Position numbers and translations under genes: made by a program | DNA from: a virus | Taxonomy: Duplodnaviria; Caudoviricetes | Strand: one strand, 5' to 3' | DNA length: 64,000 nt | Virus record (IMG/VR): IMGVR_UViG_3300037400_001903 | Coordinates: 1-64,000 of that record | Notes under the pieces: model-generated | The model's input: the letters and a program-made list of their open reading frames with translations, nothing else | The model's database searches: none | Told to the model about the DNA's origin: nothing | Shown here: one piece after another, positions 1-64,000 of the stretch | Position numbering within the stretch: the first letter of the stretch is position 1 | Layout: every line of letters starts with the position of its first letter

Positions 1-1510
1 GGCATCTCCAAGCATCAATATACATATCAGCATACTTATTCATGATACCTTCATACATTTCTGTACCAGGTCTACGTTGTAATACACCGTTAACTTCTCC
101 TGAAGTAATCCAAGTAAAGTCACGTCTTACAAGTTCACCAATCTTAGTTTGGTCTAGCATATATAAGTTATTGTCTCTAGCGTACTTATCCTTATATAAT
201 ACATAGTTATCAAACTTAAGTTCATAAGAACCACCAAGTTGCATACCTTGACCTACATTAGTTAAATTGTAGTTCTTGAATTGGTATAAAGCTTTCTCAA
301 CTTGAGAAATGATTCTATGGTTAGCACAACATAATGTGATAGCAGTACCATCTGGTGAAGTTAAAGCTAAATGGTCAGATAAATCTCTTAAGATTTCTTC
401 ATTTACATAATGGCCATTAGCTCCGTTACCACCCATCTCAACTGCTGTACAGTTTAATGAACGATAAATATTTCTATCTACACCAAAGATAAAGTTATTT
501 TGAGTAACAACAATATCTTCAAGACCAGTATATTCTTTAGCAATATTACCAGTTTCATCTAATTGTCTTGAATAAACTGTAGCAGTACCAGAGCTTTTAG
601 CTACTACATCTGTGAATGTATCTTGCTTAACCCAAGATAATGTACCATTATCACTAGTTAATTTATAAACTGCTTGGACAATGAATAATACTCTTTCACT
701 ATGAATTTCTGTATTATCTTTTTGCCAAATGAAACCAGCAATACGAAGGTCACCTGCAGCTGCTGTAGCTCCTGCTTGATAATGAATTAGTGCACCCATA
801 CCTGAAATTAAAGAGTGAGAGTTCACCATCTTAAATGAGATAACTTTAGGTGCTTTGCCATATCTAAACATGTTATGATATGCACCACGATTATCTCTAG
901 TATAGTCTAATACTGCATCACTATAAGCTTGCTTATCTGCAGCAGTAGCTGTATCACTTAATGTAGAACCTGCTTCATTTACAGTTACTACGTCAAATAT
1001 TTTTGAATTATCTAGAACTAATTCACCAATTCTACCAGTGTGTGAACCATAGATATAACGATTATAAGTATGTTTCATACCGATTTCCATATCAGATAAT
1101 TGGTCTTTTAATACATCAATTAATGAACCATCACCTGTACCTTTAAGAATAGCTTCATCTGTAATTGAGAATGTAGCCATTAACTTAGTAGTATCGAATT
1201 CTGCATCAACAGTTTCTCCACCACGTCCTGAGAAATCATCCATTTTTAATTCATATCTATCAAATGTACCAGAACCTACAGCTCTTACATTATCAGAGAT
1301 ACCTAACTTAAATGATTTATATTTCTTTTTTCCAGTAATAGTATCCTTTGGTAACTTATTAATTAAAGCTTCCATAGTATTGAATTCATTTCTGAAGCCT
1401 TCCTCATATTCAGTCTTCATGAAATCTTCAATAACATTCTTAACTGAGTAATTACCATCACCAATAGAATTACCCATATAAATTCCTGAATTTACACTTA
1501 CCTTTTCCAT
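1..1510 (-). CDS. Major capsid protein (HK97-fold, P22-like podophage type), 3' end truncated by window edge
   Basis: Not in ORF track; translated by hand from ATG 1510 (SD AAGGAG): MEKVSVNSG...TTKLMATFSITDEAILKG...MKHTYNRYIYGSHTG...EYTGLEDIVV...FGVDRNIYRSL...YEGIMNKYADMYIDAWRC, open to position 1. Follows portal and scaffold. Confidence 0.85.
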   Translation of the reverse strand, partial: MEKVSVNSGIYMGNSIGDGNYSVKNVIEDFMKTEYEEGFRNEFNTMEALINKLPKDTITGKKKYKSFKLGISDNVRAVGSGTFDRYELKMDDFSGRGGETVDAEFDTTKLMATFSITDEAILKGTGDGSLIDVLKDQLSDMEIGMKHTYNRYIYGSHTGRIGELVLDNSKIFDVVTVNEAGSTLSDTATAADKQAYSDAVLDYTRDNRGAYHNMFRYGKAPKVISFKMVNSHSLISGMGALIHYQAGATAAAGDLRIAGFIWQKDNTEIHSERVLFIVQAVYKLTSDNGTLSWVKQDTFTDVVAKSSGTATVYSRQLDETGNIAKEYTGLEDIVVTQNNFIFGVDRNIYRSLNCTAVEMGGNGANGHYVNEEILRDLSDHLALTSPDGTAITLCCANHRIISQVEKALYQFKNYNLTNVGQGMQLGGSYELKFDNYVLYKDKYARDNNLYMLDQTKIGELVRRDFTWITSGEVNGVLQRRPGTEMYEGIMNKYADMYIDAWRC

Positions 1511-1536
1511 AGTCTTAATCTCCTTAAATTATAATT

Positions 1537-2172
1537 TTATTGGAATTTTTGACTACCACCTTGTCTTAATCTATCCTTGAATGCTGCAAAGGCATCTCTA
1601 GTATTCTTAACTGGAGTACCTTGTGTTCCAGGTAACCCTTGTCCAGCTGACTGGTCATTTGGATTCATAACTGGTGGTTGCCCATTTATAATTGAAGCGA
1701 CTTGCTGTACTCCTGCTGCATTATTACCAGCTTGTACTTGTGGAGTAGGTGTACCACTAGGAGCTGTGGCCTTGCCAACGTTATGTACTGGATGGTCTTT
1801 CTTAGCATAACATCTACCATATACTAGATTGAATGCATCTGTTGCGTATTCAACTGTTGTATTCTTAAGTGTCATGTTTGCTTTAAGGAACTCTAGATAG
1901 TCTTTCATACAGGCTTCTACGATTGCATCACCATAGTTAGCTTTGATAATAGCTACTGCTTGATTAGTAATATCTCTTTTCATATTATCTTCAAGATATT
2001 TTCTAGTGATGTCATCTGTTCCTTGTGCTTGAGGTTGAGCAGGTGCTTTTTTAAAATCTGCAATCTGTGCTTCTAATTTTGTAACATAACCATTCTGGTC
2101 ACTAATAACCTTCTGCAGAAAGGCTTTAGCCTCTTGGTCAGTTACTTTTGCTAATGCTTCGTCAATAGTCAT
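1537..2172 (-). CDS. Probable capsid scaffolding protein
   Basis: 211 aa, helical N-terminus, Q/P/G-rich low-complexity region, basic C-terminal helix; lies between portal and MCP. Confidence 0.65.
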   Translation of the reverse strand: MTIDEALAKVTDQEAKAFLQKVISDQNGYVTKLEAQIADFKKAPAQPQAQGTDDITRKYLEDNMKRDITNQAVAIIKANYGDAIVEACMKDYLEFLKANMTLKNTTVEYATDAFNLVYGRCYAKKDHPVHNVGKATAPSGTPTPQVQAGNNAAGVQQVASIINGQPPVMNPNDQSAGQGLPGTQGTPVKNTRDAFAAFKDRLRQGGSQKFQ

Positions 2173-2220
2173 ATATTCAATATTCTCCTTCCTTACTGTG
2201 CTGTAATGCTTTTGCCTTGG

Positions 2221-4143
2221 CTATTTTCTAGCTGTACCTTTAAGTGCGTCCTTGGCATCTGCGAATACATTACTTTGTTGACTTTGCTTCATGAACTGTT
2301 CATGCTGTTTAATATGTGCGTCTAACGCTTCCTGTAAAAGCTCCCAGGCTTTTGGGTCTCGTTCTTTAAGGCACCTGACCTCAGGCGAGATTCGGAAAAT
2401 ATTATGTTCAGCAATGTGCTGTTCATGTCTATGGTAATTATAAGCTTGTGGTATTTCCTTGTTGTTTAGGATTAAATCATTCTCCCAACAAATTAAATCA
2501 TGATTAGCTCTTTCTGCAGGGTCAAGTGTATCACGAAGATAACTTGCATGCATTGAGTTAAGTAATTCAATTTTAGATTGATAACTTAATCCAGACTGAG
2601 GATTATACAAGCCAAAATTACCTGCTTGTTGAAGTTTCTTGTCGAACACTTGGTCTGATTTCATCAAGAAGTCTCGATTTACAATCGTAACCTGTTCGGC
2701 ATCTACCTCTTCTAACCTATATTTTAACATATAATTATCAATTTTGGCAAGTTCTAATTCTTTAATTAGAGTCTTACCACGTTGTTTTTCTAGATAAATA
2801 AGTTTTTTAAATACATTTATCATGCAAGAAGATATGTTATCTACTGCATTTACAAGTTTATTTTCATCTGATTCAGATAGCTTATCTACTACACCATCAG
2901 TTCTTACATTCGATTTAGAAGAACCGAAAGCTGTCATTTGAGATAGACCTGCTGTAACTAGCATGTCATCCTCTAGAGCTTTAAGATAATTCATAAACTC
3001 AGCAGATAATTTATCTTTCTGAACTGGTTGTGGAGCCTTAGCATTTCTCTTTAATCCTATAAGCTTACCAGGTTTATTTGAAAAGTTATTTTTGTTTATT
3101 AGAGAACCTTCCCAATAATATAATTGACCTATAGCAATATGGTTAACATACTCTAAGTATCTATTCTTTACAGCATTGTATGTGTCTTGAATAGGAATAA
3201 GCTGTGAATATACTGTCACACCAACTAGTTTATTAGGAACTGATTGCATTCTTAAGAAGTCAAATGGAATAGCTCTTCTACCATTTGCTGCATTCACATA
3301 AGGTAATATATCATCATATAAAACTTTCTTGTTACAAGTTATAACGTATCTACCATTAGGATATAAAGCATCAGGCTTTTTATAATATTCATATACATAA
3401 GCATATTCTATAGCACCACCATTAGTCATACCAAAATTAGTATAACGTGGGTAAGTTGAAAGCTTCGCATCTGATATAGATTCTTTTTCAGCAGCAAATC
3501 CCCAACGTGCTTTTATATATTCACATGGGAATACTCTTCTATGTACTAATTCATTAACATCTTCCATTGACTCTATATAATAAGAATCAACAAATACTTC
3601 ATGAATAGGTACTGGCATAACGAAAGGTCTTCCTTCATAAATTTTTAATTTACCTTTCTGCTCGCCTATTTGAGTCCCCTCTAATTCTGCTATCTTATCT
3701 CCAGCAGACCAATCAATACCTGTCTTAAACCACTCTAATCCATACACATCATCACGTTTAATAGCTTTCTCATAAAGTAATTTGAAATTGCTTTTTAACA
3801 TAAAGTCATTGATAAAGTTATTAACCTCTATAGAATCTTGAACTGCCTTGCTTGTATTATTATAAGGAATGATACCTGGGATAGGCATGTTCTGCGTAAG
3901 GATACCATAACGTGTAAGATAGATTGGCAAAAGTCTGTTAAAAATCTTTTTTTCTGTATAGACATTAGGGTCAGTATTCTTTTGTTCTATATTAAGTTTT
4001 CTAACATTTATCTTTTTATTTTGTGCTCCCGATATATATTCGTTATTCAACTTTCCTTGAAGTATGTAAGGATTTAATCCTGTCATAGAATCGTCTACGA
4101 ACATTTCAATATAGGTAGCAATATCTTTTGCCATCTGTCTCAT
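2221..4143 (-). CDS. Portal protein (P22-like head-tail connector)
   Basis: 640 aa; size, position after terL and motifs (PIHEVFVD, LIPIQDTYNA, H..HIAEHNIF near the C-terminus) typical of podophage portals. Confidence 0.8.
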   Translation of the reverse strand: MRQMAKDIATYIEMFVDDSMTGLNPYILQGKLNNEYISGAQNKKINVRKLNIEQKNTDPNVYTEKKIFNRLLPIYLTRYGILTQNMPIPGIIPYNNTSKAVQDSIEVNNFINDFMLKSNFKLLYEKAIKRDDVYGLEWFKTGIDWSAGDKIAELEGTQIGEQKGKLKIYEGRPFVMPVPIHEVFVDSYYIESMEDVNELVHRRVFPCEYIKARWGFAAEKESISDAKLSTYPRYTNFGMTNGGAIEYAYVYEYYKKPDALYPNGRYVITCNKKVLYDDILPYVNAANGRRAIPFDFLRMQSVPNKLVGVTVYSQLIPIQDTYNAVKNRYLEYVNHIAIGQLYYWEGSLINKNNFSNKPGKLIGLKRNAKAPQPVQKDKLSAEFMNYLKALEDDMLVTAGLSQMTAFGSSKSNVRTDGVVDKLSESDENKLVNAVDNISSCMINVFKKLIYLEKQRGKTLIKELELAKIDNYMLKYRLEEVDAEQVTIVNRDFLMKSDQVFDKKLQQAGNFGLYNPQSGLSYQSKIELLNSMHASYLRDTLDPAERANHDLICWENDLILNNKEIPQAYNYHRHEQHIAEHNIFRISPEVRCLKERDPKAWELLQEALDAHIKQHEQFMKQSQQSNVFADAKDALKGTARK

Positions 4144-4153
4144 TTGTTACCTC

Positions 4154-4453
4154 CTAGATATTAGGGTCATAAGCATGTGGGTCGAACACAGGTTCATTAT
4201 CATCCATATCTTGAACGACTTGCTCTGCATTTGCAGTGTTTTGCTGTTCATTAGCTAAAGCATCTAACTGTCTTAATGCTTCAGTCAAATCTTCTTGAGT
4301 AGCTCTTTCTTTTTCAATGCTTTCTTTAGTCATAACTAGCAATCTTTTATTAACTTCATTTAATAATAACATTTGATTATATAAAAGGATTGCAATGATA
4401 ACTACTATTACAACAAGAGCAACAATTAATGTGATAAAAATTACATTGTTCAT
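4154..4453 (-). CDS. Small membrane protein (N-terminal TM helix + coiled coil)
   Basis: VIFITLIVALVVIVVIIAILLY hydrophobic run followed by a charged helical segment; SD AAGGAG; overlaps upstream stop. Confidence 0.7.
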   Translation of the reverse strand: MNNVIFITLIVALVVIVVIIAILLYNQMLLLNEVNKRLLVMTKESIEKERATQEDLTEALRQLDALANEQQNTANAEQVVQDMDDNEPVFDPHAYDPNI

Positions 4454-4719
4454 TTCTTCTTACTCTCCTTTTTAACTGGTTCAGGCTGATTTAAAATATC
4501 TTTTACTTCAATTCCCAAATAAGCTTTAACTTTTTCTGGGTCAGCTAGTAGTGCTTCCCTAAGAATAACTGCGTTCAAAGGAATGAATTCTGTTGAGCCT
4601 TTACAACATAAACAAATATCATTTATGGTGTGAAGAGTGACTGGCAAACCTAATCTAATAGGTGTAATACCAGCATTAGAAACTTTTGAACTGTGTTCTA
4701 AATAATATCTTGTCTGCAT
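4450..4719 (-). CDS. Hypothetical protein, 89 aa
   Basis: SD AAAGGAG; first gene after the promoter at 4741-4769. Confidence 0.7.
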   Translation of the reverse strand: MQTRYYLEHSSKVSNAGITPIRLGLPVTLHTINDICLCCKGSTEFIPLNAVILREALLADPEKVKAYLGIEVKDILNQPEPVKKESKKK

Positions 4720-4740
4720 ATATTTCTCCTTTTTGATTAT

Positions 4741-4769
4741 ATTTTATCATAATTCAAAAATACTATCAA
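4741..4769 (-). promoter_or_regulatory. sigmaA-type promoter for portal-scaffold-capsid genes
   Basis: TTGATA-17 nt-TAAAAT with TGn extended -10 on the - strand. Confidence 0.6.
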
Positions 4770-6327
4770 CACTAATTGTGTATTCATCGGCTTCCTCTTC
4801 CTCTAATTTTCTCTCATCTTCATCTAATAATATCTGTAGATAACTTCTATTATCAACTGTTAATGATTCAAAGCCTAGAGGTTCTATGTCATCAGAGTAG
4901 AAAACAAGGAAGTGACCATAGGCATCAATAGCGTGGTCTTTACATTTAGAAGCAAGTTGTTCTGGATTATCATCATCATGAACAGCATTATTTAATTCTT
5001 CAATAAGATTTGTACATGCTGTAGATATTCTGAATTTGTAAACATCATCAGCATTTTTAAGAGTTGTTGCTGAGTGAATCTTATCATATCTCATCATAAC
5101 TTTACCTTTACCAGATTCTACTCCTACAGGGTTCAATCCATAGAATTCAAATACATCAGATTTAGTTTCACCTATAATCTTACCTGTATCATTTCTATAT
5201 CTATCACCACCACGGAACATATCATGTGGTAAACATGTGCAAGATATTTCAAAGTCTTCTGATTCTTTTGCAATCTCTTTTACGAAATCTTCAAATACTA
5301 ATTCCTGTCCATATAGTTCTTTGAATGTTATTACTCTATGGTCTGGGAATACTGCATGCCATAAGCAACAATAGTATGATGGTTTATAACCCCAGTCTAT
5401 TGATGCAAATATTTCCACATGACCAGATAGTTTTTGTAAATCTTCAGCTATAGCTTGAGGGGATAATAATTGTTCTGGTTTTAAATCGAAGTATCTACCA
5501 GCAACTACATCCCAGTTACCATACATATCCATTTGCTTTTGATGGTCTGATAATGATTCAAGGTTTGCAACATAAGAAGCATTAAGATAAGGGTTATCTT
5601 TAAATGATGCTGGTATGAAACGAATAAATCTCTTAATCCAGTGACCATCTCTTGGGTCTTGAACAAACTCAATGTGGTCTTTAGTTTGGATAGGTGTCTT
5701 GTGTTCGTCATACTTAACAACAGTTGTGTCAATGAATCTTTCCTTAACCCACTTATGTCCGATACCTCCTGGGTTACATCCAAATACAACTTTAGTTGGA
5801 ATATGTATAGGCTTACCTGTATATTTATTTAATACTGTAGCTGAACGTACGCAGGTTAATAGATAGTCAATAGTTCTCTTCTCTTGCTTTGTAACTTCAT
5901 CTATTGCAAGGTAGTGGAATTCCCATCCTTGCTTTGCTTTAGCTTCTTGATAGTTAGCAACACGTTGTAGTGTGATATAACTACCATTAGGGAAAACAAT
6001 AGAACGAGAAGGATACCATGAACTAGACTTTTCTTTATATTCATAAATAGTTATACCATTAACTACTGGTGGGAAAAGTGTTGGTAACTTATCTAGGAAT
6101 GATTGCTTAACAGCATCTAATGTTTCACGAAGTATACAACACTTTGCACCAGGATAAGTCTGACAGAACATAAAGGCATCAGCGAGGATGCCAGCAGATT
6201 TGCCAGCACCTCTCGCTCCACCATAGCAGATTATCCATATATCATCATAACTAACAGGAGCATTATGCAATAATATTTGTTTTGGAGTTGGCCTATAGTT
6301 AGGCGTTATTACCATAGTTTGTGCCAC
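4747..6327 (-). CDS. terL: Terminase large subunit
   Basis: Walker A GGARGAGKS, Walker B YLAIDE, coupling motif GCNPGG, nuclease SIDWG and DHAIDA; GTG start overlaps the giant gene stop by 1 nt. Confidence 0.93.
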   Translation of the reverse strand: MAQTMVITPNYRPTPKQILLHNAPVSYDDIWIICYGGARGAGKSAGILADAFMFCQTYPGAKCCILRETLDAVKQSFLDKLPTLFPPVVNGITIYEYKEKSSSWYPSRSIVFPNGSYITLQRVANYQEAKAKQGWEFHYLAIDEVTKQEKRTIDYLLTCVRSATVLNKYTGKPIHIPTKVVFGCNPGGIGHKWVKERFIDTTVVKYDEHKTPIQTKDHIEFVQDPRDGHWIKRFIRFIPASFKDNPYLNASYVANLESLSDHQKQMDMYGNWDVVAGRYFDLKPEQLLSPQAIAEDLQKLSGHVEIFASIDWGYKPSYYCCLWHAVFPDHRVITFKELYGQELVFEDFVKEIAKESEDFEISCTCLPHDMFRGGDRYRNDTGKIIGETKSDVFEFYGLNPVGVESGKGKVMMRYDKIHSATTLKNADDVYKFRISTACTNLIEELNNAVHDDDNPEQLASKCKDHAIDAYGHFLVFYSDDIEPLGFESLTVDNRSYLQILLDEDERKLEEEEADEYTISVDSIFEL

Positions 6328-9300
6328 TATTTATTACCTCCTTGGCTGAATGGATTGAAGCCTCTATCTCTTTTAACATAAGATGTACCATCTTTATAAT
6401 GTTGAGTTTCTGTTCCCCAAATATCCTTTGATGTTCCATAATCAACAGCATTACGCATGTTGCTATAAATATCTGAAGGAGTTGAAGAACTATTATAGTA
6501 TCTTCTATTTTTAGAATATGTATTTGTATTCCAGTTATTAACATTATTGTAATAATGGTTTCTATATGTAGGCTTGTAACTAGATGAAGAATATAATGTA
6601 GGATAATTGCGTTGATACTTATACAAAGAATTAACATTATTGTTTTTAAAGCTTCCTTCAATAGGCTTAGCCTCAGCTTGCTGATTAACTACGTCATAAT
6701 ATAATTCATCTAAGTTAGGGAAGATTCTATCTTCATACACTAAAGCAGATTTGATTGAATTATATTCTTTTTGTGATAATGAATTATAGAAATCAGTTTG
6801 ATTAGTAAGCTTTTGAATCTGAGTTCTAAGAGAAACAGCAGCTATTGCAGATTTAATTTCTTTTAGGCTAACATGATTATTAACAGCTTCTCTTATAATA
6901 TTATATATTGTTGTAGGAGATGCTTTAATATGCATAGCATTTCTTAGTTTAGATTTTAAACCATCATAATAATCTTTGTTAAACTCAGAATTTAGATTTG
7001 TATTATAAGTATCTTTATTATTTAAAGACTTATATTCGTATACAATATTTAAAGCTGTGTTGTAATTTTTCCAATCAGACTTAAATGATTTTGAGTTTCC
7101 TAATTCTTCACGGAATGCATTTTCAAATCCATGACCAAGAGTTTCCATGAAGTTATCATCATTATATTCATAAGTATTCATTGTATTCATAAATGCATTA
7201 GCACCTTTAGAACCCATTGAATATCCTAAAGCTTTTCTAGATAAATTATCAAAGAAGTTTTCCCCTTGATTACCATAAGGATTTGTGAAGTTATTCTTTG
7301 GTATTAAAGCATCAGGTATCATAGTGAATGCAGGATTCAATTTGTTCCAAACATTTTGATTGAAATAATTTCCTAAAGCTTCACCAAATATATCCATAGC
7401 TTTTGAAGAACTATCATCATCCTTATGATTCTTTATTGCATTGATTAAAGGATTAGCTACTAAATTCTTAACACCATAATATGGATTCCATACAGTAGAT
7501 GTATTCATTACTGTATCATCTAATAATATAGAACTAAATAGCTCTATTGATGCATCATCAGATAATATAGAATCAATCATTTCTTTCTTATCTTCTTCGT
7601 CATCATCCATTAACCAAACTGGCAACATTTGTAATAGAACCTGAGCTATAACTAATGTACCAATAGAACCAACTTGTCTTCCTAACCATTTTAGTGTAGA
7701 AGAATCTGCTGTACCTGTAAAGATTTCTTTTGCAGCGAACGCTCCAGACCTTATCTCGTTTCTAGCAAACCTTACTAAAGCTAATGGGAATGTTGTGAAG
7801 ATGAATCCATGTGCACTTAAATCACCAGCTACACCAGGCATATCACCGTATGTACCATAAGTATTTGATACAATCATAGCAGCTATTCTAGAAGATGCTT
7901 TTGTTCCAGCGTTTGTACCAGAAATATCATTCTTCATATTATCAGCAATCTTTTGAAGTTTGTCTTTTAAATAATATGAGTTACCTAGTCTGCTATAAAT
8001 AGATTCAATTTTGCCACCATTATCATCTAATGTTTGTTTTAAACTTAAATACATTGCATATCTATTTGCTAAATGTTGAGCAGTAAATTGTTTACCAATA
8101 AAGTTTAGATAAGGGTTTTTAGATTGTGTGTATCTTTCACCTAGAGATACTTTATTAGATAGAGGGTCAACACCTGTTATATCCATAAACTCTCTTAAAG
8201 ATTCTGCACAATACTTACCATTACTTTGAAGGTATGCACCTATCTCTTTTGTAACTTGAGGTAAATATTTAACTGTCTCAAAATTACCAGAAGCTATAGA
8301 ACTACTTAAATCAAACATTGAGAAGTTTAACATTCTAGTAGGGAACTTAACTGGATTAGCCATAACAAGTTTAATAACTAAGTTGCCTATAGTACTTGTT
8401 ATTTTCTTTAATAATGATGGTTCACGAGTATAGAATAACTTTTGAGTATGCTTTGCTACTGTTGCATCCATGAAATATAAGTCACCACGTAGAGCATCAA
8501 GTGCAACATTTTGTTCATATGTTCCTTCTAATCCACCTTCACCATGAGTTAATCTAAAGATATAATCATCTGTTGCATAAGGTGATAAAGCTTTGAATTG
8601 AGACAAGTCTTTGTTATACTCTCTACCAAATTGGTCTGTTATAACTAAGCCATGTTCTTCAGCATACTTTGTTATTGATTCATATATTCCATCAGTCAAT
8701 GTTGTTTTCTCACCACGTTCAATTTGTATTGTAGTAATTTTTCCTACTATGTCCATCATAACTGTATAAGCTTTTACAGCATTATCTAATGTAGTATCCT
8801 GAGGATTTGCCATTGATTGAGATAATAAATTATGGAATGTTATATCACCATAGGATTCTTTCAAAGGCTCTAAGTATCTCTTATATATTTCGTTATATAA
8901 AGAAGCATACTTCGCACAAGATGTTAGAGCTTCAGGGTCTAGTTTAATATTAGACATATTTAAAGTATCTTTAACTTGAACTATAAAATTATTCAAGCCA
9001 GCATTCTCTAAACTTTCAGCATCATCACTACCATATTTATTGAGTTCTTCTACAGATATTTTAGAGCTTATTGCACTACAAGTTTCATCAAATGCAAGAG
9101 TATTAGACATAGCTCCATTGCTCTTCATCTCTTCTCTATAATTTAATAATGCGTGGAAATTACCAACTTGAGATGCTGCACTAACTATATTAGTTAATGC
9201 ATCAAACTCTGTATAGCATCCTTCAGGGTCTAGGCCAGATGTAGCACCTTTTATAGAGAATGGATTGTTTGTATACTTAGCAGTACCTGCAAATATTAAA

Positions 9301-12300
9301 GAGGAATTTTTTACACGGTCTTCTTTTGAACTACCTGTAGCTTTTGTAGGTAAGAAGAATCTTGCTCTATTAGGACAAGTTTGACCTGTAGCATTACAAT
9401 AAGCTTGCATAGCACTATATATTCTATTACATACAATATTTAATTGTTCATCAATAGGAGCGAATATTTTTCTATAGCTCTCTATATGATTTGATATAGT
9501 AGATAAGTCACCTTTACTTGTAACATTAAGTTCTTTTAAAATATTATCTTTTACTTTTTGATAATATGCTGCAGTTTTTTCTTTCAACTTTGTTTCAAGT
9601 TTATTATTACAGAAGGCTAAAGATGACATTAAGTTTTTAAGTTTAATATATCTATTATAGGATTCTTTTAATTCGGTGTTAGCATTTATTTTTCCTGCAA
9701 CAGTAAGGAATTCTGAGCCAAGTAATTGATTTCTATAACTCTTAACATTAGCTCTGTAAGCTACTACAGTTCTATCTGTATCAGCTTCTTTTATTTTACT
9801 AGAGCTTAATATATCTGTATGGAACTCTGCAATATCTTTAGATGCTTTTAATCTTTCAATTTCTAAATCAAAACGTGTCTTATCGAAAGTAGAAGAAGCA
9901 CCTCTTGTCTCATCAACTACATTGCCAAGAAGATAATTTAAGTCATCCATATTTACTAGAGTAGATATATCTTCGGCTTCAGGCTTGTTAATTGATTTAA
10001 CTAAATTGTTTAGTTTGTCAATGTTTTCATTTGCTAAGTTGTCTTGAGCTTCTGTATCAGTTCCTTGATTATAGAATTCTCTTAGAGTATCACTATCACT
10101 AATAGATTTTCTTAACTGGTCAATTACAGGTTCAAACATTTCATGACGTTTATAACCATATAAACCACTCTTGCTTACATCAGCATATTCACCATAAGTT
10201 CCTATAAATGGTTTAGGGTTAGCAGTGAACACTAAGCCTTTATCATCATCTAATCCGAAATATCTAGGAGCAATATCTGATATGATTTGGTCTCTATTAG
10301 TTGTTAATCTTCTAACTCTTTCTAGTCTATTCTTAGCAGTAGATAAGTAAGCTTTTAAATTAGTATTTAATTTATCAGCCCAATAAGCTGTACCAGTACC
10401 GACTTTTTGAGGGTCATTATATCTAGTAGAGAAATATTTACCAGTAGAATCACCATGTATAAATTCCTGCTTAGAAGAATCATTATATAAATCATTACCA
10501 GCATTTTCTGTGAACATATATTGTAAGTCTCTTGTAAGATTTGGATATTGATTAATAAGTCTTTGCTCTGGTGTAATTCTATCTTGCGTTGCTGCTACAT
10601 CTCCTACTTTAGGGTCAGCGATACCAGCAATGCGTGCTGTCTTTTTCATATAAGGAACACAATCTACATAAGACTGAGTATTAAATGAATTAGACTGATT
10701 ACCAGATTTACCATTCATTAAGTTCAATACACCATTTAATGTATAATCATTTATATTATTTTTAAATTGGTATAGATATTTTTTATCAACACCTAAAGTT
10801 TCTGCAAGTTCTGCTACAAATTTTTCTAGTGGGTAGTAAGCTTCTGAGGCATCTGTATAATTATAGCCATCAACTTTCTTTCCACCAGATAATATGTTTT
10901 GGTCACCAAGTAGGAAACTTTCAGGTCTTGTATAGTAATAAAGTAATGTATTGTTCTTATGAATTTCTTTTGCTTTAGTTTTTGACTCAAGCTTTTTAGT
11001 ACCATCTAATTCCTCAGCATCTGTTGGTTTAAGTGCTGGAGACATATCAGGCAATTTATCTATCATATATCTTACATAAGGGTCTTTAGATGTATATAGT
11101 TGTTTAACTTCATCATCAGACATTTTATCAAAGATATAATATAAAATATTTGAACCTGTGTTTCCAGATGTTAAAGTTCCATCTAGCATGTTCTTAACTA
11201 AATCATTAACATTAGGTAGTTCTTCTTTAATTTTAGCACAGTGTTCATATAGAAGTTTAGCTAATAAAGTTCTATATACTCTTACACCATTAGTTGAACT
11301 AGCCCAAGGAGTATTAGCTTTATCTAATAATCTGCTAATCTCATTCTCGTTTTTAGAATCATAATAGAATTTATAAGAACCATCAGCTTGTTTAACTTTA
11401 CTATACCACTTGCCATGTAACTTTATTAATGTATCAGGGTTTGTCCTATCATTAACAAAACTTATTACATCCATTGGCTTAGATTTAGTATCCTGCTTAT
11501 AGAATGAATTTGCTTCTGGACAATAAGCTCTACATTTTAACTTAGTAAACTTAGCTTGAGTAGGGTCTTTAATCTCATTAAAGTCCTCATCATAGTATAT
11601 AATTTCATAAGTATCTCCTGCACCAGCACTAAGTTTCTTTAGGTCAAATATGTTACTTGCAGATAAGAAATCTATTGAGTTAAAGAATTGAGACATTTTT
11701 TTAACTTGTTCTTTAGTAAGATTATCATTATATAAAGAAGTATCTACACCAAGAAGCTGCATCTTTTCTAATAACATATAACGTTCTGCAAAGTCTTTGT
11801 CCTTATGAAGTGTTGCAAAGTCTTGAAGAAGTTTTTCTCTACTAGATTTTAATTGCTCTAATAAAGCTTTTCTTTCCTCAAAGAATCTTTTTGCAGATTT
11901 ACTTGCATATAGAGAACCACCAAGTATTAAAGCTATCTCCTTTTCAGCATTTAGAGCTTCGTCTATTGCATCGTTTATTTTAGGTTGGAATTCATTTGCT
12001 AAAGGCCTGTGAAGATTTCTTATCTCATTCTTTCTTCTGTCATCAGCATAATCAAATTCAATAGCTAATTCATCCCAAGTAGGTTTATTCATTGCTATTT
12101 GTTCTGCATCAAATTTTTTTCTTCTCTTAGCATATTCAGCTGTTGCCTCTGCTTGCTTAACTCTAGCTTCATGCCTTTTAGTATTCCATTCTTTAAGTTG
12201 CTGTAATTGCTCTTTTGAAAGAGATTTTAATACATCTTTTGAATTAATTATTGCTTGAATTTCAGGGTCATACTGCTTATATAACTCATCTAGTTTTTTA

Positions 12301-15300
12301 ATTATATCTATTAAATCATAATTATTATGGAAGTCTCTAGTTATATTTTTAGATATAGTACCTTTTTCTGCACCAGAATCTACTATACCAATCTTGTTAC
12401 CTAATAGACTATGTGTTTCCATTAGGTGAAGTGATTTAATATCTTCTGGATTAACTAATAAGTTACCATCTGTATCAAAGATATTATTTATGGCGTTACC
12501 TTGTTTTGTAAAGACACCAATTATTTGAACGCCTCTACCTATTTCAAAATCACCAATCTTTAGTTTATCATGATAAGGACTTCTAATTGCAGTTTGTAAA
12601 TTAGTTAAATCTTCTTTAGAAAGATTCTTAAATTCACAAGATGATGAACGTGAACTACAAGCTACATGCCTGTTACTTACTTGCTCAAAAGTATCTGAAG
12701 CAAGATTCTGAACAAGACCACCAGCTATTAATATCTCAGCATCAAAGTAATTCTTTGAGTCATGACCATCAATATATTTTATCTTAGATACATCTGTAGC
12801 CTCTGAAAGTTGAGCTCTAAGTTTTGTAATCATCTTTCTAGATAAAGCAGTGTTACCAGATGTTGCAGTAAATCTTCTTGATGATAGTGTCTCATCCAAG
12901 TCTGTAGCTAATTTATATTTATAATCAAGAATCTCTTTTAAAGACATATTATCTATATTAGATAAATCATCAAGTTTCTTATCTATATTAAGAGTAGGAT
13001 TATTATATCTAGCATACTCAGCTAATTGTTTTAATTTTTTAGCCTCGCCAGATTTATCTACATCATCTAATATATTAGGAATTAGATTCTCATTAAAGAA
13101 TTTTTTAAATTCTTCACTACCTCTATATAATAACTCAGCACCTCTATATGCATCTATTATTACACGTACACCTTCATCAGTATCTTGTACAGATTGGAAA
13201 GCTATACCTAAGAATTCTTTTATACTAGAAGCTATTTCATCACCAAATGATTTTTGTATTGATGATATTGTCTTAGCTATAACAGCATCTTTAGCAACAC
13301 CTAAAGCTGTCTTTAGTCTAGCTCTAGTGTCTTTACTTAAATTAAACTGATTATAAGTAAACAATTCTGTAGCATCTTTAGTTTCTACATAACGCCCATC
13401 TAATAAATCTTTAAATTTTTTAGAAGCGAAACCTGTTGCTGAATCTTTGTATGATAATATTTCATCAATTAAGAACTTAGTATCAAGAGCAAGTCTTCTT
13501 ATAATTTCATCTGATTGTCTTTCACCTATAGCATATTCTGAATAATAAAGGTCACCATCTTTAAAGTCACTAGCTTTAAGTGTTGGATACTTTGAAGCAT
13601 CTTCTTTTTTGATAACTTTAATGTAAGAAGTTTTATCATCTAATTTAGCATCATTCATATATAAAGCTTTTGCTTTTAATTCATTATCATTTAAAGAATC
13701 ACCATTACGTAATTTTTCAAGTAGTTTTGCTATTGTTACACCAGTACTATTCTCTATTTCTTTTATAACATTAAACTCATTAACTGGGTCATAAGTAGAA
13801 TCATATAACATGTTTATTAAATCATCAGCTGCATCCCAAGTTTTATCAGTAGATTTCATTAAAGAATTACCATATTTTTGTAGAGATGCGTCTGGTTTAA
13901 TTAGCATTACTTTATCTGAGTCAAAGTCTCCACTATGATAAGCCATGAATATATCTGGAGCTAAGATAATATCGTTATAAGTATTATCAACTATTCTAAC
14001 TCTATAAGTGTGAACTATATTCTGACCTACTCCTGGAACTCTATATAGTGAAATATAAACATAATCTGTTGGGCCTAAGCCTAAAGATTCTTTATAAGAT
14101 TCTATAGAAGCTCCACCGAATAATTGTTCAAATCTATGTCTAGTTATGCCAATATCAGTAGACTTTAGTTGATACTGTGTGCCGTCTTCTAAAGTTATAT
14201 TTCTTCCAGGGATTATACCTGAAGCCATTACCCAATTTGTAGGAATATCTACAGATTCAGAGAATGTAGACATAGCATCATCTAATGCATCAAAGTAGAA
14301 GTTCTTTAGAATTCTTGGACCTTTATACTCTATGACAAATTCATTAGTACCAGGCTTATACGCATTTTCGAAGTCACCTGTCTTTAATCCTGTCATTAAA
14401 TCGAATAATAGATTCTTTGTATCATCATCTATATTTTTTAATTCAGCAGCTTTGAAAATCTTATCATAAACTTTTGATACAACAAAAGATTGATAATCTT
14501 TTTCAAGTCTTCTCTTTTCTGATTCAAAGCTTTCCTTAGAAACAGAATCATCTATAAAGTTAATGAAGCTTGTCTCATCATAAGTATTAACAGGTTTCCT
14601 GTCTTTGTATTTAGTATTAAGTAGATATTCTATTTCGTTGATAGGCATCTTTAAGAAATCTTCTTGAGTGAAGTTATCATTCTCTTTTAGTTGCTGCTTC
14701 TCTTTTCTGATTGAATTAATCATGTCATTCATTAACTCAACGCCTGTTTTAAACTTATCTTCTGTTAATTCAGTACCATCATTATTTATGAATAATAATA
14801 CTTTATCTCTAACTGCATTTAAGTTTGATGAGCCATCATCATTAACATGTAATAACCAATTTAAGAAATCAGATTGATATTCAAATATTAATTCATGTTC
14901 AAGATTGTAATCTTTCTTATAAAGATATTGAATTTCATCTGAATTTATTACAGCGTTTCTCTGAGTTACTAATTCATTAAGAAGCTTATCAGTCATAGAT
15001 GTACCATATTTAGAATATAATTCTCTATAATCTTTAGCATCTTTATCTAAAGCATCTAATTTCCAAATATCATCAAATGATTTTAATGAACCGTCTTCTT
15101 GCTTAATAGATGTTAATAACTTAAACAATTCAGTTTTATCTATATCATTAGCATCAAGACTTTTAAGTAAGCTATCTATATCTTTATATAGTGAGGCTTT
15201 AATTTTCTCAACATCTACCAAGTTATTCATTTCATATAAGAAATACTTGTAGGAGAAAATAGCATCATCCATAGCTAAGTGTGATGTAGATTCATCACCT

Positions 15301-18300
15301 AACTGTCTTCTTAAATTTGCTAGAGATACAGAAGCTTTATTAATATCTGCATTAGGTGTTATAACTTTTGCAATATCTTCTTGTGTATCAATATGTTCAA
15401 CAGCATCAGCTAATTTTCCGATTGAACCAAATTGCTTTTCTATTTTCTTGATATCTGTAGCTCTAGAGTTATGTCCAAGAAGTACAAACTCTTTAAGACC
15501 TAATTGAGATAAAGCATGGCTAATAGCTTCATCTATAGCTTTTAGTACTTCAGTATTTGCATCAGAACTATTTATAGAGAAGATGTATTCATTATTATGT
15601 TTTGTTTTAGTCCTTGTATTATATTTTAAACTGTCTTCATAATTCCTGTAAGCTGAAGCTGCATCCTTATCTGTAGAAGCTAGAGTTTCATAACCAGCTA
15701 TTTCACTATCATCATATTTAATTAAGATTCTATATCTAAGAATATCTTCATCTTTAGTTACAGATAAATCTTTAGAACCTTTAGCTACTGCGAAAGATAT
15801 CTCATAAATTTTATCCTCTAGATTTTTACCGAAATAATTTTCAAGGTCGAAATTTACTATAGCTTTACCATCTATAAGCTCAGCAACATTTATTGTTTTT
15901 GCTACACTACCATCATCATTATGAAGGTCAATCATACCTTCTTGAAGAGAAGTTCTAGCGTAATTCTCTTGAAGTTTATTTAAGTAATCTTCATTTCCTA
16001 ATAAGAAGAATTGTAAATCTTTACCTCTATTACCTGATAATATTTTATATTGGATAATATTAGCAACTGCTTGTTTTCTTTCTTCTGGGTCAGATATATT
16101 TGAAACAACTCTTTTCAAATCTAAAGCATGTAATTCACCATCTTCAGAATCTAAATTATCAATAGCTTTAGTAACATTTATATCATCACTTAAATTATCT
16201 AAGGATTCTTTAAGAACATCAGTAATGCTATTCTTGAAATCGAGAATGCTTGATGGAACAGAACTCTCATTTATAAAGTAAGTGAAAGCATCTATAGTAT
16301 CAGCAACCATTTTGTTTGCTTTCTTTTGAAGAGCATCATATTCTTTGCTAGTTAATGTACCTTTCTTTAAATCTATATGAGATAAAGCTTGGTCTTTCAA
16401 ACTTAAGAAATCTGCAGCAGAATGTAAATTCTCTACTGTCTCTAATGTAGAATGAAGCAATCTATCTACAGCGTAGTTTAAAGATTCAACCATAGCTTCT
16501 TTAGTAGCATCAGGCATATTAGCAAATGTTTTAGATACCTCATCCATTATTAGTGTTTTAGAATTCTGCATATATAATGTTCTGATTTCTGAACGAGTCA
16601 TATATGAACCAAGTTGTTTAGCAACTATATCTGCAGCACTATCTGATATAACATCAAAGTCTAATTCATTGTTTCTTTCAAAATAATCTGCAATACAATT
16701 TCTGTAAATCATATTTCTTAAATAAGAAACATTACCAGACTTTTTATCTAGAGACATTATCTTTATATTCTCACCATAAGAAGAAGCATTTAAAGACATG
16801 ACATTCTTAGAGGCATTAAATAAGAAAGCCTTCTTGTAATTTAATTTCTCATCTAATATACCTTTTAAGAATAATTGACGACCTAATGATATAGCTTCTC
16901 TACGACCATAGATATTATCACCAACATTATCTATATGCCATACATCATTCTCATCTTGATAAGCGATAGTATATCTATTATATGAAGAAGACATATCTGT
17001 ACCTGTAGTATTGAAATAAATCTTCAAAGCTAATTCCATAGCTGTCTTTGAATCTATATCTACAAGCGAGTTATCTTTTAATATAGTTCCTGGTATAGAT
17101 TTAGCTAAAGAAGCAATACTTGTAAGCATCTCGCCTAATGCTAGTTTATTTTCCATGTTAGCTACATACACAGAACCTGGATGGTCAACAGTTGGTGTAG
17201 TATAAATATTTAACATTTCTGATAATAATTTAGAGGTTTCACCATTTAATGTTGCAGCAGAAAGTTTCTTGAAGAAAGTATCTTGTTCTTTCTTATACTT
17301 AAGTCTTTCACTTCTAAATAATATTTCATTAGCGAACTCTTCCATAGCATCATTCTTAATAAATGCTTGGCCTGCAGCATTGATTTGTGTAGTTTCTGTT
17401 CCTCTAGAATAAGTAACTCTTTGAGCAGAATAATCACGAACAAGGTCATTTATTGAGCCTTTAATATTAGTTAAATCATTCATTTGGAAAGGGTTAAACA
17501 TAACTTTTTTATCATGCATAACATATAAGCTACCACTAAATTCTTTACCATTTATATCCCAAACTATTTTAATAGAGTTTGCTGTCTCTACATATATGGT
17601 TTTTATTGTTGCAGTACCATTGTTTAAACTTACTAATAGCTTTAATAAACTTTCATCAGGTCTAGATATTGGTGTAATTAATATTTTATCAGGTAGTTTC
17701 GTACCAGTATAGTGCTCAAAAGAATCACCACAATAATCTACTATATCTTTATCAGCTATTTTTAAATCATCTAATGTTATATAAGAATATTCCTTTAAGC
17801 CTTTAGTAGAAACATTAATAGCATTAATTGCATCTTTAGACACTACATAATTTTCTTTTGTTATATCTTTAAAGCTATTATTTTCATACTTATCAATTAA
17901 AGATAACTTCTCTTTTAATTGAGGTGTTACCATTCCAAGCTTTTCTAATGCATCAAATTGTTCTCTAGTAAGAACTCTTATATCATCAATACTAATGAAG
18001 GCTTTACCTGTAGATGAATCATATCTAATCATAGAAGCAATATCTGCATAAGGATTATCTTTTTGTAAAATGAATATGTCATCCCTAGAGTTATAAGTTG
18101 CAGGTGTAAGCATCTTTAATAGACCAACTATTTTCTTAACTGTTTCTGCATTATAACCAGAATCTAAAGCAATCTTAGTATAGTCAAGTTTATCAACTAT
18201 AGCCTTGCCATCATAATCAATACCAAAGTTTCTGTATTCACCCATGTTTTTCTCAACAGCCTCAGCTATTTTATTTAATTGGTCTTTATCAAATACTATA

Positions 18301-21300
18301 TCTATTTCTTCTTTAGTGAATCCTCTTGAGGCTAAAGCATCTATAGTCCTTTGGTTCTCTGATTTTAAATAAGACTTTATAATACTCTCAAGATTTTTTG
18401 TTATATCCTCTTCAGATGAATAACCTTTAATATTTAAAGAAGTATTACTAATGAAAGATTTGAAATCTTCTATAGTATCAAATCTATCAAAGTTCTGACC
18501 TTTAAGGAAATCTAAGAAGTTTGCACCACCAGCACTTAGTCCTTCAACTTTAATAGTATCAAAATTATAAGTTTGTTCTGGTAGCTGAGCAATTTCTAAT
18601 TCATTAGGTAATACAAACATACTTCTTAAATTTATATTACCATTCTTATCAGAGAAATTTTTAATTATATAAGGTAATGTCCAATTATCTGCTTTAACAT
18701 TTGTTATTACAACCTTATGCATTTTACCAGGTAAATCTTCATTAATGAATTCATATAATGAAGAAGTCTTTTTTGTGAAGTTTTTATATTCCTCATCTGA
18801 CATTGTGACTGAGTATAATGAAGTATCACTCTCAGTTTTAACATAAGCATTAGCTGCTTTTATTAAATATAATAATGTTATAGCATTACCAAATGCACCA
18901 TCATCATTCATGTCAGAGAATAATTGTTTATAAGAATAACTATTAAAATATTTTCTACTAGTTTCATTATCTATCTTAGATGCAGCTTTACCTAACTTTA
19001 ACATACAAGTTATAATTTCTTTAGCAGCATCTAAAGATATAGCATCTTTAGTTAAAGTAATACTAAACATTTTATTAATAGCATCTAAGTTTAAAGAATC
19101 AATATCAGCATCAGATACTAATACACCATATCTATCCTTAACAGCAAGTTTAACATCTAGCTTCTCTTTATTATTTAAAAAGACTAGAGAGTTATCATCT
19201 GTAATAATTCTTGAAAGTTGCATTAGTTTATTATAATTTTCTAGAGTTAAATTAAATTCTAAACCTCTTGAAGAATCTGATGTGAAACTAATTCCAGGTT
19301 TATCTAAACTTCTACCTGATTCTAACATAGAATTTACTTCTACTTCAGAATAACCTATAGAATACATCATGTTCTTAAAATCATTTAACTCAGCTGTATT
19401 GTTTCTATCAAATGTTAGAACACTTGTTTCATTATCTGTTTGCAATCTACATAAAGCTCTAAGAGTATCTATGTTTCTAGCATTGCCTAATTTCTTTTCT
19501 AGGTTAGCTATTATAGTTTTACTACCAACAGATAATGCTTCTTTAGAACTTTCAACCTCTAATTCACGGACTAAATTATGAAATTCTTTTGTTTCTAATT
19601 GAGATAAGTTAACAATTATTAAATCTTTTTTGTTATAACGAACAGTATCTTTTAAAAGCTTGCCGTATGTAATTAAAGAATTAATTAGTTCATCCTTAAG
19701 TAGATTAGCATCTATATCTTCTGAACGTAAAGCTAAGAAGGTATCAACGAAATCAGTTATTTCCTTTTCGTTTGTTAAATAATCGTCTAAGTCTAGATTT
19801 CTTAGAGTTTGGCCCAAAGATGTTTGTAAAGGATTTTCTTTTACTAGCTCCAACTGACCTTCTGTAAAAGCTATCAAGCCCTCAAGTCCACTGAAGAAAT
19901 CATTTCCAACTAATTTGTCTTTAATCAATAACTGTTGAACTTCTTTATCTTCTAATACTTTCTTGATAGCACTGTCGAGATTTTTAAGGTCAGTTGAAGA
20001 AACGTCATTGCTATCGCCAGATTTTTTAGCAGCTTGAAGTTTTCCAGAAAGTTCTTTGATTTCACCAGTAGTTTTATAATACTCTAAGTATTTCTTTGTA
20101 TTAGATACAGCTTCGTCATTTCCTGTTGTGTCTATCTCATCATAAGAAATTCCTAGCTTATCAAATATATTTATAAGTTGTATTCTACTTATTGCATCTA
20201 TTTTAGAAGAAGCAAGTGTACATAAATATGTAGCAATTAATTTTCTAGCTCCTTCTTTATATTCTGCAGAATCTAAGAAATGAGTGTTCTCACTGTTATT
20301 GAAAGCAGCAACACCATTTTCTATATTAGCTTTGATTGTTTCAAAATCTTTTAAATAAGCCTTAGCAGTTTTACCTTGACAAATTTGAAGATTATTTCTT
20401 ACGAATATATCTATTAATAAGTCACAACCAGATTTAATCTTGTCTGCTTCTTTAGTCATGTTTAAGCAGAATAAAGCTCTCAATGCTGTAGCTATTGAGT
20501 CTGCTTGTTTTAATTGACCAAAGATTGTATTTTCAAAACAGCCAACTTGTACATATATAGTTTGCACTTTACCTGTTTTATCTAGATACTGCACTTCATT
20601 GAATAATCCTGCAATAGCTAAAGCTCTCATAGCATTATCAAAATTAGGGTTTAACATATCTTGTAAGTAATCATTATGATAAGCCTCATTCATTTTGAAA
20701 ACATTGGAATCATTTAATAAAGTTCTTGCAGCTGCTTCATTAGGTTCAATACCTAAGATTTCTCCAGCAACTTTTTGGAAGTCTTTGTTTATAACTAAGT
20801 CTTCATATTCTGGAACCAATTTACCGTTAGAATCATTAGCTATATGGTCTATTATTACATACTTATCAAAAGAGTCTGAGAACTCTGAACTATTAACATT
20901 ATTATAATCATCAGGTCTAGCTTCTGAATAGAAGTTCATCTCTTTAAGAATAGACTCATCTAGTGATGCTTTCAATCCTGCCATACTTAGTACATCATTT
21001 AACTGTTGATGTAAAGAAATTTTACCACCCTTCTTATCATCAACTGTTTTAATATGAATATGTTTTTGATAAGAAGCATCATCAAAGTTTTCGCCCACAG
21101 ATTTAAAAGTATTGTTGATAGCATCATATTGTTCTTTAGTCAAAGTAAGAACTTTATCTGGGGTATCTAATTTAATACCGACAGAACTTAATACAGATTT
21201 AATTCTTTCGTTTGACATAACAAAGTCTTTATCTATTGTATAAGTAGTTATAGTTGTATTAGTTCCTTGGAATTCTTTAGCATTAGATTCAAACTCATTC

Positions 21301-23939
21301 TTAGCTCTTTCGTAAGCTTGTCTAATACTAAACTCACCTTTTAATACAGAGATATTAGTATTATAAAGAGTGTTGTACATCTTTTGATACATCATTAAAT
21401 CATAAGAATTTCTTGCTATAATTTTTTCCACAGCTGATTCTTTGATATTAGCTAAAACTATAGCTCTGATACCACCAGCAGATTTTTCGTCTTTAGTTAA
21501 TCTAGATAAAGTTTTTTCATCTATTCCTAATACATCAGTAGAAACATCTGTTGATACTTCACATAGGAATGTTAAAGCTTTTATTGTAGCAGAAATTTCT
21601 GATTCACCTTTATCTCCAACACGAAGAGCCATAGCTGGTTCTATAATATTAGTTAATATTTTTTGAGCAGCTTCTGGATTCTTCTCAACCATAGAAGCAT
21701 AACGCCCTCTTATTGTATTAATAGCTGTATCATAAGTTTTACTTAAGTTATCTACAGATGTAATTGCTGCTCTAATATATTCGTCATCATCTAGGTGAGG
21801 GCCAATTAACTTACCTTCATCAGTTCTTCCGAAGAACTTGAATCCCATATCTTGCTTAGCAATATATAAGTTTGTAAGAATAAATTGTGGGTTTAAAGTT
21901 ATATTCTTCATGTTCTCCCAGAAGTTACCATCTTTACTAGATAATGTAGCAGTAGTAGTTTGAGTTACAATATTTTCTATTATATCTGCAACTGTATCAA
22001 TAGATTTAGTGTAAACTGATTTACCTATACTTCTTAAAGATTCAACACCAATTTGGTTTACAAAATTATTTAAAGTTTCATTAGATACTTTGCTACTTAA
22101 ATCACTAATCTTATCTTGAATAGCTTTTTCATAAGCACCTCTTTGTCTAAAGAAAGATGTAACACCACTATCTCCAACAGCTCTTAGTGCAAATGATGTA
22201 AGAGTATTAATACCTATATTAGCTAAACCTCTACCAATAATCTCGCCTTCTGATAATTTTTCATCCTCACTAAGCATTTGATTTTGTATTGAAAGTTTAG
22301 TCATTGTTGAGACACCATCACGTAATGCAAGTGTAGCAGCTGTTACAAATCTATTAGCCATAGCATGTTCAGCAAGCTTAGGTACAATAGAAGTAACGCT
22401 ACCTCCTCTTAATCCTGAGTAGGTACGAGTAGCAAATGCTGCACCTTTTAATACTGCTGTTCCAGCTTGAGCAAATCCTTTAGAAACACCACTTGCCATA
22501 TTTGCAGTAGCATTTGCAGCTGTTTTAGCTGCATTATTTATAGCTCCAGTTAATCCTGCAGAAGCAATCATACCAACGATTGTACCTGTAGCATTAAGTA
22601 TTCCTCTAGCCCAGTCGTCACCTTCGCCCCATTGGAATCCTTGGAAGTCTTTTGTATTAACACCACCAAAAAGAATGTTGTTATTTTTAAAAGCATTCCA
22701 ATCTAACATTATATCATCATTACCACACCAGTGTCCTACTAATCCTACAACTTGTGCACCGAAATCAAATAGGCTTGTGAATACAGAGAAGAATGAACCA
22801 AGGAAAGAATCAACAGCTTCTTGGAAAGCACCGTTACCTAGCCAACCATGAGTTGTTACTCTATCAACAACTTTGTTTCCATCCTTATCTGTTTCATAAT
22901 AAATCTTACATGTATTGTTACCAGTACCTGATGAACCTTCAGCTGCATAAAGCTTACCATCAGTACTATAGTAATAATCGTAAGTACCATCATTATCTAT
23001 ATCAATGAATGGGTTAAACATATTTATGTCAACGAATCCACCTCTATATAATTTAATAAATTGTTCTTCTGATTCAAAGTAACTTGAGATTGCTGCGAAC
23101 TGGTCAGCAAATAGAGTCTTAATATCTTCAGCAGTTACTTCTCCACCTGAAGCCCATACTACTGCATTCTCTTTTAGTCTATTTAAAGAAGCAGCTTCGT
23201 ACCAAGATTCAGCTTGAAATTTTTCTTCAGCCATAGAAAGAACATCAGACAAGAATGTTGATGAGTTTAAAGGATTTGAATAATCACCTTTCTTAGCTTT
23301 GTTATACCAATATAAAGAAGAATCAAAGTCATAGCCTTGAGCTTTAAGAATATCTTTACCATAAGCTTTGTATAAGAAATCAGCATATCCAATGTTACCT
23401 GCTTTATATTCAGCATGTAACTTTTTTACTTTCTCTTCAGCTAGTAAAAGCTTTGCTGTTGTTTCAAAACCTTTTGGAACGAAACCTGTTTTATTATAGT
23501 ACTCTGTAAAAGATTCTCTATCAGATAAACCACAAGCTCTCTTTAAATCAGTATACTTTGTAGTACCTAATGAGTCCCTATATAAAGCTTCAACTGAATC
23601 ATCCAATGGTTCTCCAGTAGGAACGTAAGATTCTACAGAACCTTCAGGTGCATAGGTTGTACCTTTATCTCCACCTAATATAGTTGAAATATCTGAAGAA
23701 GAATATTCATCTAGGTTAGGTCGTATGACTCCTGTACTTGCATTTAAAAAACCATCTTGCTGTGCCTTTTGCTCGTTGTCATCCAACTTAATGTCGAACT
23801 TATTTGAGCCAGTACTAGGAGATGGCGTTAAAAGAGTATCGTCAATTTCTTTATTAGAACCTGCGATATCGTCATTAACATTTTGAGTTAATTCATTAAA
23901 AATATTATTGTTCTTATAATCTGTGTTTTGTCCTTGCAT
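6327..23939 (-). CDS. Giant (5,870 aa) probable virion protein containing a two-barrel RNA polymerase core and a DEDDh 3'-5' exonuclease
   Basis: beta'-like barrel LKSTDIGITRHRFEQLF...LYRVP...IILAPDIFMAYHSGDFDSDKVML (D3338/3340/3342); beta-like GNK(3849)...GAEK(3859)GTISK; DEDDh FDLE / GHNSRATD / HLAMDDA; hydrophobic N- and C-terminal regions. Placed in the head operon. Confidence 0.8.
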   Translation of the reverse strand: MQGQNTDYKNNNIFNELTQNVNDDIAGSNKEIDDTLLTPSPSTGSNKFDIKLDDNEQKAQQDGFLNASTGVIRPNLDEYSSSDISTILGGDKGTTYAPEGSVESYVPTGEPLDDSVEALYRDSLGTTKYTDLKRACGLSDRESFTEYYNKTGFVPKGFETTAKLLLAEEKVKKLHAEYKAGNIGYADFLYKAYGKDILKAQGYDFDSSLYWYNKAKKGDYSNPLNSSTFLSDVLSMAEEKFQAESWYEAASLNRLKENAVVWASGGEVTAEDIKTLFADQFAAISSYFESEEQFIKLYRGGFVDINMFNPFIDIDNDGTYDYYYSTDGKLYAAEGSSGTGNNTCKIYYETDKDGNKVVDRVTTHGWLGNGAFQEAVDSFLGSFFSVFTSLFDFGAQVVGLVGHWCGNDDIMLDWNAFKNNNILFGGVNTKDFQGFQWGEGDDWARGILNATGTIVGMIASAGLTGAINNAAKTAANATANMASGVSKGFAQAGTAVLKGAAFATRTYSGLRGGSVTSIVPKLAEHAMANRFVTAATLALRDGVSTMTKLSIQNQMLSEDEKLSEGEIIGRGLANIGINTLTSFALRAVGDSGVTSFFRQRGAYEKAIQDKISDLSSKVSNETLNNFVNQIGVESLRSIGKSVYTKSIDTVADIIENIVTQTTTATLSSKDGNFWENMKNITLNPQFILTNLYIAKQDMGFKFFGRTDEGKLIGPHLDDDEYIRAAITSVDNLSKTYDTAINTIRGRYASMVEKNPEAAQKILTNIIEPAMALRVGDKGESEISATIKALTFLCEVSTDVSTDVLGIDEKTLSRLTKDEKSAGGIRAIVLANIKESAVEKIIARNSYDLMMYQKMYNTLYNTNISVLKGEFSIRQAYERAKNEFESNAKEFQGTNTTITTYTIDKDFVMSNERIKSVLSSVGIKLDTPDKVLTLTKEQYDAINNTFKSVGENFDDASYQKHIHIKTVDDKKGGKISLHQQLNDVLSMAGLKASLDESILKEMNFYSEARPDDYNNVNSSEFSDSFDKYVIIDHIANDSNGKLVPEYEDLVINKDFQKVAGEILGIEPNEAAARTLLNDSNVFKMNEAYHNDYLQDMLNPNFDNAMRALAIAGLFNEVQYLDKTGKVQTIYVQVGCFENTIFGQLKQADSIATALRALFCLNMTKEADKIKSGCDLLIDIFVRNNLQICQGKTAKAYLKDFETIKANIENGVAAFNNSENTHFLDSAEYKEGARKLIATYLCTLASSKIDAISRIQLINIFDKLGISYDEIDTTGNDEAVSNTKKYLEYYKTTGEIKELSGKLQAAKKSGDSNDVSSTDLKNLDSAIKKVLEDKEVQQLLIKDKLVGNDFFSGLEGLIAFTEGQLELVKENPLQTSLGQTLRNLDLDDYLTNEKEITDFVDTFLALRSEDIDANLLKDELINSLITYGKLLKDTVRYNKKDLIIVNLSQLETKEFHNLVRELEVESSKEALSVGSKTIIANLEKKLGNARNIDTLRALCRLQTDNETSVLTFDRNNTAELNDFKNMMYSIGYSEVEVNSMLESGRSLDKPGISFTSDSSRGLEFNLTLENYNKLMQLSRIITDDNSLVFLNNKEKLDVKLAVKDRYGVLVSDADIDSLNLDAINKMFSITLTKDAISLDAAKEIITCMLKLGKAASKIDNETSRKYFNSYSYKQLFSDMNDDGAFGNAITLLYLIKAANAYVKTESDTSLYSVTMSDEEYKNFTKKTSSLYEFINEDLPGKMHKVVITNVKADNWTLPYIIKNFSDKNGNINLRSMFVLPNELEIAQLPEQTYNFDTIKVEGLSAGGANFLDFLKGQNFDRFDTIEDFKSFISNTSLNIKGYSSEEDITKNLESIIKSYLKSENQRTIDALASRGFTKEEIDIVFDKDQLNKIAEAVEKNMGEYRNFGIDYDGKAIVDKLDYTKIALDSGYNAETVKKIVGLLKMLTPATYNSRDDIFILQKDNPYADIASMIRYDSSTGKAFISIDDIRVLTREQFDALEKLGMVTPQLKEKLSLIDKYENNSFKDITKENYVVSKDAINAINVSTKGLKEYSYITLDDLKIADKDIVDYCGDSFEHYTGTKLPDKILITPISRPDESLLKLLVSLNNGTATIKTIYVETANSIKIVWDINGKEFSGSLYVMHDKKVMFNPFQMNDLTNIKGSINDLVRDYSAQRVTYSRGTETTQINAAGQAFIKNDAMEEFANEILFRSERLKYKKEQDTFFKKLSAATLNGETSKLLSEMLNIYTTPTVDHPGSVYVANMENKLALGEMLTSIASLAKSIPGTILKDNSLVDIDSKTAMELALKIYFNTTGTDMSSSYNRYTIAYQDENDVWHIDNVGDNIYGRREAISLGRQLFLKGILDEKLNYKKAFLFNASKNVMSLNASSYGENIKIMSLDKKSGNVSYLRNMIYRNCIADYFERNNELDFDVISDSAADIVAKQLGSYMTRSEIRTLYMQNSKTLIMDEVSKTFANMPDATKEAMVESLNYAVDRLLHSTLETVENLHSAADFLSLKDQALSHIDLKKGTLTSKEYDALQKKANKMVADTIDAFTYFINESSVPSSILDFKNSITDVLKESLDNLSDDINVTKAIDNLDSEDGELHALDLKRVVSNISDPEERKQAVANIIQYKILSGNRGKDLQFFLLGNEDYLNKLQENYARTSLQEGMIDLHNDDGSVAKTINVAELIDGKAIVNFDLENYFGKNLEDKIYEISFAVAKGSKDLSVTKDEDILRYRILIKYDDSEIAGYETLASTDKDAASAYRNYEDSLKYNTRTKTKHNNEYIFSINSSDANTEVLKAIDEAISHALSQLGLKEFVLLGHNSRATDIKKIEKQFGSIGKLADAVEHIDTQEDIAKVITPNADINKASVSLANLRRQLGDESTSHLAMDDAIFSYKYFLYEMNNLVDVEKIKASLYKDIDSLLKSLDANDIDKTELFKLLTSIKQEDGSLKSFDDIWKLDALDKDAKDYRELYSKYGTSMTDKLLNELVTQRNAVINSDEIQYLYKKDYNLEHELIFEYQSDFLNWLLHVNDDGSSNLNAVRDKVLLFINNDGTELTEDKFKTGVELMNDMINSIRKEKQQLKENDNFTQEDFLKMPINEIEYLLNTKYKDRKPVNTYDETSFINFIDDSVSKESFESEKRRLEKDYQSFVVSKVYDKIFKAAELKNIDDDTKNLLFDLMTGLKTGDFENAYKPGTNEFVIEYKGPRILKNFYFDALDDAMSTFSESVDIPTNWVMASGIIPGRNITLEDGTQYQLKSTDIGITRHRFEQLFGGASIESYKESLGLGPTDYVYISLYRVPGVGQNIVHTYRVRIVDNTYNDIILAPDIFMAYHSGDFDSDKVMLIKPDASLQKYGNSLMKSTDKTWDAADDLINMLYDSTYDPVNEFNVIKEIENSTGVTIAKLLEKLRNGDSLNDNELKAKALYMNDAKLDDKTSYIKVIKKEDASKYPTLKASDFKDGDLYYSEYAIGERQSDEIIRRLALDTKFLIDEILSYKDSATGFASKKFKDLLDGRYVETKDATELFTYNQFNLSKDTRARLKTALGVAKDAVIAKTISSIQKSFGDEIASSIKEFLGIAFQSVQDTDEGVRVIIDAYRGAELLYRGSEEFKKFFNENLIPNILDDVDKSGEAKKLKQLAEYARYNNPTLNIDKKLDDLSNIDNMSLKEILDYKYKLATDLDETLSSRRFTATSGNTALSRKMITKLRAQLSEATDVSKIKYIDGHDSKNYFDAEILIAGGLVQNLASDTFEQVSNRHVACSSRSSSCEFKNLSKEDLTNLQTAIRSPYHDKLKIGDFEIGRGVQIIGVFTKQGNAINNIFDTDGNLLVNPEDIKSLHLMETHSLLGNKIGIVDSGAEKGTISKNITRDFHNNYDLIDIIKKLDELYKQYDPEIQAIINSKDVLKSLSKEQLQQLKEWNTKRHEARVKQAEATAEYAKRRKKFDAEQIAMNKPTWDELAIEFDYADDRRKNEIRNLHRPLANEFQPKINDAIDEALNAEKEIALILGGSLYASKSAKRFFEERKALLEQLKSSREKLLQDFATLHKDKDFAERYMLLEKMQLLGVDTSLYNDNLTKEQVKKMSQFFNSIDFLSASNIFDLKKLSAGAGDTYEIIYYDEDFNEIKDPTQAKFTKLKCRAYCPEANSFYKQDTKSKPMDVISFVNDRTNPDTLIKLHGKWYSKVKQADGSYKFYYDSKNENEISRLLDKANTPWASSTNGVRVYRTLLAKLLYEHCAKIKEELPNVNDLVKNMLDGTLTSGNTGSNILYYIFDKMSDDEVKQLYTSKDPYVRYMIDKLPDMSPALKPTDAEELDGTKKLESKTKAKEIHKNNTLLYYYTRPESFLLGDQNILSGGKKVDGYNYTDASEAYYPLEKFVAELAETLGVDKKYLYQFKNNINDYTLNGVLNLMNGKSGNQSNSFNTQSYVDCVPYMKKTARIAGIADPKVGDVAATQDRITPEQRLINQYPNLTRDLQYMFTENAGNDLYNDSSKQEFIHGDSTGKYFSTRYNDPQKVGTGTAYWADKLNTNLKAYLSTAKNRLERVRRLTTNRDQIISDIAPRYFGLDDDKGLVFTANPKPFIGTYGEYADVSKSGLYGYKRHEMFEPVIDQLRKSISDSDTLREFYNQGTDTEAQDNLANENIDKLNNLVKSINKPEAEDISTLVNMDDLNYLLGNVVDETRGASSTFDKTRFDLEIERLKASKDIAEFHTDILSSSKIKEADTDRTVVAYRANVKSYRNQLLGSEFLTVAGKINANTELKESYNRYIKLKNLMSSLAFCNNKLETKLKEKTAAYYQKVKDNILKELNVTSKGDLSTISNHIESYRKIFAPIDEQLNIVCNRIYSAMQAYCNATGQTCPNRARFFLPTKATGSSKEDRVKNSSLIFAGTAKYTNNPFSIKGATSGLDPEGCYTEFDALTNIVSAASQVGNFHALLNYREEMKSNGAMSNTLAFDETCSAISSKISVEELNKYGSDDAESLENAGLNNFIVQVKDTLNMSNIKLDPEALTSCAKYASLYNEIYKRYLEPLKESYGDITFHNLLSQSMANPQDTTLDNAVKAYTVMMDIVGKITTIQIERGEKTTLTDGIYESITKYAEEHGLVITDQFGREYNKDLSQFKALSPYATDDYIFRLTHGEGGLEGTYEQNVALDALRGDLYFMDATVAKHTQKLFYTREPSLLKKITSTIGNLVIKLVMANPVKFPTRMLNFSMFDLSSSIASGNFETVKYLPQVTKEIGAYLQSNGKYCAESLREFMDITGVDPLSNKVSLGERYTQSKNPYLNFIGKQFTAQHLANRYAMYLSLKQTLDDNGGKIESIYSRLGNSYYLKDKLQKIADNMKNDISGTNAGTKASSRIAAMIVSNTYGTYGDMPGVAGDLSAHGFIFTTFPLALVRFARNEIRSGAFAAKEIFTGTADSSTLKWLGRQVGSIGTLVIAQVLLQMLPVWLMDDDEEDKKEMIDSILSDDASIELFSSILLDDTVMNTSTVWNPYYGVKNLVANPLINAIKNHKDDDSSSKAMDIFGEALGNYFNQNVWNKLNPAFTMIPDALIPKNNFTNPYGNQGENFFDNLSRKALGYSMGSKGANAFMNTMNTYEYNDDNFMETLGHGFENAFREELGNSKSFKSDWKNYNTALNIVYEYKSLNNKDTYNTNLNSEFNKDYYDGLKSKLRNAMHIKASPTTIYNIIREAVNNHVSLKEIKSAIAAVSLRTQIQKLTNQTDFYNSLSQKEYNSIKSALVYEDRIFPNLDELYYDVVNQQAEAKPIEGSFKNNNVNSLYKYQRNYPTLYSSSSYKPTYRNHYYNNVNNWNTNTYSKNRRYYNSSSTPSDIYSNMRNAVDYGTSKDIWGTETQHYKDGTSYVKRDRGFNPFSQGGNK

Positions 23940-23991
23940 TTTTGTAGACCCCTCTCTATTTTATATTCTGGATAAAACATTATCTATGATA

Positions 23992-24020
23992 ATTATATCA
24001 TAGAGAAAAAAAGATGACAA
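23992..24020 (-). promoter_or_regulatory. sigmaA-type promoter of the giant gene/terL operon
   Basis: TTGTCA-17 nt-TATAAT with TGn extended -10. Confidence 0.8.
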
Positions 24021-24043
24021 CCATATAGCTGCCATTCTTTTTT
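24006..24043 (-). terminator. Intrinsic terminator after the tRNA, overlapping the -35 of the next promoter
   Basis: AAAAAAGAATGGCAGC-TATAT-GGTTGTCATCTTTTTTT hairpin plus U tract on the - strand. Confidence 0.7.
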
Positions 24044-24071
24044 GTAATATCATAACAAGAGGTAAAATATT

Positions 24072-24146
24072 TGGTTGGAGAGGATGGATTTGAACCATCG
24101 ACCTCCTGGGTATGAGCCAAGCGAGCTACCACTGCTCTACTCTCCA
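24072..24146 (-). tRNA. tRNA-Met (CAT), initiator-like, CCA encoded
   Basis: 75 nt cloverleaf: TGGAGAG/CTCTCCA acceptor, GAGC/GCTC D stem, CTTGG-CTCATAC-CCAGG anticodon arm, GATGG-TTCAAAT-CCATC T arm, ACCA end. Confidence 0.93.
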
Positions 24147-24151
24147 ACTAT

Positions 24152-24179
24152 ATTATACATTACTCTCTGGCTTTTTCAA
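24152..24179 (-). promoter_or_regulatory. Putative promoter directly ahead of the tRNA
   Basis: TTGAAA-16 nt-TATAAT ending 5 nt before tRNA position 1. Confidence 0.5.
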
Positions 24180-24503
24180 TAGCTTACTTATGCTTTCTGC
24201 TTCTTCAGGTGAGCAATCATATAGCAAGTAACTAATAATTTTAACATATACACTGAATGTTAAAAGATGGAAAATAAATTCAGGTGATTTACCTTCAAGC
24301 TTCTCTTTAGTAAAAGGAGTCTTAGTTTCTGGTTTATCGAACTCTTCCTCAAAACCTTTAACTGCTTCAGTTACTAAAGCTGCAACCTTAGCGTAGCTAA
24401 CTGATTTATCTTTTTGAGCTAATAAAAACTCTAGCATCCTAATTGACATGTCTTTAGGATTCTTAATAATATCCTCAGTTGTTTCTTTCATCTCTTTACT
24501 CAT
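24153..24503 (-). CDS. Hypothetical protein, 116 aa
   Basis: SD GAGGT, tightly packed with neighbours. Confidence 0.7.
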   Translation of the reverse strand: MSKEMKETTEDIIKNPKDMSIRMLEFLLAQKDKSVSYAKVAALVTEAVKGFEEEFDKPETKTPFTKEKLEGKSPEFIFHLLTFSVYVKIISYLLYDCSPEEAESISKLLKKPESNV

Positions 24504-24504
24504 A

Positions 24505-24777
24505 CTAATTTACCTCTACCCAGTCTTCAGCTAAGCAATCATTGATTGAAGGAACCCACATACTATGAGAACCATTTACCATTTTGATTTGTAAATAGGG
24601 TTCGCATCTAAACAAGTCCCCTTCTTTCAAGCCCCATGCTTCAGCAGATTGTTTATTACAAGGTATTCCATTAGGATAGCCTTTTTGATAAACAACAAAC
24701 ATGCCTTTGCCATTCCAACCTACCCTAGCAACTCTCTTGCCTTTCTTTAATAATTCTAGTGCTTCCCCAAAATTCAT
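24505..24777 (-). CDS. tad2: DUF2829 / Tad2-like anti-Thoeris sponge protein
   Basis: MNFGEALELLKKGKRVARVGWNGKGMF...PYLQIK...WVPSINDCLAEDW matches the DUF2829 pattern as recalled. Confidence 0.8.
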   Translation of the reverse strand: MNFGEALELLKKGKRVARVGWNGKGMFVVYQKGYPNGIPCNKQSAEAWGLKEGDLFRCEPYLQIKMVNGSHSMWVPSINDCLAEDWVEVN

Positions 24778-25073
24778 ACTAATTTACCTATTTCCTTTCC
24801 TATTTTTTCGTATATGTCTATCATGACTCTTAGTATTACACCATGAGAAGGGTGTGTGTATAAAACTATAGAATCAGTTAAACCTTTATTGAATCTTCTT
24901 ACACCAAGATTAAATTTCTTAATTAAAGTTTTAACATCCTCAGTTTCTGTAATTTCATTTTCTAAAATCTCAATAAGAGTTTCATCGAGTTCTAGCTTAT
25001 CATCAATCTCGATTGTCTCTTCAGATTTTATAATTGGGTTTAATAATATTTTTGTTATTTTAATTTGTAGCAT
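24774..25073 (-). CDS. Hypothetical protein, 99 aa
   Basis: Overlapping start/stop with both neighbours. Confidence 0.65.
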   Translation of the reverse strand: MLQIKITKILLNPIIKSEETIEIDDKLELDETLIEILENEITETEDVKTLIKKFNLGVRRFNKGLTDSIVLYTHPSHGVILRVMIDIYEKIGKEIGKLV

Positions 25074-25596
25074 TTTTAATATAATCCTCTGGCTTTCCTT
25101 CTAAATGTATAATGTACACTGCTTGTGTATCTTTCTTTCTAACTTCAAAATAATCTATCCAACCCTTAGCTAACCACTTATCTCTTGTAGAATATAAATG
25201 GTCTAAGCCTATACCGAACTCATAAGTTTTATGACCAGCTTTATCCATCCACTTATCATAGTAGCTATAATCATATAAAGATAAGTTGAATGCCTCAGCA
25301 TCTGTAAGGTCGTTCTTACCTGTAGCACTTACAGTAGTTAACTTCATATAGTCTACATATAATGGGTCAGGTTCTGTATGTATACAGACAGCCATTACCC
25401 AAGGTAAATTAATTTTATCTTTGATAATAGTTTCTGCTAGATACTGCTTATACTCTTCAAGCTTATCGTTCAGATTCTTCTTGATAAATTTAAGCTCATA
25501 GGAATTCTCATCAATCTCTACCCTTTCATTGTCATAACCTACAAGATTTAATTTTTTGAAGTCTTGTTCTGAAATCTCTGTAATATAATTTCTCAT
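25060..25596 (-). CDS. Hypothetical protein, 178 aa
   Basis: SD AGGAG, operon-like packing. Confidence 0.7.
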   Translation of the reverse strand: MRNYITEISEQDFKKLNLVGYDNERVEIDENSYELKFIKKNLNDKLEEYKQYLAETIIKDKINLPWVMAVCIHTEPDPLYVDYMKLTTVSATGKNDLTDAEAFNLSLYDYSYYDKWMDKAGHKTYEFGIGLDHLYSTRDKWLAKGWIDYFEVRKKDTQAVYIIHLEGKPEDYIKNATN

Positions 25597-25844
25597 TATC
25601 TCTCATCTCCTATACTCTTTTTGATTTCATCTAACTCTTCTTGTGTTAGTAATTTATACTCAATCATGAGTCGCATAACGTACTCATAACCTTGAGACTT
25701 ACCTTTTAGCTCAGCTACTTTATCTGATAATGAGGATACTTGTTTATAGCCCTCAATATTTTCAGCTAAGCTTGCATACTTATTTTTACAATAGGCCCAA
25801 CTAGTAACAAGTGATTTGGCAAACTCTTTTATATTATAATCCAT
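25596..25844 (-). CDS. Hypothetical protein (~82 aa; start re-assigned to ATG 25844)
   Basis: Operon packing; SD-like AAGGGG upstream of ATG 25844. Confidence 0.6.
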   Translation of the reverse strand: MDYNIKEFAKSLVTSWAYCKNKYASLAENIEGYKQVSSLSDKVAELKGKSQGYEYVMRLMIEYKLLTQEELDEIKKSIGDER

Positions 25845-26358
25845 TTCTACCAAACCCCTTATTATTCTCAAAAGCATCTAAGTTACCCTTGTCATATTTC
25901 TTATAGAATCTTAGAATAAATTTTTCTCCAAATGCATTACCGTTCTTACATGTAACTGGAGTATTGTTCTGCCAGTAGTCAACTATTAACTCTGTAGGAT
26001 TATCCTTATATACAGGGAAAGCCTCGGCCCATCTTCTATATATAGTGTTCTTACCTACACCAAATTGTTGAACAATCTTTGTAACACTCTTGAATTTAAT
26101 AGGTGAGAACATATCAGTTAAAACTGGGTAAGCAATTATCAAAGGCTCATGTATGTCTGGAACACATGTTACCTTATAGGCATTGCCTTTTGTTGTAGTT
26201 ATGTACCAGTTCTTATTCTCCTCACCATCAGCTATCATGTGAAGCTTATACATTGTGATACCTGTAGCTTGATTACATTCACGCATACCTTTATATATCT
26301 TTGTCTCAAGTGTTGATATATCAACTACTTCAAAATATCTATTAGTTAATCTATACAA
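25834..26358 (-). CDS. Protein with two NUMOD1-like DNA-binding repeats, no visible nuclease domain
   Basis: FEVVDISTLETKIYKGMRECNQATGI and IIAYPVLT..IKFKSVTKIVQQFGV resemble NUMOD1 modules; TTG start with SD GGAGG. Confidence 0.45.
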   Translation of the reverse strand: MYRLTNRYFEVVDISTLETKIYKGMRECNQATGITMYKLHMIADGEENKNWYITTTKGNAYKVTCVPDIHEPLIIAYPVLTDMFSPIKFKSVTKIVQQFGVGKNTIYRRWAEAFPVYKDNPTELIVDYWQNNTPVTCKNGNAFGEKFILRFYKKYDKGNLDAFENNKGFGRNGL

Positions 26359-26436
26359 TATTATTACCTCCCTCTAAATATAATCTCTATAATAGAGACT
26401 ACAGCTATACTAACTATTAATATTATTGCAACTACA

Positions 26437-26637
26437 TCAGTCATTATTATCACTATCCTTTAACTTAATTAGCTTATCTCTTAAATTTTCGTACCATTCA
26501 AGATTTTCGTAAACCCCTAATAGCTTACAGTTTTCTTCTGATACACTATAAGTCATTTCTTCACAATCTCCAATATGGTCATTACAGTAATCAATTAAGA
26601 AATCTAACTCTTCATCTGTAAAATAATCATTCACCAT
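26437..26637 (-). CDS. Hypothetical acidic protein, 66 aa
   Basis: SD GAGGAGG, overlaps upstream gene. Confidence 0.65.
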   Translation of the reverse strand: MVNDYFTDEELDFLIDYCNDHIGDCEEMTYSVSEENCKLLGVYENLEWYENLRDKLIKLKDSDNND

Positions 26638-27106
26638 TGATTACCTCCTCTACTGGAAACCATTCATCAGTGTTTAAATCACAGATGCACCATTCACCAT
26701 CTACAAATGCTAGATAAGTTTCTTTATGGAATACTCCGTCCCTATCTTTAAAGCCATTCATTAGTATTTCTTTTAACCTAGCATTTTCCTTTTCCTGTTC
26801 TTGTGCTTTGATTAATGCTTGTTCGATTATTTCAATTTCTTTTTCACGACTTTCATAATGGTCTATATATTGTAATTCGCTTACTCTTTCCAAGCACTCC
26901 ATTGCTTTACTAGGCTCTACTTGTTCACTATTTTTAAAAGTCATATAGTTATCAATAATATCAGTATTTTTGCCTTTTTCTATTTGTTCTAACTTTATTA
27001 ATGCTTGCTTTAATAAGTTGTAATCGTGTAGTTGATAACCTAATGCGTAGTCATCATCATTACATCTATATAATCTATCTAATGCTTCTAAATATTCTTT
27101 ACTCAT
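26627..27106 (-). CDS. Hypothetical protein, 159 aa (paralog-like of 55875..56306)
   Basis: Shares EY.EA..R, P..A.E.L and I....L.KAQE.EK patterns with 55875..56306. Confidence 0.65.
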   Translation of the reverse strand: MSKEYLEALDRLYRCNDDDYALGYQLHDYNLLKQALIKLEQIEKGKNTDIIDNYMTFKNSEQVEPSKAMECLERVSELQYIDHYESREKEIEIIEQALIKAQEQEKENARLKEILMNGFKDRDGVFHKETYLAFVDGEWCICDLNTDEWFPVEEVINGE

Positions 27107-27293
27107 CTTCTTCTACCTCTTCAAATATATGTTCATCATTCATTTTGAGTATATTATATAATGTATCATTAGTGTCAATTATTTTAGCGTCTTTTATATC
27201 TGGACTATATACATTCCCATCAAAATCACTTGTTTCATAATACATTTTTTGTTTTTTCTTATTATCAATACGATATACAATTACTTTACTCAT
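27099..27293 (-). CDS. Hypothetical protein, ~64 aa
   Basis: Operon packing; ATG at 27293. Confidence 0.6.
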   Translation of the reverse strand: MSKVIVYRIDNKKKQKMYYETSDFDGNVYSPDIKDAKIIDTNDTLYNILKMNDEHIFEEVEEDE

Positions 27294-27519
27294 TTTCAAG
27301 TTCCTCCTTTGTTAATATCTCAAACTTATGGCACCAAATATATGGAAAATCAATTTTATATTCTCTTAAAAGTTTATCTCCTAGCTCTTCATTATGGTTA
27401 GCATAAGCATTAAAGATTTCAATGTATCTTTCATCTTCTTCTAATACTCCGGTATAATTTGTGGTTAACTTTTCAAATGTAATTTTAAAGCCTAAATCTA
27501 AAAATTCTTGTAATAACAT
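27286..27519 (-). CDS. Hypothetical protein, 77 aa
   Basis: SD AAGGAG, operon packing. Confidence 0.65.
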   Translation of the reverse strand: MLLQEFLDLGFKITFEKLTTNYTGVLEEDERYIEIFNAYANHNEELGDKLLREYKIDFPYIWCHKFEILTKEELENE

Positions 27520-27520
27520 A

Positions 27521-28102
27521 TTATATCATCTCCTTTAAAACAACTTTTCTGACCTCAATAGTTTTATCGCCATTTAAGATTTTACACATCCATTGTGGTT
27601 GAATTGAGATTAAAACCTTTTTTATCAACTGCATATTATATGTTCCACTAAAACCTAATTCACTTATTAAATCATAAGCATACATCATATTTTGTGGTGC
27701 TTTATCAATGGTTTTCCAATTATTTATATCATTATATATACCATCAAATTTATAATAATCACTTAATTCTTTTGACTTATCAAATATGTGTAAGTTCTTG
27801 ATGTGGATTGCATAACCATCTTTACCACCTAAATAATCAGCCAATTCACAATAAGATAAACAACTATATTTCAAAATTTCTTTTTCTCTTAATGTATTAG
27901 TAATATAATCTTCATCTAAATATAAACTTTTAGTTAATCTTATTTCTTCAACTTCAAAATCACATTCAGCAACTATTTTGCCATTTAAGTGCCATTCTTG
28001 TATTCCATCACTTATAACACAACTAGGATAAACACTTCCATCATTTCCTTGTGTAATATAAGGCTTTGCTTTAGTGCAATATAATAATAGTTTCTTTTTC
28101 AT
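27521..28102 (-). CDS. ASCH/PUA-like domain protein, apparently circularly permuted
   Basis: LLLYCTK, NGKIVAEC, SCL..CEL..YL, GYAIHIKNLHIFD, APQNMMYA come first; the normally N-terminal VLISIQPQW..KILNGDKTIEVRK motif is at the C-terminus. Start re-assigned to ATG 28102. Confidence 0.7.
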   Translation of the reverse strand: MKKKLLLYCTKAKPYITQGNDGSVYPSCVISDGIQEWHLNGKIVAECDFEVEEIRLTKSLYLDEDYITNTLREKEILKYSCLSYCELADYLGGKDGYAIHIKNLHIFDKSKELSDYYKFDGIYNDINNWKTIDKAPQNMMYAYDLISELGFSGTYNMQLIKKVLISIQPQWMCKILNGDKTIEVRKVVLKEMI

Positions 28103-28103
28103 A

Positions 28104-28364
28104 CTACTCACTCTTGTCCTTTTCGTCTTCATCTTCAAACTCAACCTCTACCCCTCGCACTGTAACAGATTTCACAGGAACAGGCGGAAGCTCTTTGAGT
28201 AGCCCTTCAATTAAATCCTTGTTCCAACCATTAAATGTCTTACCATTTATTACTACAAAGTTATTATAGTACTCTATAGTATGTGGCCCCTTTAGAAGTT
28301 CCTCCACTTCTATAGTTTGTCTTGCCCTATTAGTGATATAGGAACTTGAAAATATATCTTGCAT
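28104..28364 (-). CDS. Hypothetical protein, first gene of the leftward small-gene operon
   Basis: SD GGAGGT before ATG 28364. Confidence 0.7.
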   Translation of the reverse strand: MQDIFSSSYITNRARQTIEVEELLKGPHTIEYYNNFVVINGKTFNGWNKDLIEGLLKELPPVPVKSVTVRGVEVEFEDEDEKDKSE

Positions 28365-28380
28365 GTTTACCTCCATAATC

Positions 28381-28399
28381 CCTGGGCGTTTACCCCAGG
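28381..28399 (-). other. Conserved hairpin copy 1 (CCTGGG-GTAAACG-CCCAGG)
   Basis: Perfect 6-bp stem; loop identical to copies at 29395 and 29929. Confidence 0.85.
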
Positions 28400-28413
28400 C
28401 TCATTGTACTTAT

Positions 28414-28442
28414 ATTATAGCACGAGGAATGACAAATGTCAA
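28414..28442 (-). promoter_or_regulatory. Consensus sigmaA promoter of the leftward small-gene operon
   Basis: TTGACA-17 nt-TATAAT, perfect consensus. Confidence 0.9.
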
Positions 28443-28458
28443 GGGGAATGACAAATGT
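28426..28458. repeat. Tandem 14-bp direct repeat GGAATGACAAATGT flanking the -35 box (operator-like)
   Basis: Exact copies at 28426-28439 and 28445-28458 (19-bp period); the ATGACAAA pair recurs at 29481 and 29500. Confidence 0.75.
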
Positions 28459-28740
28459 TTTTGAGAAAGTTGTCTAGGGGTGAATTGGAATTTTCCAAAA
28501 ATTCTGTGGGGCGTGCTAAAATTATATTATGTTGATGTTGTTTCCCAATTTAATATTATATTATGTTGGGTGTTGATGTTTAATTAGGGGGTGTCCCTCA
28601 ACCTAAAGAGAGACAAACCCAAAATATATTCAACAACTAAACAACTCAATAAGAATATATTTTACTAAGACTAAGGTATTATATATTTTTGTTAAGATAT
28701 AAAACTCATAGACATTTAGTCTATTTAATCTCATAGATAT

Positions 28741-29035
28741 TTTATCACCACCTCTCCGTAATTGATTTGCGAGAAGCCATAGTGGCGTTTGAACGTGTCA
28801 ATGAATGAACGGAAGATTAAGACTTGCTCGAGCAGTGATGTGACGTAAGAAAGATTCCCTGAGCACAGGAGAACATTCGCATGTCCAGAACCGTATCGAG
28901 ATGCCCCTGGTTGTTTGCTAGTGAGCTGATGGTCAAGAGGTAGCCTTGAATCAAACACGTTACCTACTGGTGGTGATAACTTTCTGTCCGCGATGGACGG
29001 ACACTTGGGATTCCCAAGCTTAAGTCATAGAAGCT
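28741..29035 (+). ncRNA. Putative structured RNA element 1 (GC-rich, multi-stem)
   Basis: 11-bp closing stem TTATCACCACC (28742-52)/GGTGGTGATAA (28969-79), several internal hairpins, two strong 3' hairpins; markedly more GC-rich than its flanks. Strand uncertain. Confidence 0.5.
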
Positions 29036-29063
29036 TAGTCCCTTAGAGGAGAAAGGAAATAAT

Positions 29064-29393
29064 ATGACAAAGAATGAATTTGTTTTAACTTTAACTATAG
29101 CTATTGGTGAGGCATTTGCACGTCACGTAGCTGCTGCAGCTAAGACTCCTGAAGGTAAGAAGCCAGCTTATGTTCGCCCTGTAAAGATGAAGAATTATTT
29201 TTCAGATGAAGATGCTCCAAGCTGTCTTGACTATGTACCTGACGAAGACTTCATATCAGTACGTTATTATGATGGAAATTATGTTATTACTTTTTTCGCT
29301 ACTAACGGATTCGATTTTACTATTAAACACAGTGACTATTGGTTATGTGTTAATAAGTTTACTGAATATTTCTTAGCTATCTATAAAGCCTAG
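29064..29393 (+). CDS. Hypothetical protein, 109 aa
   Basis: SD GAGGAG/AAGGA; codon style like the + strand cluster. Confidence 0.75.
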   Translation: MTKNEFVLTLTIAIGEAFARHVAAAAKTPEGKKPAYVRPVKMKNYFSDEDAPSCLDYVPDEDFISVRYYDGNYVITFFATNGFDFTIKHSDYWLCVNKFTEYFLAIYKA

Positions 29394-29394
29394 T

Positions 29395-29413
29395 GACGAG
29401 CGTTTACCTCGTC
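29395..29413 (-). other. Conserved hairpin copy 2 (GACGAG-GTAAACG-CTCGTC on - strand)
   Basis: Perfect 6-bp stem with a different sequence and the same 7-nt loop. Confidence 0.85.
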
Positions 29414-29422
29414 TGAAAATGT

Positions 29423-29920
29423 GGAACCCTAGTGTTACAAAATTGGTATAAGCTAGGTTCCATTTTAAAAGTCATCAGAAATGACAAATGTCTCTCATGA
29501 TGACAAAATAAAAACGGACCCTGGTGTTTTAAAATCAGTTAAGCTAGGTTCCTTTTGCACTTTTTCTGGCAAAAATGAGCTTGCACTCTTATTAGTCGAG
29601 TGCTAAAATATATTCTCACGTTGTTTTACTTCGGTTTGAGTGTGTGTTTTGTGTCGAGTGTGTTAGCATTTTGGTAAAAATACACCCTATCAAGCCTATG
29701 AAAACGACTGAAAATATATTGAAAACTCGTTTTTATATAAAAAAGTACCATTTGGAACCTAGCTTGTTCGAAATTGGAACGCTCAGGTCCGTTTTAAAAA
29801 AACTTTTTCTGTATATACATTTGTTCCCTAGACCTTTAAAACAATAGGGTATCATTTATTCTACAGGAAAAGTTTTTTGGATTCGGACCCTACTGCTTTA
29901 ATTTTAAAACAATAAGGTCC
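29423..29920. repeat. Cluster of degenerate ~38-bp quasi-palindromic repeats (CGGACC...AAGCTAGGTTCC); candidate origin/packaging region
   Basis: Copies at 29423-29461 (+), 29515-29552 (+), 29754-29791 (-), weaker copy at 29884-29920 (+) and a partial copy near 29824-29853 (-). Confidence 0.7.
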
Positions 29921-29928
29921 CCTATAAA

Positions 29929-29947
29929 GCTGGCGTAAACGGCCAGC
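29929..29947 (+). other. Conserved hairpin copy 3 (GCTGGC-GTAAACG-GCCAGC)
   Basis: Perfect 6-bp stem and the same loop, opposite orientation to copies 1 and 2. Confidence 0.85.
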
Positions 29948-30039
29948 AATTAGAATGTTTTTTATTTAATATTCAACCAATAGGAACGATTGAAATATAT
30001 CGCTCCTATCATTGAGTATTAAATTACTCACTGCTAGTA

Positions 30040-30350
30040 CAGGTTAAGAGCTTGCTAAGCAATTAAGGAGGTGATGGCTTTGTCCTCATCAGAAGTTCAA
30101 GGTGCAGTCGTAGACTGTAGTTCAAACACTTTATGCCTTTTGGTAGGCATTCTATCAGGAGGCTAGACATTCTGGTAAGTGTTTGAGGAATCTTCAACTC
30201 GGTGCATACCGTTTTGTGTTGAAGATATTTGATTGTTGATTACTTTTTTGTTGGTTCGATTGTATTAGAGCAGCAAACAGATGAAGCTGATAGTCTCTTG
30301 CTGCTTAGGTCTGGTATTCTTTCCTTGCTAAAGAATATCTCAGCACATTC
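30040..30350 (+). ncRNA. Putative structured RNA element 2 / leader of the + strand cluster
   Basis: Stems TGCAGTC/GACTGTA, TCAAACACT/AGTGTTTGA, ATGCCT/AGGCAT, ATCTTCAAC/GTTGAAGAT enclosing CGGT/ACCG, GAGCAGCAA/TTGCTGCTT, TATTCTTT/AAAGAATA; G.U pairs favour the + strand. Confidence 0.5.
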
Positions 30351-30389
30351 TCTTAAATAAAATATATAGAAAAGGTAAGGTAAAATAAA

Positions 30390-30653
30390 ATGAAAAACAA
30401 TAAGAGAAACGTAGTGAATTTTTTAGGAACAACTAACACTTATAAAGGAGAGCAAGTAGGCTCTATGGCTTATTATGCTAAGAAGGCTGAGGAAAGAAAT
30501 GAAGCACGTAGCTTTCAAGAATTTTTCAGTAATAATTATTCTTCAAAGGTTATTAAGACTGATGAAGATATTGAAGAAGCAGCAGTTAATGCTCTTCAAG
30601 GTTCAGACTTTGAGTCTGAGTATTTAGAATATTTATTAGGAGGTAAGAGATAA
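30390..30653 (+). CDS. Hypothetical protein, 87 aa
   Basis: First ORF of the + cluster; coupled to the next gene. Confidence 0.7.
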   Translation: MKNNKRNVVNFLGTTNTYKGEQVGSMAYYAKKAEERNEARSFQEFFSNNYSSKVIKTDEDIEEAAVNALQGSDFESEYLEYLLGGKR

Positions 30654-31027
30654 TGCCTATATTTTATACTAAGGATTTAACTATTAATGAGTTAAAGAAA
30701 GAAAAGAATTTAACTCTAAAAGAGTTAGAAAAAATAGTTGGTGTTGATTATACTATTTTATCTAAAATTTCTAACGGCTATCAGCCTTTAACAGAAGATA
30801 TTATAGAAAAGTTTAGATATGCTTTTCCTGATATCTGCATAGTTGCTAAGTCTAAGAAAGAAATCATCGCTGAGTTAGAAGCCGAGAATGCTTATTTAAG
30901 AAATAGGGTTGCTATATTAGAAGAAGCAATCTCTGTTGCTTATGGAAAAGCTTTTCCTGCTGGATATGAACAAGATTTAGACCACGAACGTTCATGGGGC
31001 CCTGACCCTAGAAAGGAGGAAGATTAA
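30653..31027 (+). CDS. XRE-family helix-turn-helix regulator
   Basis: INELKKEKNLTLKELEKIVGVDYTILSKISNG HTH pattern followed by a coiled coil. Confidence 0.85.
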   Translation: MPIFYTKDLTINELKKEKNLTLKELEKIVGVDYTILSKISNGYQPLTEDIIEKFRYAFPDICIVAKSKKEIIAELEAENAYLRNRVAILEEAISVAYGKAFPAGYEQDLDHERSWGPDPRKEED

Positions 31028-31028
31028 T

Positions 31029-31337
31029 ATGCCTATTACAGATATTTCTTCTATTGATTTAGAAAAAGAGATAGATAATTTCACTAAAGAGTTAGTGAGA
31101 TTTACTGTTACTATGCTTCATTTTTTCAAACCTGAAGAGTTCTTTGATGTATTAACTGATAAGTTATACTCATATTTATCATGTGTTGAAGATATGTATA
31201 AAGTTAATATCATCAATGAACTCAACAAGTTTTATATAGCTGAACATCATCCTGAGATGTTTGAAGCTATATCTAAAAAGCTTGAGAAATTGTCTGAAGA
31301 TGAAGACGAAGAAACTTATTATAAGGAGGAACAATAA
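31029..31337 (+). CDS. Hypothetical protein, 102 aa
   Basis: SD AGGAGG. Confidence 0.75.
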   Translation: MPITDISSIDLEKEIDNFTKELVRFTVTMLHFFKPEEFFDVLTDKLYSYLSCVEDMYKVNIINELNKFYIAEHHPEMFEAISKKLEKLSEDEDEETYYKEEQ

Positions 31338-31338
31338 T

Positions 31339-31785
31339 ATGAAACTTTTAATTGATTGGAGATTTAATTCTCAAGGTCAAGCTTATACTGCTTGCTGCAT
31401 TCTAGACAAATTTGAGACTGATGAGTTCTTTACTTATCAGGATTACTTACATTTATTTCCTACAGGAAACATTGTAGGTATTTGCGATTCTAAAGGTAGG
31501 CTTATACCTAATAGATATGGTATAGACCTATCTAAATATTCTGATTCTTTACAACTTAATTCTTTATGCTCTACTTGTAAGCATAAAGATAATTGTAAGA
31601 ATCATAAGAATATTATAGGCGACTGCCCTGTTAGACAGTTCGCTGCTAAAGCTTTATCCGCATCTGATTTTATAAAGGATGCTTATTATAAAGCTTTAGA
31701 TGAGCTTGTATCACTAGCTGATACATATTTCAAAGCTGCCATTTTATTTGACCCTGTAAAGAATATCTTGAAAGGAGGTGAATAG
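31339..31785 (+). CDS. Hypothetical protein with Cys cluster (CSTCKHKDNC...CP)
   Basis: Start re-assigned to ATG 31339 after SD AGGAGG. Confidence 0.7.
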   Translation: MKLLIDWRFNSQGQAYTACCILDKFETDEFFTYQDYLHLFPTGNIVGICDSKGRLIPNRYGIDLSKYSDSLQLNSLCSTCKHKDNCKNHKNIIGDCPVRQFAAKALSASDFIKDAYYKALDELVSLADTYFKAAILFDPVKNILKGGE

Positions 31786-31786
31786 A

Positions 31787-32056
31787 ATGATGTATAATTA
31801 TTTTATGTTAATTGCTGAATTGATTTCTTTTTCTGAAGAGGAGGTTGTTGTATCTTATACACATCCTTCTCCTAATAGTGATGGTGTAAGAGAGACAACT
31901 GAGATAGCTGTTATCTCTTCACCTTTATTTTTTGAAATGTTACAGGAAATTCCTGTACATTCACTTATATCTATTAGAGGAAGAATTAGTGTTGACCTTT
32001 TAGGTAACACTATTCTTGTTGCTGAAAGAATACTTGCAATGAAAGGAGGTGAATAA
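31787..32056 (+). CDS. Divergent short SSB-like OB-fold protein
   Basis: NSDGVRETTEI...SLISIRGRI...TILVAERI resembles the SSB N..G...TDFI...GD...GR....VVAE pattern; no acidic tail. Confidence 0.5.
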   Translation: MMYNYFMLIAELISFSEEEVVVSYTHPSPNSDGVRETTEIAVISSPLFFEMLQEIPVHSLISIRGRISVDLLGNTILVAERILAMKGGE

Positions 32057-32057
32057 T

Positions 32058-32582
32058 ATGGCTAAGGTTGACAAATCTTGTGCAAGACTTACTAAAGTTC
32101 TTGCTGAAAAATTTGGTAAGCTAATTCATGATGCACCTAATGAAGCTATCCGTGCTAAGCTTAGAAAGTGTAATGCTTTCGGTAAGCATGCAAAGGATGC
32201 TTTAGCTGGTGTAGAAATTCCTGAGCATGTTGCTCAGAGAATGTATGAATTAATCAACAAATGTATTAACGATTGGTCTGACCAATATGTTAATGCTTTT
32301 TATGATGCATTAATTCAAGAGGATGTCGAAGAGAAGCAGATGTCTTTAGAGTTAGAAACTTCTAATTCTGAAGAGACTGTTTCTGAAACAGAGACTCTTG
32401 AGTTAGTTGATGATAATGGTGTTAAGCATACAGTTGTTGTGAGCAACAAACCTTATCATTATGTTGTCATAATGAGACCTGATGGGTCTTATTATCAGCA
32501 AGAAGTTGATGCTGATACTTTTGATTTGAAAGATTTTGAATCAAGATTATCTATTGGTTATGCTGTTATTCAATACGTTTAA
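32058..32582 (+). CDS. Hypothetical protein, ~174 aa
   Basis: SD AGGAGGT; ATG 32058. Confidence 0.75.
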   Translation: MAKVDKSCARLTKVLAEKFGKLIHDAPNEAIRAKLRKCNAFGKHAKDALAGVEIPEHVAQRMYELINKCINDWSDQYVNAFYDALIQEDVEEKQMSLELETSNSEETVSETETLELVDDNGVKHTVVVSNKPYHYVVIMRPDGSYYQQEVDADTFDLKDFESRLSIGYAVIQYV

Positions 32583-32763
32583 TCGTATTTGAATATAAAT
32601 TTAAGGTCATAAAATCTATGGTAGGTTGGGAAACCTTAGGGTCTAAGCGTAAAGACATTCCTTTCTTTATAGATAAAATGATTAAAGATTCCTTTGACCT
32701 TTTTTTATTTTTCTTCCTATAAAATTTGAAAGTATTATAGGAAAGATTTTTATGAGGTGTCGT

Positions 32764-33243
32764 ATGAAAAAGACTATCGTTGAAAAAAGTAAATTTGCTC
32801 AAGCTTTAAAGCTTGACGTTAACACAGCAACTCGTGAAGAGATGGCTGCTGCACTTCTTGTTCTTAATGATTTATCATTAAAAGTTCAAGCACAAATTAA
32901 AAAGGTTACTTATACTCTTGAGATGGAGAATGCTCGTCTTCTTCAAACTAGTATGTTTGATGATGAAGAGTTTAGTAACGCTGTTAATACAGTCACATTC
33001 ACTGAAGAGACTACAACTATCTATCATGTAGATAGAGATGCTGTATTATCTGCAGCTGGTGTTAAGTCTGTGAAGTATGATGACTGCGTAGAATCTCGTG
33101 CTATTGTAAAGGCTGAAGAGATTATTAAGCGTCATAAAGCAGGTACTCTTGACCCTAAGTATGCATCTGCAATATCAACTAATGATATTCATCAGGTTGC
33201 TATGGCTTTCGGTGAAGAGTCAAAAGAAGAGGAAAGCAAATAG
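32764..33243 (+). CDS. Hypothetical protein, ~159 aa
   Basis: SD GAGGTG; ATG 32764. Confidence 0.75.
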   Translation: MKKTIVEKSKFAQALKLDVNTATREEMAAALLVLNDLSLKVQAQIKKVTYTLEMENARLLQTSMFDDEEFSNAVNTVTFTEETTTIYHVDRDAVLSAAGVKSVKYDDCVESRAIVKAEEIIKRHKAGTLDPKYASAISTNDIHQVAMAFGEESKEEESK

Positions 33244-33254
33244 GAGGTATAAAC

Positions 33255-34802
33255 ATGGAAAGATTTGCTAATATTAATGCTATGTTGGGAGTAGGTATGC
33301 TCCCTTTATTTGAACTAAAGTCTGGTAATAGATTATTAGTTCTTTGTGATAACTCTAAGGTTATCATTGAAGTTCCTATCGTAGAATCTGGTAAGAGTTT
33401 CTACGGTTATGTCAATACTAGTAATGAACAATTAGAGACAGCTATCTCTAATTTCATCACTGATAATTTTAAGTCTACATATCCTGATATGACTCGTAAG
33501 GTTACTATCAAGACTAAGCCTTATGCTTTTACTGCTGATGATTTTATTGTTACAGGTATTGCTAAACAATCTGTTGGTGGTTTACAAAAGTATACTTATT
33601 ATGAGAAGCTTTTGGCACCAGAAGGATTTGATTTCTCTGCATTTAAGAAGTCAGTAGTTGTTTCTACTGCAAGAGATTATTCTGCTTGTCAATTAGATGA
33701 GGAAGCTCAGATGGTTCTTAAAGATAACGCAGCAGTCTTCAGTTATTTTACACCTAATATAAATGACTGGGCTGACAATGTTAAGCTTGCTTATTATGCT
33801 GTTCAACAAGGCAAGGTTAATCTTGTTATCTTTAAGGGACCAGCTGGAACTGGTAAATCAATTCTTGCTAGAGAGTTTGCTTATCTAATGAAAGCTCCTC
33901 TATTATCTATGCAGTGTACTGATGGAACAACTGCTGATGATTTGATGGGTAAAGCTGTAGTTAATACTGACCCATCTGTTCCTGGTCAATTTACTTATGC
34001 ACTTGGACCAGTTCTTAAGTGTAGAAATAAAGGTTGGCAACAACTTCTTGATGAAGGTAATATGTCACAAGCTAACTGTATCAATATCCTTAACCAGTTT
34101 GGTGATGATACTAATATTATTGAATGGGATGGTAAGTCTTATACTTGTTCTCCTAACTTTGTATTGTATTTCACAATGAACTCTGGTTATGAAGGAACTA
34201 ATTCATTAAACGCTGCTTTAAAATCTAGAACTATTGTTGTAGATGTTCCTAGATTAACTAAGACAGAGTTTGCTGATAGACTTTTTACTTATGTAACTAA
34301 TAAATTATCAGCTACATTAAGTAAGGATTTCTGTAAAGAGGTATTTTCTTTTACAGAATATATGCAAGAGACTGCTAAAAAGTTTGCAGAGAATGTAGAG
34401 TTCTGTATCAGAAATGGGCAAAAGTTATGTGCTTTAGTTTTAACTAAGGCTTGTAGTGAAAGTGAATTCACTGCTGCAGTTTATGAATCTTATGTAGATT
34501 TCTTATCTATGGATAATGATAACACTGACACTTTAAATATTTTAAAGCAGTCTGTTGAAATGAAAGACAAGATTAAGAAACTATATAATCTTTATGATTA
34601 TAAGGTTGTTGAATCTGTTGATGAGTCTAAGTTATTCAGCTTTGATGATGTTCTATTTATTGATGATGAAGATTCATCTTCAAATACAACTACATCAGGT
34701 TTTACTTCTAATGAATCATCTTCATTTGATGAGGACTTAGATGATTTAGATAATTTCTTGAATAGTGATGCCAAAGAAATAAATGAAAATGAGGAGGCTT
34801 AA
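33255..34802 (+). CDS. MoxR/CbbQ-like AAA+ ATPase
   Basis: Walker A GPAGTGKS, Walker B LLDEGN, FTMNSGYEGTNSLNAALKSR sensor/Arg finger; long N-terminal extension and acidic tail. Confidence 0.9.
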   Translation: MERFANINAMLGVGMLPLFELKSGNRLLVLCDNSKVIIEVPIVESGKSFYGYVNTSNEQLETAISNFITDNFKSTYPDMTRKVTIKTKPYAFTADDFIVTGIAKQSVGGLQKYTYYEKLLAPEGFDFSAFKKSVVVSTARDYSACQLDEEAQMVLKDNAAVFSYFTPNINDWADNVKLAYYAVQQGKVNLVIFKGPAGTGKSILAREFAYLMKAPLLSMQCTDGTTADDLMGKAVVNTDPSVPGQFTYALGPVLKCRNKGWQQLLDEGNMSQANCINILNQFGDDTNIIEWDGKSYTCSPNFVLYFTMNSGYEGTNSLNAALKSRTIVVDVPRLTKTEFADRLFTYVTNKLSATLSKDFCKEVFSFTEYMQETAKKFAENVEFCIRNGQKLCALVLTKACSESEFTAAVYESYVDFLSMDNDNTDTLNILKQSVEMKDKIKKLYNLYDYKVVESVDESKLFSFDDVLFIDDEDSSSNTTTSGFTSNESSSFDEDLDDLDNFLNSDAKEINENEEA

Positions 34803-34806
34803 TATT

Positions 34807-35292
34807 ATGGCAAAGAAAAATATTAATTATGAAGATGTAGCAGTAGAGGTTACTGCTATGTCTTCTAAAGACGCAATTATTTTATCAGGTAATGACAAGT
34901 CAACACCTGCAACTTTATATGATACTGTTAGAGCTATGGCTGCTTTAGATAACACTATTAGTAATTGTAGTAAAGCTAAGGATTTATTACAAGAGACTCT
35001 TAATTCTTATAGTGAGTCTGATATTAAAGCATTATTCCCTCAGGGTTATGCTAGTATTAATGGTAAGATATATCAGATTAGACATAAAATTGAGAGTAAG
35101 ATGGATTATAATGTTGATACTTTAGCTAGTATGCCTGAAGCTAAACCTTATTTATCAGTTGTTCCTGCTTACAACAAGCTTGATAAAGCTGCTTATAATA
35201 AGGATTTACTTGCTGGCTCAGTTGATGCTAAAGTATCAGCAGCTATATCCATTACTACTCATGAATCTAATGAGTTAAAGGAGGTGAAATAA
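34807..35292 (+). CDS. Hypothetical protein, ~161 aa
   Basis: SD GAGGAGG; ATG 34807. Confidence 0.75.
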   Translation: MAKKNINYEDVAVEVTAMSSKDAIILSGNDKSTPATLYDTVRAMAALDNTISNCSKAKDLLQETLNSYSESDIKALFPQGYASINGKIYQIRHKIESKMDYNVDTLASMPEAKPYLSVVPAYNKLDKAAYNKDLLAGSVDAKVSAAISITTHESNELKEVK

Positions 35293-35294
35293 TT

Positions 35295-35660
35295 ATGGCT
35301 CTTAATTTTAATTCTGTAGAGAATGCAGCTTACTATATGAAGTGTAGTCTAGAGAAGAAAGGTTATCAGGTTGAAGCTACATCTGCTCCTTCTTCTCTTT
35401 CTTCTGGTGCTAGCTCTGATTATAGAAAGTTTGTTTCTTTTTCTCAAAGAATTCTAGATGGTTCTGGAGTTCTTAAAGGTTATATAACTTATAGAGTAAC
35501 TTTAACTACTTCTGTTAAACGTCCTAAGTTTAGTAGTTATGAGTTATTCGATGAAGTTTATAACTCTGTTCATAAGGTGCATCTTAAAGATTATCCTACT
35601 GCTGATGATTGCTTTAAAGATGTATACAATTATATACTTGACCATTATAAAATGGTATAA
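35295..35660 (+). CDS. Hypothetical protein, 121 aa
   Basis: SD AGGAGGTG. Confidence 0.75.
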   Translation: MALNFNSVENAAYYMKCSLEKKGYQVEATSAPSSLSSGASSDYRKFVSFSQRILDGSGVLKGYITYRVTLTTSVKRPKFSSYELFDEVYNSVHKVHLKDYPTADDCFKDVYNYILDHYKMV

Positions 35661-35676
35661 TTAAGGAGGTAGAATT

Positions 35677-37614
35677 ATGGCAACAGTATATGATTCTTTA
35701 AATTTTATTAGATACATTTATTCATCTAAGTTATTACCTAGATTTAAAATGTTATCTAAAGGTATGTTAGTTAAAGGTGGCGTTTATTGTTCATCTAATG
35801 TTTTATTTAATTTTACTAGACAGGCTGATTCTGCTTATTGTAGATTAGCATCTTCATCTACTAGTTCTATTCCTGTATTTAAGATTGTTTTAGGTGGTAC
35901 TTTAATTCGAAATGTTTGTGGTTTACCTTATAATACTTCTAATCGTTTGGTTTTAAAGAGTGCTGTTGATGATATTAAGATGTCAACTGTCGCTCTTTTC
36001 TTTCACGAAATGGGTCATCTTTTGTATACAGATATGACTGATACTAGAATCCTTAACTATAAGGATAAAGATTATATTAATTTTATCCATAGTATTCATA
36101 ATATTTTTGAGGATGTTTATCTTGAGAAGTTTGGTCTTCGTAGAGATTATCCTGTTACTCAAAAGTATTTTAAGTTTTTAACAGCTAGAGTTTTTATTTC
36201 TCAAGCTAAATCTTATAGTGATGATGGTTCTTCTCAAAGTTTTATTAATTATATTTTATTGAAACTTCGTTGCCCTAAAACTTTAACAGCTAAGAATGCT
36301 GTGTTTGATTCTGTATCAAAAGATATTTTGCCTATGTTTTCTGATATCCTTCATGATGATGATGGTACTAGCAGAATAACTAAGCAGATAGCTTTAGCTG
36401 AATGGCTTATAGCTAATACTTCATTAGACTTTAAGACAGTTACTCCACCAGAAGAGGAACTTCCTACAGGTGTTGGTCCTGGTTCAGGTCCTGCTAAGCC
36501 TGGTAAACCTGAGACAGGAGCTGGTGGTGGCGTTGGTTCTAATGCTCAAAACGGTGCTGGTGACCCAACTAATCGTGGTGGAAATAGAGGTTCTGGTGAC
36601 ATTGAAGATAATCCTACACCTGAAGAGCGTCCTGTTTTTAAATCATTAGATGAGATGGAGCAATCTCTAGAAGACGAAGACATTGTTCCAACTTATAATG
36701 AAGAGAATGATATTCGTGTTGATGATTTACAGGAGATTGATGATGCTTTCAATAGTGTTTTATCTATTGATGCTATTGGAAATCATGAGTGGGTTATTGC
36801 AAACAAGATGTTTGGCTTTGGACCTAATGTTAAAGAAGCTGTAGATAAAGCTATGCTTGATATGAATCCTATTGCTTTACAAGTTATTAAATCTCTTAAG
36901 TTATTTAAAGGTCAAATTAGACCTAGAAATACTGCTGGATTTAATTCTGGCAAGCTTCATATTCCTACAGCTATTAAGTCTGTATCATCTGGTTTGCCTA
37001 CACCTTATCTTTTTCAAAGAAAGATAGCTCGTGGTCAAGCTGCTGATTTGGCTATTAGTATTCTATGTGATAATTCAGGCTCTATGTCTGGTAATAAATC
37101 ACATGTATGTACTAGAGCTATGTTAGCATTAGCACAAGCTTGTGATAATGTAGGTATACCTATTGAAGTTAATTGTTTTACTAATGGTTCTACTAACTAT
37201 ACTATTCAGATGAAGTCTTTTGAAGATAAGTTTGCTGATTCCAAATATTATTTTGGTATTACTGATAGTGATATATGTTATCATTATACTTTTGATAGTG
37301 ATATTCCTGTATTCTGTAGTAATGAGGATGAAGTTAATTTATATAATGTTTGGAAAAGATTCCTTAAGAATAAACATAAAGATAAACTTATCTTTGTTAT
37401 TTCTGATGGACAAACTTGTGGTTCTTCATCTGATTTAAGAGGTCTTATTCAAGAGATAAAGCAATCTGGTGTAAAGATAATTGGTTTAGGTATTCAATCT
37501 AAAGCTGTTGCTTCATTGTATCCTGAATATAAATTATTTGATACTGAAAGTTCTTTACAAGGCTTACCAGATTATCTTCTTGAAACTCTTAACAGCTTAA
37601 TAAGAAAAGATTAA
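35677..37614 (+). CDS. Zincin-like (HEXXH) + vWA domain protein, partner of the MoxR ATPase
   Basis: FHEMGHLLYTD followed by EDVYLE; G/P-rich and acidic linker; MIDAS DNSGSMSG, T and SDG. Confidence 0.85.
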   Translation: MATVYDSLNFIRYIYSSKLLPRFKMLSKGMLVKGGVYCSSNVLFNFTRQADSAYCRLASSSTSSIPVFKIVLGGTLIRNVCGLPYNTSNRLVLKSAVDDIKMSTVALFFHEMGHLLYTDMTDTRILNYKDKDYINFIHSIHNIFEDVYLEKFGLRRDYPVTQKYFKFLTARVFISQAKSYSDDGSSQSFINYILLKLRCPKTLTAKNAVFDSVSKDILPMFSDILHDDDGTSRITKQIALAEWLIANTSLDFKTVTPPEEELPTGVGPGSGPAKPGKPETGAGGGVGSNAQNGAGDPTNRGGNRGSGDIEDNPTPEERPVFKSLDEMEQSLEDEDIVPTYNEENDIRVDDLQEIDDAFNSVLSIDAIGNHEWVIANKMFGFGPNVKEAVDKAMLDMNPIALQVIKSLKLFKGQIRPRNTAGFNSGKLHIPTAIKSVSSGLPTPYLFQRKIARGQAADLAISILCDNSGSMSGNKSHVCTRAMLALAQACDNVGIPIEVNCFTNGSTNYTIQMKSFEDKFADSKYYFGITDSDICYHYTFDSDIPVFCSNEDEVNLYNVWKRFLKNKHKDKLIFVISDGQTCGSSSDLRGLIQEIKQSGVKIIGLGIQSKAVASLYPEYKLFDTESSLQGLPDYLLETLNSLIRKD

Positions 37615-37628
37615 TTGGAGGTATTGAT

Positions 37629-38909
37629 ATGAAATTATTTGAAGCTGCTAAATCTGTTAGTTTAACAGATATTTTTACTGAGATGTGTGGTGGAACTATT
37701 CCTAATCGTAGGAAGAATTCCCTTACATCTTGTCCTATTTGTGGAGCAGGGACTAACACTCCTTGCTTCGGCCTTTATGGCAAAACAAAAAACATTCTTG
37801 ATAAATATAAATGTTTCTCTTGTGGTGCACAAGGAGATTCTATATCTTTAGTAAAGAATGTTTATGGTTTAGTTGATGATGTTGAAGCTGCTAAAGAAAT
37901 TTGCAGATATTTTAATGTTGAATATGAAGAGACTAAAGCCTCTGTTCATAATGATAAGTATGATAAGTATGTTAGAACTTATAATTATATTGCTAAACTT
38001 TTTAATGTTTTGTATCGTAGTGATTTTAATCCTGATAAAAATTATTTTGAGAACAGAGGTTTATCTACTGAACTTATTGATAAATATCAGTTAGGCTATT
38101 GTCCTAATATGCTTATCACTAAAGAGAATAAACATATCTCTTTACAAGATTTAATTCTTCGTATGGGTTTAACTGTTGAAGAAGGTCTTGTTAATTCTTA
38201 TGGTGAATCTGTTTTCTCTGGTAGATACATCTTCCCTATTAGAAATTCTAAAGGTGATGTTATTGCTTTTAGTGGTAGAACTTTAGATGCTAATGCTCCT
38301 AAGTATGTTAATACTTGTGAGACAGAGTTCTTTAAGAAGTCTTTTGCTTTATTCAATTATGATAGAGCTAAAGCTTATCCTACAGTCTATGTTGTTGAGG
38401 GTTATATGGATGCCTTATCTTTAATTGAATCAGGAATACCTAATGTTGTTGCTGCTATGGGTACAGCTTTTACTGAAAGTCATATATCAGCACTTAAAGG
38501 TAAGCAGATTGTTCTTGCTCTTGACCATGATGGTGCTGGTATGACTCATATCTTTAATATCATAACTCAGTTTAGAGATATCTATTTTAAAGTTATGTAT
38601 ACTCCACAAGAGTATAAAGATTTTAATGAGATGCTTATGGCTAAGCAAGACATTAAATCTTATTTATCTAAGTATGAGTTAAAAGCTGGACCAGAGTTTG
38701 TCATAAGACTTCTTACACATACTCAGGATATGAGTAAGTTAGAATCTCGTTCAGATATTTGGAAGACTATCGCATCTTTGATAGGTTCTACTAACTATTC
38801 TTATCAAAAGAAGTATCCACTTAATACTTTATATACTCCTGTTGAGATAGATTATTTCTGGAAGATGTATTCTAAATTTATAAAAAGAAATAGAAAGGAG
38901 GTGAAATAG
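37629..38909 (+). CDS. dnaG: DnaG-type DNA primase
   Basis: Zn finger CPIC...KCFSCGAQGD, FSGRYIFPI..G.VIAFSGR, KYVNT, TOPRIM VVEGYMDALS and ALDHDGAG. Confidence 0.92.
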   Translation: MKLFEAAKSVSLTDIFTEMCGGTIPNRRKNSLTSCPICGAGTNTPCFGLYGKTKNILDKYKCFSCGAQGDSISLVKNVYGLVDDVEAAKEICRYFNVEYEETKASVHNDKYDKYVRTYNYIAKLFNVLYRSDFNPDKNYFENRGLSTELIDKYQLGYCPNMLITKENKHISLQDLILRMGLTVEEGLVNSYGESVFSGRYIFPIRNSKGDVIAFSGRTLDANAPKYVNTCETEFFKKSFALFNYDRAKAYPTVYVVEGYMDALSLIESGIPNVVAAMGTAFTESHISALKGKQIVLALDHDGAGMTHIFNIITQFRDIYFKVMYTPQEYKDFNEMLMAKQDIKSYLSKYELKAGPEFVIRLLTHTQDMSKLESRSDIWKTIASLIGSTNYSYQKKYPLNTLYTPVEIDYFWKMYSKFIKRNRKEVK

Positions 38910-38910
38910 T

Positions 38911-39450
38911 ATGGAGGATTTAAAGTCTAGGGATTTAATTAATGTTACTAACCATTGTTGTAATGGTGTTTGTAGTAATTGTGGTGAATGTTGTACTGAT
39001 ATAATACCTCTTACGAAGAACGAGGTAAAGAATATTCGTGCTTATATTAAGAAGCATAATATTAAAGAACGTGTTTATATGGATGATACTACCTTTGATT
39101 TTCGCTGTCCTTTTTATATTAAGGATAGTGATAAGCATTGTGCTATTTATCCTGTTCGACCTTTGATTTGTCAGAAGTTTAAATGTAATCAGGATAAGTC
39201 TGTTATAGCTTCTAATAAAGAATTGCTATCTATGAGGGCTGATTATAATAAATTTTATAATTGGTCTTATCATCATACTTTCATAAGTTTACATAATTTA
39301 TTTTATAAAAATTATGCTTATGAGATTCAATCTATTTATAGTCTTTGTCTTAATAACAAAGAGTTAATGCAAGATTTTTTAAATAAAGAATGTCTTAATA
39401 AATATTCTTTCACTGATTTAGATATTGAATTTGAAGAGGAGGAAAAGTAA
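38911..39450 (+). CDS. YkgJ-family cysteine cluster protein
   Basis: CSNCGECC...CPF...CAIYPVRPLICQKFKC. Confidence 0.85.
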   Translation: MEDLKSRDLINVTNHCCNGVCSNCGECCTDIIPLTKNEVKNIRAYIKKHNIKERVYMDDTTFDFRCPFYIKDSDKHCAIYPVRPLICQKFKCNQDKSVIASNKELLSMRADYNKFYNWSYHHTFISLHNLFYKNYAYEIQSIYSLCLNNKELMQDFLNKECLNKYSFTDLDIEFEEEEK

Positions 39451-39452
39451 TC

Positions 39453-39680
39453 ATGTCTAAAGTTTCTATTGTAAAAATTTGTCCTGTTTGTGAAAAGGTT
39501 TCACAACTATCTGTCGATTCTGATAAATATAATCAGTATATGCAACGTAAAGATTTAATTCAAAATGTTTTTCCTGAACTTAATCCAGCTCAACGTGAGT
39601 TTATTATGACTGGTTATTGTTCTGATTGTCAACATATTATATTTGGAAGTAATTATACTATTGAGGAGGAGGAAAGATAA
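39453..39680 (+). CDS. Small zinc-ribbon-like protein
   Basis: CPVC...GYCSDC. Confidence 0.7.
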   Translation: MSKVSIVKICPVCEKVSQLSVDSDKYNQYMQRKDLIQNVFPELNPAQREFIMTGYCSDCQHIIFGSNYTIEEEER

Positions 39681-39681
39681 T

Positions 39682-40290
39682 ATGCCTAACTATTGTGATA
39701 ATGGATTGAACATTAAGTTCGAATCTTTAATTGATTTAAAACATTTTATTTTTATACATTTTAATAATAAGGAACTAGATTTTAATACTATAGTTCCTGA
39801 ACCTAAAACCATTGATGAGTGTCCTAGAAAATATTCTCTTTTATCTGAACAAGAGAAAAAAGATGCTCATATTGTTTCTTATGAAGATAGAGAATGGTTT
39901 AATTGGTATCTTTGGCATTGCGATTTCTGGGGTACAAAATGGAATTCTTGTTCCACAGATTATTATATTGATACTAAAACATTAACTTTATATGTTTCAT
40001 TTACTACAGCATGGTCTCCTGCTATACCTATTGTTCATAAGTTAATTGACATGTACCCATCTTGTGAGATTCATTTTACTTATTATGAATCTGGTATGTG
40101 TTTCGCTGGATTTATAGATTATGAATCTGGTGGAATAATAGAGAATCAGTTATCTCCAGATGACGGTTTAGATTATTATCAGTTCTTATATGATAATGAT
40201 TATGAATCAGAAGATACATTAACTGACCCAGATTGTTTTAATTTATCTGTTGTTGATGGCAAAGTTAAATATAGAAAGGAGGTGAAATAA
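39682..40290 (+). CDS. DUF1281 / YubB-like ferredoxin-fold protein
   Basis: MPNYCDN, LDFNTIVPEP, WY.W....WGTKWN, FTTAWSP, YYESGMCFAG. Confidence 0.8.
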   Translation: MPNYCDNGLNIKFESLIDLKHFIFIHFNNKELDFNTIVPEPKTIDECPRKYSLLSEQEKKDAHIVSYEDREWFNWYLWHCDFWGTKWNSCSTDYYIDTKTLTLYVSFTTAWSPAIPIVHKLIDMYPSCEIHFTYYESGMCFAGFIDYESGGIIENQLSPDDGLDYYQFLYDNDYESEDTLTDPDCFNLSVVDGKVKYRKEVK

Positions 40291-40291
40291 T

Positions 40292-40573
40292 ATGAGTATT
40301 CTATCTGATGTTAAACAAGAGAATTTTAATTCTGTTAAGGATTTCTTAGCAGCTAATCTTTTCTATCAACGTGTATATTATATACCTGTTGATTTGAAGA
40401 ATAAGGATTGGGGTTGTTGCCCTGCTTATCCTTCTAATGAAGAGTTGTTAGAAAAGTTTGCTGATGATGAATGTGTTTATGAGATTTATATCGAGCCTGA
40501 TTGTATCAAAAAGAGTTTAATTATTTACACTCGTAAAGCAATTAAACCTGGTATTTTATTTGAGGGGGCGTAG
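40292..40573 (+). CDS. Hypothetical protein, 93 aa
   Basis: SD AGGAGGTG. Confidence 0.7.
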   Translation: MSILSDVKQENFNSVKDFLAANLFYQRVYYIPVDLKNKDWGCCPAYPSNEELLEKFADDECVYEIYIEPDCIKKSLIIYTRKAIKPGILFEGA

Positions 40574-40574
40574 T

Positions 40575-41024
40575 ATGTTAAAAGAATTTTTAAAACCTTT
40601 TGATATTGTTTCAGCTCCTTATGTAGATTTGGAAGGTAATATTAAATCATTTTCTAATGGCAATCAACAGAAAGGTTTATTCATGGTTGTTGCTGTAGAT
40701 AATGGTAATGTTATTGCTTGTAAAGTTACCTCTCAATCTACATTACATAATTCTCCTGATTTTACTTATACTCTACTTCAAGATTCTCATCAATTTTTGA
40801 GAGCCACATCTTATATTCAGTTGACTAAGCCTCATACATTGGGTGTTCCATCTTGTCAAAAGATTGGTGAGGTTGCCCTTTTCTGTAGAGCACATATAAA
40901 ATCACAGCTTAAACTTTTGTTTGACACTATTGGTAATATTTTACAAGTTAATATTCCTGTGCAGAAGTATGTTAGTCCTAACATTATTCCACGTAGATTT
41001 GGTGGGGTAGTTATTAAGAAATAA
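40575..41024 (+). CDS. PemK/MazF-like protein
   Basis: FDIVSAPY.D...KGLFMVV...VIACKVTSQ...LRATSYIQL....TL....KIG follows the PemK fold pattern; the canonical K.RP Arg is absent. Confidence 0.65.
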   Translation: MLKEFLKPFDIVSAPYVDLEGNIKSFSNGNQQKGLFMVVAVDNGNVIACKVTSQSTLHNSPDFTYTLLQDSHQFLRATSYIQLTKPHTLGVPSCQKIGEVALFCRAHIKSQLKLLFDTIGNILQVNIPVQKYVSPNIIPRRFGGVVIKK

Positions 41025-41040
41025 CTCGACTGTATAAATA

Positions 41041-41069
41041 AAGAAGGCCTCCGTTTTGGAGACCTTTTT
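41041..41069. terminator. Bidirectional terminator between converging operons
   Basis: AAGAAGGCCTCC-GTTT-TGGAGACCTTTTT with A and T tails. Confidence 0.65.
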
Positions 41070-41071
41070 GA

Positions 41072-42586
41072 TTATGCAGTTTGACTTATTAAGATATAAG
41101 CTTTTAAGTAGCTGCAAGCTATTGATTTAGCATTTCTAATTGCTGTATCAATGCTTGTGAAGCTATCAATTATTCCTTTCTCATATAAATTAACTATGCA
41201 ATTATTTTGTACGTCTAGCCCACATTCTAAATCTTCTAGTGTCATACGCTTTGGCTTCTTCAAGCCTGCATTACTGATGATTTTCAAACAAGGTTCTTGT
41301 AATGCTTTTATAATGTGTTTGTATTTGCCTGATAAGGAAAGTAAATATAACGCTTTACCACCACCAGGAAGAATACCATCACGACAAGCACAACGAACTG
41401 CACCTATCGCATCATCTAATTTTAAACGAATCGTAGTGAATTCAGTAATAGTCTGTGCAGCAATCTTAATCTTAGTTACACCTGCTGTTAGGTTTGCTAA
41501 ACGTCTGTTGATAACATCAGTTCTGATTATTCCTGTGTTGAATTCCTTGTCTTCAAGTTCCTTCTTGTAAGACTTAACTCTCTTCTCAACTTCTTTTGAA
41601 TCAGAGCTGCAAAGTATTGTAGTCTTGTCTTGCTCAACAATAATCTTGTTAGCTGTTCCTGCATAAGCTAAACTGTAATCAGTTGTGCCTAGTGTAGGTG
41701 ATTGAATCTTACCGTTTGAACGAGCAGCAATGTCTAAGAATACTTCCTCTGGTTTAGAGTCGTTGATAAATACAATCATGAATCTTAATTTGTTTTGAAT
41801 AAGATTATCTAGTAATATCTTTAAGCTTTCAGGACTGAAATCTTTTGATAAGAAGAATACTAATGGTTGATTTGGATTTTCAATCGAGTCAAATAATACT
41901 TTGATTCCGTTTCGTGTTAAGATTCCTTCAGCTAATAGGATTAGTCTAGCATTTTCTGCTTCCCATTTTCCCTCATCATTGCATAGTTGTTTCATTTCAT
42001 CTGAGAAATATCCTGAATCAATAACCATACCATCAACATGTTCGATAGAAGATTCAGCTGACTTACGGTCATGCTCAATAATAACATTCATGTTTGAACC
42101 TGCATACTTGTAAGCTTCAGCTACTAGTTCACCGATGGCAGGTATCTTAGTTGTTATATTAGCAACATTTCTTACCATGTCAGGTGAATCAATAGGCTTC
42201 TTCATAGTTTGTAAATCCTTTAGAGCTGCTTCAACCTCTTCATTTATCATGTCAGATGCTTCTTGTGGATGCTTTCCCTTCTTTATTAGGTCTAGCCCAG
42301 CTTTGTATAGCTCATTAGTTAATAAAACTGTTAGAGTTGTACCATCAAAAGCTCTCTTCTCTGTGTTGTTAGCAGCCTCAATAATAGATAATGCAACCAT
42401 TCTTTCAAACTGGTCATCAAATTTCATGCATTCTTTCGCAACAGTAACACCATCGTCAGTTAGGAAAGGTCTAGAGAATTCATCCTGTAGAACTGCTAGC
42501 CTTCCCTTAGCTCCCATTGTAGGAGTAACGATGTCACTCATCTTTTGAAATGTTTCTTTTATTATCTTGATGTCTTTTGTCTTCAT
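41072..42586 (-). CDS. groEL: Phage chaperonin GroEL-like (Cpn60)
   Basis: TMGAKGR, TDDGVTVAKE, FDGTT, DGMVIDSGY, KLDDAIGA, GILPGGG, GIID; no GGM tail. Start re-assigned to ATG 42586 (SD AAGGA). Confidence 0.92.
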   Translation of the reverse strand: MKTKDIKIIKETFQKMSDIVTPTMGAKGRLAVLQDEFSRPFLTDDGVTVAKECMKFDDQFERMVALSIIEAANNTEKRAFDGTTLTVLLTNELYKAGLDLIKKGKHPQEASDMINEEVEAALKDLQTMKKPIDSPDMVRNVANITTKIPAIGELVAEAYKYAGSNMNVIIEHDRKSAESSIEHVDGMVIDSGYFSDEMKQLCNDEGKWEAENARLILLAEGILTRNGIKVLFDSIENPNQPLVFFLSKDFSPESLKILLDNLIQNKLRFMIVFINDSKPEEVFLDIAARSNGKIQSPTLGTTDYSLAYAGTANKIIVEQDKTTILCSSDSKEVEKRVKSYKKELEDKEFNTGIIRTDVINRRLANLTAGVTKIKIAAQTITEFTTIRLKLDDAIGAVRCACRDGILPGGGKALYLLSLSGKYKHIIKALQEPCLKIISNAGLKKPKRMTLEDLECGLDVQNNCIVNLYEKGIIDSFTSIDTAIRNAKSIACSYLKAYILISQTA

Positions 42587-42692
42587 AAATTCCTTTGTCT
42601 TCCTCTTCGTCACTATTTATAGCAGCTACTATAGCAATGGCTATGATGATTCCTATGAATATCACACCCATTATTATGTATACTTTAGTCAA
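42534..42692 (-). CDS. Unannotated 52-aa single-pass membrane peptide between groES and groEL
   Basis: TTG start after GAGG: MTKVYIIMGVIFIGIIIAIAIVAAINSDEEEDKG...DE*; fills the groES-groEL gap and overlaps both genes. Confidence 0.55.
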   Translation of the reverse strand: MTKVYIIMGVIFIGIIIAIAIVAAINSDEEEDKGIYEDKRHQDNKRNISKDE

Positions 42693-42972
42693 TAGCCTCT
42701 GCGTCCTTTACTAATACTAATATAATATCTTTAGCATTAACAGCGAATCCTTCGAATCCATCAAAGTTGATTGGCTGTGCTGCGAACATAGGATAGTAGA
42801 TAATATTACCTACCTTAAGACAATCCTTTCTGTTAGAGATAACAATCTCTCCACAGATGATGTCTTTCTTTCCTCTCTGTTCAGTTGCTGATACTACTAG
42901 TCCTGCTTTAGTAGTGACCTTTTCAGTTATCGGTCTGATAATTACATTTCCATTCAAACAATTATATTTCAT
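42685..42972 (-). CDS. groES: Co-chaperonin GroES-like (Cpn10)
   Basis: LNGNVIIRP, mobile loop TTKAGLVV, GEIV, LKVGNIIYY, KDII; 95 aa. Confidence 0.88.
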   Translation of the reverse strand: MKYNCLNGNVIIRPITEKVTTKAGLVVSATEQRGKKDIICGEIVISNRKDCLKVGNIIYYPMFAAQPINFDGFEGFAVNAKDIILVLVKDAEAID

Positions 42973-42984
42973 ATATCCTCCTTA

Positions 42985-45003
42985 TTATTTGTTTGCTTTC
43001 TTATATTCGCTTACGTAATCATAACCCATTATACTATTTATGATTGAGTATGCTGTTGAATCAGCAATAGCTGAATAATAATTTAATCCATTATCTTTTA
43101 GATATTGTTCAACTATAGTGTTGTTACTTGTTGTAAACTTATACCAATATCCATCACTATACATATATAATGCTGACTTTCCTGCTCCAACATTCATGTT
43201 TACTACAGTACCATCAGGTATTTTATTTTCTTGAGCAGCTTTCTGCATGCTATTTACCCAGATTGATTGAGAATCATTTTTCTCACCTGTTCCATTGAAT
43301 TCACCGAATTCTTTTTCAGCAGCATTTCTAGATAAAGCTTTTGCATCTGTATCTAATTTTATCTCATAAGAGTTATTGTTTGAACTCTCTTTAATTTTAT
43401 TTAATATATCAGATACTTTTGCTGAGTTATTTTCTATTCTAGTTTCTTCTTTAATTTTCTCATTGTTATAAGTTTCAGTAGGTGCTTGTTCCTTTAATAA
43501 TCTGTCAGCAAAGTTAGCATCAAAAGCATTTAGATAAGCTGCTGCTTTCTTCTGGTCTTCCTCATTAGTTAACCCTTTAGCTATAGATTTCAAATCTTTT
43601 GTTGCTGAGTTAATTGCATCTGTAATTACATTAGTTAAATCAGTAGCATTAATATTCTTCTTTCCTGTAGTAGCATCAGTTACGGATGCAACATAGCTGT
43701 TAACTTTACTACGAACTTCCCCTTCAATATAAGATTGAAGTTGAGCTCCTGCTTGGTCAGATGATAAAGCATACTCCATCTTTTCAGCTGGTGTCATGTT
43801 ATCCCAGTTTCTAACTTTAACTGATGTACCGTCATAAGCAATGTTTCCATCACTGTCTAGCTCATAGAATTTATTATATGCTGATACATCTTCAGATGTT
43901 GATTCTAAAGCTGCATTATATCTAGTCCATAAATCCTGAGACCATTGCATCTCTAGAGATTGTTCAGTGCTCCATGCCTCAAGAGTTTTAATTCCTTCTT
44001 GAGAAATATTATTTACACTGAACCAGTCGTTTATAGTTTTCTTTACTTGTTGAGCTCTTTCATCATCAGAGTTTTCAGCAAGCTTTGCTTCAGCAACTTT
44101 CATTTGGCCTAACATATCTTTAACTTCAGCTGAGAAGTAAACACCTGTTACTTGAGCTTCATTGATTGCAGTTTGAACAGCCTGATTATAATATTCTTCA
44201 GCATACTGCATCATGTTAGCATCATAGCTTAGACGAGCAGCTGCCATGGATGTGTCATATCCATACTTCTGTAGTTCCATAGCTCCATAAAGTTGAGCTT
44301 GGATAGATTGTTTCATGTATTCACGTTGACGCTCTTGGTCAAGTACATATCCACCTGTCCATCCTACCTTATCAGCAGTCTGGTTGTCTGTATATTTCTG
44401 CATGTCAGCTTGAGTTTGATATTGTGTAGCATTTTTCTCAAGCTCTTGACGTTGAGTAAGCATGTTTTGTTTTTGTTTCAAAGCTTCTTGCTGATAAGCA
44501 TTCTCTGCTAGCTTACCAGCTTTCTCATCCCAGCTAAAGTTAGTTCCAAGAGCAGCTTGTGCTCCTGAACCACTGTTAGTTTTACCAGTTGAGTTAGGAG
44601 AATAAGTTTCTTTACCTGTGTTGTTCGCATTGTAATATCCAACATTATTAGCTGCACTATATTTTGATGTATCTATATTAGATGCTTTTGCATCTACATC
44701 ATTCATACCTAATATACCTGACTTGTTTCCTGAAGCAGGTTGTGCTGGTGTAGCTGGTTCTGGAGCAGCTTCATAATTACTACTTTCTCTTCTCTCATAT
44801 TCTCCTAAATAATCATTTATAGGATTTTGTGAAATTGGATTTTCACTTGTAGTATTATAATCTGGGTTTATACTTGTTTCACTTTTTCCTTGTGATGCAG
44901 CCCATGCAGATTCAGGCATTCCAGGAGGTTTAGTTTTTACCTTTTTTACAGCATATTCAGGTATTAGAGGTATTGTTTCTGTAAATGGTGGTTTATAACT
45001 CAT
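42985..45003 (-). CDS. Probable virion/ejection-type protein, 672 aa
   Basis: Low-complexity N-terminus and Q/Y/A-rich helical core (YAEEYYNQAVQTAINEAQVTGVY); function inferred only. Confidence 0.45.
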   Translation of the reverse strand: MSYKPPFTETIPLIPEYAVKKVKTKPPGMPESAWAASQGKSETSINPDYNTTSENPISQNPINDYLGEYERRESSNYEAAPEPATPAQPASGNKSGILGMNDVDAKASNIDTSKYSAANNVGYYNANNTGKETYSPNSTGKTNSGSGAQAALGTNFSWDEKAGKLAENAYQQEALKQKQNMLTQRQELEKNATQYQTQADMQKYTDNQTADKVGWTGGYVLDQERQREYMKQSIQAQLYGAMELQKYGYDTSMAAARLSYDANMMQYAEEYYNQAVQTAINEAQVTGVYFSAEVKDMLGQMKVAEAKLAENSDDERAQQVKKTINDWFSVNNISQEGIKTLEAWSTEQSLEMQWSQDLWTRYNAALESTSEDVSAYNKFYELDSDGNIAYDGTSVKVRNWDNMTPAEKMEYALSSDQAGAQLQSYIEGEVRSKVNSYVASVTDATTGKKNINATDLTNVITDAINSATKDLKSIAKGLTNEEDQKKAAAYLNAFDANFADRLLKEQAPTETYNNEKIKEETRIENNSAKVSDILNKIKESSNNNSYEIKLDTDAKALSRNAAEKEFGEFNGTGEKNDSQSIWVNSMQKAAQENKIPDGTVVNMNVGAGKSALYMYSDGYWYKFTTSNNTIVEQYLKDNGLNYYSAIADSTAYSIINSIMGYDYVSEYKKANK

Positions 45004-45809
45004 TATTGATTACCTCCTAACATAGTTTCTAGTGGAGTTCCACCTGGAGCTATAGATTCTTGTGAACCAGGTAATGCTGTACCGATAGGAGAACCTCCAG
45101 CTATAGCTGCTGGTGGTGCTGCCTGAGGTTCCATTGGTTGACCTGGCATTCCAGTAGGATTCTGACGAACCATTGGTGAATTTTGGTCTAGCCCATACTT
45201 CTCTGCATCTGCAGGTGCAACTTGTGCTGCACTTGGGTCAGTAATTCTCTCAATGTTCTGTCTGTCTGTATCATTAAGCTGACTAAGGAATGATTCCTTA
45301 AGGTTAGCTTGGTTATGTTTCTCTTCAAATCTTTTTGTTATAGGATTATAACCTCTTTTAATAGCTTCAGCTATTGTCATTTCACCTTCTGGTGTCTGAA
45401 CTTTGTATTCATTTGGATGTTTGAGTAAATCATTTTTAAAACTTTTAGCATATTTATCTGATGCTTTAACAGTTCCTTTATCTAAATTTCTTTTAGCATC
45501 CTCATCTACTTCTTCATTAAGCTTAGGCTCATTACCTTTTGGCTCTTTCTTATCTGGTTCAAACATTCCTTCAGTGTTTTCTCCAGTCATTAACATGTCT
45601 TCTAAAGTTTTAGCATCAAGCTTTTTGTTACCTTTAGAGTCTTTCTTATCTGGTTTAGCTTTACTAATCTCATCCATTTTTTCTAATGGATTTTCCTCAC
45701 CGTTGCCACCATCTGGTGTAGCTTCAAGTGGATTAATTTGCTCTGCGTTTTCGGTTAAGCCTTGTTCACCTTGAGGTCCTTTACCTATTAAGTCTTCTAG
45801 TCCTGGCAT
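45003..45809 (-). CDS. Acidic hypothetical protein with P/Q/A-rich tail, ~268 aa
   Basis: SD AAAGGAG; ATG 45809. Confidence 0.7.
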   Translation of the reverse strand: MPGLEDLIGKGPQGEQGLTENAEQINPLEATPDGGNGEENPLEKMDEISKAKPDKKDSKGNKKLDAKTLEDMLMTGENTEGMFEPDKKEPKGNEPKLNEEVDEDAKRNLDKGTVKASDKYAKSFKNDLLKHPNEYKVQTPEGEMTIAEAIKRGYNPITKRFEEKHNQANLKESFLSQLNDTDRQNIERITDPSAAQVAPADAEKYGLDQNSPMVRQNPTGMPGQPMEPQAAPPAAIAGGSPIGTALPGSQESIAPGGTPLETMLGGNQ

Positions 45810-45813
45810 AATC

Positions 45814-46008
45814 CTATCTCCTTTCAATTATGTTTAATTCTTTGTCTATTACTCCAGCTTTTACAGCTCGATTCTTCATCCTAACATGTGTTGGATTAGA
45901 CGAATCGTAGGTTCCAGTAATAATCAGATGTATTATTTGTTCACAACTTGTAGGCTTTTTCTTTTTCATGTGTTTTAAATTGTTGTTCAAATAATCATCT
46001 AGATTCAT
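45814..46008 (-). CDS. Small basic hypothetical protein, 64 aa
   Basis: SD AAAGGTG; directly after the promoter. Confidence 0.6.
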   Translation of the reverse strand: MNLDDYLNNNLKHMKKKKPTSCEQIIHLIITGTYDSSNPTHVRMKNRAVKAGVIDKELNIIERR

Positions 46009-46026
46009 ACAATCACCTTTTGTTTT

Positions 46027-46070
46027 ATTATAGCATAGACTTTATTTCTTTGCAATTATTTGCTATAATT
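46027..46070. promoter_or_regulatory. Overlapping divergent promoters
   Basis: - strand TTGCAA-17-TATAAT with TGn; + strand TGC-TATAAT extended -10 at 46062-46070; ATTATAGCA/TGCTATAAT inverted symmetry. Confidence 0.7.
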
Positions 46071-46092
46071 AGGGAAAGAAAGGTTTGATGGT

Positions 46093-46431
46093 ATGAAAAG
46101 GTTCCTCGGTCTTAACTTGTTGTTCTGGATTTTTATCTGGTACTATTGTAAATCAGGATTGAAGAGACTAGCCAAGAGACTCTTTAACTGGCAAACTGCA
46201 ATTATATTTATAATTGTATTTATTATTATGTCATCAGAAGTCTGGGTTCCTTATATCATTTACTTTGTTACAGATAGTGAATGGTGGTTAGGTATTGGCT
46301 CCACATGCTGGGCCTTCTGGGCTATGCCATTCACACCGTTTATTGAATTATGTATAGCTATTACGCTTGGAGTTGACAGTTTATGGAGGAGGATTTATGC
46401 CAAGATTAGAGGTAGACAAAGAGAGATTTAA
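46093..46431 (+). CDS. Multi-pass membrane protein, 112 aa
   Basis: Two to three hydrophobic, Trp-rich segments. Confidence 0.7.
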   Translation: MKRFLGLNLLFWIFIWYYCKSGLKRLAKRLFNWQTAIIFIIVFIIMSSEVWVPYIIYFVTDSEWWLGIGSTCWAFWAMPFTPFIELCIAITLGVDSLWRRIYAKIRGRQREI

Positions 46432-46771
46432 AAGTTTTTTAGCACAATTTATTGGTGACGCACCTTATCAGGTTGAGTTAGTTGATACCTTGTTTAGTCA
46501 GATGCCTATTCAGGTGAGAAATAATATGATTGAAGAGTACTATTATAAGTATATATTTAAAGGTGAGACTTATAAAGCTCAGCACATGGTATATCAAGCT
46601 GATATCCACATGTTTCCTAACCTTGATGGATTAAAGAAGTTCTTAATTGATAGAAGTATGGGGACTATAGCTCCAGAGTTCTTTAATTCCTGTAAGCAAG
46701 CATTCTTCGATAAGAAGATTCAGGAGCATGAGCCTATAGCTGGATACTATATAACTAAGGAGGTGTTATAA
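46397..46771 (+). CDS. Hypothetical protein, ~124 aa
   Basis: SD GGAGGAGG before ATG 46397. Confidence 0.75.
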   Translation: MPRLEVDKERFKSFLAQFIGDAPYQVELVDTLFSQMPIQVRNNMIEEYYYKYIFKGETYKAQHMVYQADIHMFPNLDGLKKFLIDRSMGTIAPEFFNSCKQAFFDKKIQEHEPIAGYYITKEVL

Positions 46772-47469
46772 TGGCTGATTCTTCTAGAGTATTTAAACCT
46801 ATGATTCTTCAGACTAAGGAAGAATTACTTGCAGCTTTAAAAGCTGGACAATTAACTACATCCCACTACAATCTATTAGATGAGCAGCAAAAAATATTTG
46901 TTGAGTTAGTATGTTTCGGTGGATACACTGCTGAGGAGGCGATGCGTGTTATCCTGCCAACGGCAAGAAATGCTGCAGCACTAGCTAATAGAATGCTAGC
47001 TAATAAAGATGTCGTCACTACGATGGATGAGTTAACTGTAGCTAAGACTACAAAGTTTAAAGCTGAGGTATCATCTGCCCGTGAGATGGCACTGGAGAAA
47101 TTAAAATATATTATGACTACTACAGATGATGATTCACTTGCTGCATCCTGTGCTAAGGTAATCCTTGATAAAGCTGGTGATGCTCTTAAGCAGGATAAAG
47201 ATAAGGATGAACCTGTTGGACAGGTATCATTTAATATTCAGGTTGAGAATGTTTATGCTCCTGGAACTAATCCTAAACAGGATGAGCCAGTAATTATAGA
47301 GCTTACACCTGAAGAGATAGACCCAACAATAGCAGAGACTAAAGAAATTAAAAAAGATTTAGACGCTGCTATTAAGAAACGTAAGGAGGAGTTGGGTCAG
47401 AATGAAGTTAATCCTGAAACAGGTTTGCCTTATGTTCTACATTATGAAGGAGTTAATAATTATAAATAA
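46771..47469 (+). CDS. Probable terminase small subunit
   Basis: LDEQQKIFVELVCFGGYTAEEAMR...AALANRMLANKDV HTH typical of TerS, then helical oligomerisation region. Confidence 0.6.
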   Translation: MADSSRVFKPMILQTKEELLAALKAGQLTTSHYNLLDEQQKIFVELVCFGGYTAEEAMRVILPTARNAAALANRMLANKDVVTTMDELTVAKTTKFKAEVSSAREMALEKLKYIMTTTDDDSLAASCAKVILDKAGDALKQDKDKDEPVGQVSFNIQVENVYAPGTNPKQDEPVIIELTPEEIDPTIAETKEIKKDLDAAIKKRKEELGQNEVNPETGLPYVLHYEGVNNYK

Positions 47470-47502
47470 GAAAAAGAGTCCTATTACTAGGGCTCTTTCT
47501 CT
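47470..47502. terminator. Bidirectional terminator
   Basis: AAAGAGTCCT-ATTACT-AGGGCTCTTT between converging genes. Confidence 0.7.
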
Positions 47503-47552
47503 TTGGAGAGTAAACAAAAGCAAATAATTATTACACTTTTATTATATCTTAT

Positions 47553-49454
47553 TTATTCAGATAGTTCAACATTAAGTTCTTTCTTTATTTCTGCTTTAAA
47601 GTTTACTTGACTCATTGGAGCACGGTTAACTTCAGCACAATATGCTTGATAGTTTGCGAATGCAACACCAAGTTTATATGTCTTAAGTTTAGCTATATCA
47701 GACTTAACCTTATCTCTAAACCAAGATAATGGTCCTGAGTTATCTATTCTATATTGTTGTATCATTTCCTTTACACAATCAGGTAATGAGAATTCTTTAG
47801 TAGTATTTAATACATTGTATATAGCAAGGCATGCTTTATACGCTATGTAATCAATACTCTCTTGACTCATTAAACTGTTGTGGAAAGCTAGACCATCAAC
47901 GTTTGTGACTTTACTTAAGTCAGCGTTGAATGGGATGATAGTAAATCTTCTATAGAAACCATCTGATGTATCAGGGGTTCTAGGTAATTTGTTACATGAG
48001 TACAACATTGTAGAGAATAACTTAGTAGTATAACTATCTTTATATTTTTGCTCCAGTTGTATGTCTTCATAAGCTGTTATTGATTTGAATAAATCAGATT
48101 CTTGAATAGGCTGTGATGATATATCACCAGCTAGTGATGCTAATTTATTTTTTAAACTTGCTGCTCTAAAGTTATTAGCTAAATCTTTGAATGATATAGC
48201 TGTATAGTTTTTACTTCCAAGCATAGTTTTAATTACATCTAAGAATGTTGACTTACCATTTCTACCAGCTCCGACTAATACGAATGCTTTTGCAAGTGCA
48301 TTTGTTTTTAGCATTGTATAACCTATAACTTCATATAGTAATTGTTCAACATCTTTATCTCCACAAGTAGCAGTTGCAAAGAATTCATCAGCTGTACTAC
48401 TATAAGCTGTTGGGTCATAGTTTGCTTCAATTTGTATTGACTCTAAGTGGTCTGGAGTCATTGGTTCTAACTTCATTGTAGCTAGATTTAGTATTCCATT
48501 TTTAAACACAACTGTATATTCATTTTTATTAAACTCGACAGAGTCTTCATATAAATAATCCTTAATGTATTTCATTGTCTCTTCTTTTTGAAATGCTTTT
48601 AAGGATGGACACATTCTTGTTATGTATCCTTTAATATAATCTTCATCATTTACGTATATATTCTTAGCATAATTATAGAAAAAGAGTTCTTTACTATCGG
48701 TATCACGTTTTATATTGCAAGCTTGTACTACAAAGTCTCCTAATTTATAATGTAGGAATGAACTTTTATCAAAGAATTTTTCTAATACCTTATTTCGGTG
48801 TATAGCCATTAAATTATTTATTTCATCAGCAGTCAATGGTGATAAAGTTAATTGATTATTTATTATATTTAAGATTAACTTTTTCTCCGTGTCTGGTGTT
48901 GATATTAAATTCATAAGTTGTGCTGTCATTTGGCTTTGAACATCACCTGTTAGTGGTAATGTTAGCCCATCTTTGACAGTACTACTTATTATTCTTAAAG
49001 GCTTTAACCAATAAGGTATTTGACTGATTGAATTCTCATACACAATACTAGGAAAGCTTGCTGATGTATTCATTTTATGGTGGAAAGGTAACAGAATGTT
49101 ACTTCCCTTTTTGCTATATGTTATTGTATCAGCATTTATACCACATGCAAGTAAGTTATTAGTTGTGCAAGTATTTAAGGAACTCTTGCCTATTATTAAG
49201 TAGTAGCTCCCTTGCTCTAGAACTAATAGCTTTTCTTGTAGGTTTTGTATTGTATTAAAAATTAGTTTTTCTTCAGTCTTCAGCACGATATATCCTATAG
49301 AAATATTCCAATAGATTTTGGTATTACTATCGAGCTTCATATAATTATTTACTTCAGAAAATTTTAATCTATTGTATATACCTGTTGCTGTTTCAACACT
49401 ATAGCAAGGTTCATCAAGAGGATTTACCTCCTGGTTGAAGTCTTTGAATTTCAT
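47553..49454 (-). CDS. D5/P4-type SF3 helicase with degenerate N-terminal primase (AEP) domain
   Basis: Walker A GAGRNGKS, motif C SCN, GFYRR Arg finger; N-terminus has LACGINAD and IPYWLKP landmarks but no DxD or catalytic His. Confidence 0.88.
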   Translation of the reverse strand: MKFKDFNQEVNPLDEPCYSVETATGIYNRLKFSEVNNYMKLDSNTKIYWNISIGYIVLKTEEKLIFNTIQNLQEKLLVLEQGSYYLIIGKSSLNTCTTNNLLACGINADTITYSKKGSNILLPFHHKMNTSASFPSIVYENSISQIPYWLKPLRIISSTVKDGLTLPLTGDVQSQMTAQLMNLISTPDTEKKLILNIINNQLTLSPLTADEINNLMAIHRNKVLEKFFDKSSFLHYKLGDFVVQACNIKRDTDSKELFFYNYAKNIYVNDEDYIKGYITRMCPSLKAFQKEETMKYIKDYLYEDSVEFNKNEYTVVFKNGILNLATMKLEPMTPDHLESIQIEANYDPTAYSSTADEFFATATCGDKDVEQLLYEVIGYTMLKTNALAKAFVLVGAGRNGKSTFLDVIKTMLGSKNYTAISFKDLANNFRAASLKNKLASLAGDISSQPIQESDLFKSITAYEDIQLEQKYKDSYTTKLFSTMLYSCNKLPRTPDTSDGFYRRFTIIPFNADLSKVTNVDGLAFHNSLMSQESIDYIAYKACLAIYNVLNTTKEFSLPDCVKEMIQQYRIDNSGPLSWFRDKVKSDIAKLKTYKLGVAFANYQAYCAEVNRAPMSQVNFKAEIKKELNVELSE

Positions 49455-49749
49455 ATAGTGTCTCCTCTATTTCCTCTAAAGAATATATGCCTTTAGCTAT
49501 GCCTCCAGCGTTTTGTATTTGCCTTATTCTTAATTTTTGTAAGGCTGATAAAGTATTTCCATCTACTTTCAATTCAAATCCTATAAAGAATCCTCTATAA
49601 CATACCAGTATATCAGGTGTTCCCTGATTTTGGTAAGCAGATACGTGGACTTTAACCACGTACCCACCTTTAGAGCGTATAAATTCTTCAGCATTTTTTT
49701 GAAAGTCAGATTCTAATTCTTTATTCTTCCCATTCGCTGTCATCATCAC
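49414..49749 (-). CDS. VRR-NUC domain nuclease
   Basis: ESDFQ...GTPDILVCYRGFFIGFELK...LSALQ...I..AGG. Confidence 0.9.
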   Translation of the reverse strand: MMMTANGKNKELESDFQKNAEEFIRSKGGYVVKVHVSAYQNQGTPDILVCYRGFFIGFELKVDGNTLSALQKLRIRQIQNAGGIAKGIYSLEEIEETLYEIQRLQPGGKSS

Positions 49750-50320
49750 TCACGTATGAAGGAGTAGCTATTGGTTGAGGTTCTGGCTTTAGCTCTGGCT
49801 TTGGTTCTGGTGCTGGAGCTTTATTAGTTTGTGTAACTGTAGTTTCACCAGTATTCTTAGCATCAAATGGGAAATCATCACCTGCAAATTCTTCATTTGC
49901 ATTAGGGAAAGTTACATCTAAATGAGCTTTGTCAATCTTTCTATATTTAAAGTCTTGACGCTTTTCACCATTTTGTTTTGTACCTATTGAGAAATCAATG
50001 ATTAAAATTTTATCTTTAATTAGACCCTCAATATCTATTGTTGCTGGCTCATTTTGGTTATAAGGTACACCACATACATTTCTTAGAGCTCTATATTTCC
50101 AAGAGAATGGACTTGATGCCTCATAACTAATAGTGTCTTTTCTAGTTTGGTTCTTATGTGAACCACTTTTTAATCTAAAAGTGACGTCAAAGCTACCTGG
50201 TAGATATTCATTAAGCTTTAAAGATTCAACTACTGCGACTACATCTTTTTCCTCGAAAGGTTCAAAGCTTATAGTATCATTAGAAGTATCCTGCTTACCT
50301 TGGTTAATCATTACTGCCAT
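49721..50320 (-). CDS. DUF669-like single-stranded DNA-binding protein
   Basis: Follows a Sak4-like ATPase; OB-like core and acidic tail DDDSEWEE. Confidence 0.6.
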   Translation of the reverse strand: MAVMINQGKQDTSNDTISFEPFEEKDVVAVVESLKLNEYLPGSFDVTFRLKSGSHKNQTRKDTISYEASSPFSWKYRALRNVCGVPYNQNEPATIDIEGLIKDKILIIDFSIGTKQNGEKRQDFKYRKIDKAHLDVTFPNANEEFAGDDFPFDAKNTGETTVTQTNKAPAPEPKPELKPEPQPIATPSYVSDDDSEWEE

Positions 50321-50322
50321 GA

Positions 50323-51147
50323 TTATTTGTCCTCCTTTGCTTCTTGTTTACCTGATGCTATTGCATCTAGAATGTTTACTTTAAATTTTGAATAAGACAT
50401 GTTAGATACCTTAAGAGGAATCTTCATTTCCTTTGGTTTACGTGTCTTAGATAAGTATGCTTGACATCCATCAATGTAAGTATAATACTTAGGTGTACGT
50501 TGAATCTTGTTATCAGCATCAGTTGTTGTAACTTCTTCAATCTTTGTATACCATACGAAAGATGCTTTAGCACATAGACCATAAGCTGCTTTGTTCATTA
50601 AGCTTGGGATAATCTTATTGTTACCTGGGTTCTCTTCATCAGATACTTCCTTTTGGTGACAAATTACTACCATCTTAGAGCCTGTTGTTAAATGGATATA
50701 ACGACATGCGTTCCAAATTTCGTCATGCTCTTGAGATGCTAAGCCCCAAAGTTGTAAAGTCATTTGGTCTTTCTTTGCTGTTTCCATTAAATCTTTCTTT
50801 AATAGATATTCAAGCTGAGTTGCTGAGTCAATTACGATAGTTGAGTATGCAACTGGGATTTTCTTTCCAGTCTCATCAATAGTGTAACCATTGATTACAT
50901 CCTTGAATACTTCATTGATTTCAGCGAAGCTTGTGATAGGCACTACTACAATATTCTCACGTTCAGCATAAGAAATTGAACCTGTACCTCCTTCTAATAC
51001 GTCTAAGTATAGCATAGGCTTGTCCTTTGTCTTAGGGAAAGTAGATGCTAATACTGTTTTGCCTGAACCTTGAAGTCCATAGATAACATAAACTTCATCA
51101 GTAGGCATTTGATTTACTGCTTTTGCTTTTGTTGTTAATACGCTCAT
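50323..51147 (-). CDS. Sak4-like / AAA_24 ATPase (annealase)
   Basis: IYGLQGSGKTVLAS, YLDVLEGG, IVIDSAT. Confidence 0.8.
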   Translation of the reverse strand: MSVLTTKAKAVNQMPTDEVYVIYGLQGSGKTVLASTFPKTKDKPMLYLDVLEGGTGSISYAERENIVVVPITSFAEINEVFKDVINGYTIDETGKKIPVAYSTIVIDSATQLEYLLKKDLMETAKKDQMTLQLWGLASQEHDEIWNACRYIHLTTGSKMVVICHQKEVSDEENPGNNKIIPSLMNKAAYGLCAKASFVWYTKIEEVTTTDADNKIQRTPKYYTYIDGCQAYLSKTRKPKEMKIPLKVSNMSYSKFKVNILDAIASGKQEAKEDK

Positions 51148-51208
51148 AATTTTTTATCTCCTTTGTTATATATTTTTGGGATGAACGCATATCCCTTGTT
51201 CACTTTAT

Positions 51209-51237
51209 ATTATACACTATAGTTTACATTTATGCAA
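51209..51237 (-). promoter_or_regulatory. sigmaA-type promoter
   Basis: TTGCAT-17-TATAAT; 18 bp TAAACTATAGTGTATAAT identical to the promoter at 56796. Confidence 0.75.
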
Positions 51238-51240
51238 TAG

Positions 51241-52188
51241 CTATTTTATATTTCCTGTGATTTTTTCTATAATTATTTCACGAGAAGCTTGGCTAGGTGA
51301 TGACATATCTAATCTGCACAGCTCTTTATATGCACAATAGTTACATAGAGGTCCTTTAATTCTATAAACTCTATCAGTATCCTTAGCACATTGATATGTT
51401 TTAAGTAACTCATCAGCATTTGATGCAACTAATGAATCATCCAGTATCTGGACAGTTGTTCTTCTGAATAAAGGATGACCTCTTTCTTCTAGATATTGTA
51501 GGACAGGTTGATATTCAGATTCTTTTTCTAGTCCCTGCTCTGATAGTGCATCATAATATGCTTCATAAGTAACCAAGTCTAAAGCTTCCTTACTTTTACT
51601 AGGCTTACCATTATTAAGTAATGGTACTGGCTTAAGTTTAGCTAATCTTATTTCATCTATTTGTTTTGTTTGAACTTTTCTATTTAATATTTCTTCAGCG
51701 AAAGGGATATATAATAGTAATTGTTCATTATATAGTACATCTTCATAAGTATACTTAAGCTTATTAACTGTGGTCTTCATATCTCTTATTCCAACTACAC
51801 CGTTAGTTTCATAAACAGCATCAATGAATCCTATTATAAAGTCATCCCCATCGAGTGGTTCTTGAAATTCTTGTTCACATAATAGATTATGTTCCATAGA
51901 ATATTCTTTAGCCCAGTATTGAAAATACATTGACACACTATATTCTAGTTGGTCAGGTTCGTAAGGTAATTTACCTGACATGCATAGTTTTCTAAACTCA
52001 TCTGTGACTGGTTTACAGTCCTCGCCTTTAATAGTTAGTTCTACACATTCATGAAACATTTTACCAGGGATTGTGAATTCATTCTCTGGCGTTTCAATAC
52101 CCTCAATGTAAGCATACATGTGTTTACGAGGGCACTGCTTAAAAGTAGATAGTCTTGAATGACTATATCTATTTATATCTTTACTCAT
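51241..52188 (-). CDS. PD-(D/E)XK nuclease, Cas4/RecB-like with Fe-S cysteines
   Basis: SHSRLSTFKQCPR, GKMFHE, GFIDAV, IRDMKT, QLLLY, CNYCAYKELC. Confidence 0.88.
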   Translation of the reverse strand: MSKDINRYSHSRLSTFKQCPRKHMYAYIEGIETPENEFTIPGKMFHECVELTIKGEDCKPVTDEFRKLCMSGKLPYEPDQLEYSVSMYFQYWAKEYSMEHNLLCEQEFQEPLDGDDFIIGFIDAVYETNGVVGIRDMKTTVNKLKYTYEDVLYNEQLLLYIPFAEEILNRKVQTKQIDEIRLAKLKPVPLLNNGKPSKSKEALDLVTYEAYYDALSEQGLEKESEYQPVLQYLEERGHPLFRRTTVQILDDSLVASNADELLKTYQCAKDTDRVYRIKGPLCNYCAYKELCRLDMSSPSQASREIIIEKITGNIK

Positions 52189-54154
52189 TTGATTCCTCTT
52201 TCTTTTTGTACTCTTCTATATCTACACCTTTTCCTAATGGTCCTATCTCTACATCTACAACGATAGGAAAATCAGGTTCTTTAGTTATGATTTGTTGTGC
52301 TAATTTAGGATGCTCCATTATAGATTTAATTCTTTTAATGTAATCATAGAAGTGCTCATTCTTACGCACTAATCCTATTATAGAATCATGAACTGTAGCT
52401 CCTATCCTAATGTTTCCTTTAAGTATAGGGTCACTCATTACTTCTACTAGACCACTGATAACATAATCAGAACCTGCTGATTGTACTGGGAAATTTATTG
52501 CAGGTCTAACCCAGTCTTCTTTAGTCCAAGGTATTGCTAGTATGTCTTGATGTATTACATACTCTCTTCTCATTATAGAAGTTATTGTTCCGTTCTCATC
52601 CAAGCAGCTTCTTACCCAATCATAATAATCATTTAGTTCAGGATAAAGTTCAAAGAAATGGTAACGGATTTTTATAGCTTCATCTAATGAAACATCTACT
52701 CCGTAAGATACCTTTGCATATTCTACGAATGATTTGGCTTGCATGCCATACAAGAATCCAAAGTTGGCTGCTTTGGCCTGTGTTCTTTCAGCCTTAGTTA
52801 TTTGGTCAACTGGTTTACCAGTAACAATAGATGCCATTTTATAGTGTAGGTCTTCACCTATACGATAAGAATCTTTTATGTTCTTAACATTAGCTACAAG
52901 GCCTGCGAATCTAAGCTCTAGCTGAGAGTAATCTAAGCATACCATTTCCCATTCATCACTGTTAGTTTGAAATAAACTCTTCAAATCTTTATTTCTAGGG
53001 ATTTGTTGTAGGTTTACATCAGAAGATGATGTTCTTCCAGTAACAGTACCATCCAAATAGAATGTTGAATGTAAGTAATACTTACCATCCTTATGCAATA
53101 AAGCTTCTGTTTGCCATGACTCAAAGAATTCTAATGCTTTCTTATACATTCTATATTCTAATATTAAATTTATTATAGGATGTTTATCTCTTATATTTAT
53201 TAACACGTCACTTCCAGTTGATGGGTTACCTTTTTTAGTGTAACCTGTTATTGGTAGTTCTAGTGTTTCGTATAAAATTTTAGTTAAAGCATCAGCTGAA
53301 TTTATATTTATAACTTCAGATAGTTTAGGTATGTATGTATGCTCATAATAATATTTAGAGCCACGTTTAAATGGGTACTTTGATTTTAATATCTCATTGT
53401 TTAGATGAGAAATCTCGTAGCTTTCTTCAGGCGTACAATATATTTTTTCTGTAATAGGTTCTATTTTACAATCAAGAGAATCTAATATTTTATTTATCTC
53501 TGCTAATAGTTCAGCTTGTTTCATAGCATACTTGCTTTTAGTTTCTTCAAGCTTTTCCATATTGATTGGTAAACCATTACATTCAATATATTTGTAAGCA
53601 TTTATACCCTTTAATATTAGTTTATATGTTGTTAATTTATTCTTAGGAAAATTCTTTTTATACCATTGGTATAATTGATAACAGTATTTAACATCACAGA
53701 ATAAATATGGTGCTACAACATCTTTGTCATGAGATGTTTTGTCTTTCAATCCTACATCCCAGTCTTCAACACCAAGTATTCTTTGAGCAGCTTTCTTTAA
53801 TGTTGTCCAGCCTTTATATGCTGGGTCATAATACTTGTTGCCTTGTCTACTTTTCTTAAGCTCATCCACTGTAGAGTTAAGATAAGTTAATACTTGTGTA
53901 TCATGTGACACTTCGATGTCTAGCCCATAGCTATATAGAAGTCTAGCTGTATCAAACTTACCATTATGTAATACAAACTTAGCATTTTTAGATTGAAGCC
54001 ATGTAATGAAGCGAATCATTTCATCAGCTTCTTCAGGCAGTTTGTATATTTTATATAGTTCTTTTCCTTTTTTATTAACTGTATATAAGCCTACGAAATT
54101 TATGTTAGTGTTGAGACTCAGATTGTCTGTCTCTATGTCCAGCGAGATAAGCAT
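52181..54154 (-). CDS. polA: Family A DNA polymerase with 3'-5' exonuclease
   Basis: LDIET, HNGKFD, TGRTSS...NLQQIP, motif A DYSQLELR, motif B KAANFGFLYG, motif C VHDS. Confidence 0.96.
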   Translation of the reverse strand: MLISLDIETDNLSLNTNINFVGLYTVNKKGKELYKIYKLPEEADEMIRFITWLQSKNAKFVLHNGKFDTARLLYSYGLDIEVSHDTQVLTYLNSTVDELKKSRQGNKYYDPAYKGWTTLKKAAQRILGVEDWDVGLKDKTSHDKDVVAPYLFCDVKYCYQLYQWYKKNFPKNKLTTYKLILKGINAYKYIECNGLPINMEKLEETKSKYAMKQAELLAEINKILDSLDCKIEPITEKIYCTPEESYEISHLNNEILKSKYPFKRGSKYYYEHTYIPKLSEVININSADALTKILYETLELPITGYTKKGNPSTGSDVLINIRDKHPIINLILEYRMYKKALEFFESWQTEALLHKDGKYYLHSTFYLDGTVTGRTSSSDVNLQQIPRNKDLKSLFQTNSDEWEMVCLDYSQLELRFAGLVANVKNIKDSYRIGEDLHYKMASIVTGKPVDQITKAERTQAKAANFGFLYGMQAKSFVEYAKVSYGVDVSLDEAIKIRYHFFELYPELNDYYDWVRSCLDENGTITSIMRREYVIHQDILAIPWTKEDWVRPAINFPVQSAGSDYVISGLVEVMSDPILKGNIRIGATVHDSIIGLVRKNEHFYDYIKRIKSIMEHPKLAQQIITKEPDFPIVVDVEIGPLGKGVDIEEYKKKEESNE

Positions 54155-54350
54155 TTATAACATCCTCCGTAGGCAATTCTAATAACTTTGATAAAGCTTC
54201 TAATGTTTGAACACCTGGATTAGCTATTTCAAAATTTAATAGTTTATATACATGTGTTCTACTCATTGGTAAGTTTTGATAGTTCTTATCAACAAAGTTA
54301 TTGATTGTTCCAAATTTAGTTTTAATTGTTTCTACTATTATATTAGACAT
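54105..54350 (-). CDS. Small Cro/XRE-like HTH protein
   Basis: MSRTHVYKLLNFEIANPGVQTLEALSKLL. Confidence 0.65.
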   Translation of the reverse strand: MSNIIVETIKTKFGTINNFVDKNYQNLPMSRTHVYKLLNFEIANPGVQTLEALSKLLELPTEDVINAYLAGHRDRQSESQH

Positions 54351-54361
54351 TTTATTTCTCC

Positions 54362-55891
54362 TTATTCATCTAGATAATTTTGAAATACCTTGTCTGTAAA
54401 GCTCTTCTTTCTTTTTAATGTTTGATATATACGTTCTTCTACAGTATCTTCACATAGTAAGTAGTAATAGTAACAATCTTTTAATTGGCCTATTCTTCTT
54501 ATACGTGATTTGCATTGATGAAATACTATATAAGATTCTGGTAATGAATAAAAAATAATATTGTTTGTGTTTGTTAAGTCTAGTCCTGCGTTACCACTAC
54601 GACATTGAATGACTAGATATATTTCATGGTAATACTTAAACCTTTCTATAAGAATAGTTGATTTCTTAGTATTACATTTACCATTAACTACTACATATTT
54701 TTTTCCTTCGTCTTTAAGCACTTGCTCTATCTGATTTAAAGAAGAAGTAAATTCATAATATATGATAGCTTTAGGTAAAGTTTGAATAAGCTCTCTGAAC
54801 TTATCAATCTTAGGTGAGGTTACTTCTAAATAACCTTTTGTATATTTATCATCCTGAGTTGTAAGAATTCCTGTACAGATTTCTCTAAGTCTAATTCTAA
54901 GTACTCCTTTATTGTCTGCTACACAATAAGTTCCACACTTAGAATCTTCAACAACTCGGTCTTTCTTAAGAGTATCGTACCACTCTGTTGGGTGTGGACA
55001 CTTTACTATTATATTATTTTCTTTAGTTAAGTCAACCACATCCTCAGTCTTTTTTCCCCAAGTGTAACAGTTTATTATAGCTGTTAACTCCTCAGAAAAT
55101 TCTGGTTTCTCTTTATTTGGTTGAAAGTAATCATTAAATTCAAAGTATCTTTCTAGTGTATGTGTTTTTCCTGGCATCACTCTTATATCTAGGATAGCTA
55201 GCTGAGCTAGAATATCATGCCTAGATTTGTCTTGTGGTGTTCCAGTGAATAAATACACATACTCACAATTCTCTGCGATTTTACGGCAGTTTTCATTGAT
55301 ATTACTAGAGTAGTTCTTAGTTCTATGAGACTCATCTAGTATAAGAGCTTGATATTTTTTGCTAGTATATTTATTTAAGCTCTCGTAATTGGTTACTTCG
55401 TAAGTATTTCCAGGTATATATTTATCAAGTTCAGCTTTATACTGTCCAATAACTTTTTGAGGTGTTACAATCAAACAGCTCTCAGGTCTCTTACTTAATA
55501 GCCAAGTGATTGCTATAAGTGTTTTACCTGTTCCAGTTCCTAAGAAAAATCCATACTTGTTGTACTGCATCATTTTATGTACTGCTACATCCTGATGTTC
55601 TTTTAATGTTATACCTTCAGGTATTACAAGCTTACATTTTTCTCTTCGTTGTTCTTCTATAGGCGGATTTTGTTTGAAAGTTCTTATCTCCTCATAAAGT
55701 TCTTGAGATATATCTACATCACCTCTTCTTATTATAGGTAGTATATCTCTTCTAAAGTATTGCTTAGTTATTGCATTTAAAAGAAAGAATGATATTGGTT
55801 CACCTCTAGCGTTGTAGCTATGTGTTAGCCAACCATAATCTTTAAAATCTTGCAAATAAATAAACCCATTTAATTTATAGATTTTTTTCAT
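54362..55891 (-). CDS. SNF2-like SF2 helicase
   Basis: LGTGTGKT, LILDESH, TGTP, SGNAGLDL, QCKSRIRRIGQ. Confidence 0.9.
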   Translation of the reverse strand: MKKIYKLNGFIYLQDFKDYGWLTHSYNARGEPISFFLLNAITKQYFRRDILPIIRRGDVDISQELYEEIRTFKQNPPIEEQRREKCKLVIPEGITLKEHQDVAVHKMMQYNKYGFFLGTGTGKTLIAITWLLSKRPESCLIVTPQKVIGQYKAELDKYIPGNTYEVTNYESLNKYTSKKYQALILDESHRTKNYSSNINENCRKIAENCEYVYLFTGTPQDKSRHDILAQLAILDIRVMPGKTHTLERYFEFNDYFQPNKEKPEFSEELTAIINCYTWGKKTEDVVDLTKENNIIVKCPHPTEWYDTLKKDRVVEDSKCGTYCVADNKGVLRIRLREICTGILTTQDDKYTKGYLEVTSPKIDKFRELIQTLPKAIIYYEFTSSLNQIEQVLKDEGKKYVVVNGKCNTKKSTILIERFKYYHEIYLVIQCRSGNAGLDLTNTNNIIFYSLPESYIVFHQCKSRIRRIGQLKDCYYYYLLCEDTVEERIYQTLKRKKSFTDKVFQNYLDE

Positions 55892-56306
55892 TATAATACC
55901 TCTTTACTATATCAGATTCTTCCTGTGTAAGTTGTTCATCTGTTGATACTAAATCATTATAGTCATGTAAATTCAATGTTATTATTGCCTCAATCATTAC
56001 TTTCTTTTTAAATATAATCTCAAGTGCCTTCTCATTTTCTTGTGCTTTTAAGATGTAATCTCTGATTATGTCTATTTTTATTAAATCAAATTCAGAACAA
56101 AAGGATTTGTTTTCTTCTAGTTCTTTTAAATATTCTAGTGCTTCATTAGGTTTTGTACCCTCTATGAAGTCTAAGCGTTCTAATGCATCATCCACTAATT
56201 TACAATCATCTTCAAAGCATAAGCAATCATAAGGGCTATCATTATCATATTCAGTATGTAGAGCAATTCTGTTAAAGGCTTCTATATATTCATTACTCAT
56301 AACCAA
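55875..56306 (-). CDS. Hypothetical protein, 143 aa
   Basis: Similar to 26627..27106. Confidence 0.65.
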   Translation of the reverse strand: MVMSNEYIEAFNRIALHTEYDNDSPYDCLCFEDDCKLVDDALERLDFIEGTKPNEALEYLKELEENKSFCSEFDLIKIDIIRDYILKAQENEKALEIIFKKKVMIEAIITLNLHDYNDLVSTDEQLTQEESDIVKRYYNEKNL

Positions 56307-56772
56307 ATACCTCAGCTATTTCACCCATACATCCTGCACTATCAAGCTCAATATTATTCATATATTTTGTAACAATCTTAGATATAGCATCTAGTTTAGC
56401 TGCATTTTCTGCAAGACGTATAATAGGTTCATTCTCTACTTTTAAATAAAGTTCTAATAATTCTATAGCTTCTTTAATTTCTTTGTAAAATTTTAAAGCT
56501 TCACGTGTTTCATTTAGTTTTATTAAAACACGTGGACTCTTTTCCTCTAAGTTTTCTAATATAGATAGTGTATCAAGATTTCTATCTATCATTTCATTAA
56601 GATATTTTTTTGTTTCTTCACTAATTATTATTTTATTAGTTCTAATTTTATTGTGTAACATAATATATTTTCCTTTCTCAAATTTAAACTCCATTAACTT
56701 TTGTTGCTTAAGAGTTGGTTGTAAAGAGTATTCAAGTCCTTGAATCTCATGAGGTATGTTTTTATCATCCAT
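56293..56772 (-). CDS. Hypothetical protein, ~159 aa
   Basis: SD AGGAGG before ATG 56772. Confidence 0.7.
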   Translation of the reverse strand: MDDKNIPHEIQGLEYSLQPTLKQQKLMEFKFEKGKYIMLHNKIRTNKIIISEETKKYLNEMIDRNLDTLSILENLEEKSPRVLIKLNETREALKFYKEIKEAIELLELYLKVENEPIIRLAENAAKLDAISKIVTKYMNNIELDSAGCMGEIAEVFGYE

Positions 56773-56795
56773 CTTTTTCCTCCTGTTCACTATTG

Positions 56796-56824
56796 ATTAT
56801 ACACTATAGTTTATATGATGTCAA
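56796..56824 (-). promoter_or_regulatory. Consensus sigmaA promoter of the replication operon
   Basis: TTGACA-17-TATAAT. Confidence 0.88.
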
Positions 56825-56825
56825 C

Positions 56826-56857
56826 AAAAAAGAGCTAATAATTTAGCCCTTTCTTTT
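56826..56857 (-). terminator. Intrinsic terminator abutting the -35 box
   Basis: AAAGGGCTAA-ATTA-TTAGCTCTTTTTT on the - strand. Confidence 0.7.
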
Positions 56858-57037
56858 TTAATCTTTAAATGTCATATAATATTTGAATGCTTTTCCTTTA
56901 GGAGCATCTTTATCTTCTAAGAATTTCTTAGCAAGTCTAACATAAGATGATGTATCATTAGTTACTGCTCCATAGTAATCTGAATAAATCATATTCATTA
57001 CATAGTTCCAATCATACTCATTGAAGTATTCAAACAT
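56858..57037 (-). CDS. 59-aa ORF, possibly the C-terminal remnant of a longer conserved phage protein
   Basis: MFEYFNEYDWNYVMNMIYSDYYG...LAKKFLEDKDAPKGKAFKYY; the frame stays open upstream (EQTTSVAKANGI) to a stop with no start codon. Confidence 0.55.
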   Translation of the reverse strand: MFEYFNEYDWNYVMNMIYSDYYGAVTNDTSSYVRLAKKFLEDKDAPKGKAFKYYMTFKD

Positions 57038-57214
57038 TATGCCATTTGCTTTTGCAACAGATGTTGTTTGCTCTACTATGCCTAGGATAAATATTGACGA
57101 GTTGCTTTAATGTTTTATCTAGTTCAGTTTCAAAGTCTTCTTTTAATTCTGCTGCACGGATATTTTCATCATGTGTTTTAATTATCTCTGATTTAGTTAG
57201 TTTGTTTCTCCCCA
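57030..57214 (-). CDS. Hypothetical protein, ~61 aa
   Basis: SD GGAG before ATG 57214; overlaps the radical SAM stop. Confidence 0.45.
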
Positions 57215-58167
57215 TGGACTCCTCCTTGTTTGTTATAATTTTTTGTAAATTCTTCATAATCCTTAAAGACACTCATTGCACCACATAAAGAACAACCTTT
57301 ATGACAGTAGCTTGGATATTTATTTAATCTAAAAGCTTCTAATGGTTCAGCATTTTTACATCCCTTCATACCATCAACAAATCCTATATGATAATCATAA
57401 TCAACTCTAAAGTAATCATAATCAAGAGTGCATAAGTATCCTCTTAACGGGATTGTTTTATAGTCTCCATATTTTTTTACTAATCCTCTTAATGATTTAC
57501 AATATTCAGTATGGTCATCATAAGATATTTTATATTCGTCTTTTTTGTTTTCACTGGTCTCCACAATTAGCCCAGAAATATCGGTTTCGTTACAATCAGC
57601 GTCTATAAGATATATTATATTATTTTCTTCACATCGTTTTATAAGTTCATTAACTTGCTCTAGATTATTTCTTGTTGAAACCATCTCGACTTTAAATAAA
57701 AAATGGTCATTAAAATTTAATTTTTTTATCTTTTCAAAAAAATTATCTAGAGTTGTGAACTCATAATGGAACGAAGCTACTATTGATAATTCTATATTAT
57801 GCTTAGTGCATACATCTATTAAATCGTTGTAATATTCTGCTGACTTACTAAGATTACTTATAAAAGATATACGCTTTAAATTGTTTGGGATTTCGTTATA
57901 TAATCTTTCTATTATATCTTCCAGATTAAATAACGAAACCTCACCACCAATTAATTCTATTTTTGTATCAACATTTTTCTCCCTTATTATTTTGGCAAGT
58001 TTTGGTATTGTGTTGATAACTGTTTGCTCGTCTCTTTTATAATTTTCAATATTGTCTCTTTTGTTTTTTCTCAAACAATATGAGCAGTTATAATTACAAC
58101 AGTTTGTTATTCTCCATTTAACAGTTAATGGAAATTCATTAAGATTTACTATACTGTTAAAATCCAT
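57193..58167 (-). CDS. Radical SAM protein (copy 2) with C-terminal Cys cluster
   Basis: CNYNCSYC, LIGGEVS, ASFH, C-terminal C..LDY...C...CHKGCSLC. Confidence 0.92.
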   Translation of the reverse strand: MDFNSIVNLNEFPLTVKWRITNCCNYNCSYCLRKNKRDNIENYKRDEQTVINTIPKLAKIIREKNVDTKIELIGGEVSLFNLEDIIERLYNEIPNNLKRISFISNLSKSAEYYNDLIDVCTKHNIELSIVASFHYEFTTLDNFFEKIKKLNFNDHFLFKVEMVSTRNNLEQVNELIKRCEENNIIYLIDADCNETDISGLIVETSENKKDEYKISYDDHTEYCKSLRGLVKKYGDYKTIPLRGYLCTLDYDYFRVDYDYHIGFVDGMKGCKNAEPLEAFRLNKYPSYCHKGCSLCGAMSVFKDYEEFTKNYNKQGGVHGEKQTN

Positions 58168-58175
58168 AAATTCTC

Positions 58176-59132
58176 CTATATTATTTCGTTTATATCTTTA
58201 CTTAAACTTATTTGGCCACATAAAGTGCATTCCTTATGTAGGCATTTCTTAGGCTTATCGATTGGATGAAAGTCCTTTATGTTATGGAACTCCTTGCATT
58301 CATCTAAACAGCCTCTACCTTGGTGTTCATTAACCTCGATATAAACGTAATTATAATCTCTAGTGCAATAATAATCAAGTGAATGAAAACTCATTTTTGT
58401 ATAATTGTATGAAGAGGTTATAAACTCATTTCTTGTCATAAATAATTTTTTAGAACCATCTTCATAAGTTATCTTGTATCTTGGCTTTTTAGTTGAACTA
58501 CTTTGAGCAATTAATTTATCTCTAATTTCAATAGGAGCTGTTAGGTCTCTTTCAATAAAATAAGAATAACCATTCTTCTCACATATTTCTATTAGTTTTT
58601 TAATATCATCTTGATTATTGACTCTAGATACACATTCTATTCTTATACCTTTTTGATTTGTAGGTGATTTAATCTTAGAGAACTTTTCGATAAAGTCCTC
58701 TAAAGATACAAATTCACTATGCCAACTACAAGTAATGCCTATCTCGGAATTATACTGATAACATAACTCGGTTAAGTCATTGTAGTATTCAGAAGACTGT
58801 GACATATTAGTTGTGATATTAATTCGTTTTAATTTATCACCACATTGTTTGTATAATGTCTCAAGTAATAAGTGTAGGTTCATTAACGAAACCTCACCAC
58901 CAATTAAATCTAATTTAACATTACCAGGTAACTCGTTGATTATTCTTGCTATCTCTGGTAATGTTTCGTAGATTATATTAAAGTCTAACTTGATTGGTTC
59001 ATCCCTAAACATTAAACAAGTGTATATCTTTCTAACACAATATGAACAATTATAATTACAGCAATCTGTTAATCTCCATTTGATTGTTGACTTACACATA
59101 CCATTTCGACTTATTATCGTTTTTATATCCAT
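58176..59132 (-). CDS. Radical SAM protein (copy 1) with C-terminal Cys cluster
   Basis: CNYNCSYC, LIGGEVS, CSWH, C-terminal CTRDY...C...CLHKECTLC. Confidence 0.92.
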   Translation of the reverse strand: MDIKTIISRNGMCKSTIKWRLTDCCNYNCSYCVRKIYTCLMFRDEPIKLDFNIIYETLPEIARIINELPGNVKLDLIGGEVSLMNLHLLLETLYKQCGDKLKRINITTNMSQSSEYYNDLTELCYQYNSEIGITCSWHSEFVSLEDFIEKFSKIKSPTNQKGIRIECVSRVNNQDDIKKLIEICEKNGYSYFIERDLTAPIEIRDKLIAQSSSTKKPRYKITYEDGSKKLFMTRNEFITSSYNYTKMSFHSLDYYCTRDYNYVYIEVNEHQGRGCLDECKEFHNIKDFHPIDKPKKCLHKECTLCGQISLSKDINEII

Positions 59133-59145
59133 AAATACTCCTTAA

Positions 59146-60576
59146 TTAAAATGTTTTTACATAACTATAACTTGAACCTCTGCCGGTATAATACCAAGTT
59201 ATTTGACTTACGGTATCACTTGACTTATTAATATTCATAGTAATACTATCACTAATACTATTAGGACTGACTGTCACATTAATGTCACTTACTTTATCAC
59301 CCTTACTTACTATTTGTGTTATTGTTATACTATATGGGCTGTCGTTTTTAAAGTATACTTTTCTAGTCCAAATACTAGTGCTCGAATAATGGTCTACGTA
59401 TATATTAGGATTATTATCAAATGAGGCTGTTACAGAAACAGATACATTTCCAGTAACAGTGTAACTTGATGTATAACTATCCATTTTATAATAACTGTCT
59501 GCACTTGCTGATACAGTTAATGTATCTCCATAATAAATTGTTGCACCGTTTGAGACTGGACCAGTTATGTTTCCATTTGGCGATGAACCTCTATATACGT
59601 TGACCGAAGATACACCAGTTCCTTTTGATACTGACAATTTATATGATTTAACCGTTCTTTGAACTTTCCATTCTTTTGGTGACTCACTACCGTCACCAAA
59701 TGTAACCGTTCCTTCGCCTGAATAATTAAAGCCAGTTTGTTTACTATAAATTGTTAACTTAACTACATCATCATATCCTGAATAAACAAGTTGGTCAGCA
59801 TTATAAGGAAGTTCTAGTGTTTTATTGTTTGCTGATGTATTTTTTAATATAAGTTTGCCTTCGGAACTAGTTAAATATGAATTAATATAAGCACATTGAG
59901 AGTCAACTGATGAAGCAGTAAAACTATAATCTCCTGTTATAGTTTTATTTGAACAATATACATATCTATAGCCTGTTCCAGAACCTATCCAGTTTGATAA
60001 AGTTGTTGAGTCTGTTGCACCACTATAACTTGTTATAATTCTATCATCTGCTTGAAAACCTTGGTTTTCGCAAGTGGAAGAGTGATAGTTATAAATCAAT
60101 CTTGAATAGTATGTAAAGTTTATTTTTAAAGAGCCTGAGAAATTGATAGTTCCAAACTGATTATTTCCACTTATAGATTTATAATTTCCACCATAAAATT
60201 GAACATTTCCGTTTGTATGAGTGTTACCGTCATTATAAGTGAATGTATAATATTTAATAGGCGTTACAGTATAAGACTTATTTTCAGTTGCGGTTCCTGT
60301 ATAAGTTATAACTTTAGGCTTACTATTTCCATCTACTTCAACATAAGTTGTTGTTGATGATGGTATTTCTTCAGGCAATAAATAATAACCGTTATCAGCA
60401 GTAATAGTAATAGTAAATGTAGAACCATTATCATACTCACCAGCCCCAGTTACTGTAGCGTTAGTAGCCGTAACACTAATCGTTACACCACCTTTCCAGA
60501 TAGTTGTTCCATTTACACTAATTTGTTTTACTTCACCTTCAGGTATTTGTATAGATTTAACTTGTGAAAAATTCAT
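59146..60576 (-). CDS. S/T-rich beta-sandwich repeat protein (InlB-B/Ig-like), probable receptor-binding or tail-associated protein
   Basis: VTGAGEYDNGSTFTITITADNGYY and YKLSVSKGTGV...GATIYYGDTLTVSASA repeats. Confidence 0.55.
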   Translation of the reverse strand: MNFSQVKSIQIPEGEVKQISVNGTTIWKGGVTISVTATNATVTGAGEYDNGSTFTITITADNGYYLLPEEIPSSTTTYVEVDGNSKPKVITYTGTATENKSYTVTPIKYYTFTYNDGNTHTNGNVQFYGGNYKSISGNNQFGTINFSGSLKINFTYYSRLIYNYHSSTCENQGFQADDRIITSYSGATDSTTLSNWIGSGTGYRYVYCSNKTITGDYSFTASSVDSQCAYINSYLTSSEGKLILKNTSANNKTLELPYNADQLVYSGYDDVVKLTIYSKQTGFNYSGEGTVTFGDGSESPKEWKVQRTVKSYKLSVSKGTGVSSVNVYRGSSPNGNITGPVSNGATIYYGDTLTVSASADSYYKMDSYTSSYTVTGNVSVSVTASFDNNPNIYVDHYSSTSIWTRKVYFKNDSPYSITITQIVSKGDKVSDINVTVSPNSISDSITMNINKSSDTVSQITWYYTGRGSSYSYVKTF

Positions 60577-60588
60577 ATAATCAACTCC

Positions 60589-63500
60589 TTAAGATTTAAC
60601 AAATACTGTTTTTGTGACCACAGTTCCATCTGCCATTGTAAATGTCCAAGTCTCAGAACTTAACTCTTCAACCCAAACATCCATTGTATGGAAATAAGCT
60701 TCAAAAGTTGTATCCCATTTAATATATAATTGAGCATATATAACTCTTCTAGTTGCACCTAAATTATTAAATGAAGTAATACTAGATTGTGTAGGAAACT
60801 CCTCTGATTTATAAACAACTCCACTACTATTATCTACAGGAAATCCACTAGCAGAGACTGGTGTTAATAAAACACTTATACCCTTAAAACTAAGTTCTAA
60901 TTTTGTTTTATATAACTGGTCGTTTGTTCCTGACTCAAAAAAGTCACTAGGTAATCCCATATTAATATCAGAATAATTGTGTTTCTGATTAGGCACCATT
61001 GTCGTAGGGTCTAAATCCTTAAATACATCACACGTTCCAAATACTGGAGTTTCAATACTAAGATTACCACTATCTAAAATAGATTGATTATTTATAGATT
61101 TAATGTTAGTTCCTGAAACTAAGTTAGGTTGTTTAGTATTTAATAACTCATCTATCTTATCTTTACTATATGAAGTTGTCGTAAAGTGTGTTATAGTATA
61201 TGTTTTATCTACCTTATTAATATTAACAACATAAAAATCAGCGTATGTTTGTCCTGCTAGTTGTGGAAAAGATGTAGGGTCATACTCTGCAGCGTTTCCA
61301 ATAGACACAAAAGTCAAAGGTGAATTGCCTCCTGCAATTACATTTAAACTCCTATATTTATAACAATAGGTGTAAACATTATTACTATAATAATTAACAA
61401 TACAATAATCTTTTTGTGCTTCTGCAAACTGTGCATCAGTTAATGTTCCACTAAAATTTGATAGTTCAATATACCCAATGTTTGCTTTATCAAATTTGCC
61501 ATTCCAATTAGTTTTATCTGCTGCTGTTACAAATTTATGTGTAGTAGATGTATCATCAATATCATCAGCATTTAGTGTAACTACACCTGTTTTAGAGTTA
61601 ACACTTGATACAGCATCTGCTGGATGCTCAAGTGGTTTCCAGTTTGAAAGTGTAGATGCAGGAGTACCAGCTAATATATATGTTTTAGATTCATCTGTTC
61701 TTATACATATATCACCAATTTCAGCAGTTAATGCAAGCATCGCAACCTCTGATGCTGCAGTAAATTTATCATTAACTGCTACAGCTGGTAATACTGATGT
61801 ATCTAATTTACCATTAACATCTAGAATAGGTACGTTACCTGATGATGTTCCTGTGTTACATGCAGCAGCTGTACCTAATGTAGGTTTATTTTGAATGAAT
61901 GCATCAGAGGATGAATTCTTTTCATTCCAATTAGCCTTTACATTTACTTGTGCACCTGCTTCAATACCAGATAGTTTTGTTTTTTCTTCTGTAGTATAAG
62001 CAGCAGTTGTTTCATCTAGTATGTTTTTATTACTATGATTATGTCTATCTAATGTGTTAGCATCTACTTTATCTCTATATGTTCCAGAGAAGTCATATTC
62101 TGATAAACCTTTACCTGTAACTTTATCTACTTTTTCATCAAGTGCTTTATATATTCCATTAGATGTAACAGGATTAGCTGAATCTTTTATAGGTTTTGGG
62201 TCAAATGTAAGATTGTTTTGTTTTTTTGCTAGTTCTGTATAGACAGCACCTGATTCAACTAAAGAAGTATTTCCACTAGTTACACTAGCTGTTGAATTCT
62301 TTACTGCTGCTGTGCCTAAACCTAGATTTGCTCTAGCATTTCCTTGATTATCTAAACCTAAGTTTTGATTAGCATCATAAGATACTGCATGAATTTGTGC
62401 AGTTGTTACTTCATGTGGGTTATTCTTATTTGCTTTATGATTATTAATATCTGTCTGTGCTGCAGATGCTGCAGATGTATTAGCTTCAACGTGAGCTATT
62501 AAAGAAGCATACTCAGAATTAGGAGACTCTTTAATATAATTTATAATTTCTGCTAGCGTATCTAGTGTTGAATCTAAAGATGTGTCAGAATCAATACCTA
62601 GTGTTGTATTAACAACTGTTCTCCATTGTTCGATTGATGCAGTATATGTATTAACTGCATTAGATACAGCAGTATTTACATCAGCTGTAGTTGATTGTTC
62701 ATAAGCTGCAAGGCTTTCTGCAATAGCATTGTCTTTAGCTAGTTTATATGCAGATAAATCAGAATCAATAGCAGCGTCTTTAGCATTCCATAGAGCAAGT
62801 AATGAGTCCCAGTACCCTGAAACAGTATTTGCATAAGTTGTATTTACCTTAGTATCCCAAGCTGTGTGGTCTAAAGCTCTTTGTGCCTCAGCATTTTGTC
62901 TAGCTGTTTCATTAGCTTGACGTTGGTTCTCATTATAAACTCTTGAACCAGATGCAGGTACTGATACAGTATAACCTATACCACCATATTCTGCTGTATT
63001 TCTAGCTGCTTCATTAGATTCTCTTGTAGTTTCATTAGATTGTCTGGTAGTTTCATTAGCTTGGCGAGTGTTCTCTTGAGCCATACGTGTACCTGATGCA
63101 GGATTAGCTTTAGTTCCACCAGTGCTCTTACCATATTCACCATCAATAGCCTCATTAACATCCTCAAGAATACTCTGCTCAAGTAGTGTTTTAGTTATTG
63201 AACCAGTTTTAATAGCTGCAGATATTGTTCTTTCATGTGTAACATTATCAGCTTGGCTTATTGTTATACTAATAGTTGCAGTATCTTGTGGATTATAAAC
63301 ATCTACTAGATTAACCACAGGGATTCTAATTTCAGTTCCTTCTTTAAGTGTTAAAACAATTTCTTTGTTTGTAGAATCATAATAGTTTTTACCAGTACCA
63401 GTATCTAATAAGTACTCTGATGGTAAATCTATTGTTCCTAGAACTGTGTAGACATCATTAGCTTTATCTGTATAATGAACTAATTTGGCTACACCAGTTG

Positions 63501-64000
63501 TACTATTATATTTTAAATCTAGGTTATCTAGAATAGCTTGTCTTGCATTAGAGTTGGCTGTATCACTAGTAGTAAGCTCAGTTTTAGTAGCATAAGTTGT
63601 AGTTATAACATTACCTGATGCATCAGCTGTAGCTTTTTTAGCTGTATCTGTTTTAGATGTTTCGAGTAATGCCTCAAGTTGTGCTATTGTTGCAAATGTA
63701 GTGTCCACATAAGCTCTCTCATTAACGATATCTCCTCTAGTTGCAGGAGCTGTATCATTATTTGTCCAAGTATTTCTAGCAGGTCTTTCATTAATATCAA
63801 TAACTGCATTACTTATAACCATTTTATTATTCTTTTTAGATAAGTAATCCTTTAACCAATTTAAAATATCTAAATATAAAGCTGTAGTAACTATTGTATG
63901 AGTCTGCAGTTTACCTTCTTCAACATCATCAACAGTCTTTATGAATTTAGTTACAGAACCAGATTTATGGAAAACATAACCAATACATTGTTCTGCATCA
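60589..64000 (-). CDS. Tail fibre-like protein, 5' end beyond the window edge
   Basis: Frame is open upstream of ATG 63822 to the edge (DAEQCIGYVFH...KKNNKMVIS) with no SD at 63822; modules RxxNExxR heptads, LDTLAEI, KVDKVTGKGLS, LSGIEAGAQVN, VSSVNSKTGVVTL. Confidence 0.8.
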   Translation of the reverse strand, partial: DAEQCIGYVFHKSGSVTKFIKTVDDVEEGKLQTHTIVTTALYLDILNWLKDYLSKKNNKMVISNAVIDINERPARNTWTNNDTAPATRGDIVNERAYVDTTFATIAQLEALLETSKTDTAKKATADASGNVITTTYATKTELTTSDTANSNARQAILDNLDLKYNSTTGVAKLVHYTDKANDVYTVLGTIDLPSEYLLDTGTGKNYYDSTNKEIVLTLKEGTEIRIPVVNLVDVYNPQDTATISITISQADNVTHERTISAAIKTGSITKTLLEQSILEDVNEAIDGEYGKSTGGTKANPASGTRMAQENTRQANETTRQSNETTRESNEAARNTAEYGGIGYTVSVPASGSRVYNENQRQANETARQNAEAQRALDHTAWDTKVNTTYANTVSGYWDSLLALWNAKDAAIDSDLSAYKLAKDNAIAESLAAYEQSTTADVNTAVSNAVNTYTASIEQWRTVVNTTLGIDSDTSLDSTLDTLAEIINYIKESPNSEYASLIAHVEANTSAASAAQTDINNHKANKNNPHEVTTAQIHAVSYDANQNLGLDNQGNARANLGLGTAAVKNSTASVTSGNTSLVESGAVYTELAKKQNNLTFDPKPIKDSANPVTSNGIYKALDEKVDKVTGKGLSEYDFSGTYRDKVDANTLDRHNHSNKNILDETTAAYTTEEKTKLSGIEAGAQVNVKANWNEKNSSSDAFIQNKPTLGTAAACNTGTSSGNVPILDVNGKLDTSVLPAVAVNDKFTAASEVAMLALTAEIGDICIRTDESKTYILAGTPASTLSNWKPLEHPADAVSSVNSKTGVVTLNADDIDDTSTTHKFVTAADKTNWNGKFDKANIGYIELSNFSGTLTDAQFAEAQKDYCIVNYYSNNVYTYCYKYRSLNVIAGGNSPLTFVSIGNAAEYDPTSFPQLAGQTYADFYVVNINKVDKTYTITHFTTTSYSKDKIDELLNTKQPNLVSGTNIKSINNQSILDSGNLSIETPVFGTCDVFKDLDPTTMVPNQKHNYSDINMGLPSDFFESGTNDQLYKTKLELSFKGISVLLTPVSASGFPVDNSSGVVYKSEEFPTQSSITSFNNLGATRRVIYAQLYIKWDTTFEAYFHTMDVWVEELSSETWTFTMADGTVVTKTVFVKS

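Follow-up and report, generated by a model that had tools for sequence, protein, structure and literature searches.

The window, i.e. the whole stretch of 64,000 nucleotides that was analysed (positions 1 to 64,000 of the Caudoviricetes record IMGVR_UViG_3300037400_001903), carries a giant ORF (6327..23939 (-) in the ORF list) that encodes a protein of 5,870 aa, in the following called P0001. Its ATG is preceded by the SD sequence GAGAGGGG. Within the head operon the giant ORF is located directly before the genes for the terminase large subunit (terL, 4747..6327 (-); PHROG 979, E 7e-35), the portal and the major capsid protein (MCP). At the junction with terL (6325..6343 (-)) the last codons of the giant ORF contain AAGGAGG, which is followed by TAGTG, such that the TAG stop shares one base with the GTG of terL. 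The homologous locus L002 has the same junction layout, with TAATG and AGGAGG. The original prediction had described this ORF, six peptides within it and a translational coupling to terL. The ORF exists as claimed, all six peptides were recovered at the claimed residues and inside the claimed window coordinates, and the layout for coupling is present, with terL immediately downstream.

Among the matches listed, the nearest phage relatives of terL were Roseobacter CRP, Pelagibacter HTVC103P/104P and Bacillus PK1. The portal had as its only matches 8 records, from Arthrobacter phages, and the MCP had no match in the phage record collection. No Crassvirales occurred among the matches listed for terL, portal, MCP and PolA. 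In the same collection the 141 relatives of phi14:2 gp66, a crAss-like virion RNA polymerase (vRNAP), that were listed by organism came from crAss-like or Bacteroidota-infecting phages. Judged from these genes, the phage that hosts the giant protein is not crAss-like. It also encodes a PolA with its own exonuclease domain, a DnaG-type primase, a D5-type primase-helicase and GroEL. A search of the 77-kb record with PF00562, PF00623 and PF00940 revealed no other RNAP, the control of the PF00940 search likewise giving no match; as the record is incomplete (~71% by CheckV), another RNAP could sit outside of it. The divergent early hub of the phage contains three hairpins with an identical GTAAACG loop (28381-28399, 29395-29413 and 29929-29947).

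Homologue searches with P0001 returned only P0002 (87% identity), P0003 (49%) and the distant P0004, and no shorter or split forms, i.e. four family members among ~15 billion predicted proteins. A metagenome scan yielded one locus, L002. Scanning IMG/VR with the segment from the window gave no hit, and in 50,697 phage records tblastn detected no match for residues 3100-4000, the N-terminus or the C-terminus. Since the family has only four members, all conservation statistics given below are thin. The stretch itself is present in one bovine gut DNA sequencing run, which may be its own source, and with small shares in goat gut runs; no RNA sequencing run was among those listed as containing it.

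The most informative part of the giant protein lies at residues ~3245-3352 (13884..14207 (-)), where hhalign and HMMER against the crAss vRNAP core as well as BLAST to gp66 identified a segment resembling double-psi barrel A of the beta-prime type. It contains R3300-V-P3302 (14034..14042 (-)), corresponding to the R-x-P of barrel A, and D3338-F-D3340-S-D3342 (13914..13928 (-)), the predicted Mg2+-binding triad. In an alignment of barrel A from the four homologues (P0001-P0004) and 12 crAss-like polymerases the R, the P and the three Asp are kept in all 16 sequences, even in P0004 with its ~25% identity. These residues represent five of the eight that are invariant in two-barrel RNAPs, the R-x-P being equivalent to R446/P448 of Rpb1 and R962/P964 of QDE-1 (PMC2919709). 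The triad reads DFDSD in P0001, the canonical DFDGD in P0003 and DVDGD in P0004; its Asp residues are invariant in all homologues, in agreement with the original prediction. Taken by itself the bare D-x-D-x-D pattern occurs 3 times in the 5,870 aa, which is no more than chance alone. The spacing from YR[IV]P to DFDxD, counted on the sequences, is 39 residues in P0001, the crAss vRNAPs and P23-45 gp96, compared to 36 in E. coli beta-prime.

Profile comparisons single out the same segment. With crAss-like vRNAP profiles hhalign gave P values of 1.6e-3, 8.9e-5 and 3.3e-5, the latter two for the 19-sequence crAss vRNAP core (probability 60% and 72%), and hmmsearch with this core gave a domain E of 1.1e-5. 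The core profile matches were confined to residues 3279-3352 or 3299-3441 of P0001. When the whole 5,870-aa protein was scanned against four targets the Asp-barrel match was the top hit, and the crAss core profile had no second hit at P < 0.02 elsewhere. Pairwise BLAST aligned residues 1321-1438 of gp66 with residues 3299-3419 of P0001, and gp66 also aligned with P0002. For the cellular enzymes, E. coli RpoC 446-520 matched the Asp barrel with P 0.006 (hhalign), and the barrel of P0003 matched positions 100-153 of the Pfam RNA_pol_Rpb1_2 profile with E 0.053, which is under the cut-off. The segment is a local conservation peak between P0001 and P0003 (61% identity vs 47% overall) and one of only four islands that can be aligned between P0004 and the other homologues. 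On these alignments the Asp barrel is conserved across the four-member family while most of the remaining protein has diverged beyond recognition. As far as can be told from sequence, residues ~3245-3352 are a catalytic barrel of the beta-prime type, most like that of the crAss-like vRNAPs. This agrees with the original prediction, which had placed such a barrel at ~3250-3350 and had pointed to the crAss-like enzymes; within the 5,870 aa theirs was the only match to reach significance. A further island common to P0004 (residues 2184-2325) looks helical and was dropped as a barrel candidate.

Library searches with the window's own protein (Pfam, PHROGs, PDB sequences) returned no RNAP family: Pfam and PHROGs applied to the giant protein in three pieces gave nothing relevant, and phmmer together with a 2-sequence profile against PDB sequences gave chance hits only, with gp66/6VR4 not being retrieved. 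Two AlphaFold2 runs had low confidence (mean pLDDT 44 and 51). They predicted strands in 3247-3329, and the double-psi barrels that had been anticipated did not appear at usable confidence in either run; fold searches on these low-confidence models found no polymerase above noise. In the protein atlas P0001 fell among unnamed viral clusters, the nearest named cluster being an RdRP family with a low score of 0.80.

Upstream of the barrel, residues ~2695-2899 (15243..15857 (-)) resemble a 3'-5' exonuclease of the DEDDh (RNase T / DnaQ-like) type (Pfam PF00929, E 1.9e-4, 22.4 bits vs a cut-off of 24). Enzymes of this type are recognised by the motifs D-x-E (Exo I), N-x(2-3)-D (Exo II) and H-x4-D (Exo III) together with a profile match. 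P0001-P0003 all keep the candidate motif residues D2698, E2700, H2823, D2829, H2887 and D2892, and P0004 has no detectable exonuclease island. The domain may trim nucleic acid ends. Both termini of the protein consist of modules that are common to the four homologues: an N-terminal one (residues 52-693, 21861..23786 (-); BLAST E 2e-62 to P0004) whose hydrophobic segments lie close to 383-401 and 447-467, and a C-terminal one (residues 5055-5782, 6594..8777 (-); BLAST E 1e-68 to P0004) with a hydrophobic segment at 5426-5444, all obtained from a hydropathy scan.

If the enzyme is active, a Lys barrel (barrel B) and a bridge helix must exist. Searches with the barrel B, connector, bridge helix and trigger loop of the crAss, E. 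coli and P23-45 enzymes gave no significant match; for gp66 this concerns barrel B, the connector (1095-1238), the bridge helix (1529-1559) and the trigger loop (1598-1636). The best candidates lie downstream of the Asp barrel, at 3481-3531 and 3729-3864. Within the former, residues 3485-3514 (LALDTKFLIDEILSYKDSATGFASKKFKDLLD; 13398..13487 (-)) are a candidate bridge helix located at a local conservation peak between P0001 and P0003 (69%), 160 aa past the triad compared to +168-198 in gp66. We take the stretch 3481-3531 to resemble GLIDTAVKTAETGYIQRRL of Rpb1. Aligned with the E. coli beta-prime bridge helix by hhalign, the candidate gave P 0.77, no more than chance, and a Pfam search for a bridge helix in the region found nothing, such that the helix originally assigned to 3499-3514 is statistically unsupported. 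A greedy hhalign run placed the crAss bridge helix instead at residues 3572-3610 (SSIKEFLGIAFQ...AELLYRG; 13110..13226 (-)), with a local match of AELLYRG to FMLIRAG (P 0.23).

The candidate barrel B (residues 3729-3864, 12348..12755 (-)) has motifs that are collinear with beta/Rpb2 by eye, and its only confidently folded part is a small beta/alpha sub-domain (residues 3765-3841, 12417..12647 (-)). Against a gammaproteobacterial beta profile hhalign gave P 0.07 with 3 sequences and 0.0057 with 4, the latter value stemming from a scan of ~80 comparisons. In the whole-protein scan two hits with the beta profile had P < 0.02: the better one at 3732-3802 (beta 812-886, P 0.0057) and another at 3903-3948 (P 0.0086). 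PF00562 (Rpb2_6) matched neither the candidate segments nor the phage's own genome, HMMER with beta had the coiled-coil insertion as its sole hit and no barrel match, and hhalign of the region with P0004 found nothing. The beta barrel that the original prediction had placed here is a likeness seen by eye and statistically unsupported. Barrel B is defined by an invariant Asp and two basic residues (D837, K979 and K987 in Rpb2; D709, R738 and K743 in QDE-1; PMC2919709). At the position aligned to the invariant beta Asp we found Ala3734 in P0001 and Pro in P0003. The proposed Lys pair, K3849 and K3859, is invariant in P0001-P0003, which confirms its conservation among the close homologues, while in the distant P0004 no significant alignment was obtained. 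Identity of the candidate to P0003 is 43%, under the protein's average; conservation is lowest, at 37% (P0001/P0003), in the region 2900-3240, which corresponds to the location of barrel B in the solved single-chain enzymes. The protein atlas assigned the candidate to Eco57I-type methyltransferase C-domains, with which it shares few features; we set this aside as unrelated and probably due to chance.

In our reading the middle of the protein is the catalytic module of a single-chain two-barrel RNAP that has diverged strongly and whose nearest known relative is the crAss-like vRNAP phi14:2 gp66; we assign this reading a probability of roughly 0.65. A role as RNAP is supported by the operon position of the gene, which lies ahead of terL, portal and MCP and whose stop overlaps the start of terL. 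The giant protein is probably a very divergent, rare virion RNAP fused into a giant ejection-type protein. Alternatively, the Asp barrel might be a dead relic or a chance look-alike within a purely structural internal or ejection protein that has no polymerase activity. Most of the protein indeed lacks a recognisable enzyme domain, hydrophobic segments in conserved termini are typical of ejection proteins, one barrel only was detectable and no structure prediction favours a polymerase. Against this, the five catalytic positions of barrel A are kept at ~25% identity, with no detectable similarity in the flanks, a pattern that, given the divergence, fits selection on the active site, and it is precisely the segment with the motifs that gives the profile matches (P ~3e-5, HMMER domain E 1e-5). 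We consider a structural protein without activity very unlikely. Still further down we rank a two-barrel polymerase of other specificity, which could be PolD-like with the exonuclease as proofreader, or could copy RNA templates or make primers. The exonuclease-like domain ~350 aa upstream and the RdRP family as nearest named atlas cluster would suit it, as would a superfamily that includes PolD and QDE-1-type RdRPs (PMC2919709). Yet the phage already has its PolA with exonuclease and both primases, the nearest relatives that could be detected for the module are DNA-dependent virion RNAPs and the exonuclease island is undetectable in P0004, which makes this specificity highly improbable.

Another arrangement concerns the order of the parts. 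In a permuted two-barrel polymerase the DEDDh domain and the Asp barrel would be followed by the bridge helix at 3485-3514 and, ~400 residues on from the Asp barrel, by the Lys barrel at 3729-3864. The succession of Asp barrel, bridge helix and Lys barrel is that of the original prediction. Four beta/Rpb2-like motifs (NYFDAEILIAGGLVQ, ACSSR, GDFEIGR and GNKIG..SGAEKGTISK) occur there in the right order, the beta profile prefers 3732-3802 among its two hits, and the Lys pair is invariant in three homologues. In P0004 ATKVTVAGSAIAKSTIQE is, by eye, collinear with the same K-x9-K-x-T-I spacing. The conservation peak at 3481-3531 and the poorly conserved region upstream, the usual place of barrel B, point in the same direction. 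None of the matches is significant, however (P 0.07; 0.0057 among ~80 comparisons; 0.77 for the bridge helix), neither PF00562 nor HMMER detects a beta barrel, hhalign with P0004 is blank in the region, the invariant Asp is replaced by Ala or Pro, the atlas returns unrelated methyltransferase domains and the identity to P0003 stays below average. Moreover, in the solved single-chain enzymes (QDE-1, gp66, P23-45 gp96 and gp64) the order is throughout barrel B, connector, barrel A, which a candidate barrel B after the Asp barrel would reverse. We regard the permuted order as tentative and rather unlikely. A more far-reaching version, which we hold to be quite unlikely, is that a rare ruminant-gut lineage has a circularly re-ordered core (Asp barrel, cellular-type bridge helix, beta-like Lys barrel) with the DEDDh domain upstream, in the largest polymerase-bearing virion protein known. 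If true, it would indicate that injected two-barrel transcriptases also arose independently, outside the crAss lineage, and the hairpins of the early hub could possibly be promoters.

For a divergent virion RNAP, our preferred reading, the following scenario can be envisaged. By analogy with known systems the giant protein would be built into the capsid together with the co-transcribed head proteins and be ejected together with the genome, where the conserved terminal modules with their hydrophobic segments would aid the crossing of the envelope. It would then polymerise RNA on the phage DNA, such that the first genes could be transcribed without host RNAP, as for gp66, N4 gp50 and P23-45 gp96. 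Injected two-barrel RNAPs have so far been tied to crAss-like phages and Thermus phage P23-45; the same catalytic barrel is now seen in a phage with no crAss affinity in its genes for packaging, capsid and replication. If active, the protein would show early transcription by virion polymerases, independent of the host, to be more widespread than known, and would represent a fusion found in nature between a polymerase, an exonuclease and ejection modules. The superfamily, which is used in reasoning on the origin of transcription, would also gain a very distant sequence, and the case illustrates that giant 'hypothetical' phage proteins can conceal enzymes missed by Pfam, PHROGs and PDB sequence searches.

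Among known systems the crAss vRNAP (phi14:2 gp66, PDB 6VR4) is closest. gp66 was shown experimentally to be a packaged, Mg- and Asp-dependent RNAP (bioRxiv 10.1101/2020.03.07.982082). It shares with P0001 the YR[IV]P motif, the 39-residue spacing and DFDxDK; its gene, like the giant ORF, lies among structural genes, and phi14:2 also encodes GroEL. The similarity is, however, limited to ~110 residues. The giant ORF directly precedes terL whereas the crAss vRNAP gene is found in the tail or cargo block, the exonuclease-like domain is an extra of P0001, the P0001 family has S or G at the fourth motif position where crAss vRNAPs have I or V, and four family members compare with hundreds of crAss vRNAPs. 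The annotated Suoliviridae vRNAP fusions cr118_1 (4,946 aa), cr50_1 (4,774 aa) and cr55_1 (4,551 aa) are, as P0001, giant and otherwise unrecognisable. Thermus phage P23-45 gp96, a tape-measure-fused virion RNAP of 5,002 aa that is delivered with the DNA (bioRxiv 10.1101/2022.12.01.518664), likewise has a two-barrel-type polymerase within a giant protein and the same spacing from R-x-P to DFDGD. Giant polymerase-bearing proteins are thus already known, and calling P0001 far larger than its known counterparts was overstated. In gp96 the polymerase is N-terminal (327-1124), the rest being tape measure, and belongs to the tail module, whereas that of P0001 is central and in the head operon; hhalign of the single gp96 sequence with P0001 detected no similarity. 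With the cellular beta-prime/beta enzymes (RpoC/RpoB; Rpb1/Rpb2) the P0001 family shares R-x-P and (A)AY..DFDGD and, by eye, beta-like and bridge-helix-like motifs downstream. It differs in that the distance from R-x-P to the triad is three residues longer and by its single chain, in which a real beta-like region would give the order beta-prime then beta; all matches are under the curated thresholds, with none to Rpb2_6. Coliphage N4 gp50 (~3,500 aa) is a capsid-packaged, injected polymerase as well, though with a T7-like right-hand fold unrelated to the two-barrel enzymes. It transcribes early genes from hairpin promoters, to which the three early-hub hairpins of the present phage with their identical loop can be likened.

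P0001 (5,870 aa) is encoded by a single uninterrupted frame of 5,870 codons (window 6327-23939, minus strand). All peptides from which the original prediction had read a two-barrel RNA polymerase (RNAP) were found at their assigned residue numbers, within window 12348-14168. The window covers the initial 64 kb of an IMG/VR record 77 kb long, whose completeness is estimated at ~71%. The stretch is present in one bovine gut DNA run, which may be its source.

Homologues of P0001 were sought with word-indexed searches over 5.8 billion clusters and an exhaustive phmmer search over 1.84 billion representatives. Only three relatives were found: P0002 (5,917 aa, 87% identity to P0001), P0003 (5,771 aa, 49% identity), whose DNA was recovered as the metagenome locus L002, and P0004 (5,448 aa), a singleton from ENA. 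Between P0004 and the other three proteins only four islands are still alignable, namely the N-terminal module (residues 52-693), a short stretch (residues ~2184-2325), residues 3215-3420, which correspond to the proposed beta-prime-like segment, and the C-terminal third. The central region of P0001 gave no match in Pfam, PHROGs or PDB sequences, nor by tblastn against 50,697 phage genomes.

The beta-prime-like segment was compared with the virion RNA polymerases (vRNAPs) of crAss-like phages, using phi14:2 gp66 (locus tag Phi14:2_gp077, 2,180 aa, DFDID at 1361) and six annotated crAss-like homologues. In BLAST, gp66 1321-1438 aligns with P0001 3299-3419. For the four-member P0001 family hhalign gave P 1.6e-3 against 7 crAss sequences and P 8.9e-5 (probability 60%) against 19, while a crAss core HMM matches P0001 3299-3441 (hmmsearch, domain E 1.1e-5). 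A scan of all 5,870 aa, cut into 600-residue segments and compared with the crAss core, a beta profile, RpoB and RpoC, again put 3279-3352 far ahead of every other match, its partner being the crAss barrel (P 3.3e-5, probability 72%).

The Asp triad D3338-x-D3340-x-D3342, which had been expected to be conserved, is invariant in all four proteins, as is R3300-x-P3302. P0001 and P0002 carry the triad as DFDSD, P0003 as the canonical DFDGD and P0004 as DVDGD. The P0001 family and every crAss sequence place the first Asp 39 residues after the Tyr of YR[IV]P. If the count begins at the Arg of R-x-P, this Asp occupies position 39 in the P0001 family, the crAss vRNAPs and P23-45 gp96, and position 36 in E. 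coli beta-prime. In a 16-sequence alignment of the barrel, which takes in 12 IMG/VR crAss-like loci, the sole invariant columns are one Pro, the Arg and Pro of R-x-P and the three Asp; R-x-P and the triad make up five of the eight residues reported to be invariant in all two-barrel RNAPs (PMC2919709). The segment is also a local conservation peak (61% vs 47% overall). Two independent weak signals agree with this assignment: the P0003 barrel matches positions 100-153 of Pfam RNA_pol_Rpb1_2 below cut-off (E 0.053), and hhalign aligns the barrel to E. coli RpoC 446-520 (P 0.006). On sequence comparison we take it as established that 3245-3352, as predicted, is homologous to the catalytic Asp barrel (barrel A) of two-barrel RNAPs, and notably to that of crAss vRNAPs; this barrel and its conservation are what the analysis shows.

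The beta-like Lys barrel (barrel B) proposed at residues 3729-3864 was not established. Four beta/Rpb2-like motifs are collinear there by eye, and 3732-3802 is the best beta-profile match in the whole of P0001 (aligned to beta 812-886), with P 0.0057 among ~80 comparisons and P 0.07 when the three close sequences only were used. PF00562 had no match in the genome or on P0001 segments, and HMMER with the beta profile on P0001 returned coiled-coil only. P0004 carries ATKVTVAGSAIAKSTIQE collinear with the candidate, with an identical K-x9-K-x-T-I spacing by eye; hhalign found no similarity between the candidate region and P0004. Opposite the invariant beta Asp, the alignment has Ala in P0001 and Pro in P0003, and the conservation of the region (43%) is below the protein average. 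Similarly, the bridge helix could not be confirmed: DSATGFASKKFKDLLD is within the sharpest peak of local conservation (3481-3531, 69%) and lies 160 residues past the triad (gp66 bridge helix, +168-198); compared with the bridge helix of E. coli it gave P 0.77. An alternative candidate site at 3572-3610 resembles the crAss bridge helix (P 0.23).

Barrel B comes first in QDE-1, gp66 and both P23-45 enzymes, followed along the chain by the connector, barrel A and the bridge helix. About 350 aa upstream of barrel A, P0001 has a DEDDh (RNase T/DnaQ-like) exonuclease-like domain (residues ~2695-2899; window 15243-15857, minus strand). Its residues ~2783-2899 match Pfam RNase_T (PF00929) just below the cut-off (E 1.9e-4, 22.4 bits vs 24); three homologues keep the DEDDh motif residues unchanged, and no such domain was detected in the distant P0004. 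The ~345 residues between this domain and barrel A could accommodate barrel B and a connector; this stretch has the lowest conservation (37%) and cannot be aligned with P0004. We infer that a second barrel is present, and a reversed order of the barrels is possible but unproven.

Conservation in the family is highest in the two terminal modules. They contain hydrophobic, possibly membrane-inserting segments at residues 383-401 and 447-467 (N-terminal module; window ~22737-22793 and ~22539-22601) and 5426-5444 (C-terminal module; window ~7608-7664), which would suit a protein engaging membranes during ejection.

Directly downstream of the P0001 gene lies the terminase large subunit gene (terL; PHROG 979, E 7e-35), followed by portal and then major head protein. 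The P0001 gene ends with ...CAA GGA GGT AAT AAA TAG, of which the final G is also the first base of the terL GTG (TAGTG). The AAGGAGG serving terL therefore lies inside the last P0001 codons (window 6325-6343, minus strand; 1-base stop/start overlap). At L002 the P0003 gene again directly precedes terL (526 aa) with the same layout (AGGAGG, then TAATG with a 1-base overlap; 18085-18099). The terL Shine-Dalgarno (SD) sequence is encoded by the conserved P0001 C-terminus (...GGNK, then stop). The physical basis of the proposed translational coupling to terL was thus confirmed, while coupling itself is inferred.

Judged by its hallmark genes the phage is not crAss-like. Among the matches listed, those closest to TerL belong to Roseobacter CRP, Pelagibacter HTVC103P/104P and Bacillus PK1 phages, the portal has weak matches to Arthrobacter phages, the major capsid protein gave no match and PolA matches assorted phages. 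Also encoded are a DnaG-type primase, SNF2 and D5-type helicases, Sak4, an exonuclease and a GroEL-like chaperonin (window 41072-42613, minus strand; Pfam Cpn60_TCP1, E 8e-35); GroEL is annotated in the crAss-like phi14:2 too. Two adjacent radical-SAM-domain proteins (window 57193-58167 and 58176-59132, minus strand; PHROG 13987) adjoin a putative tail or virion protein gene (60589-63822). In crAss-like IMG/VR contigs (L028, L032, L035-L041, L044, L047, L048, L051, L052, L054) the vRNAP frame is broken into short ORFs around DFDID under genetic code 11, which fits split genes or the reassignment of stop codons that certain crAss-like lineages are reported to show.

We consider it most likely, with a probability of about 65%, that P0001 is a virion RNA polymerase. 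It would be produced together with the head proteins, packaged and ejected with the phage DNA, whereupon its central two-barrel core would transcribe the first genes without host RNAP. Such early transcription has been demonstrated experimentally for gp66 (bioRxiv 10.1101/2020.03.07.982082) and P23-45 gp96 (bioRxiv 10.1101/2022.12.01.518664). The 77-kb record yielded no second multisubunit-type RNAP and no T7-type RNAP, the latter being a weak negative (the PF00940 control matched nowhere).

The divergent intergenic hub contains three hairpins whose perfect 6-bp stems differ and whose GTAAACG loop is identical: 28381-28399 (minus strand, CCTGGG/CCCAGG), 29395-29413 (minus strand, GACGAG/CTCGTC) and 29929-29947 (plus strand, GCTGGC/GCCAGC). 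The three loops are the only copies of GTAAACG in the window, and the first hairpin precedes the SD and ATG of the first leftward gene by ~20 nt. Hairpin promoters are used by the N4 virion RNAP. A preference for single-stranded templates was reported for gp66 (bioRxiv 10.1101/2020.03.07.982082). Speculatively, the putative virion polymerase may use the hairpins as promoters or regulatory sites.

What is new is a four-member family so divergent that only ~110 residues are recognisable, found in a phage lineage without crAss affinity, with an exonuclease-like domain fused into the polymerase-bearing protein and a possibly rearranged polymerase core. The size of P0001, thought to be far larger than known, is only an incremental record because giants of this kind have been described: annotated crAss-like polymerase-bearing virion proteins reach 4,551-4,946 aa and that of P23-45 5,002 aa, compared to 5,870 aa for P0001.

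Follow-up and report, generated by a model that had tools for sequence, protein, structure and literature searches.

A predicted DEDDh exonuclease domain in a giant phage protein with an RNA polymerase-like barrel

We found that a giant protein encoded by a member of the Caudoviricetes very probably contains a DEDDh (DnaQ/RNase T-type) 3'-5' exonuclease domain (aa 2688-2905), and that a segment resembling the catalytic Asp barrel of RNA polymerase lies downstream in the same chain. Judging by its sequence, the domain is probably catalytically active as well. Our proposal as a whole is that a DEDDh exonuclease resides in an ejected RNA polymerase and works on 3' ends in the early transcription complex; we regard this as a plausible reading that stops just short of probable. 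The window analyzed is a 64,000-nucleotide stretch of a linear IMG/VR record with an estimated completeness of 71%.

Setting and identity of the exonuclease domain

The domain lies in P0001, the product of a giant gene at the head of a terminase-portal-capsid operon, outside the replication block (Table 1). The first base of residue n of P0001 is at position 23939-3(n-1). In the protein collections searched, P0001 has only two relatives. P0002 has 5,917 aa and is 92% identical over the region used in the search; P0003, the only distant homolog, has 5,771 aa and is 43% identical across the exonuclease region. The family is rare, with two sequence clusters across these collections, and beyond P0003 there was no match to the exonuclease domain among 1.84 billion representative proteins. 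Annotation libraries run over the whole 5,870-residue chain were all blank. The chain has two recognizable catalytic modules, one of which is the exonuclease domain.

Table 1. Features of the giant gene and of other phage genes discussed in the text
Feature	Position	Residues of P0001	Strand or orientation	Basis or remark
Giant ORF P0001, 5,870 aa	6327-23939		minus	sole ORF across that span
DEDDh (DnaQ/RNase T-like) 3'-5' exonuclease domain, predicted	15225-15878	2688-2905	minus	Pfam PF00929, Atlas, regex/shuffle, P0002/P0003 alignment
ExoI motif IVNFDLEN (D2698, E2700)	15837-15860	2694-2701	minus	direct translation
Insertion of ~50 aa, strand 3 (YRILIKYDD) to helix A	15555-15707	2745-2795	minus	alignment
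ExoII motif VLLGHNSRATD (H2823, N2824, D2829)	15453-15485	2819-2829	minus	direct translation
ExoIII motif SHLAMDDA (H2887, D2892)	15261-15284	2886-2893	minus	direct translation
Beta-prime-like Asp barrel (LYRVPGVGQN ... AYHSGDFDSDKVMLIKP)	13893-14048	3298-3349	minus	RpoC alignment
Terminase gene	4747-6327		same as giant ORF	directly downstream of giant ORF
Portal gene	2221-4143		same as giant ORF	
Major head protein gene	2-1510		same as giant ORF	
Family A DNA polymerase (PolA) with its own DEDDy 3'-5' exonuclease	52181-54154			

Direct translation confirmed the residue numbers that a first-pass annotation had given for the motifs (D2698, E2700, D2829, H2887 and D2892). The span that it had assigned, 15235-15870, covers the domain, but its ends fall off codon boundaries. 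The motifs follow the order found in the DEDDh exonucleases of PF00929 (DnaQ, RNase T, Orn, ExoI and ExoX): D-x-E, (H)N...D and H-x4-D. The D-x-E of the ExoI motif is preceded by hydrophobic residues and closes the predicted first strand. The H-x4-D spacing of ExoIII defines the DEDDh subgroup, and the ExoIII histidine, as general base, separates DEDDh from DEDDy enzymes. The flanks are also like those of PF00929 enzymes, with 'IxEI' in strand 2, strand 3, a helix A-strand 4-HN part, 'DT' past helix B and 'SL..L' ahead of ExoIII.

In contrast to PF00929 enzymes, which are small free proteins or polymerase subunits, the P0001 domain is inside a 5,870-aa chain, its pairwise similarity to those enzymes is undetectable, and it has a 50-aa insertion beyond strand 3, which brings the distance between ExoI and ExoII to 131 aa. 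After its DLE, P0001 has N-Y/F where those enzymes have T-G. The ExoII aspartate is 4 residues past the HN (6 in P0003), compared with 3 in the textbook HN-A-x-F-D. E. coli oligoribonuclease (GNSIGQD) has the same N-x4-D spacing as the P0001 ExoII motif.

RNase_T (PF00929) was the top Pfam match for four overlapping slices of the protein, three at 22.8-23.4 bits (E-values of 1e-4 to 1.5e-4) and one at 21.5 bits (E-value of 3.6e-4). All four scores were under the family's gathering cut-off of 24 bits. Because RNase_T was the family expected beforehand, the probability for that one family is far below these library-wide E-values. The match spans profile positions 50-163 of 164, leaving the ExoI region outside, probably because of the ~50 aa insertion. 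It was lost on long targets (a 1,200-aa slice and a six-frame search of the whole record). The domain had no match in PHROGs or NCBIfam, or among PDB sequences by phmmer or with a two-sequence profile, and comparison by hhalign with five DEDDh domains from E. coli gave a probability of 5%.

A language-model search (Atlas) with the exonuclease domain gave a recognition of 3518. All 30 feature matches fell in one cluster set that shares no common Pfam family. The three clusters listed, with a score of 0.94 apiece, go by the names 'Exonuclease', 'Oligoribonuclease family protein' and 'hypothetical protein'. In the nearest three clusters that do bear Pfam families (scores of 0.92-0.93), PF00929 was found in 82%, 19% and 74% of members. 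For a negative control from elsewhere in P0001 (aa 2230-2420), recognition was 1613, the best score reached 0.88, and the matches did not agree on a family.

The occurrence of the three motifs together also exceeds chance. We used a regular expression for the DEDDh motifs (a hydrophobic residue and DxE, 80-200 aa, a hydrophobic residue and HN-x3-5-D, 40-90 aa, HxAxxD[AIVL]), composed once the motifs had already been seen. It matched once in each giant protein (3/3), at the homologous site, and in none of 20,000 shuffled versions of the 5,870-aa protein. The ExoII and ExoIII part by itself occurred in 5 of the 20,000.

The catalytic residues are conserved. D2698, L2699, E2700 and N2701 are unchanged across all three giants, and 5/5 catalytic residues are invariant in P0003, where domain identity is 43-45%; with only three sequences in all, five residues would all be kept by chance at 45% identity with a probability of ~2%. 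Invariant neighbors in P0003 include IYEI.FA (strand 2), YRILIKYDD (strand 3), GHN, IDT, SL.NL and DDAIF. Variation of the acidic residues among homologs, which would have counted against the first-pass reading, was not seen. In pairwise alignments, the ExoI motif and strands 2 and 3 of P0003 were in register with the N-terminus of E. coli Orn, and the ExoII motif of P0001 was in register with E. coli RNase T over helix A, strand 4 and HN. The ExoIII motif of P0003 was in register with the E. coli ExoI protein (z 4.5) and with Orn.

Structure prediction was of low confidence. AlphaFold gave the domain a pLDDT of 38.9 with a single sequence and 41.5 with three. The order of elements (three strands, a helix, a strand, then helices) fits an RNase H-like fold at that low confidence, and a Foldseek search with the first, single-sequence model returned only noise. 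The earlier claim of a complete DEDDh domain is thus borne out by the profile match, the language-model features, the motif context and the conservation, but not by a confident fold.

These results might also indicate that there is no working exonuclease here, and that the motifs and profile match are coincidental in some other fold or belong to a decayed DEDD spacer. Consistent with this are the Pfam score below the curated cut-off and its disappearance on long targets, the absence of a confident fold and of PDB, PHROGs or NCBIfam matches, the 50-aa insertion, the non-canonical ExoII spacing and the small number of sequences (three) for judging conservation. We think this quite unlikely. Three kinds of evidence, independent of one another, agree (the Pfam profile, the controlled language-model features and the ordered motifs, with 0/20,000 shuffles), and a pure spacer would not need the five catalytic residues that are kept at 43% identity.

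An Asp barrel downstream and known virion polymerases

The first-pass annotation had placed the exonuclease upstream of polymerase barrels. We found one such barrel downstream, beta-prime-like and aligned to RpoC; the second was not located. The catalytic motif of the Asp barrel is DFDSD (aa 3338-3342), and DFDGD in P0003. Around the NADFDGD of E. coli RpoC, the barrel aligned in register for both P0001 (z 3.1; 13/1000 shuffles) and P0003 (z 6.2; 0/1000 shuffles). Its identity to P0003 is 61%, higher than for any other stretch near the exonuclease domain. Pfam gave no match to it. The barrel begins ~390 residues past the exonuclease, which is ~430 residues upstream of the DFDSD motif.

A second, beta-like barrel bearing the lysine was sought on either side of the exonuclease. 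Two candidates, GRQLFLKGILD (aa 2353) and GNKIGIVDSGAEKGTIS (aa 3847), reached z values of at most ~1 in alignments to E. coli RpoB and had no Pfam or Atlas support. Because the second barrel was not located, the exonuclease could lie between the two barrels. The best explanation of the sequence is that the giant chain includes a very divergent RNA polymerase of the two-barrel type.

P0001 can be compared with two known virion polymerases. The first is gp66 of phi14:2, a crAss-like virion RNA polymerase of 2,180 aa, ~1,600 residues of which have no recognizable homologs (10.1101/2020.03.07.982082). Like gp66, P0001 is a giant single chain of extreme divergence that may act as an injected early polymerase, and in both the fourth position of DFDxD is not glycine (DFDID in gp66, DFDSD in P0001). 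The replication block of the phage (DnaG-type primase, SNF2 and DnaB-type helicases, AAA ATPase) resembles the crAss-like list in PMC7886860. In contrast, P0001 is 2.7 times as long as gp66 and has no sequence match to PDB chains, and the terminase is not crAss-like (best match, Roseobacter phage CRP-603, 29% identity). The word 'exonuclease' is absent from the text of the gp66 preprint (10.1101/2020.03.07.982082).

The second is gp96 of Thermus phage P23-45, a virion two-barrel RNA polymerase fused to a tape-measure protein (5,002 aa), for which coupling of DNA entry to pre-early transcription was proposed (PMC10770324). Both proteins are giants of ~5,000 residues that combine an RNA polymerase with long non-enzymatic parts; for P0001, virion status is presumed. 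The polymerase is N-terminal in gp96 but mid-chain in P0001 (aa 3338 of 5,870), and the gp96 gene is the tape measure, whereas the P0001 gene is upstream of terminase and not among tail genes. No tape-measure family in Pfam or PHROGs matched P0001. The text of the gp96 paper does not contain 'exonuclease', 'nuclease', 'proofreading' or 'cleavage' (PMC10770324).

From its gene position and these analogies, we infer that the giant protein is a virion or ejection protein. It would be packaged and then ejected with the DNA to make the first transcripts. This notion of a packaged early polymerase draws on the position at the head of the operon, the hydrophobic Gly/Ala-rich segments of P0001, and the analogy to crAss-like gp66 and P23-45 gp96.

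Possible roles of the exonuclease

The exonuclease domain would have an RNase H-like fold and use two-metal chemistry, with the metals held by D2698, E2700, D2829 and D2892 and with H2887 as general base. The first-pass annotation had offered three functions (RNA trimming or proofreading, processing of injected DNA, and a two-barrel DNA polymerase) and had not chosen among them. We suggest that the domain may act on 3' ends within the injected early-transcription complex. We lean slightly towards a tie between the exonuclease and polymerase function, and its most probable substrate would be RNA 3' ends. It might rescue backtracked or arrested complexes of a polymerase lacking a Gre/TFIIS partner, or it might mature early transcripts. 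The DLE, N-x4-D and HxAMDD variants all occur in E. coli oligoribonuclease (Orn), an RNA exonuclease, and are closer to it than to DnaQ, a comparison of few residues. Trimming of RNA 3' ends specifically is a tentative assignment. A narrower version is doubtful: that the domain is the dedicated 3'-end exonuclease of a two-barrel RNA polymerase, removing misincorporated or backtracked RNA in place of the Gre/TFIIS-assisted cleavage of cellular two-barrel enzymes, and belongs to a recurrent but undescribed architecture of injected phage enzymes.

In other viruses, DEDDh exonucleases act together with RNA polymerases, as do coronavirus nsp14 ExoN and arenavirus NP (for the latter, see 10.1101/2023.04.12.536665). 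In eukaryotes, two-barrel RNAi polymerases are paired with DEDDh nucleases, which a built-in phage exonuclease would echo. However, coronaviruses and arenaviruses are RNA viruses whose polymerases are RNA-dependent and of the right-hand type, with the nuclease on a separate protein or in a separate domain context. P0001 is from a DNA phage, and its exonuclease has no homology to nsp14 or NP beyond the DEDDh superfamily.

The main rival, which we consider somewhat unlikely, is that the exonuclease chews the 3' ends of the injected linear genome. Complementary 5' tails might be exposed in terminal repeats, so that a circle or concatemer forms by annealing. Chew-back of terminal repeats in the 3'-5' direction is a route to single-strand annealing, as with the exonuclease of poxvirus DNA polymerase. 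Alternatively, the nuclease might make the template single-stranded, to suit a polymerase with a preference for ssDNA; in vitro, the crAss-like virion polymerase gp66 transcribed ssDNA or denatured DNA efficiently, and dsDNA not (10.1101/2020.03.07.982082). Action on DNA ends would also fit a domain in a protein that may enter with the DNA. PF00929 includes the DNA exonucleases DnaQ, ExoI and ExoX, and the best alignment of the P0003 ExoIII region is to E. coli ExoI. However, by polarity, a 3'-5' exonuclease at a DNA end destroys the strand that templates inward transcription, so that only a template for outward transcription would be exposed.

It is improbable that the domain is an injected takeover or counter-defense nuclease, directed on entry against RNAs of the host, small nucleic-acid guides or linear oligonucleotide products and adjacent to the polymerase only through shared delivery. 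The clusters closest to it in the language-model search consist of viral proteins that stand alone and are called 'oligoribonuclease family' or 'exonuclease', and giant ejected proteins often bear unrelated enzymatic modules. However, one tethered copy per virion would be a poor bulk nuclease, and the main known defense second messengers are cyclic, with no free 3' end.

Least probable by far is a two-barrel DNA polymerase or primase-like replicase with the DEDDh domain as its proofreader, by the logic of PolD, a two-barrel enzyme that polymerizes DNA (PMC7281927). DNA polymerases do usually proofread with DEDDh domains. However, a complete DNA polymerase of family A, equipped with a 3'-5' exonuclease, is encoded by the phage along with a primase, helicases and an AAA ATPase; this polymerase makes replicative proofreading by the giant protein unlikely and weakens the option of a two-barrel DNA polymerase. 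The giant gene is also in the head-gene operon rather than the replication block, and the Asp-barrel motif is of the RNA polymerase beta-prime type.

Implications for injected polymerases

Two-barrel RNA polymerases are thought to manage errors and arrests at their own active site, aided by cleavage factors. If our preferred reading of an exonuclease within an ejected RNA polymerase is true, a DnaQ-type exonuclease built into a two-barrel RNA polymerase would be a different solution to the same problem. We found no paper in the literature on such a pairing in one phage chain. Because both activities would be on one chain, their coupling should be easy to test. The start of transcription by injected polymerases is a puzzle for the crAss-like enzyme too, which transcribed only ssDNA efficiently in vitro (10.1101/2020.03.07.982082). 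The domain described here may bear on how injected phage polymerases begin transcription on DNA that is still entering the cell.

A predicted DEDDh exonuclease domain in the giant protein

We found that the three DEDDh motifs lie in the giant protein (P0001) at the residues assigned to them by the first-pass annotation. Direct translation gave IVNFDLEN (D2698 and E2700), VLLGHNSRATD (D2829), and SHLAMDDA (H2887 and D2892). Relative to canonical enzymes, the domain contains an insertion of ~50 residues (aa 2745-2795) between strand 3 and helix A, which accounts for the long distance between ExoI and ExoII. The motif variants DLE, N-x4-D, and HxAMDD are also seen in E. coli oligoribonuclease (Orn; GNSIGQD and HQAMDD), a resemblance that may hint weakly at RNA substrates.

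RNase_T (PF00929) was the best Pfam family on four overlapping slices, with scores of 21.5-23.4 bits, just below the Pfam cut-off of 24 bits, and library-wide E-values of 1e-4 to 3.6e-4. The match spans profile positions 50-163 of 164 (helix A through ExoIII); the insertion is probably why the alignment is confined to the C-terminal two thirds. An Atlas language-model search with the domain returned a recognition value of 3518, and all 30 feature hits came from a single cluster set lacking a common Pfam family. The names of the three hits listed, each at 0.94, were 'Exonuclease', 'Oligoribonuclease family protein', and 'hypothetical protein'. Among clusters to which a Pfam family is assigned, the nearest three carry PF00929 in 82%, 19%, and 74% of their members. 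Another conserved segment of the giant protein, aa 2230-2420, served as control: recognition was 1613, the hits scored 0.88 at best, and they converged on no family.

The catalytic residues are conserved. All five are invariant in P0003 (5,771 aa), a relative of the giant protein whose domain is 43-45% identical. Because the identity of the domain (45%) is close to the protein average (47%), conservation of all five has a chance expectation of ~2%. Also invariant are neighboring elements of the kind common to DEDDh enzymes: IYEI.FA (strand 2), YRILIKYDD (strand 3), GHN, IDT, SL.NL, and DDAIF. The ExoII aspartate lies 4 residues after HN in P0001 and 6 residues after it in P0003. A three-motif pattern, deliberately loose and composed after the motifs had been seen, matched once in each of the three giant proteins, at the homologous site, and in none of 20,000 shuffles of the 5,870-residue sequence. 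In pairwise local alignments, ExoI, strand 2, and strand 3 of P0003 were in register with Orn, helix A, strand 4, and HN of P0001 were in register with RNase T, and ExoIII of P0003 was in register with E. coli ExoI (z 4.5).

Other searches gave weak or null results. AlphaFold2 models of aa 2670-2920 (single sequence; pLDDT 38.9) and of aa 2600-3000 (with the two homologs as the only alignment; pLDDT 41.5) were too poor for use, and a Foldseek search of the PDB with the former returned unrelated folds at noise level (best E 0.11). A phmmer search of PDB sequences with the domain found nothing relevant. A profile built from two sequences and spanning the entire giant protein matched no PDB entry, the crAss polymerase structure included. 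NCBIfam and PHROGs, applied to the domain and the whole protein, gave no exonuclease or polymerase family. An alignment with a profile of five E. coli DEDDh sequences (hhalign and hmmsearch) reached a probability of 5%; reversed-sequence controls had similar scores, and this profile is too shallow to discriminate. The PF00929 match was lost on a 1,200-aa slice and in a six-frame search of the whole phage record. We attribute these losses on long targets to HMMER filters and length correction acting on a borderline hit, and they indicate that the sequence signal is weak.

The complete DnaQ-like exonuclease of the first-pass annotation thus stands as a predicted domain, favored by Pfam, by Atlas and its control, by the shuffle test, and by conservation, and set against structure models with pLDDT of 38.9-41.5. 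Weighing both sides, we consider it very likely that aa 2688-2905 form a true DEDDh fold.

A polymerase barrel in the same chain

We found that an ordered, conserved set of DEDDh motifs shares its polypeptide with an RNA polymerase Asp barrel of the beta-prime type. In the neighborhood of the exonuclease domain, no stretch is better conserved than the Asp barrel. Its alignment with E. coli beta-prime is in register around NADFDGD, with z values of 3.1 (P0001) and 6.2 (P0003). The catalytic motif (aa 3338-3342; 13914-13928) is DFDSD in P0001 and, by alignment consensus, in P0002 (5,917 aa), the other relative. P0003, 47% identical overall, carries the canonical DFDGD. The crAss-like polymerase gp66 of phage phi14:2 has DFDID, and a fourth position other than glycine has been linked to an unusual, self-inhibited conformation of the active site (10.1101/2020.03.07.982082).

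The exonuclease had been described as lying upstream of the polymerase barrels. This description holds for the Asp barrel, but a second barrel was not located by alignment with RpoB, by Pfam, or by Atlas. Two invariant segments, one on either side of the exonuclease, resemble by eye the beta-barrel signature GDKMAGRHGNKGVIS. Neither scored above shuffles in Smith-Waterman alignment with E. coli RpoB. Pfam found nothing at either region, nor did Atlas on aa 2230-2420, which covers the upstream candidate only. In gp66, the beta-like barrel ends ~270 residues before DFDID and is followed by a 140-residue connector (10.1101/2020.03.07.982082). With this spacing as a yardstick, a beta-like barrel would be expected immediately C-terminal to the exonuclease.

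Relatives and genomic context

The giant protein has two detectable relatives. P0002 shares 92% identity over the region searched and was the single protein within the near-length range in a collection of 5.8 billion proteins. That collection yielded no relatives among shorter proteins, and no match when the query was reduced to the domain, even with E values as high as 10 allowed. P0003, 43% identical in the domain region, was the single relative among 1.84 billion representatives, and its contig was recovered with one DNA pattern. No relatives were found by tblastn in the phage collection or with peptide patterns in IMG/VR and JGI metagenomes. Outside this two-cluster family, the giant protein had no detectable sequence similarity in the phage collection or the 1.84 billion representatives. 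Scans of the whole chain with Pfam and PHROGs recognized no other part of it. One segment, aa 2020-2170 (17430-17882), is hypervariable, with 3% identity between P0001 and P0003 as compared with 47% overall; P0003 mostly lacks this stretch, which therefore looks like a hot spot for insertion or deletion.

The source record is linear, 77,211 bases long, and estimated to be 71% complete; the window is its first 64 kb and has a G+C content of 29-36%. Genes for the large terminase, portal, and major head protein lie directly downstream of the giant ORF in the same orientation. The best phage matches of the terminase (26-29% identical) are to Roseobacter phages CRP-603, CRP-207, and CRP-2, Bacillus phage PK1, and Arthrobacter phage Colucci. 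The terminase is not crAss-like, and we rejected membership of the phage in that group. Judged by this marker, the lineage appears to be undescribed despite the crAss-type polymerase motif.

Elsewhere in the window, the ATPase and CobT/vWA-like genes carry the PHROGs labels 'porphyrin biosynthesis' and 'aerobic cobaltochelatase CobT subunit' and look like the CobS/CobT-like pair of many large phages. The two radical SAM matches lie between the replication genes and a gene for a 1,077-aa tail-type protein (60589-63822).

Features of the giant protein and of the window
Feature	Residues (aa)	Window position	Strand	Remarks
Giant ORF		23939 to 6327	minus	5,870 residues
DEDDh domain	2688-2905	15225-15878	minus	boundaries set here
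Candidate beta barrel, GRQLFLKGILD	2353-2363	16851-16883		upstream of exonuclease; invariant
Asp barrel, LYRVPGVGQN...AYHSGDFDSDKVMLIKP	3298-3349			~390 residues downstream of exonuclease domain
Candidate beta barrel, GNKIGIVDSGAEKGTIS	3847-3863	12351-12401		downstream of Asp barrel; invariant
Large terminase		4747-6327	minus
tRNA-Met (CAT)		24072-24146	minus	immediately upstream of giant ORF start
AAA ATPase		33255-34802	plus	paired with next
CobT/vWA-like		35677-37614	plus
Primase		37629-38909
GroEL-type chaperonin		41072-42613	minus	Cpn60_TCP1, E 8e-35
Primase-helicase		47553-49454
AAA_24 ATPase		50323-51147		replication block
PD-(D/E)XK nuclease		51241-52188		replication block
PolA		52181-54154	minus	replication block
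SNF2-type helicase		54362-55891		replication block
Radical SAM, weak match		57193-58167	minus	E 7e-6, below Pfam cut-off; adjacent to next
Radical SAM, weak match		58176-59132	minus	E 5e-5, below Pfam cut-off

Possible roles of the nuclease

Gly/Ala-rich hydrophobic segments are found near both ends of the giant protein. Based on these segments, on the operon position, and on analogy with gp66 and with gp96 of Thermus phage P23-45, we suggest that the protein is packaged in the virion and ejected. The nuclease is probably active, and we suggest that it serves the polymerase, in which case it may trim RNA 3' ends within the early transcription complex. We favor this role, tentatively, for several reasons. 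Each virion would bring few polymerase molecules to one genome, which would make any arrested complex costly; no cleavage partner of the Gre/TFIIS type is evident for the enzyme; the motifs have an Orn-like flavor; and DEDDh nucleases are found alongside viral RNA polymerases elsewhere.

The main alternative is that the nuclease processes the DNA ends of the genome. This would fit the finding that gp66 transcribes ssDNA and not dsDNA in vitro (10.1101/2020.03.07.982082). However, a 3'-5' nuclease acting at an end removes the strand that templates inward transcription, so a more coherent DNA role would be chew-back of terminal repeats for annealing. We regard end processing as unlikely. That the domain is non-functional or spurious is improbable, as is a function in counter-defense or in the degradation of host RNA. 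The first-pass annotation had also raised the option of a two-barrel DNA polymerase. The window encodes a full replication block, including a primase, a primase-helicase, and a family A DNA polymerase (PF00476) with its own 3'-5' exonuclease domain (PF01612), which argues against a two-barrel enzyme as the replicase and led us to reject the DEDDh domain as replicative proofreader; that it proofreads for a DNA-polymerizing core is highly improbable.

A full-text literature search that paired virion RNA polymerase with exonuclease or DEDDh found no relevant paper, and the word 'exonuclease' is absent from the full texts on crAss-like genomics (PMC7886860), gp66 (10.1101/2020.03.07.982082), and P23-45 (PMC10770324). 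As read from sequence, the giant protein would join a known nuclease superfamily to a known class of polymerase, in a combination and a context that appear new to the literature searched.

Follow-up and report, generated by a model that had tools for sequence, protein, structure and literature searches.

We analysed the first 64,000 nucleotides (the window) of the 77,211-bp tailed-phage record IMGVR_UViG_3300037400_001903, in which two multi-gene operons diverge from a shared control hub (Table 1). Read from left to right, the hub holds a hairpin (copy 1) in the leader of the leftward operon, a sigma-A-type promoter, a candidate structured RNA, a gene for a conserved 109-aa protein, a second hairpin (copy 2) just behind that gene, a series of quasi-palindromic 38-bp units, and a third hairpin (copy 3) in the leader of the rightward operon. 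The three hairpins had been proposed in a first-pass annotation, and re-reading the sequence confirmed their coordinates and strands as well as the perfect 6-bp stem around an identical GTAAACG loop in 3/3 copies. The accompanying description of the stems as fully different was overstated, given that copies 1 and 3 have the inner CTGG/CCAG in common and differ in their outermost and innermost pairs only. The stem of copy 2 differs from that of copy 1 at four positions and from that of copy 3 at three, with the G at position 4 kept.

Table 1. Features in and around the divergent control hub (window coordinates unless a relative is named).
Feature	Position	Strand	Sequence or remark
Tad2-like (anti-Thoeris) protein	24505-24777	-	Pfam E-value 1.4e-25; domain also in L037 and L062
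NUMOD1/HTH protein, 170-176 aa	25834-26358; in L037, 4419-4931	- (window copy)	
ATG of first leftward gene	28364-28362	-	
Ribosome site of first leftward gene	28374-28370	-	GGAGG
Hairpin copy 1	28381-28399	-	CCTGGG-GTAAACG-CCCAGG; 5' leader of leftward operon
Leftward sigma-A-type promoter (predicted)	28414-28442	-	TTGACA (28442-28437), 17-nt spacer, TGcTATAAT (28422-28414)
AATGACAAATGT copies	28428-28441, 28447-28460, 29480-29493		palindrome core TGACA-NN-TGTCA
Extended -10 promoter-like sites	28514-28522, 29601-29609, 35653-35661	+	TGnTAWAAT; precede + strand units
Structured ncRNA candidate, ~240 nt	28742-28979	+	between leftward promoter and 109-aa gene
109-aa ORF	29064-29393	+	TAG stop
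Hairpin copy 2	29395-29413	-	GACGAG-GTAAACG-CTCGTC as read on the - strand
Five 38-bp quasi-palindromic (dyad) units	29423-29922		GGAMCCTAG...CTAGGTYCC; between copies 2 and 3
Dyad unit U1	29423-29461	.	GGAACCCTAG...CTAGGTTCC; 9 nt from copy 2
Nearest rightward promoter candidate	29581-29609	+	TTGCAC, 17 nt, TGcTAAAAT; ~320 nt upstream of copy 3
Dyad unit U5 (last unit)	29886-29922		
Hairpin copy 3	29929-29947	+	GCTGGC-GTAAACG-GCCAGC; leader of rightward operon
GroEL gene	41072-42613		
GroES gene	42685-42972		

The hairpins are far from what chance would supply. The word GTAAACG has three occurrences in the window and no others in the rest of the record, against 18 of the reversed control word in the record as a whole, and all of them (3/3) form a loop closed by a perfect 6-bp stem. 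In total, the genome contains no more than 13 GC-rich hairpins with a perfect 6-bp stem and a loop of 3–9 nt. Among 300 dinucleotide-preserving shuffles of the genome, none (0/300) gave three hairpins with the same loop, and at most two perfect 6-bp/7-nt hairpins shared one loop, compared with the three observed. Allowing one mismatch in the loop added no further GC-stemmed copy, whether here or across the complete contig of the closest relative. The hub had no Rfam match at the gathering score, and a permissive scan returned chance-level matches only. Calculated stabilities were -9 to -13 kcal/mol for the RNA hairpins and -5 to -7 kcal/mol for their DNA counterparts.

The ends of the record overlap by 126 identical bases (1-126 and 77063-77188) and are adjacent in the contig of a relative, from which we conclude that the assembly is circular and essentially complete at ~77 kb. 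Therefore, the earlier remark that no other copy of the hairpin was found in the window can be extended to the whole phage: the three GTAAACG words in the record are the three known hairpins. CheckV estimated the record to be a 71% fragment, which is contradicted by the end overlap of this essentially complete circle. No cultured relatives were found, with no DNA match and terminase identity below 30%. Given the TTGACA/TATAAT promoters, GGAGG ribosome sites and a CIRCE-like operator, the host is probably a Firmicute. The public runs containing the phage are ruminant gut metagenomes, and no RNA datasets are listed among them. The phage encodes a giant protein of 5,870 residues with DFDSD at residue 3338, which by its sequence is a predicted two-barrel-type polymerase motif of the crAss-like rather than the T7-like type; the protein had no Pfam, PHROG or PDB sequence match, including to T7-like enzymes.

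Eight further hub sequences from ruminant-gut assemblies were available for comparison. L004/L036 came from IMG/VR and has a giant protein whose N-terminus is 41% identical; L037, L042, L060, L061, L062 and L064 came from Logan and ENA assemblies, where they were located via the 109-aa hub protein and the NUMOD1 protein near copy 1; and L044 came from a metagenome scan. Copy 1 was present in 9/9 genomes covering its site and identical in seven of these, the variants being CCCGAG-GTAAACA-CTCGGG in L061 and CCTGAG-GTAAACG-CTCAGG in L064, which represent orthologous compensating changes in the stem. Copy 3 was present in 7/7 genomes covering its site, identical in L004, L042, L044 and L060, with a GTAAACA loop in L037; L040 is cut short here by the end of its contig. 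Copy 2 was present in four genomes: the window, L060 and L064, which agree in stem, loop and orientation, and L042, in which the loop reads GTGAACG. It was absent from three of the eight genomes covering its site (L004, L037 and L044), and L061 keeps the stem around a different loop, CAAGTT.

Together, these hubs provided 14 hairpin instances, representing seven distinct sequences, for covariation analysis. All stem cells were Watson-Crick (42/42) and five of the six pairs changed on both sides, a pattern that collapsed in every slid control, so the proposal that the structure is kept while the stems covary was borne out. The loop was 7 nt long in 14/14 instances, with the consensus GTRAACR: positions 1, 2, 4, 5 and 6 were invariant, as was the fourth G-C pair of the stem, while position 3 was A or G and position 7 was G or A, the latter at two independent sites. 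None of the hairpin versions contained a G-U pair, which with seven distinct sequences is a weak test and suits DNA as well as RNA. The flanks had no conserved bases between copies or genomes. Given that the paired stem covaries, the loop and one pair are invariant, and the flanks are free, this is the pattern of a folded element read through its loop. The first-pass annotation had also linked the hairpins to the giant protein, and they were not lost from relatives carrying its gene, as L004, L037 and L060 have both.

Beyond these genomes, exact 17-mer matches in IMG/VR other than L004 fell in GC-rich unrelated phages and were judged to be chance, as was one in a 38-kb phage where the hairpin lies within a coding frame (N-W-G-K-R-P). 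Homologues of the neighbouring 207-aa gene (21 loci) and distant NUMOD1 homologues occurred in other contexts with no such hairpin, and operator and ncRNA pattern scans of IMG/VR and bacterial genomes revealed no new relatives. The GTAAACG hairpins are thus a real, non-random, conserved and covarying 19-nt element, which is restricted to the control hub of a narrow ruminant-gut phage lineage and belongs to no described family. As a statistically solid cis-signal marking both early operons of this uncultured lineage, the element is probably bound by something.

Copy 1 follows a predicted promoter with a 12/12 sigma-70-type score and an extended -10, and the arrangement TTGACA-17-TGnTATAAT/TATACT is kept in all nine genomes. 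The stretch between the -10 and copy 1 varies in length and sequence, with the hairpin starting 14, 17, 22, 24 or 26 nt past the -10, whereas the 19-nt hairpin itself is conserved. This places copy 1 at about +8 to +20 of the predicted host-polymerase transcript and 6–9 nt ahead of the ribosome site of the first gene across genomes (6 nt in the window). Copy 1 is therefore within the transcribed leader of a consensus, if predicted, sigma-A promoter, and given its position downstream of that promoter, it would be transcribed and is not needed as the operon promoter. Two AATGACAAATGT copies overlap the -35 of this promoter and are identical in most relatives, which suggests that these repeats are an operator. 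The operon itself carries early-type functions, including a Tad2-like anti-defence protein, so control in the leader would be expected there. The NUMOD1/HTH gene is the first gene after copy 1 in L004, L037, L042, L044 and L062, and lies several genes deeper in the window, L060, L061 and L064.

Copy 3 lies directly after the last dyad unit and 60–130 nt before the first rightward start codon, and forms the border between conserved hub sequence and variable genes, with conservation upstream of it and none downstream. As the first-pass annotation had stated, copies 1 and 3 face outward, each into one of the operons; their orientation is that of their operon, and both read GUAAACG in that sense. 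No sigma-70-type promoter was found directly upstream of copy 3. The nearest rightward candidate, with an extended -10, is overlapped by a CIRCE-like inverted repeat, TTGCACTC-N9-GAGTGCTAA, which is conserved in all relatives; a TAAAAT/TAAATT-type -10 is likewise kept in relatives, and no terminator-like sites were found between this candidate and copy 3. Extended -10 sites precede the + strand units, and the + strand cluster therefore appears to have host-type promoters. The dyad units between copies 2 and 3 may represent iterons or operators, and T-rich runs follow units 1–3. Either of these two hairpins lies 6–10 nt outside one such unit, and the pairing of U1 with copy 2 mirrors that of U5 with copy 3, both unit-plus-hairpin arrangements facing outward.

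Copy 2 begins 1–2 nt past the stop codon of the 109-aa ORF, with GTAAACG on the strand opposite to the gene, and the alignment of four genomes revealed no conserved leftward sigma-A promoter upstream of it. In + strand RNA, its loop would be exactly complementary to the loops of copies 1 and 3. For the 109-aa protein, AlphaFold gave a model with a pLDDT of 55.7. The ncRNA candidate upstream of this gene was conserved in eight genomes with compensatory changes, as in its closing helix, which reads CACCACC/GGTGGTG in the window, CACCAGC/GCTGGTG in L004 and CACCACG/CGTGGTG in L064; it had no Rfam match, and searches of bacterial genomes did not find it.

We tentatively favor the hypothesis that the hairpin is a protein-recognised, boxB-like leader-RNA element. 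A 19-nt stem-loop, with a 6-bp GC-rich stem free to covary and a GURAACR loop, would be made as RNA in the 5' leaders of two divergent multi-gene operons, where a phage or host protein would read the loop and the invariant fourth G-C pair and target either the transcript or the host polymerase making it. With a hairpin close to the start of both operons, the two transcripts could thereby be marked for processive elongation, protection or controlled translation. We infer all three components of this hypothesis, namely that RNA rather than single-stranded DNA is the active form, that a protein binds, and what follows from binding. The pattern is that expected of a protein-read hairpin, given that nothing is invariant except the loop and one stem pair, and that the flanks vary freely. 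However, since copy 2 is antisense to its gene and no leftward promoter was seen for it, the RNA reading covers only two of the three copies, and copy 2 does not fit unless there is an unseen leftward transcript. No arginine-rich, other RNA-binding or antitermination domain was found among 50 scanned ORFs of the window, including the three parts of the giant gene, no boxA-like flank was conserved, and no internal terminators were found in either operon. If the hairpin is a leader-RNA recognition site, it points to a new RNA-binding regulator in phages of Gram-positive hosts.

By analogy, the layout appears most like that of a nut-type leader hairpin. As in lambda nutL and nutR, two divergent early operons both have a short hairpin close to their start, one copy close to its promoter and the other further downstream, and as in boxB, the loop is conserved, the stem is variable, and host-type promoters (here predicted) transcribe the hairpin. 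In contrast to lambda, the loop in this phage is a 7-nt GURAACR rather than a GNRA-like pentaloop, and neither a boxA, nor an N-like arginine-rich protein, nor downstream terminators were seen. The phage also differs from lambda in having a third copy in the opposite sense behind a small gene, and apparently a Firmicute host.

We consider it unlikely that the hairpins act, as single-stranded DNA, as signals for a replication origin located among the dyads between copies 2 and 3. In such an origin, outward opening of the duplex would expose the lagging-strand template, on which the hairpins would form and recruit the phage primase or helicase-primase, similarly to ssiA and ssiB of RSF1010. No other reading accommodates all three orientations, - at both left copies and + at the right one, with no extra assumptions. 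An origin is also consistent with the A/T tracts and the five dyad units that separate copy 2 from copy 3, one unit standing 6–10 nt from each of these two hairpins, with the strictly Watson-Crick stems, and with the stability of the DNA hairpins (-5 to -7 kcal/mol). The hairpins on opposite strands, with dyad repeats between copies 2 and 3, may resemble the arrangement around the origin of RSF1010, a replicon with its own primase; the phage likewise has primase genes, one of the DnaG type and one for a D5_N/DUF5906 primase-helicase. The cumulative GC skew reaches its minimum at the hub, but this minimum is not independent evidence, given that the skew switch coincides with the switch in gene direction. 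Copy 1 at 1 kb from the dyads, the lack of copy 2 in three of the eight genomes covering its site, and the lack of DnaA boxes in the hub argue against an origin function, and we know of no precedent for ssi-type origin hairpins in tailed dsDNA phages. An ssi site of RSF1010 spans 40 nt and includes conserved single-stranded tails as well as a GTG start, whereas here only the 19-nt hairpin is conserved. The RepB' primase of RSF1010 reads the 5' tail and the GTG (PMC4434180), and no conserved single-stranded flank or start triplet of this kind accompanies the hairpins.

It seems rather unlikely that the hairpins are RNA elements with no dedicated partner, acting either at the 5' end as a stabiliser or processing mark, by which the mRNAs of both operons would be shielded from 5' decay, or through copy 2 as a kissing partner, whose CGUUUAC loop at the 3' end of the rightward ncRNA/109-aa ORF transcript would pair with the leader loops. 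A stable hairpin that is 5'-proximal in both leaders is what a stabiliser would look like, yet a stabiliser does not need an invariant loop, and the hairpin starts 8–20 nt from the predicted 5' end rather than at the end. The exact complementarity of the copy 2 loop in + strand RNA to the other two loops speaks for kissing and recalls the antisense loops known in the P4 CI and P1 c4 RNAs. However, the leader hairpins are unchanged in the genomes that lack copy 2 (L004, L037 and L044), and the loop change of copy 2 in L042 is uncompensated in the partner loops. Given the invariant loop, the persistence of the leader hairpins where copy 2 is missing and the uncompensated change in L042, we rank these possibilities below both recognition of a leader RNA by a protein and an origin function.

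The first-pass annotation had offered the hairpins as promoters or recruitment sites for the giant virion RNA polymerase, or as origin or antitermination signals. While recruitment or antitermination and origin signals are the functions ranked highest here, we are decidedly doubtful of the virion-polymerase promoters. According to that idea, the hairpins would be promoters, or parts of promoters, for an injected two-barrel enzyme, read as DNA hairpins with the loop CGTTTAC on the template strand. The DFDSD motif of the giant protein is consistent with this, as are the outward direction of all three copies, the lack of a sigma-A promoter directly upstream of copy 3, and the co-occurrence of hairpins and giant gene in the three relatives named above. 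N4 offers a parallel in principle, with an unrelated, T7-like enzyme: its P1–P3 promoters likewise number three, can fold as DNA hairpins, differ in their stems and stand ahead of early-type genes in a phage with a giant packaged RNA polymerase. The N4 hairpin promoters have a stem of 5–7 bp and a 3-nt loop, lie upstream of the start site and replace host promoters, whereas our phage has a 6-bp stem, a 7-nt loop and a polymerase of the two-barrel crAss-like type, and copy 1 falls within a host-promoter transcript. That consensus host promoter already serves the left operon, and the + strand units, too, are preceded by host-type promoters with an extended -10. A promoter at copy 2 would produce RNA antisense to both a conserved gene and a conserved structured RNA, and no bases are conserved near the would-be start site.

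Phage phi14:2, the one crAss-like phage known to have mapped virion-polymerase transcripts, bears on this point in two ways. In favor of the idea, its gp66 transcribes denatured DNA and its early promoters have no known motif; against it, the first 50 kb of phi14:2, which hold the early region, contain no shared-loop hairpin family, and the study of this phage likewise found no common motif upstream of the early transcripts (10.1101/2020.03.07.982082). It is improbable that the hairpins are start signals of a crAss-like two-barrel virion polymerase, read as extruded or single-stranded DNA, by which an unrelated enzyme converged on the N4 principle, with the host promoter serving a second, later mode of expression. 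If the signal is a DNA hairpin, it would provide a phage origin signal of a new kind or else the first promoter of a crAss-type virion polymerase. The hairpin is short enough (19 nt) for direct oligonucleotide or reporter tests.

Other readings were discarded: an intrinsic (Rho-independent) terminator is excluded by the lack of a T run after any of the three hairpins on either strand, a double-stranded palindromic operator is excluded because the arms covary, and an anticodon-arm mimic was dropped because position 37 would be C. The T4-type PeSL elements are similar in that a stem-loop is coupled to an early promoter at the borders of conserved and variable cassettes. In PeSL, the stem-loop stands ahead of the promoter and serves as a terminator or recombination motif, whereas in this hub the hairpin comes after the promoter and lacks a U tract.

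Elsewhere in the window, the phage carries GroES and GroEL genes (Table 1). The more distant homologues of the NUMOD1/HTH protein adjoin an SNF2 helicase and a PolA module in other phages.
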